Position numbers and translations under genes: made by a program. Below the pieces are notes generated by a model. That model had not been told where the DNA came from, made no database searches, and saw only the letters and a program-made list of their open reading frames with translations. A stretch of DNA of 64,000 nucleotides from Monocercomonoides exilis PA203 (taxonomy: Eukaryota > Protista > Preaxostyla): the NCBI GenBank assembly GCA_001643675.2, contig LSRY02000041.1, positions 372,001 through 436,000 of the forward strand, written 5' to 3'. Shown here piece after piece: positions 1 through 64,000 of the stretch (position 1 is its first letter; each line of letters begins with the position of its first letter).

Positions 1-2169
1 TGGCTGTGTTGGATATGATGGCTGTGTTGAATCAATCGATGAAGAAGCTGGCGAGTCAAATGGAGAGAAAAACGGAGAGAAAGAGGGAGATGGTGATTGT
101 GATGGTGAATCGTTATCTTCTTTAACAATACTGACAATTTTGAATAACTCTGCTGATGGCTGATTGAAAGTTAAATTGATTGAAGATGATGCTTCTTTGT
201 TATCTTGTTCTATTGATGAGTTGCTTTGTGTGTTGGTCAATTCGTTCAATGAAGAAGGATTCTGACTCATTTTGATAAGAGTGTCAGCTGCTTTGTCAAA
301 GAGCATTTTAGATGAAGTTGAAGTTTGCTCTGAAAAAGTTGTTGATGAAGAGGGAGGCGATAAGGAAGGAAAAGATGAAGATGAAGAAGCTGAGGATGAA
401 GAAGGCGAAGAAGTTGAAAAGCTTGGAAAAGGCTCTGAAACAGATGAAGATGCTGATGAAGAAGGAAAAGAAGAAGATGATGATGATTGAGGTGATATGG
501 AAATTGAAACAGATGAAGATTCCGAAGATGCTGAAAGAGAAGGAAAGAAAGAATCTGAATTTGTCTGAGATGAGCTTAACATTGGTGGAGGAGTCAAAGA
601 AAACGGAGACAAACACAAAGAAACAGTTTCTTGGGAGCTGTGAAGAAAATCTTGTGAATGTGAAGTGACGTTGAATGACTCCGGCAGTGACGTGTGAAGT
701 GGTGTCTGAAAAAGAGCATTGAAGTTGGTCTTCTCATCAAACAGATCATCGTCACTATCTTCTGTTGTTGCAGATGATGATGACGATGATGATGAAGTGG
801 TAGCATTTTCAATCTCCAAATGCTCTTTGCATTTTATCCTGGGATTCGTGATGTGTTTTTGGAAGGTCTTCGAATCGAAGCAATATGCCCGATGATCAAC
901 CGGAAAGGAAACAAACAAAGACTCGTTTTCATCCTCTTTACTCGAAGAATTCTGAGAAGCAGACGATGATGAAGGTGCGTTGAACATGAGATGTTTTACA
1001 CATTTATTAACAACAGTGTTTGGAGATAAACGTGGTTGAACGCTTTGTTGGTTCTTAAATGTGATTTCATTCAATCCGCCCTCTTTCTTCTCTTTCAGCA
1101 TCCGGTGAAACGGAAGCTGATGAAGTGAGAAATTCGTACTTTGCATTCGTACTTGTTCCGTTTCAGTATCATTCAGTGAATTTGTAAGAGCTTGATTGTT
1201 AGGGAGAATTGGAACATGAGAAGTTGGACTTAAATAACTGTCATCTCTTCTCTTCATTTCTCTGTGCCCAATGTTAACTCCGCTTTGATCATCGTCTATT
1301 GGAGGCGAATAATAATAATGAAAGCATTGTTCATCGTCTTCTTCTCCAAATAAGCGTCTTTCCCATTGTGTTTTCTGAATGTGGTTGGAACTCCTTTCTT
1401 TTGCAAAGATCGACCTCAAAATTGCGGCAGTGTCAAATTTCTCTTTTTGTTCTACTTGCGCGCTTTTATTTTCTGCTTTTTCATTTGGAGAACTTTTGTC
1501 TTCTGAGGAAAGTTGCTTTGTTTCATTTGTTGTTTTTTTCTTTGAGGAATTTCTATAATCGTCTTCATTTTGGTCATTTTCTTCTGTTCTGAATCTGCCG
1601 TGTGGATAGATAAACGAATCGAAAAATGAGTCATCATCTTCTGAATCGTACATTGGAAGAGGAAGTTGTGTATGACGTCTTGTATTATATCTCCTTTCGG
1701 AAAGAGAATCTTCGGTTGATTCATCAGTGTGTTGTTTCTGAGCTGTTTCTGAATTTATCAATGCATTGGTTTTAAACTCTCTGTCATTGTCTTCAAAACT
1801 GATTTTACGAGTTACTCTTTTTCGTTTTTGTTTCGGTTTCTTGATAATTTGTTCAACGGACGATTTTTCGTTTTGAGATTCTTGACTAATTGCTTCATCC
1901 AACGATTTTTGTTCATTCTCGTTTGGTAAAGGATCTTTGGTGGATTCAACTTCCTTATTCAATTTGAAAAATGATAAAATTGAAACTGTATTTTGAGGAT
2001 TTGAACTTGATCTTTTCGGTTGGTGAAGTGTTGCTTTTTGTTCCGAATCTTCATTAGCCTTTTCATTTTCCGCGTTTTGTTGCTGATCATTTTCTTTTTG
2101 ATCATCTTTCTGAAGCTTCTTTGATAAAGGCTTGAAAAATTGAAGAATAGAACGAGTAGATTGTGTCAT
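1..2169 (-). CDS. 5' part (>=723 aa) of a Ser-rich nuclear protein with N-terminal PCNA-interacting (PIP-box-like) motifs; runs off the left edge
   Basis: Absent from the ORF track because it has no stop in the window. Manual translation from ATG at 2169 is open to position 1: MTQSTRSILQFFKPL...QNTVSILSFFKL...KKPKQKRKRVTRK (NLS-like)...FDSPASSSIDSTQPSYPTQP. The short ORFs listed at 272-1724 are shadows of it. Confidence 0.8.
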   Translation of the reverse strand, partial: MTQSTRSILQFFKPLSKKLQKDDQKENDQQQNAENEKANEDSEQKATLHQPKRSSSNPQNTVSILSFFKLNKEVESTKDPLPNENEQKSLDEAISQESQNEKSSVEQIIKKPKQKRKRVTRKISFEDNDREFKTNALINSETAQKQHTDESTEDSLSERRYNTRRHTQLPLPMYDSEDDDSFFDSFIYPHGRFRTEENDQNEDDYRNSSKKKTTNETKQLSSEDKSSPNEKAENKSAQVEQKEKFDTAAILRSIFAKERSSNHIQKTQWERRLFGEEDDEQCFHYYYSPPIDDDQSGVNIGHREMKRRDDSYLSPTSHVPILPNNQALTNSLNDTETEQVRMQSTNFSLHQLPFHRMLKEKKEGGLNEITFKNQQSVQPRLSPNTVVNKCVKHLMFNAPSSSSASQNSSSKEDENESLFVSFPVDHRAYCFDSKTFQKHITNPRIKCKEHLEIENATTSSSSSSSSATTEDSDDDLFDEKTNFNALFQTPLHTSLPESFNVTSHSQDFLHSSQETVSLCLSPFSLTPPPMLSSSQTNSDSFFPSLSASSESSSVSISISPQSSSSSSFPSSSASSSVSEPFPSFSTSSPSSSSASSSSSFPSLSPPSSSTTFSEQTSTSSKMLFDKAADTLIKMSQNPSSLNELTNTQSNSSIEQDNKEASSSINLTFNQPSAELFKIVSIVKEDNDSPSQSPSPSFSPFFSPFDSPASSSIDSTQPSYPTQP

Positions 2170-2473
2170 AAGCGTAATGAGAAAATGATAAAATTATTTT
2201 ATTCTAATTTTGAAAGACGCTTTAACAAATTTTCTTGAATTTCAGCCAAAAAAGTGGAAAAAATTCAAAAGGAAAAAAGAAAATTTTTATTATTACGGTT
2301 AACAAATAAAAAGTTTTCAAACATATTTTCACAGATTCATACCAATTACGAAAATTGTTAATAATCAATCAAAAAATTTTCTTTTGTCCATGATACCATA
2401 TTATTATATTTTTTCCCAGTTTTTTCTTTCGCACGTATTAATAGCGCAAAAAGAATTTTTCGAAGATACAGAA

Positions 2474-5400
2474 ATGCGAAAATTTATAATTGTTTTTTAT
2501 TTGTTCCTTTCAGCGAAAGTTACGTTTGCAAAAGAGTTTTGGTTGGAAGAGTCAAAGAATGGCAAAAATTGCACATATAATGATCCCTGCTCTTCATTTC
2601 GCGTTGTGCACGAAAAACTACAGCATAACGAATCTAACTTTATTTTCATTTTGAAGAATATAAATGCTATTTCGCAACTTCAGTGGAGTTTTTCGAATGG
2701 CTTAACAATATCTGGTGCAATCAATGACTCTGCAAGTATAATCTTCAGTCAAGTTTTTTCTGTGACAAAGTTGCATGAATCTCTATTTGATAACGAAAAA
2801 AATGGGGTTATAAATTTTGTATATGTTAGATTCTCTCTTCCAAATACTTTTTCGGAATTGCTTGAAAATAAGCCATATTCACTTATTGGATCTAAAGGAA
2901 AGGAACTTAGAATTGAAGAATCTATTTTTGATGCATCTTTGATTTCAGAACAAGTGGTTTACTCATTTGTGACAGTTTCAGATGGATCTCTTTTTGTCAT
3001 ATCAACTTTTTTCGAGACTCGACAGACAGTAAGTCTGGATGCATCAGCATTCATCATAAAAGAATTTACGTCAAATGTTTATTTTGGAAATTGTACTTTT
3101 CAGAACTTCAATTTGAGAGGTAATAATACTGCTATATGTGTGAATTTGCCAGAAGATAGCTCAACCTTTGTTCAAATTGAAGGATGTACGTTCAAAAACA
3201 TCCAATCAACAGAAAATTCAAAGTTGTTCGGACGGGGTGCGATCGCTTTTCTTTCAAAAGGAAGTGAAGCCAAATTACATTTCAGTGGGAAAAATGCAAC
3301 AACTGAGTTTTCTAACTGTGTTTCACCAACTACTGGCGGAGCAATAACTGTACTGGCACCTTTTTCTGTTGGTCTTTCATTCCAAAATAATAACTCCCGC
3401 ATGCTAAAGTTCCGGGATAATCAGGCTTTATTGGGAAATGACATGTTCTTGTTGGTCAAGGATGCGAAGGATCTTTCAACTATCTTGTTCTCAAAAGAGC
3501 TAAATAATGGTAAAATTGATGAATCAATTGCAATCTACGATAAAACACAGTTGTCAGCTGCTGTCGATTTAAACCTACTAACTATTTTGCTTGGAAGTGA
3601 GAGTGACGTTGTATATTTAGATTATGAGAGTCAATTTTCTTCGGGAATCAAAAATTTGGCTCAAAACACTTACAAATCCTTTGACGATGCCATCTCGAAA
3701 TGCAAGTGCATGAAAAGCGCAACTTTGGCTGTATCAAAAAAGGCTGTTGGAAGTCAGTTGAAGCTGGAGGATCAGAACTGCCGTTTTTGCTTTCATATAA
3801 CAATAACTTCTGCTTTTAATCTTATAAATAATCGAGTTTTCAATTCTAACTTTATTGGAATTGAAGATTACTGCGAAATTGTTTACAAACCTGAAACTGT
3901 TATTGAGCAAGAAGGTGATGCTCTTTTTCAGTCAGTGCACTCACTTGCCGTCTGTGGTGTTTCGCTTCATCTTCCTTCTTCATTTGTTGGGAATCATTCA
4001 CCTTTCAGCATTTTTTATGTTTGTGAAGGAGGAAAAAAATCATATGATGCCAAAGAAAGTGCAGAATCTTCTTCCACTACCACTTCTTCCTCATCTTCAT
4101 CTTCATCTTCAATTCTTTCTCTACTTCTTTCGTATGTAGAATTTGTTCTTCAGCCTTCTGACAAGACAATAGCATTTCAATTGATTGTTGCGAAGGAAGG
4201 TTCCATTTCATTGAATTATGTTTCTGTGAATAATGTTGGCTCTTTTGCTTACCATTTTGCCTTTTCTTTATTTGAAATTGATTTAAGCCACGTAAATATT
4301 GATGAATCACTTCATGATGTTTATGTATGCAATGTTGATGTGGCTGAGAGATCAGTATTTGAGTTCTACGCAAATAAAGAAACAGAACTTGCAAATTGGC
4401 AATTACAAACATCTCAATCTATTTATTCTTTCAATTCTTCATCTTCTCAAAGCAATAAATATGTACTTTCTTCTTTAACACAACACTCATTTTCTTCTGA
4501 TTTTCTTGAGCCACACGCAATCCACCTTGAATTATGTAATTTCACTTTCATCAACACTTCATCAAAAACAGGAGCTGGATGCGTAACTGTAAACATTTCA
4601 ACAAAGTCGCATCTTATTCTGTTTGTGTCTTCTTTGGGCATTTACAATTGCATTTCATGCTCAACAAGTCCACTTCATAATTCTTCTCTGTATGGTATTG
4701 ATGATTCGTCTTCTTCTATCTCTTCAAATAGCCCTTCTCATCCATATTTTGCATTCTCTCCTTCGCATGGAGCATTTACTGTCATCACGTCTGCTCCTTC
4801 CTTCATTCGCCTTCGGAACATCTCCACTGAAAAGTGCACTGCGTCGAAAGGAAAAGGCGGGGTGTTCCATTTGGTTGGCATTGCTTCGCTGATTGCATCA
4901 CAGCTTTCTTTTGTGGATGCAAGCGCATTGAAAGGCGGTGCTATGTTTGTGGAAATTCATGAATGCATTCCTTTGTCACATGGGAATTCAAGTGATATTC
5001 AGGATCCGTTGTTAGTGAAACTGAAAGAAGCCAATTTTTCATTATTTGAGATTTATTCAAGCAAAGAGATACTCAATGATTCTTATAATATTGATGATGA
5101 TACGAAATTGATTCAATTTGTTAATGTGCATTTTGAAAATTGCTCAGCGTCAATATCCGACGAAGACAAAGGAACAGATGTTTATTGCATTGACAGGCGT
5201 TTGCATTATCAGAAGGAATCGTTTTTCTTTTGTTCTTCTTCGACTTCCGATGTTACGTCTGGATTATTCTTGAAGACAAATGAGGAAAGTGAGCACAAAA
5301 ATTGGATTTCTACAAGCTTGTTCAAATGTTCTGAAACGGAAAATGTATTTAGTAAATTCTTTGTGAATGGAGAAAATGATGTATCAGCAAAGAAGATTCT

Positions 5401-8400
5401 GCAAACATCATCTTTTTCGTCTGGAGCTTCATTAAGGGATTCAAATGTTCGCATTCTCAATGACATTTTGCTGAAAACGGTTTCTGTTGATCCAATTTAT
5501 GGCAGAGATGAAAGCCATGGAGATGTCAAAGGATGCGAAGATGATCAAACTGTGGCTTGTAAGACAATCCAAAAGGCGCTTATGCTTCTGAGCCGCAATG
5601 GAATGGTCAAATGCGTTGGGGGAACTTATGACTCGGAGGATATTCCAATTCAGCTGATTGAACAACAAAAAGTCACAATTGAAAGAGAAGAAGGATCGCA
5701 AGAATTTTGTGATTTGCATTTGATGAACGATCTTAAAAATCAGATTTACATTTCTGTGACTTCTTCGAGCTCTTTTCTGCTGCACAATTTTCGAGTTATT
5801 TCTGACACTTCTTTTTTACATATGCTAAAGACTACTTTATTTGCTGTGTCTGACAGCGGCGAGCTCTTTCTGACCAGTTGCACAGTTACAAGGCAGCTGA
5901 ATTCACCGACTGTCGACCGATTCTGCGAGCCTCTGTTCAGAGTGAGTGGAGGGACACTTGCATTGTCAACAACAACTGTTGAAAACATTAACATGGAGGT
6001 TTATCCGCTGATATACTTCCCTTCAGATCGTACAGGCGCAGCTATTATTCTCTCTGATTGTGTGTTTACTGATATATTGTTGGACTGCACAATTGGCGGT
6101 GAGCCTTCATTAATGCAAATTGTGTCGACGGAAGATAAAAATGTGGATCTTTCTGTAACTCGCTGCAAGATCCGCAGATGCACATCTGAAGTTGCGACAA
6201 AGGGTGGGGCTATATCAATTTATTGCTACAACCCTGAAATGAAGCTATCTCTTGAAGGAAGGTTAAGTATATCGTTCTGCAGAGGTTCTTTCCGCGGCAC
6301 GTTTGGAGGAGCTATCTATATGGATATCAGCAAGCACATTCCAAAGTATTCTCAGAAGGACGCTAATCTTGAACTTACAGGAAACACAGCCCAGAATGGT
6401 AACAGTCTTTTCATTCGCGCTAAGAACTTGGAAGAGATAATTAAGCAACCTCAGTTTGCTCCGGGATTTTTTTCGAAAGTCCCGGGAGAAGTTATCGGAA
6501 TGGACGAAAATCAGTTTATTGATACTGGAATTGATCTGTTTGCCCTTTTAGCAACTACCAAGCTGGAGACAGTGTTTTTGGATCCTCTTGGAATGGACAA
6601 AAGATACTGCGGAATTCTGTTTCATCCATGTAAAACATTTGACGAGGCGTTAAAGCATGTTACGCCGCCAGACGCAAAGATAATTTTGAGAAGCCCAAAA
6701 ATGCTTTCAGCATCGCCAACGACATTTGACATATCTTTGAGTATTTTTTATGAAACTACTGGATTTGAATCTCCTTTTTTTTCAATTGAACTTAATCAGA
6801 TATTTGAAGAAAATGAAGGATATTTCAATATGGACTCTCAGTCGTTTTCTTTGCAGTTTGTTGATTTCTCCTTATCAAAAGGCAATCTTGTGAATGGAGG
6901 TGGAAAATATCCTGTTGCATTGTTCAAGACAACCAATACTGGAAAATTAGAGTTACATGGAAGTTTTGTGAATTATACTAGCAAAAATATTTCGACTTGT
7001 GTGCTGAGAATGGAAGGTGGTCGAGCAAGGTTATCTTCGATATCAATGGTTGAATCAACCTATTTATTTAATGTTTCACCATTTTACATAACGTCAGGTT
7101 CGTTCACTATTTCCAACAGCTACTTTAGCAATTTCATTTTGAGCGGGGCTGATGGAATTGTATGTGTACCAAAAGCTGCTGTTGAAGACACTGGCAACGA
7201 AAGGGCGATAAGCATATTTAACAGCATTATTTTGAATTGCTCTTTGGACAGCAATTTTAATGGAATAGGAACCTTTGTCAGCTGCGTAGGTGAATGCCAA
7301 ATGACAATTTCGGCTTCTTTATTCTCCAATTGTCGAGCCTATGGAAAAGAAGGATCTGGCGGAGCACTTTTTTTTAGTGATTTCAAAGCACTTTCGATCA
7401 TTGGCTCAAAGAGCAGTCACGTTGTGTTTAGCAATTGCAGAGCAAAACAATCTGGGGGCGCTCTTTATATCTCAATAAAAGAAGAAAAACCTATTAGCAA
7501 GACTATGATACTGGAGTACGTAGAAATTAATGACTGTCAATCCAAATATGGAGGAGGAGTTTTTATCATGATGGATTTTTCTTCTATCAATTGTTCGTTT
7601 ATCATTAGTTTTCATAAATGTGTTGTTGTTAGTGGGGGACAAGGACATGATATTTTCATGAGGCACACTGGAAACGAAGATATATCTAAAGAACAATCAC
7701 CTTTTGCTCGTAGTATAACTTCAAATTTGGAGGAAGGGAGAGTTTATTATAAAGGAAAAGAGATAGAAGGAACGCAAAAGGAATTTATTTGCGGCTCTAA
7801 GGCTAATCGTTCTGTGAGCACAGACTTTGGGGAAGATAAACCAAACTGTGGCATTGGGAATAATAGGGCCTGCAAAACGATCAATTATGTTACAAATGAA
7901 GCAAGTGGTTGGATTGACACCGTAATTTCTTTAAAAGGTAACAGTTATGTGGTGAACTCGGTACAAAATTTTCTAAATGGGGATGTTGCGATGTCTTCGG
8001 ATCCCACGAATTATATTTTAGTAAAGTCAGCTTTTGAAGATGAAATACCTGAAAAAACGGCATTCATGATTGGATCAGTTGTGCAAATGTCTTTTCTCCA
8101 CTTTGTTCATAGTGCCGAATATGAGCGTAACTTATTTATTTCACTCATCTTTATTGATGAAGGTGGAAAATTGCATTTAACTCGGTGTACTTTTGATTCA
8201 GGGAGTACACTTGAGGAAACTGATGAATTGCTGTGTGCTCCTTTGTTTGTCGCTAAATCTTCTTTGATTGTCAGCGAATGCAATATATCGAACTTCCATT
8301 TAAATGAACATTCCCTTATTGAGATGAAATCATTTTCGAATTTTGTTTTTTTAAATGTGAATTTATCCTATTTCAGTCATATTGTTTCATGCAAAAACAG

Positions 8401-11400
8401 TAAAGCAGCTGTTATTACGAAAGAACACCAAAATGGAAGCATTGGCTTATCAGAAACGCATTTTAATCACATTTTGTCTCCTGCTTCTTATTTTGGCGGT
8501 GCATTATTAGTTTTACTATCTCAAGAATCTCAGCTTGTTATTGAAAAAGGATGCAGCTTTTCCGAATGTGAATCGAACTCGATAAATGGAGAAGGAGGTG
8601 CTATTTATTTGTCCACGGCACTTTATCCTCAATTGGTTATTAGCGCTTTAAGTGAATTTTCAAATAATTCTGCACATCGTGGGAGAAATATGTTTGTGAG
8701 TACATCAGACCTCAGGACACTTTCAGAATCAATGATCCCTCCGAAATTGATGGAAACGTATGGTAGTTCGAATTTTCTTGGAAAAGACAAATTCTCAGGT
8801 CTTCAAAAACTTTTGTATTTTTTCACCAAGTATCGCGCATCAAATATCTACGTTGATTCATCGATTGGTTGTGATGATTTTTCGTGTGGTAGCAAAAATT
8901 ACCCTTGTTTAACCATTACGCATGCATTGACGCATTTTGAAAGTCAATACTATAGAAATTTAGCTCTTTCGAAAATTCTATTTTTGGAAGAATCCCTGAT
9001 GTGTGAAGAGGGCACAAATTTAAGTATATCAAAATATTTAGACTGTACGATAAATATTCCCATGAATCTCCCAATTCTCAACTCTCCAGAAGCAGCTATT
9101 GAAAATTTTGGATTAACAAAAATTAACAACGTGGTTATTGATTTTCCGGAGAATTATGCTGAATCTTGTGGTTGCACTTTACGTTCAATCATTCTCAGTA
9201 ATGGAAAAAATGCTGATTTAAGGCTATCTGGAGTCAGCTTTCGAAGTGGAGGTACGCTTATATCTCGGGCGTTCAACGTTGTATATATTGGAGGAGGAAA
9301 ATTCTTTACAAATAATATTGAAATTGATACTCAAAACTCACAAAAATTGCATTATTCTCCATTGATCTTTGTATCTGCCAATTCAAAATTCGCTTTTGAA
9401 GCAAGAAAATTTAAGGCTAATAAAATTGTTGCTTGCAAAAGTGGATTATTTGAAATCTATGCGGATGAATATTCTCTCCTCCAATGCTCCTTTTCGCGCA
9501 TCACATCAGATATTCAATCTTCGATTTGTGTTGTTGAAGAGAGCCAGACCGCTATCATTGAAGAATGCACTTTCCATGAATGTGGAAATAATCTGAATGA
9601 TAATTCTGTTTCTTTTGGAGGGGTTATAAAAGTGAAAAAGAATTCGAATTTGTGTGTAATTAGCGACACAAAGTTTATTGAATGCTTTGTTGGTTGTGAA
9701 GCTGGGAGAGGAGGAGCTATTTATGTTGAGCCTGGAGCAGGAAGCCTTAGTATAAAATCTTCAACTTTTATTTCTTGCTATACACATTCAAATGTTCTTT
9801 CGATGGGAGGTGCCTTGTTCATTGGTCAGATGAAGCAACCTCCAGTTCTCAACCAGGTTTCTTTTCAGAGCTGCTCAGCATATTGTGGAGGGGCTTTATT
9901 TCTCGATTCTTCCAGTTCTGAATTAACTGCTTATCTGTTTAGCTGTCTATTTGATAACAATAAAGCATTTGAAAATGGTCATGGATGCGACATCTTTTTT
10001 ATTGATAGAGGACACAATGAACTTACCAGAGATAAATCTCCATTTATCAAATGTATGTCTAATTCAAAAAGTGACGAGCGATTCTTTTATGAGCATGATG
10101 ATATTCAAGTTGGAAGGAAGGATTTTATAAGCGATTTAAGCATAAAACGAAATGTTCATCCAAAGAAAGGTACTGACGACAAGCAATGTGGGGTTGATAA
10201 AGAAAATTATTGCAAAACAATAGGCATTGCTGTTTCTCTTTGTGTGGATTGGACTGATTGCTCGATATTCGCAGCAGACAAGCTGTTTGACACAGAAACA
10301 ACCACTATCAACATTGATAAAAAAATAATTGTAATTAAACCTATGGAAGATGTTGAGAAAAGCACAATTGTAACTGTTTTTAAAGAAAAGCAGTCTCTAT
10401 TTTATATTAACACTAATGGAAACTTACATTTGCAGTCATTTGCCTTAGAACATGATACATCTGTTTCGGCTAATTTAGAATCTCCATTATTTTATATGCA
10501 CGAAGGAAATCTTTTGATGGTTATGTGTGAGATTTTTACAAAGCAAATTCAATTTAAAAGTGAAGCATTTCAAAAGCCAATCATACAATGTTGTGATTCT
10601 AGTATTGTGATTTATGATAGCTCTATATCATCATTCACTTTGGAAGAGCACGCATTTATTGGTGTTTTTAACTCTAAGTACATTACTCTGAAATTGCAAA
10701 ACTGTAATTTTAGCAATATTGAGAAATTAAAGGGGGAAAAAGGAGCTGTTTATTCTCTAAGTGGTAGTACTATTTCTCAGGCAATAGAAATTCAAGAAGT
10801 TTCTTTTAATGGAATCAGAGCTTTTGATTCAACGAAAGGAGGCGCTCTTTCATTTGAATTGAATTCATTTGAAGATTACTTAACAATGAGGCAAGCTGGT
10901 GGAGAATATAAGCCAAACACTTTCGAAGGATGCTGCTCAAGGTTGTACTCAAGCTATGGTGGTGCTATCTTTTTGAGTGTTGTTCATATGTCGTACAATT
11001 TGCACTTTACTTCTTTTTCTGCGCCATCTGTAACGAATCCTAATTCAGCGGAATTTGGAAGAGATCTTTTTATAAAGGCGGAAAATTTGCCAATATTTGT
11101 ACAGTTTGCAGGTATATTAAGAGAGACATGTTCTTGGATTCCAAATTCAGTTGTTGGATGCGATTCGGATAGCATTGATAAGCCTGTTGATTTGATTTGT
11201 TTGTTTGGTGAAATGGTGTATGATTTATATGTGGGTAATGCAGGATTTGATAATAAAAATTGTGGATTTTCTTTATCAAGCAAGTGTAAAACCCTGGAGT
11301 TTTGTCTTCGATGTTTGAATAATGAAAGGGATTGCTCATTATTAATTGATGAAACTTTAAAGATAAATAGCATAAAGTTTGATGATTTTTTTAGACTTTC

Positions 11401-14400
11401 CATTTTATCTGCGAGCAAAGTTCGTCAAAAGGCTTTATTTAGCTTTTCAGCAATTTCATCTTTGGAAATAGAAGATATTGGCTTTGTTGAAGTTGAAAAT
11501 CAACTAAAGCTTAGTTACTTGTCATTTGATTTGCCTCAAAAATTCATTTCTGTCGGTTGTTGTAATTTTATTCCGAAAGTGTATATTGTTGTTGAAGGAA
11601 AATATTCGAGCTTGACCATCAGTTGCTGTGATATTCCTATTCCAGAAAAGGAAAGCTTGTTTCATTTTGAATTACCATTCGTAAAGGTCATTGGAGGAAT
11701 ACTTTGTATCGAATCTTTATTTATCTGCTACAATAATTCAGGCAAAGAATGTGCACGTTTTACAAGCAATTTTATTGAGATTGAAGATCTTTATGATGAA
11801 AATGAAACGATTATTTCTTCAGTTTCTATTTCTGTTTGTACATTTCGTTCAACTTTTTCTAAGGGATCTCTCGTTTCGTCATCTTCTTCAGGGTCAGTTG
11901 GATTTCGAGAAACTTTTGCTAATAACTGTTCAGTTCAAGGGGCATGTATCTTTGGCGCATTCTCAAAAGGTGAACTTGTGATTGAAGATACCATTATGAA
12001 TGAATGCTCATGCTTTGGAAATAATGAAAGCATTTTGATAAGTGTTCATGGGATTGATAATAACAGTCCAAATATCAAGCTTTTATCCTGTTCCTTCAAG
12101 CATATTCAAATGATTAATAACTCGGAGATTGCTTCTGCTATACTCATTGTTGACGTTGGGGAATTAATGATTGAGAATTGTCAGTTTTATAACATTAATA
12201 CATTTGGATCAGGAGGAGCATTGCATTTGGAAAGAATTGGCAGCAAAAGTTATATCAAAAACAATTATTTTTACGGCAATTCAGCTCAAAATGGAGGGGC
12301 CATTTATATATTGACAGAAAATTTGAATGATTCTGGGACAATTTGCTGCTTCTTCGAAAAGAATGTTGCTTATTCGAGAGGAATGGATGTATATTTAGAT
12401 GATCATCGTGCAGAGCCCGTTACAGAATCGAATAATCCATTTCGTGAGAGTTGTACTTCAACTATCAATGAAAGTACACTGTTTCACAATTCAAGTTTAT
12501 TAAATCGTACAGAATTTGGATGGATAAAGTATGCTGAAATTGAAAGAAAAGTGGCATCTAACGCTTCAAAAGGTATTGATAAAGAATACTGTGGATATGT
12601 TAATGAGACAAAATGTGATACAATTGAAACGGCTGTGAAGAGGACGAAAGAAATTGCTGAATGTACTGTTGCGTTAGATGGGCTCGTTTATGAAAACGAA
12701 AAGGAATCAATAGTTGTGGGTAGCAAAAGAATACAGATTAAAGGAGAAAGTGAGAAAGAAACAATTCTTGTATCCAACTTTAAAAAAAGAGTTGATTCTT
12801 TTTTTACTGTTAGCTCCGGATCGTTGAAGTTGAAAATTTTAGAAATACTTTTAGATCCATCGTATGAAGGAACTCGAACTAGCCCTGTTCTTTTAATAGA
12901 CGGCATAGGAACTGGATCCACCGTATTGGAGAATTGCACGTTGACTTCAGATTATATTGAAACTTCAGTTAGTCGACCTGTGGAAGCGAATTTGTTCATT
13001 GCTAAAGGTGGAAGTTTGAAACTCAAAAATGCGACAATTACAAATTTATTCTTCAAAAATTATAACCTTATTTCACTAATCAACAATTTCCAAATGCTCT
13101 CCCTGGATTCAACTGTGTTCAAAGATATCACATTAAATGGAAACGTTTGCTGCGTGTCAATTGATTGTTCGGAAGATTCAAAAGCAAGAATTGACTTAAG
13201 AAATAGCGAGTTCTCTCGAATTCTAGCAAAAGATTCAATTGAGGGTGCTGCATTATTTGTCCGTCAAGCAAAAAGTTCAATATCTATTACTATTTCAAAG
13301 ACAAAATTTACTAAGTGTTGCAATAAGGAAGGAGATGGCGGAGGAAAGGGAGCTGGTGTTTGTGCAATAATTGATCAACAAGCAGAAAATTATGTACCAA
13401 TGAAATTTTCTTCAGTTGAGTTTGCAGACAACTCTGGCTGTGCTGGGAATAATATATTCATTCGTTTCAAAAACAGTTTAGAAAGTTTTAATGAAATGAT
13501 CCGCTTCGATTTTGATTTGAAAAATTATTATGGAGTTCGTCATTTATTTGAAGTTGAGGATGCAAATGGAAAAATATCAGATTTAATGGATAGAGGTTCA
13601 ATAATGCTGTTGCCGTATAGTTCAGACTCAATATTTATTTCCGATGAGCATTCTTCTGATTCAATATTATGCGGAGAAAAGTCATCACCTTGCTCAACTA
13701 TAAATAGAGCAATCGAGCATGCCCAATCAAATGCGAAATCAAAGATTAGCATTGTTTCAAAGTTTTCTTTTCATTACGGAGTTGTATTTGAATCTGGCAT
13801 AATGCTTGAAGCAGAAAGCAATGAAAGAGTTTCGTTCTTTATCAATTCAGATACGAAATTTTTGGATAGCGTTGCTTTCCGTGTGAGATCAAATTTTTCA
13901 ATGTCACGACTGAATATTCTTTATTCAGGTTTTGCTGGCATTATGTATTTCACGTTTATTGAATGTGCAGGTGCTTTACGGGTTGTGAGGATATCAGATG
14001 TGAGCTTTGCTCCATTAGAATATAGAGATGTGTTCATTCAGCCAGTTTTTTTAAGAACAAAAGATTATTCTACTGTTTATATAGAAAATTCCACTTTGTA
14101 TGGCCTTTTGAAACAAAAGAACGTCAATTTGCAATTGATAGATTCTGAAAGATCTGAAATGTGTTCATGGACTCAAAATGAATCGCTAATTATGATAAAT
14201 GAAAGAGCAGAAGTTACACTAATTAATACAGATATAAGGAATTCTTCGTACGGAGGAATATTAATGGATAATGGAAAGTTGTTTGTTCAGTCAGCTACAT
14301 TTGCAAATAACAAGAAGAGGGAAGTGACTAATTTTGAAAATCTGCGCCATAATATCTTATGCTCATCTGGCGAGTTATTTATTGAAAAGATGAACGTTGG

Positions 14401-15106
14401 AGATTCTGAAAACTCAGAAAATTTATGGATAAGTTCAAATCAGAAGAGCTGCTTTCTTTCTGGAAAAGAATTTCTTCAACATAAGTCTGAGTTATTTGTT
14501 CCTCATTTGCTCAATGTTTCCAAAAGTGTCTCTTCAAATTTGCAAAATTACAATGGACGTGAAGGAATTGAAATTCTTAATAATAATCGAAAACAAAAGA
14601 ATTTGGATATTGGGCTTTTTATATATGGAAAATCTTTATTTCCATGCAGCCTAAAATGTGAAGTTTGTCATCACAAAAAAGACGAGCAATGCATTTGGCA
14701 TCAATCATCTTTTGATGTAATTAATGAAACGTTTGCCGTTGCAATGGCAAAAGAAGAAGACGTCACAATAGCTATGGATGAAGATGAAACTGTTTCAAGA
14801 ATTTTATTTGGGAATGGTTACAGTACAGACACTGCAGTTTTAGAAGTGAAGAATCACGGTAATCCAGAGCCTAGGAGCGATAGCCCAAAATTATCTAGAA
14901 CCGCACTTATTTTAATTATTGTAAGTTCTGTTGTTTTGGTTGTCATGGTTATAACAATGATTGCATTCATTGCTAGAGGAATTCGTCATAAAAAAAAGAA
15001 AGTTAAGAACAGTCCACGATTTTCACTTTTGACTTCATATCCAATTGTAATTTCTCAAGAAGAAATTGAATGTGCTGCAAAGCCATTACTTTCTGTTCAA
15101 GGATAA
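2474..15106 (+). CDS. Giant intronless type-I membrane surface protein (4,210 aa), pectin-lyase-like/PMP-type right-handed beta-helix repeats
   Basis: Likely start is ATG 2474 (MRKFIIVFYLFLSAKVTFA, signal-peptide-like). Many GGA(I/L) and FxxCxA motifs and recurring CG-x(4-5)-CxTI modules. One C-terminal hydrophobic helix (ALILIIVSSVVLVVMVITMIAFIA), then a basic stop-transfer segment (RGIRHKKKK) and a short tail; TAA stop. Confidence 0.9.
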   Translation: MRKFIIVFYLFLSAKVTFAKEFWLEESKNGKNCTYNDPCSSFRVVHEKLQHNESNFIFILKNINAISQLQWSFSNGLTISGAINDSASIIFSQVFSVTKLHESLFDNEKNGVINFVYVRFSLPNTFSELLENKPYSLIGSKGKELRIEESIFDASLISEQVVYSFVTVSDGSLFVISTFFETRQTVSLDASAFIIKEFTSNVYFGNCTFQNFNLRGNNTAICVNLPEDSSTFVQIEGCTFKNIQSTENSKLFGRGAIAFLSKGSEAKLHFSGKNATTEFSNCVSPTTGGAITVLAPFSVGLSFQNNNSRMLKFRDNQALLGNDMFLLVKDAKDLSTILFSKELNNGKIDESIAIYDKTQLSAAVDLNLLTILLGSESDVVYLDYESQFSSGIKNLAQNTYKSFDDAISKCKCMKSATLAVSKKAVGSQLKLEDQNCRFCFHITITSAFNLINNRVFNSNFIGIEDYCEIVYKPETVIEQEGDALFQSVHSLAVCGVSLHLPSSFVGNHSPFSIFYVCEGGKKSYDAKESAESSSTTTSSSSSSSSSILSLLLSYVEFVLQPSDKTIAFQLIVAKEGSISLNYVSVNNVGSFAYHFAFSLFEIDLSHVNIDESLHDVYVCNVDVAERSVFEFYANKETELANWQLQTSQSIYSFNSSSSQSNKYVLSSLTQHSFSSDFLEPHAIHLELCNFTFINTSSKTGAGCVTVNISTKSHLILFVSSLGIYNCISCSTSPLHNSSLYGIDDSSSSISSNSPSHPYFAFSPSHGAFTVITSAPSFIRLRNISTEKCTASKGKGGVFHLVGIASLIASQLSFVDASALKGGAMFVEIHECIPLSHGNSSDIQDPLLVKLKEANFSLFEIYSSKEILNDSYNIDDDTKLIQFVNVHFENCSASISDEDKGTDVYCIDRRLHYQKESFFFCSSSTSDVTSGLFLKTNEESEHKNWISTSLFKCSETENVFSKFFVNGENDVSAKKILQTSSFSSGASLRDSNVRILNDILLKTVSVDPIYGRDESHGDVKGCEDDQTVACKTIQKALMLLSRNGMVKCVGGTYDSEDIPIQLIEQQKVTIEREEGSQEFCDLHLMNDLKNQIYISVTSSSSFLLHNFRVISDTSFLHMLKTTLFAVSDSGELFLTSCTVTRQLNSPTVDRFCEPLFRVSGGTLALSTTTVENINMEVYPLIYFPSDRTGAAIILSDCVFTDILLDCTIGGEPSLMQIVSTEDKNVDLSVTRCKIRRCTSEVATKGGAISIYCYNPEMKLSLEGRLSISFCRGSFRGTFGGAIYMDISKHIPKYSQKDANLELTGNTAQNGNSLFIRAKNLEEIIKQPQFAPGFFSKVPGEVIGMDENQFIDTGIDLFALLATTKLETVFLDPLGMDKRYCGILFHPCKTFDEALKHVTPPDAKIILRSPKMLSASPTTFDISLSIFYETTGFESPFFSIELNQIFEENEGYFNMDSQSFSLQFVDFSLSKGNLVNGGGKYPVALFKTTNTGKLELHGSFVNYTSKNISTCVLRMEGGRARLSSISMVESTYLFNVSPFYITSGSFTISNSYFSNFILSGADGIVCVPKAAVEDTGNERAISIFNSIILNCSLDSNFNGIGTFVSCVGECQMTISASLFSNCRAYGKEGSGGALFFSDFKALSIIGSKSSHVVFSNCRAKQSGGALYISIKEEKPISKTMILEYVEINDCQSKYGGGVFIMMDFSSINCSFIISFHKCVVVSGGQGHDIFMRHTGNEDISKEQSPFARSITSNLEEGRVYYKGKEIEGTQKEFICGSKANRSVSTDFGEDKPNCGIGNNRACKTINYVTNEASGWIDTVISLKGNSYVVNSVQNFLNGDVAMSSDPTNYILVKSAFEDEIPEKTAFMIGSVVQMSFLHFVHSAEYERNLFISLIFIDEGGKLHLTRCTFDSGSTLEETDELLCAPLFVAKSSLIVSECNISNFHLNEHSLIEMKSFSNFVFLNVNLSYFSHIVSCKNSKAAVITKEHQNGSIGLSETHFNHILSPASYFGGALLVLLSQESQLVIEKGCSFSECESNSINGEGGAIYLSTALYPQLVISALSEFSNNSAHRGRNMFVSTSDLRTLSESMIPPKLMETYGSSNFLGKDKFSGLQKLLYFFTKYRASNIYVDSSIGCDDFSCGSKNYPCLTITHALTHFESQYYRNLALSKILFLEESLMCEEGTNLSISKYLDCTINIPMNLPILNSPEAAIENFGLTKINNVVIDFPENYAESCGCTLRSIILSNGKNADLRLSGVSFRSGGTLISRAFNVVYIGGGKFFTNNIEIDTQNSQKLHYSPLIFVSANSKFAFEARKFKANKIVACKSGLFEIYADEYSLLQCSFSRITSDIQSSICVVEESQTAIIEECTFHECGNNLNDNSVSFGGVIKVKKNSNLCVISDTKFIECFVGCEAGRGGAIYVEPGAGSLSIKSSTFISCYTHSNVLSMGGALFIGQMKQPPVLNQVSFQSCSAYCGGALFLDSSSSELTAYLFSCLFDNNKAFENGHGCDIFFIDRGHNELTRDKSPFIKCMSNSKSDERFFYEHDDIQVGRKDFISDLSIKRNVHPKKGTDDKQCGVDKENYCKTIGIAVSLCVDWTDCSIFAADKLFDTETTTINIDKKIIVIKPMEDVEKSTIVTVFKEKQSLFYINTNGNLHLQSFALEHDTSVSANLESPLFYMHEGNLLMVMCEIFTKQIQFKSEAFQKPIIQCCDSSIVIYDSSISSFTLEEHAFIGVFNSKYITLKLQNCNFSNIEKLKGEKGAVYSLSGSTISQAIEIQEVSFNGIRAFDSTKGGALSFELNSFEDYLTMRQAGGEYKPNTFEGCCSRLYSSYGGAIFLSVVHMSYNLHFTSFSAPSVTNPNSAEFGRDLFIKAENLPIFVQFAGILRETCSWIPNSVVGCDSDSIDKPVDLICLFGEMVYDLYVGNAGFDNKNCGFSLSSKCKTLEFCLRCLNNERDCSLLIDETLKINSIKFDDFFRLSILSASKVRQKALFSFSAISSLEIEDIGFVEVENQLKLSYLSFDLPQKFISVGCCNFIPKVYIVVEGKYSSLTISCCDIPIPEKESLFHFELPFVKVIGGILCIESLFICYNNSGKECARFTSNFIEIEDLYDENETIISSVSISVCTFRSTFSKGSLVSSSSSGSVGFRETFANNCSVQGACIFGAFSKGELVIEDTIMNECSCFGNNESILISVHGIDNNSPNIKLLSCSFKHIQMINNSEIASAILIVDVGELMIENCQFYNINTFGSGGALHLERIGSKSYIKNNYFYGNSAQNGGAIYILTENLNDSGTICCFFEKNVAYSRGMDVYLDDHRAEPVTESNNPFRESCTSTINESTLFHNSSLLNRTEFGWIKYAEIERKVASNASKGIDKEYCGYVNETKCDTIETAVKRTKEIAECTVALDGLVYENEKESIVVGSKRIQIKGESEKETILVSNFKKRVDSFFTVSSGSLKLKILEILLDPSYEGTRTSPVLLIDGIGTGSTVLENCTLTSDYIETSVSRPVEANLFIAKGGSLKLKNATITNLFFKNYNLISLINNFQMLSLDSTVFKDITLNGNVCCVSIDCSEDSKARIDLRNSEFSRILAKDSIEGAALFVRQAKSSISITISKTKFTKCCNKEGDGGGKGAGVCAIIDQQAENYVPMKFSSVEFADNSGCAGNNIFIRFKNSLESFNEMIRFDFDLKNYYGVRHLFEVEDANGKISDLMDRGSIMLLPYSSDSIFISDEHSSDSILCGEKSSPCSTINRAIEHAQSNAKSKISIVSKFSFHYGVVFESGIMLEAESNERVSFFINSDTKFLDSVAFRVRSNFSMSRLNILYSGFAGIMYFTFIECAGALRVVRISDVSFAPLEYRDVFIQPVFLRTKDYSTVYIENSTLYGLLKQKNVNLQLIDSERSEMCSWTQNESLIMINERAEVTLINTDIRNSSYGGILMDNGKLFVQSATFANNKKREVTNFENLRHNILCSSGELFIEKMNVGDSENSENLWISSNQKSCFLSGKEFLQHKSELFVPHLLNVSKSVSSNLQNYNGREGIEILNNNRKQKNLDIGLFIYGKSLFPCSLKCEVCHHKKDEQCIWHQSSFDVINETFAVAMAKEEDVTIAMDEDETVSRILFGNGYSTDTAVLEVKNHGNPEPRSDSPKLSRTALILIIVSSVVLVVMVITMIAFIARGIRHKKKKVKNSPRFSLLTSYPIVISQEEIECAAKPLLSVQG

Positions 15107-17251
15107 CTGTAATTAAGATTTATTAAAAATGAAAATAGAATGAGATTATCTTTATATGTAACTTTATTTTGAAGTTTCTTTGACATGTTGATTCAATTCT
15201 TAATTTTTTAAACAGTATGAGATAATATTTTTAACATTTTTTTATGGGATTATAAAATTTAAAAAAATAGCATTCGGTAACATTTGTTTAATCAATAAGC
15301 ATGATTCACGCAAATCAACTTCTTGATGTTGTGTAAAATTATTTTATGATTCTTGTTGTTCTTTTTTTAACTATTTTTAAAAGAAGGATTTTCACAAATA
15401 ATTAAACTTTTTTTGATGAACGACAAAATATCACTGCTTATATCAATTGATTTGTTATTTTCTGAAAAGAAAAGAAGGGCAGTAAATGTTTATTGTTAAT
15501 AGAGTTGTTTATTGGTTCACATTGTTTTAAGAAAAGCCACTAATTCTCTCACAATCGAATTGAATGATTTTTCAGCTTCTGAAGTATTAAGCATGTTCTG
15601 TTCATTTCCTCCTCAATTCTTCTTTAAAAGGAAACCTGACAGATTATTAACATATCAGTAAGCCTTTCGATTATAGAAATATTTTGACGTTCAAAGCTTC
15701 GAAAGATCGTTTTTCATTATGTCTTAGTTCATTTCTCATTTTTCCCATTCTCCCTCTTCTCCATAATTTGTGAACACATCCATCTCCATCAAGACAGTCA
15801 ACAAAGCAAGCGTTCATGTTCTTGTTAATAACTGTGGCAATAACAAACATCTTTGAAATAGCATTCCACTTTTGGTTTTTCTTTTCTGTTTCTGTTCTTT
15901 CTGATCTATTTGAGCACTTATCACAGAAAGATTTTTCAAAAGATATCGAGGGTATTCTCTATTGAAAGGAGAAATTGAAAAAGAAATATCTGTATATTTA
16001 GAATGCTGAATAATAGATCAACATTTGTTCTTTCAATTCATTGCTTCAAAGTCTAATAGTATTAATCTGACTGATGAAGGAATTGAAGAGTTTTCTGAGA
16101 AGAAACTGTTGCTGAATGAAAAAAGAATGAATAAAAAATAGCAATTTTTCAGCCATTTCGATGTGTTTTGAGCAGATAAGAATGAAATATCAGAGTCCTT
16201 TCTCTGTCCAATGCGCAACACTTCCAAGAAGGAAGTGAATCTCATAGATTTTTGCTTCTTTTTGCAATTGCGAAAGATATTTCTTCATTATTCATGGAAA
16301 AAGAAGATATTTAAAAAATGATGAAAAGTCTCATATTGAAAAAATGCATATTCAATTTAAAGAATTCACTTGCTCCTCCAATCATCAAAGGAGAAGACTG
16401 TTCAATCACTGATGCTTCACATCTCCATTTCCTTTCTTTCCCAGTGCACCTTTCTCCATCTTCCTTTTTTCCCACATTAACATCCTGCATTCAATGTTGT
16501 CATCAACTTTTTTTTCTGAAAAAATATTTTCTTTCCGAGTTGTGTACAATTGTTGGTTCACTTCGTTTCGTTCTCATCCAAATGCTTTGAAATCGAATTT
16601 GTTTTCATCACGTTCCAATTGAATAAAAAAAATATGCAATTCCCATATGCTTGTTGAATCTCAGCGCCCAGCTCTCTTCTGATGCTCTGGTCAAAAAAAG
16701 CAAAGGAATGGAAATTTTGACAATTTATCAGATTCCTTGACTTTTAGAAGGCCATAAATGGAAACATCTTTAAAATGAACAAGAATAATAATAAATGCAA
16801 TCACCATTATTTTCATATGTTGTTTTGGAAAATGAATTTCCTTCAAAGATGCTTTTCATAAAAATAAACTCTCTCATTTCCGTTTTCATTCCCTCTCTGT
16901 CACCAGCTCGTGCCATCACTCAATATCATATCACCCATTCCGCAGAAAATATTCACTCAGTAATCTTTCATCTTTCAAATAATTGTCTGATTCAAACAGC
17001 ACTGTTTGATCAAAGAATCCATAACAAATAAAGAAAAAGATAAAATTTCACATTTTCTCTTCATAATCTCTTGCCAAAATGCAAATGGAAAAATATATGG
17101 TATGAAAGCTGATATTTTCATGGTTGCTTTGAGGAAATATTTTGCGCCAATTTCTTCCTTCCAAACATGTGAACTTTCAATGTGAATGGTTGAATTATTA
17201 TTGCTTTCTTGAACAATTTTAAAAAAAAATCATGAGACACACTGCACAAAA

Positions 17252-18627
17252 ATGTTCAAAAGTTTGCGATTGTTATTACAAGTGAATTCTTGTTTATTGC
17301 ATTTTTCTTTGTTTTTATTGAAGAATTGTTTGAGGAGCTTGAAGGTTGTGACGAAGAACAAAAACGTAAAATTAAAGAAATGAATGAAACAATTGATGGA
17401 ATGAATAAAGAAGAATTTAAATCTATTTTAACCGAAGAAATATTCAACAAAATATCCAAAATGATAGAGGATAAAAAAATGTCAATGGAAAATGCAATTT
17501 TGCTGCTGAAACACATTGGATATTGCAAAGCGCTTGAAAATGTATATGTCCTATGCTTTGAGAGATCTTCGTTGTACAAGAGATTTAAAGAGATGATTAT
17601 TGAAGAAGAAAAGAAAAAAGAGGAAAAGAATGAAATGTTTTTAGCTGATCTTTGCGAATGTTATATTTCTTTGAGCTATGATTACCCACCTGAATTTCTT
17701 TATATATGTGTGACTTGTCTTCTGAAAGTTGCTTTGAAGAAAGAGGGAGATGAAGAAGCACAAAAAGAAGCGGAAATAGCGTTATTGGCTTTGAGCAAAG
17801 CTGGGTATTATGTGTGAAATTTTCTATGAAATTTTTAACGTTTTTGAATTTTCTATCTTGTTTTTTATTAGGAAATTAGACAAGAACTTTTCCTCAAAGA
17901 AATCAAAGAAATCATCAAATGTCATCAGGAGAATCACAATCTCACTCGGCTTGCCTATCTGTCTGCTTGGGACTTTTTGTTTTTCCGACTTTCCAATGAA
18001 AGAAGCTTGGAAGAAGTGATTACGAAAGAACTGCATTTTGCGAGAGAGGCAAGAAGAGAATTGGAAGAGCTGATGAAATGCATGGATTGGACGAGAAAGG
18101 AAGACAGAGGAAAAGAAGCGAAAGATATTCTAATAATCAAGGGATGGCTCCATTTAATTATCTGTAACATATTATCAAGCAAATTATGGAACGAAGAACT
18201 TGTTGGACTTATAAGGAGCATTATTCAACTGCTTCGATCCATGAAAAACAGATTCAGAGACATTCGAATTCAATGTGTTTTTTCCTTGAGATGTTTAGTT
18301 GTAAACAAAGCTTGTAGTGTTGAGCACTTGTTGAAAGGAGGAGCAATTGATGTCATTCTAGAGGAGATTAGGCAACCAACATTGGATGACAAAATAGTAA
18401 ATGAAAGCTTGTTGTTCTTTATGAATGTTTCAGAAAAATTGAAAGAAGAGAAGAACGATGAAATGGAAGAAGCGAAAGAGAAAGAATTGAAAAAGAAAGT
18501 ATTTGAAAAGATGGAGGAAGAAGGATACGAAGATACCATCACAAGCTTTAATAGGACTCTTTCTTCATTGAAAGAGCAATATAGTAATGGATTATCGTTG
18601 AATATTTCTGATCACTTGCTAATGTGA
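17252..18627 (+). CDS. Lineage-specific multicopy alpha-helical hypothetical protein, paralog 1
   Basis: Introns 17262-17323 (GT..AG) and 17812-17871 (GT..AG) join MFKKLFEELEGC...LSKAGYY|EIRQELFLKEIKEIIKCHQENHNLTRLAYLSAW... to TGA 18627. Collinear with the paralog at 19866-21279. The true start may lie in a further upstream exon. Confidence 0.8.
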
Positions 18628-19042
18628 AGAAATGAGACGAAATGAATTTTGAAGCTTTAACATTTCCATTTTTCTTTTTTCATCGTTTTATAAAATAGAA
18701 AACAACCAACAATATGAAAGATATTTTTCAATAACTATATTCTTTCATTCAACTTCATTTTTATGAAACGAAAAAAATAAGTTAATGTCAAAATTTTTGC
18801 CAATCACATTTTTAATCTTTGCCTTTTCTTCATCAACCATCCATAAATGACTATCTGCTTTGAATTTTCAAGAAAGAGATCAATGAACGTTTGTTCTTTC
18901 ATCTGCATATTTTTTTTTCTTTTATCTTTTTGAAAACTTTGCTTTTCTCCGCTCTTCCTTTGTTTCTCCAAATTCCTTCTGATTTCATTGAACTCAAGTG
19001 GAAAAATCAAAATTCAGTGAACAAAAAGAGGTCTTTTTTTTT

Positions 19043-19044
<2 letters not shown>

Positions 19045-19080
<36 letters not shown>
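19045..19080 (+). repeat. (GTT)n microsatellite
   Basis: About 12 tandem GTT units after a T run. Confidence 0.95.
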
Positions 19081-19082
<2 letters not shown>

Positions 19083-19865
19083 GATTTTTATAACTTAATT
19101 ACAAATCTTTCCTTTTGTGATTTACTGTTCGATTGTTTCTTCTCTTCGTTAATACAAACTTTCTTTTACAAATTTTTCCTTTATTTTCCTCTTTTCTATT
19201 CTTTTTCATTTTAAAGATTTTCTCTTTCTCTTTCTCTTTTTGTTTTATATTCTGTTCTGCCTTGTAATATGTCTTGTCAAATGGTTACCAAGGATATTTT
19301 TTTTCATTTACAATTCTCGAGTGGTAATAGAAAAGAGGGATTCACAAAAAAATACAGAAGACGAAGAAACAAACCATGGTAATTATGTTTGTGAATGAAA
19401 TGGATATTTATTCTCTGACCCTGTTCGGACTTCTTCTTCCGACTGCAACGGAATTGTGTTTCAGAAAAACACAGTTTGTTTATCTTCTGACTCCACAACT
19501 GCATCATTTAGCTTAATCAAAACTGAATATGCCATCTTCTTGCACTTTCCATCTCTTGCCATTGAAGTTGATAATTGATATTATTTAATGATAAATTAAA
19601 TTATATCATCCTCATTTCAAACAACGAATATTCAATAATTCCATTCTTGATCATATCATCCATAACAATACACCTGAGAAGATTCGACTTCAATTTTTCG
19701 TATTGTTTCTTGTTGCAATTTATATTTTCTGAAGGATGGTGTGAACTCCGATATTATTATAGCTGAACCATTCATTTTTCAATTTCATGTTGTGATTAAA
19801 TTTTGTTTGTATGACAAACTCTCGGGTTTTTCTTTTTTTTCTTTGTTGCAATTTATTTGAAACAA

Positions 19866-21279
19866 ATGCGTACAAAGAACGTCGCGGATAGTTTCTATGG
19901 TTTGATGTTGTAGTTTTATTTTAATCTTTTTGGTTGGATTTCTTTCTTTATTTAAATTTTTTGAAGAATTGTTTTCCAAGCTTAAAGATTGCAATGATGC
20001 TGAGCAGAAACAGATAATTGATGAAATGAACCAAGTGATGGACAAAATGAACAAAAAAGAATTTAATACTGTTTTTACAATTGACACATTTGAGAAATTT
20101 TTCAAAATGATTGAAGAAAAGAAACTGTCAATTGGGAATGCAATTCTTTTATTGAATCACATGCGATATTGCAAAGCACAGGAAGATACTCACATTAACA
20201 GCTTTGCAAATTCTATGTTTGACAAAAATTTTGATTTGATGATTGTTAAAGAGGAGAAGAAAAATGAGGGGGAAGATGAAATTCTTTTGATTGATCTTTG
20301 TAGAAGCTTTCTTTTGTTGCATGACGAGCACACTGTGTTTTTCTTTCGACCAGCTTGCATTCATTTCCTTCTCAAAGTGGCCTTGAATAAGGAGGAAAGT
20401 GAAAAAGATCAAAAAAAAGTGGAAATGGTTTTCCTCGCGTTGAGTAACATTTGCGAACTAGAAGCATGGAAATTTATTTTTCTTTTTTTGCGTTATTGTT
20501 TCTTATTATTTCTTTAGGATCTAAGACAAGAACTGTATTTGAATGAGATCAAAGAGATCATCCAGTATCATCAAGAGCATCGCAACCTGATACAGCTTGT
20601 ATATTGGTCAGTTTGGAGATTTCTGATAAACAGATTTTACTCCGACATAACTCTTGAAGGAGTGATTGTGAATGATCTCTGTTTGGGGAGAGAAGCAATT
20701 GGAGAAATTGAAGAATTGTCGAAGAACGTCGATTGGAAGAAGAAAGAAGATGAAATGAGCAAAGAAACAGAACCGAAAGAATTGCTTATGATCAATAGAT
20801 GGCTTGATTCACTTGCTTATTTCTTTAAATATAGCCAATTTGGTTGCAAAGAAAATGCAGAATTGATTGCTTGCGTTGTGACATTGTGCAGAAAATCATT
20901 TGATTATTTCAAAGAAATAAGTTTCAGATCCATTAGTCTTTTTGATGCAATGATTTCAGAAAGCACTGTGAGTATTTCAGACCTTCAACAAAACGGGGTC
21001 TTTGATATTGCTTTGAAGATAATTCAGCAATCAACGTTGAATGATGATTCTATGGAGATATGCATTGACTTCTTTTGGAGGGTGCACGAAAGATTGAATG
21101 ATGAGATGGTTGACGAAACGGGGAAAAAAAAACTCAAAAAGCTTAAAAGAGATATATATGAAGAAATGGAGCAAGAAGGATGTGAAGATAGCATCGCTGT
21201 GTTTTATTGGAGATTGAGTGAAGACGCTTTATTTGATGATATAGGATATACTCTTTATGTTTTGTGTGTGCATTTATAG
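19866..21279 (+). CDS. Lineage-specific multicopy alpha-helical hypothetical protein, paralog 2
   Basis: MRTKNVADSFY-ELFSKLKDC; intron 19900-19966 (GT-AG); second intron 20464-20517 with a GC donor; then DLRQELYLNEIKEIIQYHQEHRNL... to TAG 21279. Intron positions match paralog 1. Confidence 0.8.
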
Positions 21280-22969
21280 TTAAGGTGCCATCCCAATTGG
21301 TGGATGTAACCCTTTATTATTTTGATTTTTTATGAAAAATTTTATCGTAATGAAATAATAACATGTTATTAAACTTCTTAACATGTTAAAATCAATCAAA
21401 ATTATAACGAAGTTGAGTATCTTTTAACAGCATTTCATTTTTGTGAGTCACAAATGATAATTTTAAAGGGTTTGAAAGAGTAAAAGAACAAGCGCAATTT
21501 CTGGATGAAGGCGTATTCTAAAATAAAGCTATTTCATTGTTTTTATTGAGGTTTTTGGGATTTGAATAAATAAAAAAAATAACATTTGAATAAATAATAT
21601 TGAGTGATGTTCACCTGGGAAGATTGCACAATATGGTAAAAAACTTTTTATAACTCCTTTTAATTTCCTATCAAATAAAATAAAAAAATTTTGCAATGAT
21701 ATAATTTATGTTCCCACGTGAAAAGCTTCGCCAAAATGAAAGTTAACACTTGATAATGCTTTGGTTCATATTTTTGTGAAGCTTAATGAGTGGGAACAGT
21801 AATTTGATCAGAATAAGAAATGTGTATTTGAATTTGAAATTGAACAAAATGAACTTTTCAAAAAAATCTTTTAATTCCACTATAATACTGATTCCTTATT
21901 ATTCGCACCAGTATTAATTCATTAAAAATTGAATACCACATATTCTTCAAAATATTAATTTCCCGTGAAAAAATGAATATTTTTTTGAAAAAATATTTTA
22001 ATATTTGAATTGGACAAAATATCTGACTTCTATCTTTTTCATTGATATTAATTGCTCTTTTGATTATAAACGAATTATTATAAAAATAGGAATAAAATTG
22101 GTTTTTATATATTTATGCAAATAATGCTTAAAGAACAACTTGATGCAATATCAATGATACCGATTTTCCGAAATTAAAGTTATATTTATTTCGAAAAATG
22201 AAAAAGTTCTATAAAGTTTTGAGTGAAACAATATTAAAATGCTTTGTTAAAAAAAGAAAAATGATTGACCGCTAGTGCTATCCCCCAGATATTATCAAAA
22301 ATTAATGTGGAAAAACAAACTTTTAAAGTCTCGACTTGTTTTTGAAATCTTTAAAGAGATCGTGAATTTGATGTAAATTTTCAAAAATGCAGATTTCTTT
22401 CCTAAGTTAATAAAATGGGGAGAAATATGGGTGATTGTTTTTGAGATCATAACTATTTTCGGGGTGTTCATAATTATGAATATTCATTGTCGTTAGTAAA
22501 ATAATTTTTATTCTAATAAATAAAGTTCATTTATCGTTTCTAAAGCTTCAATTTTTCACAAAAAAATAGTGTATGCGTCATAAAACAGATCTTTAACTTT
22601 TTGGTGTTCATTAATGGATATTCGTTTCAAATATTCAAACCCAAAATTTTGACAGAAAAAATATGGTTTCAAAGATAATCACCCATGTGTTTCTTCAAGC
22701 TTTTTCATTGAAAATAATTCGCTTTTTTTTGACTTTTTGAATTAAAAAAATAGGGAAAAATGGGTCCATTTTTTGACATTCTTGTGAGTTCAGAAAAGGT
22801 TCTGTTGTTATTAAAAGAAGTTTGCTCACAGATATGAAAAACCATTATTTTTTTTGAAATCTGATTCATTTTTTTTTTAAGTTTTGAATGGAACAAATAT
22901 TTATTGCTTTGTGCAAAAAAAGCTAAAAAGTTCATTTTTTTCCCGAATATTAATTATATATGTAGAATT

Positions 22970-23205
22970 TTTTGAATAGTCGCAAATGTTCAATATCAAG
23001 ATTAAACAAAAATGTTCCTTATTTGATCATTTTTTTTTCAATATATCCATCAAACTTTATCACAATGCAAATATGATATAAAAAAACTGATTTGATATGA
23101 GAATAAGTGCAAAATGACAAAGTTTGATGGATTTTTCATTAAAAACAATCGTATTGGGTGATTTTTGATTTAACCCAGTTTTTCAACATGTGCGACTATT
23201 CAAAA
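22970..23205. mobile_element. Fold-back/MITE-like element (~236 bp)
   Basis: TTTTGAATAGTCGCAAATGTT (22970-22990) and AACATGTGCGACTATTCAAAA (23185-23205) form an inverted repeat with 20/21 matches. An inner inverted pair, ATCCATCAAACTTTATC and GACAAAGTTTGATGGAT, is also present. No clear TSD. Confidence 0.6.
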
Positions 23206-23288
23206 TGAAAGAACCCTTATTGTATAATTTTGAATGTGCCTTGGAATAGAATCCCTTTCATTCGAAAAAGTTCATTGAATATTCTCAT

Positions 23289-23772
23289 TATTCCTCTATG
23301 ACCTGACAAATAACTTGAAGCCTCGTCTGTCACAAAAAACAAAAACAAAAACAAAAAAAAAAGAAAAAAAAAATATTTTTTTATATTTACATGAAATAAA
23401 ATATTGCAAAAACTTCTAAAGACTTTTCAAAGCACTTTGGAAAAGATTTGTTAATAGCATCTGCAATATCTGATTGTTTTTTTGTATTTTGTCAGTGACT
23501 GTCAGTGAAGGTCAATGACAAATTGTGACAAAAAAATTCCTCAACTGACATTTCGTGACAAATAAAATAAATATTGGGAACTTGATCACATAAATAAAAA
23601 ATTTGATTTTTCAAAAATAATTAGAATCGTTTTTTATCAATTTTCAAATTAATTATGTAAGTAATTAAGAATTATGAAATCGTTATAAAGAACCCTTATT
23701 GACAAATCATAAATATCTTGTCAGTCATTTTGTCATTTTTTCAATTTTCTCTTGTCATGTCACAGGGATATA
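23289..23772. mobile_element. MITE (~484 bp) related to the TIR family of the 54219-57688 element
   Basis: Left end TATTCCTCTATGACCTGACAAA versus right end (reverse complement) TATATCCCTGTGACATGACAAG, 16/22 ungapped. Flanks ATTCTCAT (23281-23288) and ATTCTCTT (23773-23780) form a 7/8 TSD. The interior is dense in TGAC/GTCA motifs. Confidence 0.6.
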
Positions 23773-24245
23773 ATTCTCTTGTTAAAATTCTCTTCAAAAA
23801 AATTATTTATTTCGTAGACGAAAAAAAAAGAAAAATAATTGTTTGTTTTGTTACACATTTGGTGGAACCTTTTCAAACTCTTTCTTTCTTTCGAAATTAG
23901 ATCCCGAAATTATACTCACAGAAATTTTGAAAATAACACATCACTTTTGTTTAAACAAAATCAATTGTTTTTAAAACTTTTGTTGCAGATTTTTTAAAAT
24001 AAACTCAAAATATTAATTAATTTTTGAAAAATCATAATTAGAACTATGATTCTATTTAAGATCAGCCAAATATTTCTTAACTCTAAAAGTGTTAAAAATA
24101 GTTTTCCAAAATCAAAATTTTCAATATTTTTTTATGAACTAATATATGACAACATTATTTATTCCAATAGAATAATGAAAAGAAATTGACCAGTATTGGA
24201 TTTAAAGGATTTGAATGCCATTGTTTCGAATTCAATGAAAAAAGA

Positions 24246-24408
24246 AAAACAAAACAAAACAAAACAAAACAAAACAAAACAAAACAAAACAAAACAAAAC
24301 AAAACAAAACAAAACAAAACAAAAAAAAAAAAATTTTTTTTTTTATTTTATAAAATCAAAAAGGAATTTATTCATTTTTATTAAGAATCCATCAATCTCT
24401 CTCTCTCT

Positions 24409-24445
<37 letters not shown>
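24246..24445 (+). repeat. (AAAAC)n pentanucleotide repeat, followed by (CT)n and a poly-T tract
   Basis: About 15 AAAAC units at 24246-24320; CT repeat and a ~34-nt T run to 24445. Confidence 0.95.
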
Positions 24446-24848
24446 CCAACAGTGTTTGTGCCCCAAAACAGGTTTCAAGTACACGTCAGAATAAAAAATA
24501 AACAAAAGTGTAAAAACAAACTTCGAATTGAGATACTGTGTGTTCTCAATTGAACAAATTGTTTTTCCTAATCACAAATAGGTGAAAGATTTTAAAGAAG
24601 TTCTTTTTGGAAAAAAAAAAATCAACAAATTCACATTACACATAAAGTCTGTATTATCAATTTTGAGAAAAATAAAAAAGAAAGAGAATATACAAAAAAG
24701 AAAGAAATAAACATTAATTTCGTTTAATAATTTTTCTTTTCAACTGAAATGACTTAATTTCTTTATAAGTGCTAAAAAAAAAAAAGAAAAAGAAAGAAAC
24801 TCAAAAATAAAACAATTCATCAAAATTTTAAAATAAGTGATGAAAGAT

Positions 24849-26657
24849 TCATTTCCTTTGTCTCTTTGAATCTGGTTCTTCCCCTTCTCCTCCATCAATT
24901 TCTGTTGGATTTCTCTTTTTAACATCAGGTTCCTCTTGTTGCTGATATTGTTCTGATTTTTTGCTTTCACCATTATATTCAGCATTGGGCTGATTCATCA
25001 CTTCAGTCGTGCTCTGGTCTGCCGAAGAGCTTTGCAGCTGCTCGGCTGGTTGCTGTTTTCCAGTTGTATCTGCGTTAACATCTTCGACAGCCGGCTTCTC
25101 AGCCTGCACAGCTCCTTCCTCGCCAACTTCCACTCGTTGCTGCTGCTGTTGCATTATACTCATCTGCATCTGCTGGTACGCGTACTGCTGTTGCTGGAAA
25201 TCATTCTGCGCTCCCATTCCCGGAATACCCGCAATCGGAGCCATGCCCATGCCACCCGGAGCACCCATCTGCCCAAAGCCAGCCATTTGGTTCATAAACC
25301 ACCCACCCATTGGGTTGTCAAAGGCAAGCATTGGAGCTTGCGACTGCATCTGAGATTGCAGCTGCGATGACCGGTCGCCTCTGTTGCCCTTCTTTCTGGC
25401 AGTGTAGCGCAGACCAGGGCATGCATCCTGAATGGGCTTCAGCGCAAACCCAAAGAAAAGTGGACCAGAAAGACGCGGCTGCTGTCGTTGTGGGCAATAA
25501 TACTTCAGTGCTGATGTCCAAGCAGCGGTCGAGGTGGATCCTTGGAAAATAGGTGCACCTGGTTCACAGGCTTGAACAGCAAAAGTTCTGTTGCTAAATT
25601 CTGAAATGAAGAGTTTGTGAATGTATGTAACAGCAGCTCGATATTTATTTGGGACAACAATTTGATTGACTTTAGATGAAGCATGAGGATCTGTCTCTCC
25701 TCTGTTGAGTAAGTAACAGCTTCCAACACGCGAATCATGCACAACAAGAAGGATGTTATATCTTCTCCCTCCAGCAGTTACAATCACTGCACCATGCTTT
25801 CCTGGTAGCAAGTCACCTGCATCATCTCCTTCCCATGTATTATCTCCATCATCATATCTTTCAACTCTTTGATTTATTGTGGATGCAAGCAACACGTCCA
25901 GATCTTCATTTTCGTCACTTTGTCCAGATCCAGGTCCTCCTCGAATATATGGATTCTGGAAATTAAATGGACGTTGATACTGATGATATGAATAACTCTG
26001 CGTCGCTGGCTCAATTCTTGATGCAGGTATTCCAAAACCTTCCATCATGGATGATTGGATTGGAGCAGATTGAGCAGAGGGCTCTGGTTGAGGTGCAGAT
26101 TCAGGTTGAGCCATTCTGCTTTGGTCAATTGTTTGTGGCATCATTTGCATTTGCCACATTTGTGTTGGGGCAGCCGCAGTCTGATATTGCATCCCAGGCT
26201 GCATCATTTGTTGCATGGCAATTTGTTGGCCTGTTTGGCCCGCAAGGACTTGAGCTCCGGCTTCTCCTCCTGCATAAGTCAAATAAGCCATTGATGCAGC
26301 AAGAGAAGGGGCTGTTTGTGTCTGGATTTGATCCACCTGTGCCTGGAGCTGCTGCTGTTGTTGAATTGAGATATCATTCACTTCATCGGAAGTCTGACCC
26401 TCAGGAGGCAGAGTCTGAGATTCTACCTGTAATTGATATTATTATATTTCATAACATACAAAAAATAAACATGAATGACAGATGGTTATCGTAGAAAAAA
26501 ATATTCAAGATCAGGAAACGATCCGATTTAGGATCATAAATGATCATCAAAGGATCATCATCAAAACACAAACATGCAATCAAAAAAATACATAGAAATG
26601 ATATATTTAATCAAGGAAAACTGCAAAGCAAAAAGATCACACTTTTGTATCACTCAT
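24849..26657 (-). CDS. FYRN/FYRC (F/Y-rich) domain protein with Q/M/G-rich low-complexity arms
   Basis: Exon 1 (26643-26657, MSDTK), intron 26427-26642, exon 2 VESQTLPPEG... to TGA. The core IVVPNKYRAAVTY...IFQGSTSTAAWTSALK...LSGPLFFGFALKPIQDACPGL resembles the FYRN and FYRC consensus (F.G.SP..AW...SG..FFG). C-terminal KRQRK is NLS-like. Confidence 0.75.
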
Positions 26658-26890
26658 AGTTTTACTGTAAGATCAATAATAAACTAATAAAGGTTATGTT
26701 TCGATCATACATATACTTTAATATTTGATTTTATCAATAAATATTTATTCATGAAACTACTCGTTTAAATCCATTAAGTCTTTGCTTAAACAAAAAAATG
26801 CATTTAAACATCAAAAACAAAAACCATTACATAAATAAAAGAACACAATTATTTCACAAAATATATTTATCATTCAGATGAAGATCTCTC

Positions 26891-27157
26891 TTAACTTCCA
26901 CCAGTTTTCATCTGAGAAGAGCAATCTTCGTTATCGCAAAGCTTTCCATCTTCTTCATTTTGAGTAATTTCATTTTCCAATTCTTCATTGCGAGGCCAAG
27001 TTAACAAAGATTCTCCAATTCCCGAAAGAGTTCCTCCAACAGCAGTAGAAAGAGGAAGTTCATAGAACATTCCATCTGACACAACAACTGAATAATAATA
27101 ATAATAATATTAATAAAACATATAAAATAAATAAATAAATAAAATAGAAAGAGAAAG

Positions 27158-27206
<49 letters not shown>

Positions 27207-29785
27207 AAGAGAGAGATATAAACACATAAAAAAAAACAACCATAAAAATTTTGATATTCTTTTTTCTTTCTTTCTATTTTCTATTTTCTATTTTCTTTCT
27301 TTCTTTCTTTCTTTCTACCTTTTTTCTTTTTCTTTTCATCTATCTTTTTTTTTTTCCCTAATAAAAAAAAAGCATACCAACAAGTTCCCCAGTCTTCCTG
27401 TATGCACTCCATGCACATAGAGAAGACATTTCATTCAGAGAAGCAGAGACATAAGAAGGAGGAAGAGAAGAAGAAGAAGAACTTGATGAAATGTTCAAGT
27501 CAGATGAATTTATTCCAGTTGAATCAGAAGAAGAAGAAGAAGAAGAAGAAGAAGAAGAAGAAGAAGAAGAAGAAGAAGGAGAAGAAGAAGATAAATCTTT
27601 ATCTTCATCTCGACCTTCTCCTTCATCCTTCAAAGAAACCTCCATTTGCATACATTCTTTCTCTTCTCCTTTCAATTTCTTCTCATTTGTCTGTTTATTA
27701 TTACTATTACTATTACTATTACTATTATTATTATTATTAACATCATAATCTTCTGAATTTTTTTCTTTTTCTTTTTCTTTCTCTTCTTCTCCTTTTTCTT
27801 CTTCTTCTTTTCTTTCTTCTCCTCCTTCTTCTCCTTTTCCTTCTTCTTTAATTATTTTATTTGTTGTTTCTGAAGAATCAGAATCAGAATAAGAATCAAA
27901 AAAAGAACTGGAAGAAGAAGAAGAAGAATCAGAATTAGAAGGAGGAGGAGGATGAGAAGAAGAAGAAGAAGAAGAAGAAGAAGAATTAGAAGAAGAAGAA
28001 GCTAATGTTTCATCAGAGTTGATCATTTGGAAAGGAGAAGACGATTGAAGAAAGAGATTTGGCTGTTGGGGCTGGCTGAAGCGGAATTTGGCACAGCTTC
28101 TGGTGGAAGAGACATGGAGAGGGGGAGGAGAAGAGGGGGAAGGGGAAGGAGAAGGAGAAGAAATTGAAGAAGAAGATGGAGAGGAAGAAGAAGAAGAAGA
28201 TGATGATAGAGAAGAAGAGGAAGAGGAAGAAGAAAGAGAAGAAGAAGAAGAGCGAGGTGATTCAGAATGTGATCTTTGAGTGTTCTCTTTGGCTGTATCA
28301 GAAAGAGAGGCATTTGAGAGAGGAGGGGTTGACTCACGGCGCCTTCCAAACCAGTTCATTGGATTTCTGAAAGGAAGAAAGGAAGGAATGAAAAATAGAA
28401 AAAAAGAAAAAAAGAAAGAAAAAAAGAAAAAAAGAATAAAGGAATAAAGGAAAGAAAGAAAGAAAGAAGGAATGAAAGAAGGAAAAATTAGGATACAAAT
28501 TGTTGAGTGTGTGTGGGAAAATGGTGTGGAGATGTTGAATTGGAATCGAAAAAAAAAGAAAAGAAAAGGAAAAAATAAAATGTGGATAAAAAAAAAAGAA
28601 ATGAAAATTGATTCAAATAAGAAAAACCAGTAAAAAAAGATTCAAACAAAAACATACAAGGCATTTCCGATTGTTTGTAGTGTGGATGATGCTGGAATTT
28701 TCAGGTCAAATACATGAACAGTTCCCTTATAGTTGAAAAAAAAGGAGATAAAATCAAAATTTGCATAATTAAATTTGAATAAATAATTAAATAAACAAAT
28801 GGAAAAAAAAGAGGAGGAATTAATTTCGTAGGTTTCAAAATCATTTATTTCACAAAGAATTACTTCAAGACATGTTTTTGCACAAGAAAATTCTTGTTCT
28901 ATTTTGATTTAAAAGTGACATACTCTGTTTGAACTCAATGACAAATAATGACTGTCAGAATCAAATGCCATCCCATCCACTCGACATCCGTGCATCCCTC
29001 TGAGAAAGCTGCGAAATAACGTGCCCGTTTGGACATTCCATATGTGAACATAAATTCCCTTTGAAAAAAAAAGAAGAATACAAAATTATCTTAATATATA
29101 ATAAAAATATAAGTCATACATCTGTTGAAGTTGTTGCCAAAAGAGATCCATCATAATTAAATACCAAAGACTGAATATCTTTATCTTCAGCCTTTATTGT
29201 CTGCTCTTTCCCCTGGCTTAAAAAAATACAGTTCACATAACCATTCAACTGAGGTATCGCAATCACCGGGTCAATTGTACATGCCGATACAGAAAATAGA
29301 TTTTTGAATTGCTTCGAAATGGGGAAAACTGCCTTTGTTTTCTTTTCTTCCAATGAAATCACTTGTAAAGAGTTGCAAACAGAAACAAGAAAACTTTGAA
29401 AAACATTTTAATAACATTCTCAACGTCAATAATTGATAATACAAACTAATTCCCTGTGAATTTTATTGCATCTATTTCTGATTGGAATGATAAATCGACT
29501 AATTTATAAATGAATCATGTGATAATTCATACAGTAAAAGAATTAGATACAATCAAGATTTTCAGATATTGTTGACAAAAAATGGACTGTAGAAGGTTCC
29601 TCAATCGTACAATAAGCACAGATATTAAGCTGAGAAGAGTAATCAATTATGCGCGCAGTTGAATCAAGTTTTCGCGAAAAAATTACAGAATGTGAAATCA
29701 AATCATAGAGGTTAAGCCCCTCAACTGTTGCTGCGCATATAATCTCATCTTTCATTTCATAACGAAGTGCAGTGATTTTTACCAT
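26891..29785 (-). CDS. ATG18: Atg18/WIPI-family (PROPPIN) WD40 beta-propeller with a long Ser/Glu-rich insertion
   Basis: Seven inferred exons with GT-AG introns and consistent phases, including 28924-29058, 28658-28725, 27378-28366 and 26891-27087. Spliced protein: DLSFQSEIDAIKF...IKAEDKDIQSLVFNYDGSLLATTSTDGIYVHIWNVQTGTLFRSFLRG...LSLSSNRGTVHVFDL, the PROPPIN blade 5-6 signature. Confidence 0.85.
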
Positions 29786-29875
29786 AGTTTTGATGCAATC
29801 CAATCTTGAAAAGAAAAATTACAAAAAAACCAATCAAAAACCAAATAATAATATGGGCGCATCATTTTTCAAATC

Positions 29876-32800
29876 ATGTTTATCGAACTCTATTTCATTT
29901 TTTCACTTCACTGTGAGTTATCTCTCGATGAAAAATACATTTCTGTTAAGACTCCAGAAGGAATAGAGTTCGTTGGTGTTAAAGATGATGAAGACACAGC
30001 TTCTTTTCTTGGGATTCCATATGCTGCACCTCCTGTTGGAGAAAACAGATGGAAGATGCCTTCAAGATATATCCCAAAGGATGGATTGAAGATTCATGCA
30101 AATGTTATACGTATGATTCGAATATATGCCTTTTAATTTTTTGATTTATTTATGTTTTCGATAGCTCCTGCATGCATGCAAGATAAAAATGTTAAAAAAT
30201 CTGAAGACTGTCTTTATTTAAATGTCTTTACTCCTGTTCAGGCAATGAAGCAGAAAGATGATGCTACATTCCATGGCCTTCCTGTTTGCGTATATTTTCA
30301 TTATGGCAGCTTTGTGAGAGGAAGCTCTGCAAAACAACCGGGATTAAGTTATCAACAATACAACAAAAAAGGAGTTATTTTTGTTTCTGTCAATTATCGT
30401 CTTGGAATTTTTGGATATTTTGCTCATCCTGCATTGAGTCTTGAAGATCCTAAATTCAAAACAAACTTTGGACTCTTTGATCAGATAGCATCGCTTGAAT
30501 GGGTACAGCGCAACATAAAAGCATTTGGAGGCGATCCATCTCTGGTGACCGTTCTTGGGATTGTGTGCATTTTTTTAAAAATTAATGCTTCATTTTCATT
30601 TGTTTTTGAATAATTATTTTCATTTCCACAATTTAAGTCTTCAGGCGCAAATTCCGTACTTCTTCACATGTCATCTGCAGCGAATGGAAGTGTGAAGCCG
30701 CTCTTTCACAGAGCAATTGTGCATTCACCCGTTGTCACATACAACACCCTTCAAAGCCACGATTTTGCATACAAAGAAGCAATTGGCTCAGTCTTTGCAC
30801 GACATTTGATGGAAATAGCAGAAAAGAACAAGACAAACACTGATATGAAAGAACATGTTTCAAAGAATGAAACAAATGAGCTTAATGAAAGTCTCAAATT
30901 CACCGAATTCACAGCCAGCACAAAAGAAATCACTAACATCTCAACACTCAACGAAACAAGGCGGATTGAAGAGTATCAACAAGAACTGGCCTTCTTGCGC
31001 TCAATTCCCGGTGAAGTGCTGCAGAGGCAGCTGGAAGCGATTTACGACACGCCACCTCCGCCTCGCTCAATATTCCTCGACTCGTTCTCATTTCGCTCGT
31101 TCCAAAGAGTTTCTGAGACTTCTTTGATCACTCATTCAATTATCAACTCATGTGAAGGAGAAAGGAATAACACAGAAAACACAGAAAATACGGAGAATTC
31201 AGAAACCCAATTGGATAAAAGCAAACAAGAAGGAAGATCGGAGTTTTCTATTTCTCCGTTGCCGATGTCTGCGGCTCATTATCTCACAACCCCGTCTGCT
31301 GCACCGGGAACTATCTTTTGGCAGGACATTCTCAATTCAGACATATCATCAAACACTGAAATTCCAGATAAACATGTTAATTCTCATTCTCATTCTTCTT
31401 CTTCTTCTTCCTCTTCCTCTTCCTCCCCTTCGAATAGCCCCCTTCCAATCTCTGTACGCAATGCCCACCACATCCCTCTCCTCATCGGCACCACACAAGA
31501 CGAGGCCAACGGGCTTTTAACAGATTCCTTCCCGCTCATCGCTCCTTCCCCGAAGATGGTGTCAGAAGGCTTTCAGATGCTCTGCAGGCAGATGGAAGTG
31601 ATCAATGACAGGCTGAACAATTCTCTATGGATAACATCGAAAAGGAATGTGAATGAAAATGATAATAGCAACAAAACAAACAATGATGGGGAATTTCATC
31701 GTCATCATCGACGCCTTTTCCCCCTTCCTCATCCTCTTTCAGAGAGAATAAGCCATTCTGTTGACACACTCATCCATCATAACACAACACAAGATGAACT
31801 TCCTCTGTCTCCCCGCTGCAAACAGCTGCTTTTCTGGTATTTCGGCGAAGATCAGCCAGAAATCACTGAAAATTCACTGCAAGACCAGAAAATGACATCA
31901 AATTCTTCTTCTTTTACTTCTTTTCTACCTTCTTTTTTGACTTCATTTTTTTCTTCTCTTTTTTCTGTGAGCAAAGCGAAGAAGAATGCAGGGAGGGGCT
32001 GGTGGAAGCTGAATGAGATTGTCACTGACTTTGTGTTTGAGACAGGAATGAGGGAATATCTCAACAGTCTGTTTCCTTCTCATAATCATCATCATCATTC
32101 TTCTTCTTCTCTTTCTTCTTCTTCCTCTAATCATCCAAACGATCACTCTGAACTAACAACCCAAAACCAATCATCCTCCTCCTCTTCTTCTTCTTCTTCC
32201 TCATCCTCCTCTTCTCCTTCTTCACCACAACCTCCTCCTTCTCCATTCAAAGACACCTTCTCACTGCAACCCGATCCTCCTGTCTATCGCTTTGTCTTCA
32301 GCTATCCTCCTCTCTCCACCAACCGCTTCATCCGAGCCTCTCATCCTTCTCTTTGTTTGAACATCATTTCTTCCTCTATCGTCTCATTCACAAACCTCAT
32401 CAGTCACATTCTGCCTTCCTCTTTTGCTGTCCCTCTCTCTTCTTTCCTCTTGTCCATCGCTTCTTCTCTCAGCCCATCGGTTTTTGATGGAAATTCTGCT
32501 TCTTCATCCATTTTTCATTCAACAGCAACTTCTTCTTCCATTTCTTCTTCTTCTTCTCTTTCTCCTTCCTCTCACCCCTCATACTCACTGCCATCTTCTC
32601 CTCTTTCCTTTCTGCTCGGCCTGGGCACTTATCACACAGCAGATGCCACATACGCTGTGGGCGGCGAAGGAAATATGCACTTTCCAAATGTACCTCTTTT
32701 TGGGCAGCTGACAGAAGAAGAGAAATGGCTGCAGGACAAGCAGACGACGATGTGGGTGGAATTTATGAAGGAAGGGAAGTTTGAGAGGAGGGAGTGGGAG

Positions 32801-33640
32801 GAATACACGAAGGAGATGGAGGAGTATACGGCGATTCATATGAAGGAGGAGGAGAAGAAGGAGAAGAATGGGAAAAATGAGGAGAAAAAAGAGAAGGAAA
32901 TCAATATGAATGATTCAGAGTTGATGACACAAAAAACAGAAACAGATGAACTGCTTCATTCTTCAGATGACAAAAAGGAAACTAAAAATCTCCAATCACT
33001 TGATGTCCATCCAGAAACTGAACTGAATGAGAGCTGGCTGAGTTTTGGAAAAGGGTACAAGAAAGAAGCACTCGAACTGTGGGGCAGCTTCATCAGAGAG
33101 CGGGTGCAGCTGTGGGAGGAAGAGAGAGAAGAGTTAAGCAAACTTTCTAACAAAACGAGCGATTCTCCTTTCCTCTCTTTGAACGATGTGCAGCAGGAGG
33201 TGCTGTTGGGGGTGGCTAAACAGGATATCCTTGCAATGACACCTCTTTCTGCGCCTTCGTTCAATATCTCTTTCCATTTGCCACACAATTCATCATCAAT
33301 TGCCTCAGCAACCATCACTTATGACAGCTCAATTGACGATGGCGTGTCATTTCTGAAGAGGCATGAGCCATTTCTTGTGTCATTTGTGAATGGAATGCAG
33401 TTCCTTCCCTCGAAACAGCAGAAGGCGATCAAATACGCCCTTTTGACTGTGCTGCTGCTTTCGCTGTGGTTCTTCCCGTTTGCTGTTGTCTTCGTGTTTT
33501 TGGTTGTTCTGTCTCCGCCCGTTGGAGTTGCGTTTGCTCTTGTTATGTTTCTGGGCTGTGCGATGAGAATGGCAGTTGACAGACTGAAGAAGCTTCAAAG
33601 AAAAGAGGCTCCGAAGAAAAGAAAAATTAAATCGCTTTGA
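29876..33640 (+). CDS. Type-B carboxylesterase (alpha/beta hydrolase), secreted-type N-terminus and C-terminal membrane anchor
   Basis: Motifs FLGIPYAAPPVGENRW, SEDCLYLNVFTP, VSVNYRLGIFGY and NFGLFDQIASLEWVQRNIKAFGGDP. Introns 30111-30164 and 30563-30637 give the nucleophile motif G-I-S-S-G. Acid residue in LIGTTQDE, His in GTYHTAD; ~45-aa hydrophobic C-terminal segment. Confidence 0.9.
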
Positions 33641-33659
33641 TGTAATGCTTTGTAATTTT

Positions 33660-33797
33660 CTGTATTTCTTTTTCTTTTCCTTTTTTTTCCCCCTTTTTTT
33701 TTCCTTTTTTTTCCCCCTTTTTCTTTTCCTTTTTTTTTCCCTTTTTTTTTCCTTTTTTTTTTCCTTTTTTTTTCCTTTTTTTTCCCCTTTTTTTTTC
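33660..33797 (+). repeat. Degenerate (T7-9CC)n pyrimidine minisatellite between convergent 3' ends
   Basis: Repeated T runs separated by CC to CCCCC. Confidence 0.85.
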
Positions 33798-33962
33798 ACT
33801 AGTCATCTTTTTCTTTCTTACAAATTTTTTTACAATTGTTGTAATATGAAATTTCATATATATTCAAGAAAATAGGAGAATATTTTGGAAATTTTCAATT
33901 GGAATCTTATTTGATGACAGTCAAAATGACAAAAATACGTATTTCTTCTTATTTTGTCACGC

Positions 33963-35046
33963 TTAAATGAAAATACTTTCTTTTTCTTCACGAATTGTGG
34001 TTTCTTCTCCATGTCCTGCAACAACAAACAGACATCAGATATTAAAAACATTTTTTTTGAAAATAAAAACATTCGTTTTCAGAAATGAAACTCTTTGCAA
34101 GAAATAAACAACAAACCGCAAATTATGCGAGTCGAATCAGGCAATGAAAACAAGGTTTCTTTGATAGATTTCCGAAGTTGTTCCATGCTGCCACCCTGTG
34201 ATGTCACAAAAAAGGAAAATTAAAAGTTTTTAAAAATATGAAAGCTTTCCCATACCGGAAGATCAGTTCGGCCTGCAAATCAATAATATTGAAGATGATA
34301 TTTCGTTTAATAATTTTTTAAATAAGAATTGAGATTGTAAAAATAAAAACAACAAACCATAACTATAAAAACAAAAAAGAAAAGGAATATGAATCAATAT
34401 ATGAACATAAAATCACAAACTTTCCTTGGAATAGAGTATCACCTGATATCAAAAGGTTTGGAAAACTGAAAGAGCAAGATCCAGGGCTATGACCAGGAGT
34501 ATGCAGTATAACTCCTTCAACATCTCCAACACGAATTTTATCACCTTCGTGATGAACATCAACCTTATTTTTAATTTATGAAATATTTTTCAAGCAAAAA
34601 ATGAATTCATACAGGTGGAACAGTTGCGAAGGAACATTTCACTCCAAGCATCCTCATGAGAGTAGGAGAATTACGATATAAATCATTATCTGCTGGATGC
34701 AATGTTACAGGGCATTGTAACTCCTTTGCTAAAACTCCAGAAAGATCTACATGATCAAAATGACCGTGCGTGTCTAAAAAACAAATAGAACAAAATATCA
34801 CTTCGAATAAAAACGAAACATATTACACACAGTAAACATGATGTACTTTAACATCGGCTTTCTTCACTGCATCAAGTATTTTTGCTAATTATTTATTAGA
34901 TAAAATAATCTTAATAAAATCGTAAAATTCAAACGAATGTTTCCTCCAGCATCAAAAATAACTGCATCTTTTGTTTTTGGATCTGATACAATTATTGTAT
35001 TAGCCTGAAGATCCCCAACCGGAAAATAAACAACTTCCAATGACAT
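33963..35046 (-). CDS. Metallo-beta-lactamase-fold hydrolase, glyoxalase II-like (YcbL/GloC type), 8 exons
   Basis: Spliced protein MSLEVVYFPVGDLQANT...FDAGG...THGHFDH...LHPAD...HTPGHSPG...SGDTLFQGNYGRTDLPGGS...ICGHGEETT, stop TAA 33963. All metal ligands are present. Requires microexons 34358-34362 and 34256-34272. Confidence 0.9.
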
Positions 35047-35160
35047 GATAGAATTAAAAAAATATAAAGGTTTTTCTAAAAAACAAAATGCCGGAAAGAA
35101 TATTAGGGTACAATTGCTTCTCAATTCATTCAAATTCATTGATAGCCATAAAAGAGTCGA

Positions 35161-38100
35161 ATGAAATTTCGTTATGGAGTTACTTCAAAACAGCTTCATC
35201 CATGCAAAAATTGTGATCCAACTGTTTATTTGACAGTTTATTCTCCAAGAACGAATTTGACACCAGGCCCCACAAACGTGTGCCAAATTATTATTTCTTA
35301 AAGATATTTTTCATCTTTTATTTTTGATTTTTCATTCAAATTGTTTATAGGTTAAGTACATTCCATTTCGAAGGGATCTTTCAGATGATGGTTTTCAATC
35401 AAATAGTGCTTTGCAATCAATATCATTTTATATGTTAAGCCAGAAAAAACCAAGTGACAAAAACAATACCATTTTGATCGGTAAACAATCAAATAAACAT
35501 TTCATTCAGCCAAAAGAACTTTCTGAACCGATTTTTCCCAGGCACAGTGAACAAATTCATTCATTTATTCCACGTCCTAAATATCTTAAACGTTCAAGCT
35601 GCTCCATTGAATGGATTAGAAAAATTTTTAAGCCAGTTCCTTGCTCAAAAATTTATACTAAACAAGAATCTCCTCGTGAAGATAAAATCAATATTTCTGA
35701 ATTTGAGATCCCGGAAATTATTGTTCAAGGAAATTTCAGATTTGATTCAAGAGCGAAAGCTGTTTTAATGAGTGACTACAAATTTCAAAAGGATTCGTTA
35801 CTGAAGGATTTCTCAAAAGAACTGCATCACTCAAACAAATCCTTGTTTATTGCGCAACAGGAAATTAATTTCTTAACTTATCCTTTAGATTTAAGTGTTT
35901 GTAATGATATGACTCAAGTTTGCAGCTTTGAAACATCTCTTGTTTCTTCAACAATGCCGTCTTCTTTGAAGATCACAAACTTGTCACTTATTCAGGATAT
36001 TCATCTCACTGAACATTCTTTCAAACGTAACTACAAATTTACTAAGAAGCATGACATGCATAATTTGATTACATCGCAATTTCCAAGTGTTTCATCTATT
36101 TGTGGTGAGTTTTTAAAACCTCCATCTATTTTTTCGAAGAATATTAAGTCATCTTATCTGTCAATTCCTTCCATTTTGGATAGCATTTTGAGTGGATGCC
36201 CAACTTTATCCAAACAAAACGACTTCTCCTTTTCACACTCTCAAGCAATATTTGTTCGCTCACAGAGTCACTTTCCTTTGCAACCTTCATTTCAGAAAAA
36301 AGTTATTGAGCATCAAAAAGCTTATAATTCCATGGATAGCCCTTTATTTGAGCCAACAGTTCGTTCATTACTAACTCAATTTCTAATTCCTTCAACAAGA
36401 GCACATTCGCCAAAACATGATATCAAATCAGCGCAACTTGTGCAAAGTGATAATTCAACGACTGATCAAAAAGTTAACGAATCTGAAGTAATCGAATCCA
36501 GCAAGACACAAACAAAATCTCCTGAACATTCAAGACAAAGAAATATCCCACTTTCTTTCATGAATTTTCAGCGGCTGTCACCTTCAACGCAATCAGCAGA
36601 AATTTCGTTTTCAAAACCACAAACAAATATGAACAGACAATCAGAAAGCGAAAAAAGACTGCTTCAATCGTCTGATCTTGAACTTCTTTCGCAAATGAGA
36701 AATCAATCAAGCTATTCAACAACTAAAGTAAAAACCCCTTCATTACAAACAGTTTCAGCAAGCAATATTTCAGCAAGTGAACAACAAACGAAAGCTTCAA
36801 AGTTTGATTCTCCTTTCGAGACGGATTCAGTTCATCATTTAAATAATATTTCATTGTCCAATGAAAGTGCTTCGATTCTTATAAAAGAAAATGACAAAGA
36901 AGTGATTGTATTGGATTCACAGTCTCCTCTTCCGGATTGTGTTCCTTCGGAACCAAAGCCACACACATTGGAATTATCTTCTTCTCCTTCATCACAACGG
37001 AATATTATTACAATGCCATCGAAGCCATCGTCTCCAATAAGTCTGGCTGATGAGAATCATCAAGATGGTGTTTCACCACATATATCAGTAATTGCAACTC
37101 CTTCGCATGAAACAACTGCCAATTCATCTTTTGAAACACAAATTTCATCAAATTCTTCATTTGATCATCAAACTCCGACTTCACTTCATTCATTATCTTC
37201 TGAAAAGAACATTCCTTATCCTCAAATGAATCGTCCTATTTCTCATCTTTCTTCCTCTGACTTGCTTCTTTTGTCTTCAACAAAAACACAACGTCGAATG
37301 CACAGCGAATTAAAGGAAAACAACATTCAAACAACAAATCGAGCATCACCATCTTTCAGTTCTTCTTCCGATCATTTCTCACCAGTTACTCCATCACATC
37401 AATGTGATATTCAAAATTCTGAAAGAAGTCAGCACGATAAGATCACAACTCCAATCAGAAACAGACAGAGCGCTATTACAAAATGGCCTTCTCTTTCTCT
37501 TCCGCCAATGTCAATGTCAGACAAATTGCAAATGTTCATACGATTTCGCTCAAATGAGCTCCTCAATAGAGAAACTGAACAATCGACTCCTCAGCTTCCA
37601 AAGCCTTCTTCTAAACACGCAGATAATTCAGAAGAAAATGAAGAAAACACAATCGATCAATCTGCTTTTTTGGAAACAAAAGAAAAGAAACATTCAAAAA
37701 AATCTCTTGAGACATACAAAAACGAACTTTTGAAAAGGACCACCAATTTAGAGAGTGCAAAGCAGAGAAAAGTTGAAGAAAATGAAAACGAAACAAGCTC
37801 AGTCGAACAAAATTCAGAAAAGATGATGAAATCACTTCTTGATGAAGTTTCCTCGACTCTAATTCGAATAAACTCTATTTTAGACACTTTATATTTTCGA
37901 GGCACGCCATCTTCATCTTCGAATTCTACTTCGTCATCATCTTCTTTTTCTGAAGGATCTGAAACACCTTTATCAACTGAATATCCTCCACATGTCATCA
38001 AAGTTAGCGGAAGAACACCACTTTCAGTAGCATTAGATCCAATTTATGCACATCTGTATTCTTTCATTCAGGACGAATTCATGAAATGCCCTTTCCTTGC

Positions 38101-39554
38101 CCATCTACCTGGAATATCAGCAGAATCATTGACAATCAAAGAAATTGATAAGCTTCTCATGAAATATCGCGATGAGCTAATTAAAGATCCATATTATGCA
38201 CAACTTATGTCGGCACAAAGTGATAGTGCATCCAATCAGCAACACCCTCAAAAGATTTACGGGCAACAAAACATGTTTACTTCATCGAAACTTGCTTCTG
38301 CTTCACTGACAGTTCGCCGTTTCAAATCAATTGTGCCAAAAAAGACACTTTCTCTTCTCTTTCTTTTGAAGTTTGCAAAGATCACTCAAAAGACGCTTCT
38401 TCGCGATGGCCTCTCTTTTTGCTTGCGTATTGCTGAATCTGGTCCGTTTTCTCCTGAAAAGAACAAACACAGCGTAAAACAACAGGCCAGTGAATCAAGT
38501 TCAACTTCTATTTTTTCTCCTCCTTCATCTTCATCTCCTTCTTCTCAGGCTTCTGCATCCACATTGTTCAGATCGCTATTTATTGATTCGAGAAAGAAAG
38601 ACCTTCTTTTGAATGACTCGGAGTATTTCCCGATGATGCAAAGTGTAGTTGCTTTGATGAAAGCTGCACAGCGTCACGAACAGAGAAGCGTGCGAATTGA
38701 GGATGAGAATGCATCATCGCACAATGAAATGAAGTTGTCTGCTCAACTCTTTTTGAGGAAATGGACTGTTGATGCGTCTAAAGTGATTAGCAACAATCCT
38801 TTAGCATCATTCGATTCACCAATCATATCTTCTTCTTCTTCTTCTGCTTCTTCAACAACTTCATTTTCAAAAATTACTCTATCAAATGTCTACAGCATCA
38901 TTCCATTCATTCTGTTTGCACTACATAAACTTGGTGATAGCTATCGCGGATTCTGCTTTTCTTCTGCTTCTTCTCACAATCAATTATCAATGACCGCTTC
39001 ATCACTGCCAAGTGCTCCACCTTCAGCAATAATCATTGTGCCAAATGCGTTTCTGGCAAATGACATTTCAAGAATTATTGAAAGTGAAAATCAAAAGCAA
39101 CAAAGTTTGATACAAAAATACTTTTTAAATTATATTAATTTTAAATATATTTTCTTTTTCTTTTTCAATCTGTGTGCATTGTGATGTGTAGAGTATTTGA
39201 AACCATCCATCTTTTTTGCTCAAAAAACAGAGATTATGCCCCTTCCGAGAACGAAAGTTTTATCAATGGAAAAGATGAAAAGGCTGCTTGCATCTAGCAT
39301 GGATTCTCAAATTTTTACTGTTCATTGCAAATTATACATGGTGGCTGGAGAACAAGAAGACTTCAACAACTTATACAGAGTTATGTCTCAAAAGCGGAAT
39401 ATTTATGAATTGTGGCAAGCAACAGAGAAAGTGTGATTATTACATTATTCAAATTTTATTAAGATTATATTGTTATCGTTCTATTTCACAAATGTAAATA
39501 ATTTGTTTGTTTCTTTAATTGTAGGTCTATTTTGTAATTGGAGATTGCAGCTAA
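35161..39554 (+). CDS. Large Ser-rich hypothetical protein (~1,380 aa)
   Basis: ATG 35161 (MKFRYGVT...). Introns ~35278-35350, 39105-39191 and 39431-39524 join the 35411 and 39197 ORFs and a terminal exon VYFVIGDCS*. No confidently recognised domain. Confidence 0.7.
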
Positions 39555-41450
39555 GTTTTATCACATTAACATAATCGTTCATCATAGCAGATAAATCACA
39601 CGGATGATTGAAAGATTAAAATTTGAATTACGCCCACTTTTGCACAAATGCCAATATTCGTTTAAATTCCAGTTACCCAGACTCTTCCATCTTCAAAGCA
39701 ATTTTTGATATTGACTCAAATTCGATCTTTTAATATTTGGAGTTCAACAATTTTCAAGAAATATTTTAAAGAAATAATCTTTTTCAAATTTGAAGCTCAT
39801 TTTATTTGGAGAATTGAAATTGGTAACATCATTCCATCTCCTGTGAAAATTCAAAAATTTTTTGTTTAACATTTTCTTTTCATTTCTTTAGCATAAAAGT
39901 GAAAACTTTCATTCATATGTATTCTTGACTTATCATTCATTTTCAAATGATGAAACAACCATATGAAGATATTCAGATAATTAAAGTACAAATACGAAAA
40001 AATTAACATTAAAAATAAAAATTCAATTAGAAAAAAAGAAGAATCATTCGAAAATCTTAATTTTTTCTAATGGAAAATCCTTTTTTTATTCACTATGTGA
40101 ATAAAATAGAACATATCAATTTATTAAATAAACACATTATATAAAATAATAAACACCAACACCGACAATTCAATTGGTGCATGAAACATTTCAAAATGAG
40201 AGAAAGAGTTCAGTTACACACAAATCTGTGGAGAACTAATTTTTGAAAAAAAAAATTATTAAAAAATAAAATACAAAAAAATATATTATAAATAAATAAA
40301 TTAATCAATCAAAACAGTTAAAAAGTTATTGATAAAAAAACTACATGAAATTAACGCAAAAATACAATTTTTTAATAATAATAATTATTATAAACCAAAC
40401 CATTAATATCGATATCAAAAAGATAACAATTTCGCTACAATATTAATATTATAACAAACGAGGCTAATATTAATATTCAAATTTCAATAAAAAAATAAAA
40501 AAAATAGAAATTATAATGCGAAAATGCTGAAATGGGAGTTTTTCTCCATTATTTTGGAGGGCATAACATTAACAAAAAATTAAGAGACATACGAAAAAGA
40601 TCGAAAAATATCATTATCCATTCGGAAGAATTTATTCAAATCAAATTGGGCAGATTAAAAATATTAATCTTAAAAATGGAACAAGAATCGCACTTCAAAA
40701 CAGATAATTCACATTGAAAAAAAGAACAGAAAAGAAAAGAAACAACAAAAAATTGAAGACAACATGATTTGGGTCAAAACTTTCACCAAATAACAATAAA
40801 GACGCAAAGAACTTTTCATTTTTGCTTTTAATGTTGTCAAATATTCTTTCATAAAAAAAAGCAATTTTTCAAACAAAATCTAATGCAATCAATGCAATCA
40901 AAGCTTCGATGTTGGGAATTTGGCATTTTTCAAAAGGAAAAATCTAACAATCGAATTGCATCCAACAAAGAAACACGAACATCAAAACTGCTGAAAAGCT
41001 CCTGAAAACAATGCAGAATTACTTCAAAGTTAAAAAAAAAGAATCAACTTCATCAAAAATAAATTATGAAATTATGAAATAGTCCAAATAAATAAATAAA
41101 TAATTGCTTAAACAACGAATTGCAACAAAAACTATCAATATTTCATTCGTGTGAAATTAAAGCCAACTTAAAGCGAACCAAAACAATAAATCTTTCTTTG
41201 AGTTGAAAAAAAGTGCAATAACTAATTTCATCATTTGCATAACTATACATCGTCACATAAATCATATCCATCCAAGCCAAATCTTTTCTATATGGAATTA
41301 TTCAACCATAAAATAGAATTATTCGATTCTCTCTCTCTCTCTCTCTCTCCCTCATCCCATCTCCTTATCTCTTTCTCTCTCTTCTCTTTTTCCCTTCTCT
41401 CCACCTTTCATTCCCTCTCCCTCTTTCCCTCCCTCCTTTTCTCCTCCCTC

Positions 41451-42315
41451 TCACACCAAATGCCTCTTCGAGAACGATATCCTAATCATCTGCCCATTCA
41501 GCACCGTATTGTGCAGCAACGCCATCGTCTCCACCGCCTCCTCCGCTGTCTCATACTGCACCAGTGCCGTCGCCCTGTCCGTTCCCTGCCCCATTCTGTG
41601 CGCAACAGGCACCGCCCACCCGCTCATGTGCCTCAGAAGCTGCTGAGAAGACGTGTGTGCGGCCAGACAAGAGACAAGCAGTGTGCTGCTCGGACGCTGC
41701 ATTCCCTGCGACATCATTTTGGACGGGCGCTGCAGCACAACATTTGGGCCGATGTCGTATTCGACTGTCTTTGCGTGTGAGTCTTCGTCGTAGAGATGGA
41801 TGGAGGAGGAGGAGGAGGGAGAGGGAGAGGAGGAGGAAGAAGAAGAAGAGGGAGAGGAAGAAGAGGAAACAAAGATAGGGAGAATGGAGCGGTCGATTAG
41901 AGGAGAAAAGGTAGAGGAAGAAGAAGAGGAAGAGTTAGAAAACTGAGTTGGAGAAGATGAAGATGGAGAATTGGAAGAAGAAGAGACTGGTAAAGAATTC
42001 CTTGAAGCATCAGGAAATATGCAGAATTTAGAAGGGGAAGGTGTGTCGCCCATGAAAAGTGGAGTGGAAGCGGCAGTTACCGTATGAGCAGCTGGAAAAG
42101 AAAGTTTTGCAGGCAAAGAAGGAGCTTGCAATGAATGAGAAGAGAGAGAAGAGGGAGAAGAAGAATTCATCTGAGAATTAGTTGAAGGAGGAGGCGGTGG
42201 AGGAAGGGTGGATGAGACAGAGGGATGAACAGGGAAAGAAGGAGGAGGCGGAAGATTGAGCACTTTGACAGAAGCACCTGAGGCATCGGTGAAGGTTGTA
42301 TAAGAAGGATAAGAG

Positions 42316-42347
<32 letters not shown>

Positions 42348-43891
42348 AGAAGAAGAAGAAGAAGAAGAAGACGATGGAGTTGAAGATATTGCTGATTGTG
42401 AAGATGATTTTGAAGAAATAGAAGAAGAAGTTGAAGTCGCCTTCACGCCCATCACATCCACCCCTTGTGAGTAAGCCACAGGCAGACTATGCACATTCTT
42501 CTGTGCTTTACCAGCAGGGTTCTCGTGTGTCGGGATGATTGCATCGTATTTCGAGAAGTTCACATCCAACGGCGTGCCAAAGAGCTTCGTGTTTTTCAAA
42601 TAGTAAAAAGCCGACTGGGCGCCGGCCGGCTCTCTGAACTGGATCAAGGCGGTGTCTGGCTTGGAGAAGGTGATTTTGATGCGGACGATGCTGCCGTAGT
42701 GCGAGAAGAGGTTGAACAGCTCGCGGCAGCCTACACACGACGGGTTGAATTTGGAGACGATGAGAACACATTTGTCTTCGGTGAAGTAGGGGTACAGGGA
42801 CGAGAGGGCAGAGATGTTGGAGAGGAGGGTGGAGGAAGAAGAGGAAGAAGAAGAAGAGGAGGAGGAGGAGGCAGAAGAAGAAGGTGATGATGATGAACTT
42901 GAGGGTCGTGTTTTGTGAGAAGATGATGTATTCGAAGGAGAGGCTGACGAAGAGAGCTTTGTCTGTGTCTGTGTCTGTGATTGTGATTGTGATTGCGATT
43001 TTGATGCAGACGAAGATGCAGCTGTAGATTTAGCTGTTGCTGATGATATATTCTGCTGTGAATCTTCTTTTGAAGCGACTGTGTAGTCAACAGATCGTTC
43101 TGAATTCTCTTTGATTACAAGCTCCTTAAACGATGAGTACTGCATCTGCAAAAGGCAGCTGTTTGGATAAATAAACTTTCCGTCTAAATTCTCCTTTGCT
43201 GCTGTGGCGCTTTCAATGCAGCTGAATTGTATAAGCGCTTGAATTGCCCCAACTGAAAAATGTCAAGCAATAGATTTAATTATTAATTTGTTAAAAAAAA
43301 AAGATATAGCTTTTTTATTGAAAAATACAATTTTATAAATCTCAAACCTTTCTTTGAAAATAACAGAATTTTTTCAACTTGCCTTCGAGAATTTGTTTCA
43401 AAAGGCGAAAATATTTGAGTAAGGAGAGATAGATTAATTGGATAAGATGGATTTATAATATTCACAAATAAAATACGAGAAGGTTCAACAATTTTTGAAG
43501 AAGGGGGACTTGCAAATAATTCCTTGTGAGTAGAAAATTGTACGGAAATTGTACTTGAGCGGATAACAAGCGGGTGAGAAGAGTAAAAAGAATAAAAGGC
43601 TTCAGCAGCTTCCGCAGATTCGAATTGCATAAGTGCTTGATTTCTAGATTTTAGAAGAATAGCCTGACTAACAGTCCCAAATGGACTCCCCACATTTAAT
43701 AAGTCATCCTGGAGAATCGTATTAAACAAATTAAAATAAAAAAAAACCCAATAAACCTGATCGATGTCCAATCCTACGTTTCTCAAGTGCAATACAGTTG
43801 AATGCTTTTGTGATCTTTTAGAGTAATCAGAATGTTTTTGAGAGAAACGAATTGGAATGCTTGGAGATTCCATCGATAAAAAAGAAGTCAT
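41451..43891 (-). CDS. Polypyrimidine-tract-binding protein / hnRNP L-like protein with 4 RRMs
   Basis: RRM1 STVLHLRNV...NQALMQF; RRM2 SRILFVNIINPSYPI...VEKILLFSKK-VGAIQALIQF...LDGKFIYPNSCLLQMQYS; RRM3 CVLIVSKFNP...LFNLFSHYGSIVRIKI...DTALIQF; RRM4 PSSTLLVS...IRISFSK. Introns 43709-43756 and 43253-43347. Confidence 0.9.
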
Positions 43892-44123
43892 TGTTAAAAA
43901 AACTAAATTTGAGAATAAAACAATAAAAAATTCAACTGAAAAAATATATGTGATTCTACATTTTATGATAATCGCGTTATCCTATGTCTTTGACTTACAA
44001 CACTCCAAATAATATAATAATTTATCTACCAATAATGAATAAATAATATAATGGCCATTTCCCATCAATTTAATTTTTGTTAGATATTTTGGTGAGTACT
44101 CGAAAATCAAAGGGAATTTTTGA

Positions 44124-47100
44124 ATGAAAATACATGCAGCAGATCCCCTAGATCTGGAATTCGTTTCCCTAATGGAATTTGATGAATTAGAGGGAGTTTG
44201 CGAATTTTGATGTTCATATTTCAAAATTTTTAATTTTTCACTTATGCAGCCAATTCCTCTGCTTGCTGAACCTGAATCTGCAAGAAGTCACAATATTGAT
44301 TTCACTGATCTCTGCTTGAAAATCATGCTGATTCCAAAAGATTATGGATTTGACAATGAAGCCGATTCACTTCCTATTGATAAATCTGTAGTTATAATCA
44401 ATGATGATAGCCAAACATATGCAGCAGTTTGCTCCTGGATTGAATGTTATTGAGTGTATTGATATGAAAATTTAGGTGCATCATTTTTCTCTTTCAGATA
44501 TTGATGCAAGAGGATTTGTCAGAGCATATTCTCTAAGCTTTTTCTTTGCTTCAAAAGAAAAGCTTCTTTTAGTTCTTGACCAGGTTCAACAAGATTTTAT
44601 TGCGGTGTGTTTTTTTATTAGTTTGAAATAGTTTAAGCTAATCTTAAATCATTTGACATTAAATGTTTCAGCTTTCTCGCTTTGTGCAAGCACTAACATG
44701 GCCTCAATTTCTTATAGATTGCTTGCAGCAAATTCACAAGCTTCAAGGAAAATATAAATCCGCTTTGTTTGCATTACCAAAGGAACAGCAAAGCATTTTT
44801 TTACCTGATGTGCAAACAATTTGTGATGATATAATTTCCTTCACTAAAATTCCTCTTCCACACTTCAAAAATGTATCAGATGAAGAAGATACGTGCGACT
44901 CTAACTCTAATTCAAATGATAATTCTTCATTAGCAGTATGCAGATATTTTAAAAATAAAATTTAAACTTAACTTTCTCAATAAATGTTTAACTTTCAAAA
45001 AAATAAATTTTGAATATCGATGTAGACATTCAGCGAAATAAGTGAAGAAGAGTTTCGAATCAGACAGCTATTGAGTTCTCGATGGAGAGCACTAATCAAA
45101 GGAGGCATCCTTCCAGAACCAGAAAATGAAAGCATTTTGAACACAGCATTTCCTGACACATGTCAAAATTTCATGTCAAATAATAGTTTTCAATACAACC
45201 TTAAGTCAGTTGATGACTCTTTCTTGGTAGAAGACAAGTGGAATAAGCAGTTCATTGGAAGCAATAATTCCAACCAGATCATTCACCCAGATCTTTTGAA
45301 TCTTCTGAAATACGAACATGCACAAATGCGTTCATTTGTAACTTTCCTCCTTTCTTCAGACAGAACAGCCAATGAAAACGACAGCAAAGAAAGCACATTG
45401 TCTGATTGGCAGAATCCAACCTTCCCACTCGAACTCTTTCCAAAGTTAAAACAATATGCCTCGCCCGAACTGAATGCTTCTGTGAAGTCGTGTTCTCCTT
45501 CCCCATCCTCATCTACCCAAACGCCAGCTGCTCTTTCTCCATCAAATGCAGCTTCTTCTGCACAATCTCTTCCTCAGCCATCTGCAGACACCTCAGAAAC
45601 AAGATCACTCACAACAGACTCACAGGCTTCTAATCAGTCTTTGTCACAAATATCGTCTCAGCTATCACCTCACTTATTATCACAATCTTCTCCTCCTCCT
45701 CCTTCTTCTTCTACTACTTCTGTTCAAATGACACAACAATCAACTGATTCTTCTGCAGACAACTCGCTCGAACGCCACAAATTGCGTTCGTTTTCTGACT
45801 TGTTTGGGAAATGCTGGCTTTATTCGCCTAGTTCATCAGCACAAAAAGCACGAATTTCTCATCAAAATGCAACTTTGCCTTTTTCTTTGAGTCTGAAGAG
45901 TTCCTCAAGCACTCCTTCTTTGTTCTCAAATGGACCATCCTATTCAAATCAAACGGCTTCTTCCAATGCCTCTAAACAACTAATTTCAAATTCTTCATCT
46001 AATTCATTGTTGTCTTCTTCTTCTTCCTCAACTTTCTCCTCCTCTTCTTCTTGTGAATGTATTCATCCAATTTACCTCTTTTTGCTGCGCCTCAAGAAAA
46101 TACACGCAGCGTATTCTCGTCCTTTCTTCCATCTTCTTGTCGAGAAAGACGAGTTGGCATCTGCTGGAGGGCTTATCGATACTTCTGAATCAAACTCTTC
46201 TTCTGCTTCTTCTTCTTCTTTTTCTTCTTTGTCTCTGTTGAATTCATCGCTTATCAATAACACTGTTCAAGTTGCATCTCATCAGAAAATCACAAAATCT
46301 GGGATAGAAAAATTGATAAGCAAGCAGATAGAAAAAGCAATGAACGAAGCAGATGAAGAGAACGGATGCATGTTTTGGCTGGAACAAGCGCTTAAACACA
46401 TCGAAAGCGCTGTTTGTGCAAACAATTCTTCTTCTTCTTCTTCTTATTCGCAATTATCATCGAAATCTCTTTATCAAACTATGAATTCACCATCCAACAT
46501 GTATTCTTCCTGCTTCGCTTCTTCTCCATGCTCATTTTCACAGCAACAACAAACATTCACACAAAATCCATCACTTTCTTCTTCTTCTTCCTCTTCCTCT
46601 TCCTCTTCCTCTTCCTCTTCTCCTTCTCCTTCTCTCCTCTCCACTTTCTCCTTCTCCATTGGTCGCTCCTTCTACGCAGAGGCCGCGAGCAGTCTGTCAC
46701 AGATGCCTGGCTTAGGCTCCTTCATCATCCCCTCGATGGCATCGTATTCCTCCCAAAACACACTTTCTGCACTGCAACATTATTCTCTCAACAAACAACA
46801 ACAGAAACAACAGAAACAACAACAGCAGCAGAAGCATAAGAAGCATCCCTCGCCAAACAAGAGGAATGGAGCTGATCATTCGCTCAACACTTTCCCTCAG
46901 ACCAAAAATGTCCATCCATTTCAGCAGATCCTCTCGTCTTTCCTCATCAACCAGCAGATGATGCTCCCTTTCTTCCGCAATCGATTCATCGACAGACAGC
47001 TTTCTCCGTCTTCGTATTGCTGCTTCCCCAAAGTAGTCAGACAACACCAGCAGCACCATACAACCCCACAAAGGATGGCAAAGAACACTCTTTCTGATTC

Positions 47101-50100
47101 ATTGCCAAATGATAATAACTCAAATACAGAAGCATCGAAGGATACAGAAAACACACAAAATGAGAGGAATATGAAAGAAGTTTCGATTCCTCGTCCGCTG
47201 AGTCTGTCTCCTTCGTTTCCTCTTCCCTTCTCAGTATCTCTTCTCCCCTCCTTTTTCTCCTTCTCTCTTAACCTGCCACCGAACAGCGAGCTCCTCTCCC
47301 TCATCCCTTCTCTCCATGGGCGCACCTCCCCTTCCTTCTACCCCTTCCTGTCTGTTGCCACTCAATCTGTGAATGCCCTCCAATCTCGCTGGATGTCCTC
47401 TGCACAGCGCTCGCTGCTGAACATCCAGCGCAGCCAGCTCCCCGACGGGCACCTCACAATCGAGCAGGTGGAGATCGAAGAGAAGCTGCAGGCAATCCCG
47501 GCGACACTCCGCCTGCTGTCAGACTCGCCTTCGTTGGGCTTCTGTCCGGAACTCATCCGCCTGAGGCAGTCGTCTCACGTGGCAGTGACACATTCGTCGT
47601 CGTTCTCTGGGAAAGAGAGCGCAGACAGCAAGAGAGGGAGGACAGGGCAGGCAGGGTTCATCAAGCGGGTGCTGAAGCAGATTGCAATTCCGCAGATGGT
47701 GTCAGCGATTTCGAAGCTGCCGGGCGTTGGAGGAGAGGGAAATCGGCTGACGAGATCGTTTTCGGTGGGGTCAGCACAGGGAAACAAGGCGTTTTTGAAG
47801 GGGCAGAAGGGGAAGAGAGGGATGAGTGAAAGAGGAGAGAGAGAAGATGGAGGCAAAAGAGGAGGGGAAAAAGGAGATGCAGCTGGAGGTGCAAATGGAG
47901 AAGATGGCGAAGAAGGATTAAATATCAACAGATTTAATGAGAGCAAGAGTGAAGGAGAAGGAGTAGGAGGAGGAGAAGAAGATGCAGACCAACAACAGCA
48001 GCAGCAACAGATGGGACAAGAAGAGCAAAGTTCCGATGGGATCTCTCTGCTGCAGTCGGCGATGACTGAGACAGTTTTGGATGTTCCGTCCGCAAAGCGG
48101 AGCAGCAGGCGATTGGCAGCAATGGCATCTCTTCCGCAGTTCGTGGCGCCTCTTCCGTCGCTCACCGAAGCAGCATCAGACGAGGCCTTTGCAACACCAG
48201 CCTCGTTTGCTGCTGAGCAGAAGCCAGACTCGTTTGAGGTCGAGAAGGAAAACGAGTTCTGTGTGATTTCTTCTCCAGTCATTTCGTCTTCACTGAATTC
48301 GAAGGCTTCTGGAGATTCCTCTGCACATACAGAAGAAGAGTATGCGATTGTTCCCCATTTGCCTCCTTCTCTCTTGGAAAAGGAGACGTCCACTGAAAAT
48401 GGCTTGACTGACTTACCATCAGAGGCAGATAAACAGACTATTTCAAATGAAATAGCACATTCAGATAATTCCAGTGAAGAAGTAGCATCAGAACAGAGTT
48501 CATTTGAGACGGAATCGCCAAAAACAAACAAAGAAGAAGCGGATGATGCATCAGACGACACAATGCAGAAGTCTTCTGCATCTGCACTTGCTCTTTCTCT
48601 ACCTAATTCTGAAGCAGAATCACCACTTCCGACTGACCAGCCCCTCAAAACCAGCCCATCAGGCAGCATTATTATGCAGACAGTGGCAGCTCCTTCCTCT
48701 TTTGCCTCTCAGCCCACGCCCACATCACTCAAACAGAATGCCAGTGAAGCAGAGTCTGACCATTTGGATGTGCAGAATAGCTATTTTGAGATAGTCGATG
48801 AACGAACAATGAAGAATGATGGCTCTTTGCCTCCACCTTACACTTCTCTCGAATTCAAGCCATTTCGAGACAAAAACAGAACAAGTGGAAATTCTCCTAT
48901 TCAACTGAATTCTTCTTTGTCCATGCCTTCATCGCCACCTTCTTCTTCTTCTTCTCTTTCGAAAACAAAAAATGACCGTATGAAACGAGCCAACACAATT
49001 GTTGCGCCTTCGTTTCCTCCTCATTCTCCCTCGACTGTTCCTCTTTCTCGCACCTTTCACCGCAACAGCCTCGAATCCACACACGAATACCATTCTTCTC
49101 CTTTCTCCTCCTTTGTGACTTCTCCAATCTCTTCTCCTTCTGCTTCGCCTTCCGCCTCGCCGGTCAAGTTCTCTCTTTCTTCTCTCCCATTAGCCCATTC
49201 GCCTTCTTCCCCCACCTGCTTTTCCTCTCCTTCTCCTCCTCCTCTTTCTCTCTCTGACTCTTCTGCTCATCTCACACACACTTCCACTCCACAAGCGCCT
49301 GTCTCCTCTTCCTTCAGCCTTTCTGTTCTGTCTCATCAAACTGATCTATTCGTGTTGGCACTTCTGGACGAACTGTCACATGCTGACTGCTCTAACTCTT
49401 GTTCCTCTTCCTCCTCCTCCTCATCATCATTATCTTCTTCTTCATCACTTCAACAAAACCTTCTTTCATTGCAACAGCTGAATTCATCTTCTGCCCTCTT
49501 GAAGTCTTCTCCCTCTGATACATCCATCGCCTCGCATGTGTCCGTTTTCCTTCCTCTTCTCCTCACATCTGCCGAGCTGCGGGGCATCGCTATGAAAAGC
49601 CATGCCTCTTCCGCTGTGCTCAGCTGCAGCTCTTCTTTTCCGCCTCACTCTTTTCGGAGTCTGTTCACAAAATACATGTTCTTCCCGCATGTTGTGTGTG
49701 CTGTGCTGAGAGGGGTTGCAGTGGTTGTCCATGCGAATGAGGAGAGAAGAAGCGAAGTGGAGGACCTGGTGAATGCACTGTCCTTCTTTGTCCCTGGACA
49801 GACATTTGTGTCGGGTACTTCACAAACAGCAACAACATCTTATTTTTCTTCTTCTTCTTCTTCTCTCAATTCTTCCTCTTCTTCCTCTTCTTCTGTTCGT
49901 TCAGTCATCTCTTTGATTGAGCCATGGCGCACAGAAGATATCAAGTCATCGGATCTTCCTCGGCTGAAGCTGTGTGGGCTGTCGAAAGCCAATCGTGTAC
50001 AGTCAGCGTTGCTGAATCATATTGTGTATTGGAACTATGAGAAGGGGATTGTGAGGGTAGAGATGGTGAAAGGGGTGGGGGCAGTTGGAGGAAAGGATGA

Positions 50101-53100
50101 AGAGAAGAAGGAGAATGGAAGAAGAGAAAATGGCAGAAGCAATAGAAACAGTGAGAAATACGGAGATGGGAATGGGAATGACGATTTGGAAGAGAACAGA
50201 TTTGAAGGGAGGAAAGAGAAAAGAAAAGTGAGCAATGAAAATGGAGAGGAAAGAAAGGGAATGGGAAAGAATGAAGCACAAGGGACAGATGAATCAAACA
50301 AAGTGAATGACTCAACAGGTACAATGAATGACTTAACACAAACAAGAGAAGGCAGAAATGAGGGAAGGAAGAGGAATGGGATTGGTGGGGAAGAAGGAAT
50401 CGGATGGACGTTGCTGAAGAAAGGAGATGGGCATTTCTTGAGCGATGGAAAAGGGCAAAAGAGCGGAAGCAAAGGAAATGGGGAATACAAGGGAAAGGAG
50501 AAAAACGGAGGGAAAGAAGGGAAGGGGAAGGCAGAGCGGATGAAGTCGCTATTCAGTGGAAAAGAAGAGGAGGAAGAGAACGAGAGCAACAACGACAGCG
50601 ACGATGAGTGGTTCTACGATGGGAGTGTGAAGGGGAAGAGGAGGAATGCGAGTGCGCTGACAGAGGCGGGGCAGTTGGCGCTGGCAGGAATGTACATGAG
50701 CTCTCCTTCGTCGGCATCGTATTATATTCGACTGTCGCTGCAGGCGAGGAAGCAGCAGAAGATGAAAGAGATGGAGAGTGAGATGGAGAGTGAGAGGGGT
50801 GTTAATAAGAAAGGAAAAAAAGGAGATGGAGAAGGAGGAAAAGGAGATAATTATTATGTTGGAAAAATAGAAAGAAAAAGAGGTGCATGGGAAGGAAGGG
50901 AAGGAAAAGAGGAAAGACAAAAGTTTGAGTCTGAAGAAGAGAGATTGCATTCGACTCAGACGATGAATAAACGATATTTGCAAGTTCCGACTGATTCATT
51001 TGGGAAGATGAGAGCAAACAGAAGTAATTCAGTGGTGAATGTGAAGGCGAAGCGAAAGCTGTCGACAGTTGAAGAAGTGTGTGACGAAGAGCAAATGAAT
51101 GAAGAAGGAGCGAAGATGGCAGTTGAACAGAAAACAAATAAGAAAATTGTGGAAGATGGAGAAAGAATGAAAGAAGAAGAAGTCGAAGAAGAAGAAGAGT
51201 TTGAAGAAGAAAGTGAAGAGATGAATGAAGAGGAAGAGGAGGAAGAAGAAAATGAAGAAGAGGAAGAAGAGGAAGAGGAGTACGACGAAGATGAGGAAGA
51301 AGAGCAGGAAGGAGGCGAAGAGAAAGAGAAAGAAGAAGAAAGAAAGGAGGGAGAAGGAAGCCGAATAGACAGAAAGAAATGCAAAAAGAGACAGAAGAAA
51401 AAGAAAGAGATCGAAAACACGCTTATTTCTCTGTTTGGAGACATCGATGGGACAGAAAACATCAAAAAGAGGTGGAAGAGGAAGATGAAAGGGGAACACA
51501 GAAATGGAGATTATGATGGAGACGAAGAGGAAGAAGAGGAAGAGGAAGAGGAAGAGGAAGAGGAAGAGGAAGAGGAAGAAGAAGAAGAGGAGGAGGAGGA
51601 AGAGGAATATTACGAGGATGATGAATTCAATGAAGATTATTGTGAGGAAAGCGAATCAGAAGAACTGGACTACAAAGAAAAGTATTTGGATGAAGAAATG
51701 AGAGAGCCATCTTCGATTGCTGTGGAAATGATGAGCGACACTCAACCAACTGATGTATGCTAATTTTATATTGAAGCTTGAAACTGATAAAGCAATGAGT
51801 CAAGATGTTGAAATCCTTTTGAAAGAAAAATATTAATTTGAATTATTTCACTCTGTTTTTTCATAAATGTTATGTTCATTTTTAATATCTTGATAATCCC
51901 TTTTTTCAAATTGTTTTATTTCATTCCCATTCATTGTCCTTTCTCTCTCTCTCTCTTTCTTTCTTTCTTTTTCACTTTTCTTTTGCAAAACAGGCATCAT
52001 TCACTATGCTCTTCTTGATGCGTCTACAGTTTGGACTTATGCGCCTGACATCTCTTGCTATCCTCGCAGCTGCACACATGTTTCCTGTTCTTCTGTCAAC
52101 AATCCTTCCATTCAACATTCCTCTTCCATCACCCTCACCCTCACCCTCACCTTCATTCTCATCATCATCCTCTTCATCATTATCATCTTCTTCTTCTTCT
52201 TCGTTCTCCTCGTTTGCCTATTCGCGATCCCCTTCCAGCTATCTCCACCTTTCTTCTCTCCACTCCCGCCTTCCGTCCATCCGCCAAGACATGTTCTGCC
52301 GCCCTCTGCGCTTCTGCCGCCCGACTCCTCCAGTTGTCTCCTACCAGCACCACCGCCTTCCCCTCCACCACTCCGTGGCCTCTCCGCAGACAGCCGCTGC
52401 ACTTCGCTCTTTGTTCTCTCCTCTGCAGCACATGGCGCCGTTTGCCTCTCCGTCTTTCCACTTCAAAATAACCAGCGCACAGTCGAATAAAAGCGAGGAC
52501 CTTCCGACTCCTCTTCTTTCTCCTTCGTCCACTCCGTCGCTCGTACCATCCCCGTTTGCCTTGCCTTCCATTCCGTTCGAGTCTCCTCTTCGCTCGCCAT
52601 CTTCCCCTCAACCGCAAAGAGCCTTGCATTTCCATTCAAAGGCACCAGCATCTCCCTCGTCTTCATCCAGAACCTCTCCGCTTTCCTCTCCCGTTCCTCG
52701 TGTGAACGGGTCTGGGCGTGCTGTGTCTGTTCTGTCAGAAAGCGAGCAAGCGCTGTTCAGTGTGTTCTCAGAAGATGCAGTAGCCGCAGCAGCAGTTCTG
52801 TCTGCGCAGCGGGAGGCAGCAGCGGAAAAGGCGGAGCTGAACACGATTGACCGGAGGAAGCCGCTGATTGCGGTGTGGAAGCAGCTTGTGAAGCAGCAGC
52901 AGCACATGCAGCGGTTTGGGTCGCCGTTTTACCTGCCGCTGTTGCATCCGGAGTATGCGATGGGTGCGGGCGGACCGCCGGTGCTAACTGCAGCATATCT
53001 GAAGAAGCAGAGGCTGCATCGGAATGTGGCGTTGAACGGGATTGGGATCACTAACAGCACAGATCGAAAAATTGTTTTGGTGTGTGAATGAGAGGGATTC

Positions 53101-53719
53101 AAGATATTGGTTCTGTTATTTATGTAATTTTCATACCTCGCACACACGCATTTTATCCATGTGTGAATGCAATTATGATAACTGCAATTTAGCATTGAAG
53201 GAAATATGGATGTTTCACCTTATTTTTTCAAATTTTCTGTTTTTTAAATTTTGTTTTATTATATTATATTATATTATATTATATTTTATAAAATTTTTTA
53301 TTTTTTATTTTATTATTTATTATTTATTTTTTATTTTTTAATTTTTTATTGTTATTTGTTATTTGTAATCACTCATTTTTCTTTTCTTTTTTTTCATTTT
53401 GACTGTCCATTGGTTTGATAATACTTTGATTTCTCAGTCATTTCTTCGGGTTCTGTTGGACCAGCAGCGCTACGGCTTGTGCTTTGCGAACTCGCCTCGG
53501 AGTGCATCTTCGTTCCAGCCGACAGTTGTGCTGGATGAGGCAGTGCACACACAGCATGGGTGGCTGGAGCGTTCAGGGGCAGAAATCGTGGGTGTACGGC
53601 GCTTTGATGCTAAAGCTGGTGGAAGGGGTGGAAGCAGCGTTTTGAGCTCATCGAAGAAAAAGCATTCTTCTGGCCGAAGTGAAAATGGTGGTGGAAAGAC
53701 AAGAAAAGATAAAAAGTGA
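44124..53719 (+). CDS. SMCR8: SMCR8-like longin/DENN protein (C9orf72 partner family), greatly expanded by low-complexity inserts
   Basis: Spliced N-terminus EFVSLMEFDELEG|PIPLL...IDFTDLCLKIM...HHFSLSDIDARGFVRAYSLSF matches the SMCR8 uDENN pattern (EFSE..GP.PL; HHLTLYDLEARGFVRP). The cDENN-like segment KYMFFPHVVCAVLRGVAVVV...LVNALSFFVPG...PW...DLPRLKLCGL is present. Exons join ORFs 44244, 44663, 45071, 51934 and 53399; TGA 53719. Confidence 0.85.
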
Positions 53720-54218
53720 GAGGTGGATTTGTTTGCATTTTGTTGCTCATGTTTTTTACAAATGAGTTTTTTGAATATGACTCTGAGCAGAATTATTGTG
53801 TGTTTTTCTTTGTAAATGAACGAGTTATATTTTTCCCCCAATAATATAAGCCCATCTTGTTGTATTTTGATATTTTGACACTTTCGTTTTGTTTGTTTGT
53901 TTGTTTATGCTTTGTTTCTATTTATTTGAATTTTTTATATTTTATTTTTCTTATTATTCATTTTATTCGTTTGCCGATTGAGTTGACGGAAAAGCGAATA
54001 GTTGGAGTTCGAACTTTCAGATTTTAGTTATTTTTTATAAATCATTATAAATATGTTCAAAACGGTTTTATTGCAACAAAGGAACTTTTCCAAATTCTGA
54101 ATTGGATGAAAAAAACGAATTCAATAAAAATAGTGACAAAGTTATCAATCAAACCTGATAGTAATTTTTAATTTTATCTTTAAATTCCCACTAAAATTGA
54201 TGAAATAGAAGTGGGTTA

Positions 54219-54283
54219 TATACCTGTGTGACGTGATGAAATTTTTGTCTTCACGTCCGTCAGTGAATTTTGGTCACGTCAGT

Positions 54284-54324
<41 letters not shown>

Positions 54325-57300
54325 TTTTTTTTTTTTTTTTTTCTATAAAGAAAAATGATTTCAAATTATTTATAGTTAACATTTTTTATTTTTGAATAAA
54401 AAGTTTATTTGAAATAATTTTTGAAAGGAACAATTTTTGATTTGATTTTCTTTTTCCCATAAATCGATTTCAATTTTAAATTAAGAATGAGTTGCTTTTA
54501 ATCAGAGATCCAATACCTCATTTGCACAATAATGTTCATAATGTGTCACTGCACTACTTTTCACATAACGATTGATGTATCTAGCACTTATACGGTTTAA
54601 TATTATTTAAAACTCTCTGATTTTTCATTTTGATGTTTTTTCTTTTTTCAATCAAATTTTCATATTTCTGCCCACTATTCTCAAGTATTTCATTTCTTTA
54701 TTGCTTATTTTAGACAATCACTGATGCCTCTTATGTTTGAATGTTTGTTGAATTTTTTCAAAGAATATTTTAAAAGATTTCTCTTTTTCATCATTACCTC
54801 CGCATCCTTTCCTGTCCCCACGCTCTTTCATCGATTCAACCTTCAATTTAAAACAAACAACTTCATTTTTCAGACATGCACTTCATCAAATGCTGCTGTG
54901 GTGCATGTAAGAACAGAAACTCAAAGATAAACACCAGGATAATTAATTTTATTCGATTTAAACAGTCATCGTTTTTAATGGTGTGAAAGGAATGATTCAA
55001 ACGGAGGGTCAAGTTGTGGAAGAGCACTTTGTGTTGAATGGGCAAATGCATATCTGTTAATTGCTTTATGTTTATATTTCAACTGTTCGACCAGCGATCA
55101 TGCCGGAGCGTTTGATTGCTTATATCTGCTAAATGTTAATATAGCAAAATCCAATTTCACCACTTGCACCGCTCTGCATGAAGGAGCTGCTTATTTGTAT
55201 TGCAATCAACCTTATTCTGTTTGGACATTCTCAGATAACAGAGTGGAAAGTTGCTCAATAACAGATTGGTGTGGAACTGGTTGGTACTTTTCCCTCTATT
55301 ACATACCCTCAGATGCTCAATTCCTGTTTTCCAAATGTTAGTGTATCGCAAATTCTGGTGGTGATTCTGCTGGCTCTCTCACATTTCATTGGCCTCCACA
55401 AAATAAACCAAGTCAGTTTTCAATCATTGAGTGTCAGTTCATCAGTAACAATCTGACTGCCTCTTCCACTTATGGCGGAGCAGGAATATACTTTGATGGA
55501 ACTTACTCTTGGATGAATGGAATGAAATTCATCACTTTCTGTTTCTTCGATGGAAACACAGCAACAAACGGCAGGGGGAATGATGTGTTCTTCAGTGGTA
55601 ATGCAATCACCCAATCTCCATTTGAGAATTGTGGATCAGCAACCACAACAAAAAGAGTGTGGAACAGCAATACAGCTGATAACGCTGTGTATAATGGCTG
55701 GCTCCCTCTCATCGCCCAGAACAAAATCGTTTCTAGCAGCGGAACTGATGCTGATGCCTGTGGCAGACCCCAACAGACCCCATGTGCCACCATCGAGTAT
55801 GCCCTCAACGGCTTCATTTCCCTCCTCCACGACGCCTCTCTCACCCTCCTCACCTCAACATTTGTTCCTCTTCAAACACTCACTTTCAATGCAATTGATA
55901 CAAAAATCACAGGAAACGGAACAGATGCCACCACTATCACCTCCAGTGGCATTTCCCAACCAGCTTCTTCTTCTTCATTTCCTTTATCAACATCTTATTC
56001 ACCAGATCCATCTGCCTCGTCTGCCCTCTTCCAACAAACTCAGGGCTCCCTCACAGTTTCAGCCCTCACCATCGCCCACAACTCCTCAAACCCCATCGCC
56101 CCCATCCTCTTCCACCTCTCCAATAACTCCCCTTCCCTCAATCTCAACACAACAACCATCACCGGAGCAACCTCATCTTCATCATCAATCACAACCCCCT
56201 CTTCTTCCTCACTGCTGGCTCCCTCGCCCTCAACCACACAGCAATCACCAGTCTCGCCCTCAACAGTCAAAGCATCTTCCACCTCACCTCCCTCACAAAC
56301 TCCCTCACACTCAACTCCTCCAACTCTCTGCGATTTCGTTGTAAACAAAAGCCACTTAGCGAATATAATGCTTTTTCAACAATTTTTGAGGTTAATTCTT
56401 CGTTCATTTCATTTTATCCGAATAACAACAAAGATAAACAGTCTCCAAATATTTCTTATAATATTTTTCTTTCTATATGATGTGATATGGATCAAAGAAT
56501 AATAATTATCAAGTGTATGAATAGAATATTTTTTAAAAAATATTTTTATCTTCTATTAATCAACTGTCAATAATCATTCAATGTCTTTCATCTTCATATA
56601 TATGATGCATTCAAGTGATTACCCAAACCTAACTCGCGAACATGCAAAGAGCGAAAAAGCCCTAGAAAGCTATGAAGGCATATATTGCTAATCTCCGTCC
56701 TATACGTGCGCTTTAAAAAATGTACAAAAAATTTCTATTTTTCCATTTCATTATTTTCAACAACATTATAATAAATATCAGCATTATTCAAAGAAATTGC
56801 TTCTGTCTTATTGTTTTCAGTGAAAAATTCATAAGTCGGTTGTTCAGCTGGAATTTCAGAGAAATAATAACCAATTTCTCCGGTGGCAAAGTCGAAGAAG
56901 ATTGATGTTTCTTGTCGGTTGATGAAATGGATAAATGCAAATTTGCATTGTCAGAAGAGATGGTTGAATGAAAAATTCGAAATCAATATTCTTTGAAGAT
57001 AAATTTATCGATGTTGAATTTTCATTATATTTGTTTATGAAACGAAGAGACGAAAACAAACAACGAGGAGCGAATATTCTGAAGAAATGAAATGCGTAAG
57101 GTGATGTTCTTTATTAACTTCTGAAAACCAGTTCGTGAAAATCACTTCATTTGAACAAATAAATCATTTGCAAATGAAACTTCGAGCTGGATGTTTTATT
57201 GAATTGACTCGCAGTGATATTTTCTTCATTTGTTCTTCACAATAGACAATCTATTTTGATTTCAGCAATATTATCTTGACAAAAGCTCAAAAAAAACTTT

Positions 57301-57688
57301 ATATCTCAAACCATTTTATTGGAGACAAAGACAAATGCAACTCTTTTGCCAAAGAGTTAAAATTTGCTTTTTTGATTAACTCATGGAGACTCTGACTTGA
57401 CATGACGGGCATGACGGTCAATGACGATCTGAAATTCCTTTTTTGCCTTTTCGTCAGTATCCCATTGAAATAAATATTTTGAATTTTGCATAAAAAAAAT
57501 AAAACAATGTGAAAGTGAATTTTTTAATGTTAAAAAATTATATGAAAATGAAAAGAATAAAGTTGACAATTCCTTTTCGTTTTATTTCTTCTGAAATAAC
57601 GATAATAAACTACTGACGTGAAAGTTTTCGTTAAGTCCGTCAGAAATGAAAAATTTCACGTCATTTGTCATTACGTCACACAGGTTTA
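54219..57688. mobile_element. Non-autonomous DNA transposon (3,470 bp) with 21-bp TIRs and an 8-bp TSD (hAT-like), carrying a gene fragment
   Basis: TIR TATACCTGTGTGACGTGATGA versus right end reverse complement TAAACCTGTGTGACGTAATGA (19/21). TSD GTGGGTTA at 54211-54218 and 57689-57696. Subterminal inverted CACGTCAGT(G/A)GTTT at 54275-54288 and 57607-57620. No transposase ORF. Confidence 0.85.
54790..56330 (+). pseudogene. Frameshifted internal fragment of a beta-helix surface-protein gene (cargo of element 54219-57688)
   Basis: Pieces such as CSTSDHAGAFDCLY...FTTCTALHEGAAY and ITFCFFDGNTATNGRGNDVFF...SPFENC...SSSGTDADACGRPQQTPCATIEYA, with stops and frameshifts. No signal peptide or TM end. 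Confidence 0.8.
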
Positions 57689-58739
57689 GTGGGTTAGTCT
57701 TTTTATTTGCACCCTTTTTTTATAAGCTCCAAATTTGGTATAGATGCAAATCGTACCACTTTCAGTTTGCATTTTTTCAAAATATAAATATTATAGCGAT
57801 AATCTACATAATTTAACAAAGCGATCCAAGGAGGGAAATTTCGAAATTCGATCATAAAAATTTTCTAAAAAAAATGATTTTTTGCAACCCATAATATTTT
57901 CATTAAGATCACAAAGAATTAAAAACTCAATTTACTGGCTTTACAAAGTTCAGTACAACTTCACAATGCAATATTCAAAGAGGATATAATATTTTTATTT
58001 GTTGAACAATCGAATTTTCACATATATTGTTTGCTATGAAGTTATTTTATAAATATTAAATAAATACGCGATATCTCCGTTTTGGAAAATTAAAGTGCAA
58101 TATTTCAATAACACCGCCGAAACAGAAGCTGAGTAAAACATATGAATAGTGTAATGATAATTTTCAGTTGAATTTTAATTTTTTTAATGCTATTTTTACA
58201 AATTTTTAAGTTGGATTGATTTGAAGATGAAGGTATAGTGCTGCACTTGGAATCGATGATGCGGGGAAAAGCCATTTGGAGAGAGGCAAACTGGTGAAGG
58301 GGGGAGTGAGGGGAAATGAAGATTTGTGGAGGTATTTTATTCTTGTTTGTTCATTTTCTTCATGTTCCATTTTTATTTTTGTTTGTATTTTTTTTTTATT
58401 TCATTGATGTGAGATGCGATCAGGTATTGTCAGAGGCGCTGGGGGAGCATGAAATATGGGATGTGGAAACACTGCTTTTTTCTGGGACATTCCTGGAAGA
58501 AATTATGAGAAAACAGCAACCGAAGAGCGTTTGGCAGAATGATCCAGGCGGAAAAAACTGAAGAGAATGGGGAAAGAAATTTTTGTGGAATTTATTTTTA
58601 CAAAAAATTTTTTTGGAAGCAGCAGCAGATGAGGCAGGAAAATGGATACAGCTGCATTGGGATATTTTACGATATGGCACAAAGAATCATGTGGCAAATG
58701 AGAGAAGAAAAATGAAGAATTTCTGCGAGAGAATCGCAT

Positions 58740-60267
58740 TTCTCATCTGTTTCCCCATTCCACTCATCGCCCTCCATTTCCTTTGTTTCATTTTCCAAAT
58801 TATCATTTTTCAATATCTCAACAGCAAATGATGCATGTTCACATTCAACCACTACATCAACCCAAACCTCATGTGATGAGAAGTTGCTCATTCTCATCTG
58901 TTTGCGATGCGTATGATGGAGGGATTGTTCCTTCCCTCAACAACTCCTTGGCTTCTCTGACTGCTTCAAACACCTCGTTTGTTGGATGTTGCAGGGCAAG
59001 AAACGTTGCATGTGAAGGAACTGCAGATAATAAGCTGACTCCAGAGAGACAAAACGAAACAGAAAATGGAGCAAATGCATTTATTTGGTGCGAATGGGAT
59101 GGATCGAAAACAACAGGAGAAAGTGACTCGTGGGCCGATGGAAAATCGAGCGGAGGGGCAATCTGTATGTACAGCCAATCGTCCGCCACTGTTTCTGTTT
59201 CGCATTGCGTGTTTAATGGATGTATTGCACATTATGCTGGAGGAGGAATTAATTGCTATAGTATTAATTCTGTTGAGATTGTGAATAACACATTTGATTC
59301 ATGCACTGCGCAAAGTTATCGAGGGGGTGGAATGTTCATTTTGACGATTTCATCGTGTGTTCGGATCAGCGGATGTGAATTCAAGGATTGCAAAGCAGTT
59401 AATTATGGAGGAGGACTTTATCTTGATTATTTTAATGTTTCAGGAGCAGGATGTGTTGGAAATGAAAGTGGAGAAGGGGAGAGTGCGTGTGTGTTTGACT
59501 GCAGCTTCACTTCATGCTCAATCACAAGTTCAAGTGGCGGAGGCATGTATTGTCGAACTGTTCCTGTCACATTTAAAATGAGGAGCATTCAATTTATTTC
59601 ATGTTTAGCAGCTGCAAATGGAGGAGGTTTTTGGATTAATCCGAATAGAGAAAATGCGCCAAATGACACATTTTATTGCTATTTTTTGTTCTTTCATGAA
59701 TGCAAATGCAGAGCAACATCCACTCCATATGGGCATGATGTGATGTATTATGATTACTACAGCGTATATTTATCTCAAAATAATCCATTTCATGAATGTT
59801 ACACCACAAACACAGATGACAAGAGAGTATGTTATGGATACAACTACTCGAATGCAAATGCTTGGACATTTCAGCACACAGAAAAGAAGGAATGGCTAAA
59901 GGATAAGACGATCTATGTTTCTGTGAATGGGAGTGATGGATATGAGCTATGCGGGTCAAATGAATCAAATCCGTGTCTGACGATGAAGAAGGCATTTCAA
60001 ATGTGTGAGATACAGATAAGCTTGACAATCACACTGATGGACGGGGATCATGTGAGTGAGGCAACAACGATTGATATTGGAGAAAAGAAGATTTCGGTCA
60101 TTGGGAGAGGCAAAGATAAGAGTTCGATTGGAACAGGAGTAATTTCTTTTCTATCATCAACTGGAGAGTTGTTGAGTGTGACGAGCGGGCAGTTGGGGGT
60201 TGGGCATGGAGGATCGATCACAATTAGCAAGAAATCTGTCACCGAGCGTGTTTGTGATGCCTGCTGA
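58740..60267 (+). pseudogene. Truncated beta-helix surface-protein gene fragment (cargo of element 57737-62303)
   Basis: About 450 codons open: SSGGAICM, AGGGINC, RGGGMF, YGGGLY, YGHDVMYYD...NPFHECYTTN...IYVSVNGSDGYELCGSNESNPCLTMKKA. Apparent frameshifts near 58873 and 60210; lacks signal peptide and TM anchor. Confidence 0.8.
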
Positions 60268-60934
60268 TGTTGAAATATTTTAACTTGCAAAAATAAGGGT
60301 TAATCCCAAGTCTGAAGGAGAATCCAATATTGGAATTGTCATTTGCACCCACTCTGCCACAGTTTCCAATAATAACTACTGATAAAGAATTCGATTCAAC
60401 TGCAGCCCAACAAATTGCAAATCACATTCCACATATGTGTGGAACGTCATTCCTGATCCAGGAAGAAGCAATTTTTTGAGCCAACTTTGTTATTTTTTAA
60501 AATTATTTGTATGCTCTATTTATTCGTTTCTAATATTTTATATTTTATTTATAAATACTTTATAAATGATGAATAATTGAATATATTGTTTTTTATTTGT
60601 GCAAGCTTTAACTTAATTGCACTCGTTTCTTTTATAAGTGCGTCAGCCAACATCAGCAGCTTTGAAATGCCAAAATAAAACAGTAATGCATTACCATAAT
60701 AGAACTTGTTGTGAATACTTTGTTAAAAACAGGAAAATAATAATTTTTCACAAACAACAATGAACCCCAAATAGCAATGAACGAAAAAGAAGATGAAAGG
60801 AAAAAGAAATAAACAATTTGAATGGAAAAAAATGGAAAATCGAGAAACAATGTTTGAAATTCCTTTGAAAAAAGTTAAGATTTTTTGAAAAAAAGCATAC
60901 TAAGATATCCCTCTCCATTCCCATCACGCATTTT

Positions 60935-61760
60935 TAAGTAGTCTCTTTGTTTCGCCTCCACTCTTCTCTTCCTTCTTTTCGTCCTTTCACTCGATAATCT
61001 CCGTAATACTCAATGTTCATCATTTGTTTTCTTTTCCTCTTTTTTCCAACAGCCAACTTTCCCCATCTCAACTTGAACGCTCTGTCAACTTCAGCAGCTG
61101 CTCCATATAAAATGAGCTTTTCCATCATATCCTCTTCTTATATCACTTGTATTGAAAAATCTCATCCCTGCTTCAATTTCATTCCCTTCTTCCTTTCTTC
61201 TCGTCTTTCTCTAAACTTTTATTTGTATCTTTTTGCTGTTGCTGCTCGGTAACGCACAACCTTACAACCATCATCTTCAAAATGAACATATAGGTGATGC
61301 TAATAATATTGCTGAACGTAGATATATCTCTCACAAATATGAAGTAATCCATTTTATTTGCACATAAAAAAATCTTCACTTTTTCATGCCAATTCGTTTC
61401 TTTCTTTCTACTTTTTCTTTTTCTTCCAACGCTTCAGCAAACCTTGTTCGATAATGAAGTTCTAATGAACTTTGACGATTTTGTTTTATGCTCCGCGCCT
61501 TCTCATCCCTTCCGTAAGCCCTAGCTCCACTGCATATCCCAACCTCAGTCAAACAGCTTTATAACCTTTCATCTGATGTGAAGGTTTCTTCAAAGTTTTC
61601 CTCTAACAAGTCACTTCTTCTTCTCAATCTTCGCCTCTCATTCTTTTGTCCTTTCTGATCAATCCATTTCTCTAATCTAACTCCTTTAAATTCTTATCAT
61701 TCAGCTTCAACATATTCTCTCCATTAATGAATTTTCGGTGCCCACTCTCTTCTTTCCTTG
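60935..61760 (-). pseudogene. Highly decayed coding remnant, possibly a DIRS-type tyrosine recombinase
   Basis: Fragments LTEVGICSGARAY and MEKLILYGAAAEVDRAFKLRWG...MMNIEYY loosely resemble the C-terminal YR box (aGi...aySir...tkL...G...ev....RW...m..yY). Many stops. Confidence 0.25.
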
Positions 61761-62344
61761 AAAACTTTACTCTTTCAAAACTTGTGTCTTATAAATCTTT
61801 CAAATGCTTCTGAGATTAATCATGGAAAAAAAGGAAGATAGAAAATATTCCAACAATTATCTTATTAACATCGATAACAATTTAAAAATAAAAAAAAGAC
61901 ACCTTCAAATGTTGTTATATCTGTCACTGCATCGTTTGTAATATCCGCAATTGTGCGTAAATTTGTGTTCAGTTAAAACATTGACTTTAAATAAAATAAC
62001 TTCATAGCAAACAATATATGTGAAAATTCGATTGTTCAACAAATAAAAATATTATATCCTCTTTGAATATTGCATTGTGAAGTTGTACTGAACTTTGTAA
62101 AGCCAGTAAATTGAGTTTTTAATTCTTTGTGATCTTAATGAAAATATTATGGGTTGCAAAAAATCATTTTTTTAGAAAATTTTTATGATCGAATTTCGAA
62201 ATTTCCCTCCTTGGATCGCTTTGTTAAATTATGTAGATTATCGCTATAATATTTATATTTTGAAAAAATGCAAACTGAAAGTATTACGACTAACACCTAT
62301 GCCCCAAATTTTTGAAGAAAAAAAAAACAAAAAAATACAGACTT

Positions 62345-62988
62345 AATTAGCAAAAACTAACGAAACTTGGATCAAATAGTCTTCTAATTTTTCTTTTTCC
62401 TGAACTTTGATCTGCAGAATTTTCTTCTTCAATATTTTCCAAATCATCATTCAAAATTCTTCGATAAACTCTTTTTTTCTTTGACTTAAATGGAAGAGAA
62501 TCTTCAATGTTTTCTGTTTCATCTTCGGCTTCAGAACATTTCGCTCTTGTTCGATTATATTAATTTTCTTCTTTCATTTCCAAAAAAAGCTTCATTTATG
62601 AGCAGTATTCCGTAAAAAATCAAAACGATTTGAATAAGTGGGCAAAGGAAATGAAGAGTGTTTTGGCAATTAACGTAAAACTGGTCCTGATGATTAAATC
62701 AAAACACCACTTGTTTCAAAGGCATTCTTAATTACTGATGGTGCGAATGCATAGAGAAGAGCTTGAGGAAGGATGCCTGCTAAAGCCTTTCTGTTGGAAG
62801 AAGCAGTTGAAGATTGTGGGATTTCTATTGATGAACTAATAACAGATATAAGAACAGCAAAAACACCTCTATCGAGAGATTGCGAAATATGTGTTGTGTG
62901 AGGAATACAGTCGAAATCGGATACAATCACATCGAAAATAATCAACATCTGTTATGGTCACAATTTTCCATGCACTGACATTTTTTGC
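62345..62988 (-). pseudogene. 3' remnant of a pogo/Fot1/Tigger-type (DDE_1) transposase
   Basis: CIPHTTHISQSLDRGVF matches the LPphTThllQPLDvgvF motif carrying the third catalytic Asp, followed by VIKNAFETSGV (ikNaFrktGi) and an acidic/basic tail with frameshifts. Confidence 0.75.
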
Positions 62989-63060
62989 TAGACCTGTGCG
63001 ACAAGTGGCAATTTTTGCCAGTAACTGACACAGGTGACCGACATGACAATTTTTTTTGAT
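62989..63060. mobile_element. Probable left end of another TIR element of the TA(N)ACCTGTG family
   Basis: TAGACCTGTGCGAC resembles TATACCTGTGTGAC (12/14), is followed by TGAC motifs and lies about where pogo similarity stops. No matching right end or TSD was found. Confidence 0.4.
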
Positions 63061-64000
63061 CAAAACCTTCATTTATTAAAAAATTCATTTTCATTATTTT
63101 TGTGAAAAAAGAAAAAGATAATTCTCCACCAAGTGAGAAAATATATATTAACCTATATTGAAACATTTTATGAATAAAATAAAACTAGAAATTCAAATCG
63201 TGAAGATAAAATTATGTGAAAAATGGGTTTGTGACAAGATCAGCGAAACTTGGAATTTTTTTGCCACTGGAAGTCACTTCTGTCACTGACTTCACTTCCT
63301 GTCAGAGAAGCGAAACTGCTTGAAAAAGAAACAGAAGATTATATTAACTTGTTTGACTTTTGAAATGTTGTTTATTTCATTTCACATAAAGAATAATCCA
63401 TAATTTTTCTTTTCGTTTTCAGAAATTTTTTTTTTCAAAGATATGAGCACAAAACCAACCAGCAAGTATTACAGTTTCATTTTTCGTTTTATTCGATAAC
63501 AAAAACTCCACAAAGCTTAACATGAAATGAATTTTGTTTTGCAAATTGTTCAAATTGATTATCTTATTCATTATAAATTATATTGTGTTGTTTTAACTTT
63601 TTCAAATAAAAAAGATGGAATTGACATTTATTTTTCTCTTTGCATGTGAGGCTTCTTGTTTAAAATAGATTTGAATCATGTGCTCTTTAAAAAGAATATG
63701 TGAAGTTAATTGTGTTTTCGATGTCAAAATTTCCTGCCTGGCGAGTGAAAAATAGAACTTGTTAATGATCATTGCAATTGATAAAGGTTGTTGTTGAATG
63801 GTGTCCGAAAATTAATTTTATTTATTAAATCTGATTCTTATGATCATTTTTTTCTCACTTTGATCATTCGTCTTTTTTAAATATATACTTTAGATATTTT
63901 TCTCGCAAACGCTATTCTTAATGAGGTCATCATTTTTTCTTCATATGACTGTAATCATTCTTGCTTTCGTTCTGTCTTTCCATTCAAAGAACATTCGAAG

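Follow-up and report, generated by a model that had tools for sequence, protein, structure and literature searches.

Two non-autonomous DNA transposon families carrying broken surface-receptor gene fragments in the protist Monocercomonoides exilis

Two adjacent elements with unrelated ends

The mitochondrion-less protist Monocercomonoides exilis PA203 (GCA_001643675.2) carries, side by side on contig LSRY02000041.1, two genuine, multi-copy DNA transposons, E1 and E2, that lack a transposase and are flanked by 8-bp target-site duplications (TSDs). All coordinates for the two elements are positions in the window, the 64,000-nt stretch analysed here (372,001–436,000, forward strand; Table 1). The elements belong to two unrelated families, both non-autonomous, and in each the cargo is a broken fragment from the largest family of surface-receptor genes in the cell. 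Adjacent elements with unrelated terminal inverted repeats (TIRs) and no transposase had been proposed in the original prediction, and this description holds: TSDs and TIRs were located, other insertions have TSDs of their own, and no transposase frame or motif was found in either element. No hAT or Merlin motif was found as a transposase remnant of the arms in the family consensus frames, and neither E1 nor E2 has a long frame other than the cargo.

Table 1. Features of E1 and E2, in window coordinates.
Feature	Positions	Strand	Remarks
E1 left TSD (8 bp)	54211–54218	.	GTGGGTTA; identical to 57689–57696
E1, non-autonomous, 3,470 bp	54219–57688	+	hAT-type by its ends; full copies with same ends and own TSDs: C38 (100%), C45 (98%)
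E1 left TIR (21 bp) and subterminal TGACG/CGTCA motifs	54219–54283	+	family end TAAACCTG(T/A)GTGACGT
E1 left arm	54284–54861	+	poly-T run, then non-coding DNA; common only to subfamily-A elements (89–100%)
E1 cargo	54862–56324	+	broken fragment of TKL-receptor beta-helix module; 4 stops, 1 frameshift; L046 residues about 428–923
Putative gene-conversion patch	55611–55682	+	18 of 23 differences between E1 and C45 copy
E1 right arm	56325–57667	+	non-coding; common to subfamily-B elements (78–86%)
E1 right TIR (21 bp)	57668–57688	-	
E1 right TSD	57689–57696	.	GTGGGTTA
E2 left TSD (8 bp)	57729–57736	.	CCAAATTT; identical to 62304–62311
E2, non-autonomous, Merlin-type ends, 4,567 bp	57737–62303	+	paired-end family with 8-bp TSDs
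E2 left long TIR (314 bp)	57737–58050	+	decayed tip; inner part homogenised with right arm
E2 cargo	58246–60213	+	same N-terminal beta-helix module, second receptor subfamily (sequence and fold evidence)
E2 backbone	60214–61990	+	no open frame
E2 right long TIR (313 bp)	61991–62303	-	
E2 right TSD	62304–62311	.	CCAAATTT

The TIRs of E1 match at 19 of 21 positions, and the family end has 56 matches against none in the control. Copies at four other loci (C15, C38, C45 and C91) begin and end at identical bases, each within its own perfect 8-bp TSD, which excludes a 9-bp TSD for E1. Since the C38 and C45 copies are >99% alike outside one short patch (see below), each with its own TSD, E1 transposed as a loaded unit, cargo included. 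The hAT hallmarks of an 8-bp TSD, short TIRs and subterminal repeats are all present, and E1 can be assigned to the hAT type by ends that are the same as at three loci (C1, C46 and C6:1160235–1168544) where a hAT dimerisation domain (PF05699) is encoded on the strand of the family end, at distances of 3076, 3077 and 3080 bp into the element; the chance expectation for such a domain anywhere within 4 kb of an end is 0.2. A search at E 0.001 gave no such link, which came from a relaxed search; two of the three matches lie above the Pfam cut-off, and the loci, known by coordinates only, have open frames of just 249–283 codons. Further E1-type elements lie at C17 and C62.

The E2 TIRs are 97% alike: seven mismatches lie in the outer 21 bp, the inner 292 bp being identical bar one indel. 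Perfect 8-bp TSDs flank eight of the ten E2-family pairs examined, the other two having one mismatch; TIRs in the family measure 230–540 bp and elements 3–4.8 kb. The backbone part 60270–61990 occurs in only 20 places, most of them within E2-type end pairs. Some E2-type elements measure 7–11 kb, and an abundant 2.4-kb subfamily with E2-like ends had no beta-helix cargo in the part examined. Like the local Merlins, E2 (GGCATAGG-type ends) has TIRs starting with GG and an 8-bp TSD, and we infer a Merlin to be its partner. Its ends differ from those of all seven published Merlin families (F1–F7), F4 coming closest (13 of the first 15 bases, one gap), and no DDE_Tnp_IS1595 transposase was found inside E2-type end pairs among the 150 scored of 575 Merlin candidates. 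Pack-MULEs, of the Mutator type, usually have a TSD of 9 bp; that of E2 is 8 bp.

A beta-helix receptor module as cargo

Judged by sequence, each cargo derives from the N-terminal beta-helix module of tyrosine-kinase-like (TKL) receptor genes; the two modules are homologous and come from two subfamilies. The host receptor genes encode 2,000–2,900 residues, with a long ectodomain, a transmembrane-like segment and a kinase domain (PF07714). Our host comparison covered the 16 best-matching loci and names donors at family level; these genes extend past both cargo ends in frames of 1,300–1,400+ codons, with no TIR nearby, and no E2-type ends were found in the C80 and C53 arrays, the best matches to the E2 cargo. 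The giant gene at 2474–15106, to which the original prediction had related the cargos, is excluded as donor: its relationship to the cargos is distant (about 26% identity, E 1e-5), and these come from TKL receptor genes instead. Neither cargo nor the giant gene has a Pfam match. The beta-helix fold that had been proposed for the cargo agrees with a structural model of the ectodomain module (pLDDT 80.8), which predicts a right-handed parallel beta-solenoid and which a second aligner places at Z 15–19 to many pectin-lyase-like helices; Foldseek returned beta-helix entries, none of them at a significant E-value.

The E1 cargo has the anticipated length of about 1.5 kb, while that of E2 comes to about 2 kb at the DNA level and includes a long stop-free frame (58702–60264) whose part before about 58870 does not follow the host reading frame. 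Both cargos do span the same module junction, and its motif does recur four times in the giant gene, but the sharing is weak evidence because by our estimate about one in five random 480-residue receptor pieces would contain the junction. That the cargo is a hypervariable part of the receptor is unsupported: it was not the most variable region among the hosts compared, which are a biased sample.

M. exilis has 332 kinases, 320 of them TKL (PMC6759080), and kinases overlapping 'unclassified repeats' have been recorded (PMC8767320) without a transposon explanation. Whereas the TKL receptors combine a long ectodomain with a kinase, the cargos hold one ectodomain module only: leader, transmembrane segment and kinase are missing from them and the majority are broken, which speaks against the proposal that the elements expand the large surface family.

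Probable old captures and a cargo apparently rewritten from host genes

The proposed dispersal is evident, TIR elements having copied host-gene cargo, wholly inside the TIRs, to many chromosomes. Routine capture of surface modules is a different matter. All 13 E1-family copies that we compared have an identical or almost identical 5' cargo breakpoint, evidence for a single ancestral capture in this family. The history of both families looks like one old capture each, followed by amplification, rather than routine fresh capture.

Cargo sequence is a patchwork with host-gene alleles. E1 and its C45 copy are separated by 23 substitutions, 18 of which fall in a single in-frame patch of 72 bp (P about 1e-22, all windows allowed for), and the C45 allele of this patch differs from two host genes at 7–8 positions, compared with 18 from E1. 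Tracts of 133, 91 and 73 bp in E1 are identical to sequence in three different host genes, and the closest host along one cargo switches every 100–150 bp. Sister elements are 90–95.5% alike in their arms and 73–80% in their cargos, host genes being 77.8% alike among themselves; between E2 and its C17 sister the backbone is 92–99% alike and the cargo about 78%, and the E2 cargo is 82–84% alike to host arrays. For the variable part of the cargo a single element clade is rejected (p-AU 1.8e-6, by an AU test that assumes no recombination); the Ser-rich 3' portion of the E1 cargo gave no significant result (p 0.26).

These patterns would be accounted for if a hAT-type E1 and a Merlin-type E2 each took up receptor ectodomain DNA once, long ago, perhaps by template switch or gap repair, and the loaded elements then spread by transposases probably supplied in trans. 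Hundreds of receptor genes, which trade short patches among themselves, remain homologous to the cargo, so that ectopic gene conversion, the mechanism that the patches suggest, would rewrite it repeatedly, and the arms, having no host homologue, would diverge slowly; cargo homology would also let elements exchange halves. We give this account as a whole a probability of roughly 0.7; the cargo is most probably carried along passively, broken for the most part. Of the mosaic diversification in the original prediction, the mosaicism is real, but its visible flow runs from host genes to elements.

The same exchange could run both ways, the cargos forming a dispersed silent archive, movable stores of receptor-tip sequence whose alleles reach expressed receptor genes. 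The homologous module in two superfamilies, the long identical cargo–gene tracts (which are neutral as to direction) and the long open frames kept in some cargos (580 stop-free codons in L038) would suit such stores. We nevertheless consider this unlikely: the flow visible so far is from host to element only, most cargos have stops, the cargo region does not stand out as most variable in our biased host sample, and chance alone would favour the receptor family as cargo, no other family in the genome being as large. No element-specific RNA was seen either, RNA contigs on the cargo being short and possibly from paralogues. The wider proposal that several transposon superfamilies make up a mobile archive which receives and returns patches, transposition building a template pool that diversifies the cell's largest surface family, is one that we hold to be rather improbable.

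Repeated recapture of the whole cargo, its interior refilled by gap repair from a different receptor gene after excision or breakage, would explain why sister cargos are as distant as host paralogues and form no clade, and why subfamilies differ in where the cargo stops at its 3' end (near residue 923 as against 980–1016). It is very unlikely given the common 5' breakpoint, the alternation of nearest hosts within one cargo and a 72-bp patch that sets apart otherwise identical copies. That TIRs surround resident receptor pseudogenes, or that segmental duplication or misassembly produced the arrangement, is hardly credible even in a repeat-rich region with a long poly-T run in the E1 assembly, since copies whose ends agree exactly lie in different flanks, each with a TSD of its own, host-gene homology stops inside the TIRs, and a 347-base contig (short-read run of 2016) spans the E1–E2 junction (57431–57777) with zero differences, so that the junction is not an assembly chimera. 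No empty-site joint was found in the reads examined.

Comparison with known gene-carrying elements and archives

E1 and E2 add a metamonad protist to the known hosts of gene-carrying TIR transposons, with two superfamilies at one locus. They also offer a rare dated case of ectopic gene conversion: the 72-bp patch would be younger than a very recent transposition, and since it lies in non-coding passenger DNA, conversion rate and tract length become measurable without protein selection. For annotators, transposon cargo probably accounts for some of the short 'hypothetical' models and for a share of the unclassified repeats in this genome.

In silent-archive gene conversion, as with trypanosome VSG pseudogenes and Borrelia vls cassettes, the archive feeds an expressed site. 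E1 and E2 resemble these archives in the exchange of short in-frame patches between broken or partial copies and a large family of surface genes, and differ from them in that only flow into the partial copies is seen, and in the mobility of these copies. Should a return flow into genes be shown, the system would amount to a variant-antigen archive carried by transposons.

The Merlin families F1–F7 of Monocercomonoides share GG(C/T)A-type ends and an 8-bp TSD with E2, but have TIRs of 23–29 bp, a length of about 1.5 kb and a transposase (PMC8101967), where E2 has longer TIRs and host cargo in place of a transposase. Rice Pack-MULEs are like E2 in their long TIRs and captured gene fragments (PMC5861414). 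There is also a close likeness to animal Pack-hATs and Pack-TIRs (PMC8277862), 208 of 370 animal Pack-TIRs being hAT, and to plant Pack-TYPE elements (PMC8903248, PMC6379663): these too are non-autonomous, multicopy and bounded by TIRs and TSDs around a host fragment, and E1 and E2 likewise lack a transposase and have parental genes outside TIR pairs. Pack-hATs are already known in plants and animals; we came across no published case in a protist or in Merlin elements, and the words Merlin and gene conversion are absent from the animal Pack-TIR paper (PMC8277862). What distinguishes E1 and E2 from these elements is their metamonad host, a cargo from the largest gene family and patchwise overwriting of that cargo after transposition.

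Two neighbouring mobile elements

Within the window, two elements, E1 and E2, each carry a fragment of a host gene (the cargo), and just 32 bases separate the duplications of one from those of the other. TGACG motifs are bunched close to each end of E1. As had been noted from the sequence, no transposase frame or motif was found in either element. An assembly chimera, which had been raised as a possible refutation, is ruled out: a contig from a 2016 run covers 57431-57777 with no differences and a second spans 60134-60278, where the E2 cargo ends (the right flank of E2 is not among the listed pieces), and thus the arrangement of E1 and E2 is not an assembly artefact.

Features of the window (TSD, target-site duplication; TIR, terminal inverted repeat)
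Feature	Position	TSDs	Description
E1	54219-57688	54211-54218, 57689-57696 (8 bp)	TIRs 21 bp, 19 positions matching
E1 cargo	54862-56324		Four stops, one frameshift
Patch in E1 cargo	55611-55682		Frame kept
E2	57737-62303	57729-57736, 62304-62311	TIRs 314 and 313 bp
E2 cargo	58246-60213
Stretch immediately right of E2	62960-63300		TGAC/GTCA-rich, resembles end of further TIR element
Giant gene	2384-15106		4,240-codon frame: leader, alternating beta-helix-type modules, one C-terminal membrane segment
Direct duplication	17288-18149, 19925-20804		66% identity, over two pairs of short ORFs

Both elements belong to mobile families. Near-identical full-length copies of E1 occur at C38:451021-454489 and C45:103428-106862 (C-numbers denote contigs) and older copies on C15, C55 and C91, with perfect 8-bp duplications of their own at four E1 copies. 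The E1-type end occurs 56 times genome-wide and the E2-type end (≤2 mismatches) 96 times, versus none in the control in either case. E2-type ends mostly form inward-facing pairs 2.4-4.8 kb apart (a few at 7-11 kb), and of 10 pairs examined, 8 are flanked by perfect 8-bp duplications. A uniform subfamily of 2.37-2.45 kb with ends GGCATAGGTCTAAATTGTACCAG, related to those of E2 (~20 pairs, e.g. C6:318422-320818 and extracted loci L012 and L020), is probably young; its interior holds degenerate K/E-rich frames, and the 1.5 kb read from each of three copies gave no beta-helix match. Four 3.3-3.5-kb elements at C17:74570-83340 and C62:205835-225757 have E1-type TIRs, different interiors and no hAT match, and two 324-bp pairs on C41 resemble MITEs of the E1-type family.

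In a relaxed search, hAT dimerisation domain matches lay 3076, 3077 and 3080 bp inward of TAAACCTGAGTGA ends on C1, C6 and C46, on the same strand, at loci known as coordinates alone; the chance expectation within 4 kb of such ends is ~0.2. Elements of E1's sister subfamily carry this sequence as their right end. With an E1-family end near a hAT domain at three loci, E1 is classed as hAT-type. At C6:1160235-1168544, an 8.3-kb pair of E1-type ends encloses a hAT domain, 3.1 kb in from the left, and then ~5 kb of DNA; it may be a hAT element that combines transposase and cargo. Published Merlin families of the organism start with GGCATG, GGCATA, GGTATA, GGCAAG or GGTAAG and have 8-bp duplications (PMC8101967); the E2 family end, GGCATAGGTGTAAAT, is closest to the published family F4 and identical to none. 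No Merlin transposase was found inside an E2-type pair among 150 scored of 575 candidates. E2 behaves as a Merlin derivative, its membership of Merlin being likely rather than proven. With one hAT-type element and another with Merlin-type ends, the pair is independent in origin, as originally proposed.

E1 is itself a hybrid, its left arm belonging to one subfamily and its right arm to another. In two E2-family elements the arms are just 76-78% alike and the duplications nonetheless perfect, indicating that half-swapped elements still moved. Long TIRs (227 to 541 bp) are usually 97-100% alike within one element, above their likeness to any other element, which fits conversion between arms. The TIRs of E2 have decayed tips and a homogenised inner part of 292 bp, so that this copy may no longer be mobile.

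Receptor genes as source of the cargo

Both cargos correspond to the N-terminal beta-helix module of TKL receptor genes, the largest gene family of M. exilis (PMC6759080). The E1 cargo matches residues about 428-923 of the host receptor gene L046 at about 75% identity, and its relatives are M. exilis proteins of 2,000-2,500 residues, most with PF07714, in which a transmembrane-like segment is followed by a degenerate kinase region. The E2 cargo has matches of 76-84% in arrays on C80 and C53 and of 55-60% in proteins of 2,000-2,900 residues (PF07714 in two); its predicted model is a beta-solenoid (pLDDT 80.8) that aligns structurally with pectin-lyase-like helices at Z 15-19. Each cargo is about 24% identical to the other's donors over the same module. 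The objection that homology might extend past the TIRs fails, since host genes run on past both cargo sides and have no TIR nearby.

The module junction motif does recur four times in the giant gene, as first noted, and receptors have one copy, near the N-terminus. Its presence in both cargos is modest evidence, because a random receptor piece of cargo size would contain it about 1 time in 5 by our own estimate. The giant gene was rejected as donor, at only about 26% identity; it has no Pfam match, kinase included, and is a distant relative. Receptor genes lie in arrays (C80:1.18-1.80 Mb, C53:0.20-0.43 Mb and C25), where many form inverted pairs of identical score (e.g. C80:1177368 and 1187186), which suggests palindromic duplication or conversion. 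Annotated receptor proteins often begin mid first module and genomic frames reach ~400 codons further upstream; the N-terminal part may be missing from these gene models.

Capture and overwriting

Routine capture of surface-protein modules had been proposed, and the cargo is indeed a host-gene module; the common 5' start of most E1-family cargos, at host residue 428 (range 416-434), reads instead as one capture. The same module, whole or in part, is present in all E2-family elements of 3.3-4.8 kb readable on the cargo side. Divergence is nonetheless much greater in cargos than in arms: identity across six E1-family elements is 90-95.5% in the left arm and 73-80% in the variable cargo (host-gene pairs, 77.8%). 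A single clade of element cargos is rejected for the variable part (p-AU 1.8e-6) and not rejected for the conserved Ser-rich part (p 0.26). Every 100-150 bp along the E1 cargo a different host gene becomes the nearest, and three different host genes share identical tracts with it, of 133, 91 and 73 bp; tracts of this kind are also shared between host genes. In the clearest case, E1 versus its C45 copy, 18 of 23 differing sites fall inside the 72-bp patch, and there the C45 sequence stands 7-8 differences away from two host genes. Comparison of E2 with its C17 sister gives 92-99% identity for the backbone and about 78% for the cargo.

The most likely mechanism combines capture, spread in trans and ongoing ectopic conversion. 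Each family would have made one DNA-level capture through template switching or gap repair, as in published models (PMC8277862); hAT or Merlin transposase acting in trans would have spread the loaded elements; and ectopic conversion from receptor genes would account for the observed pattern of continual overwriting. The cargo is without leader, membrane and kinase parts and mostly broken, and RNA contigs, a weak test, gave no element-specific signal; we therefore regard it as a passenger, a record of the receptor family's mosaic evolution and not its driver. Flow of cargo sequence back into genes is possible. One E1-family cargo (L038:2007-3860), with no stops over ~580 aligned codons and a 618-codon frame, is the best candidate for an expressed cargo.

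Neighbouring elements and known Pack-type elements

At locus L040 (1423-1505 and 4711 onward; C91:1712295-1720161), an E2-family element carries an E1-family insertion 84 bp into its left TIR, a second close pairing of the families. Besides the window case, an E1-type element within 10 kb of an E2-type end occurs three times genome-wide, versus 0.6 expected (P about 0.02). Both families have other transposons among their insertion sites (DDE_1 genes in L027 and L035, the L019 reverse transcriptase and, at C74:81348, a Merlin gene), and their proximity is therefore probably due to shared TE-rich islands. Elsewhere in the window, the short ORFs of the direct duplication gave no significant Pfam match.

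The literature covered, which is incomplete, yielded no report of a Merlin element capturing genes or of such elements in an oxymonad. This locus adds E1's link to hAT, a dated patch of 72 bp and the half-swapped elements. Pack-hATs have been described in maize and animals (PMC8903248, PMC8277862), and the carriage of cargo by E1 and E2 is real, a variation on known Pack-type elements.
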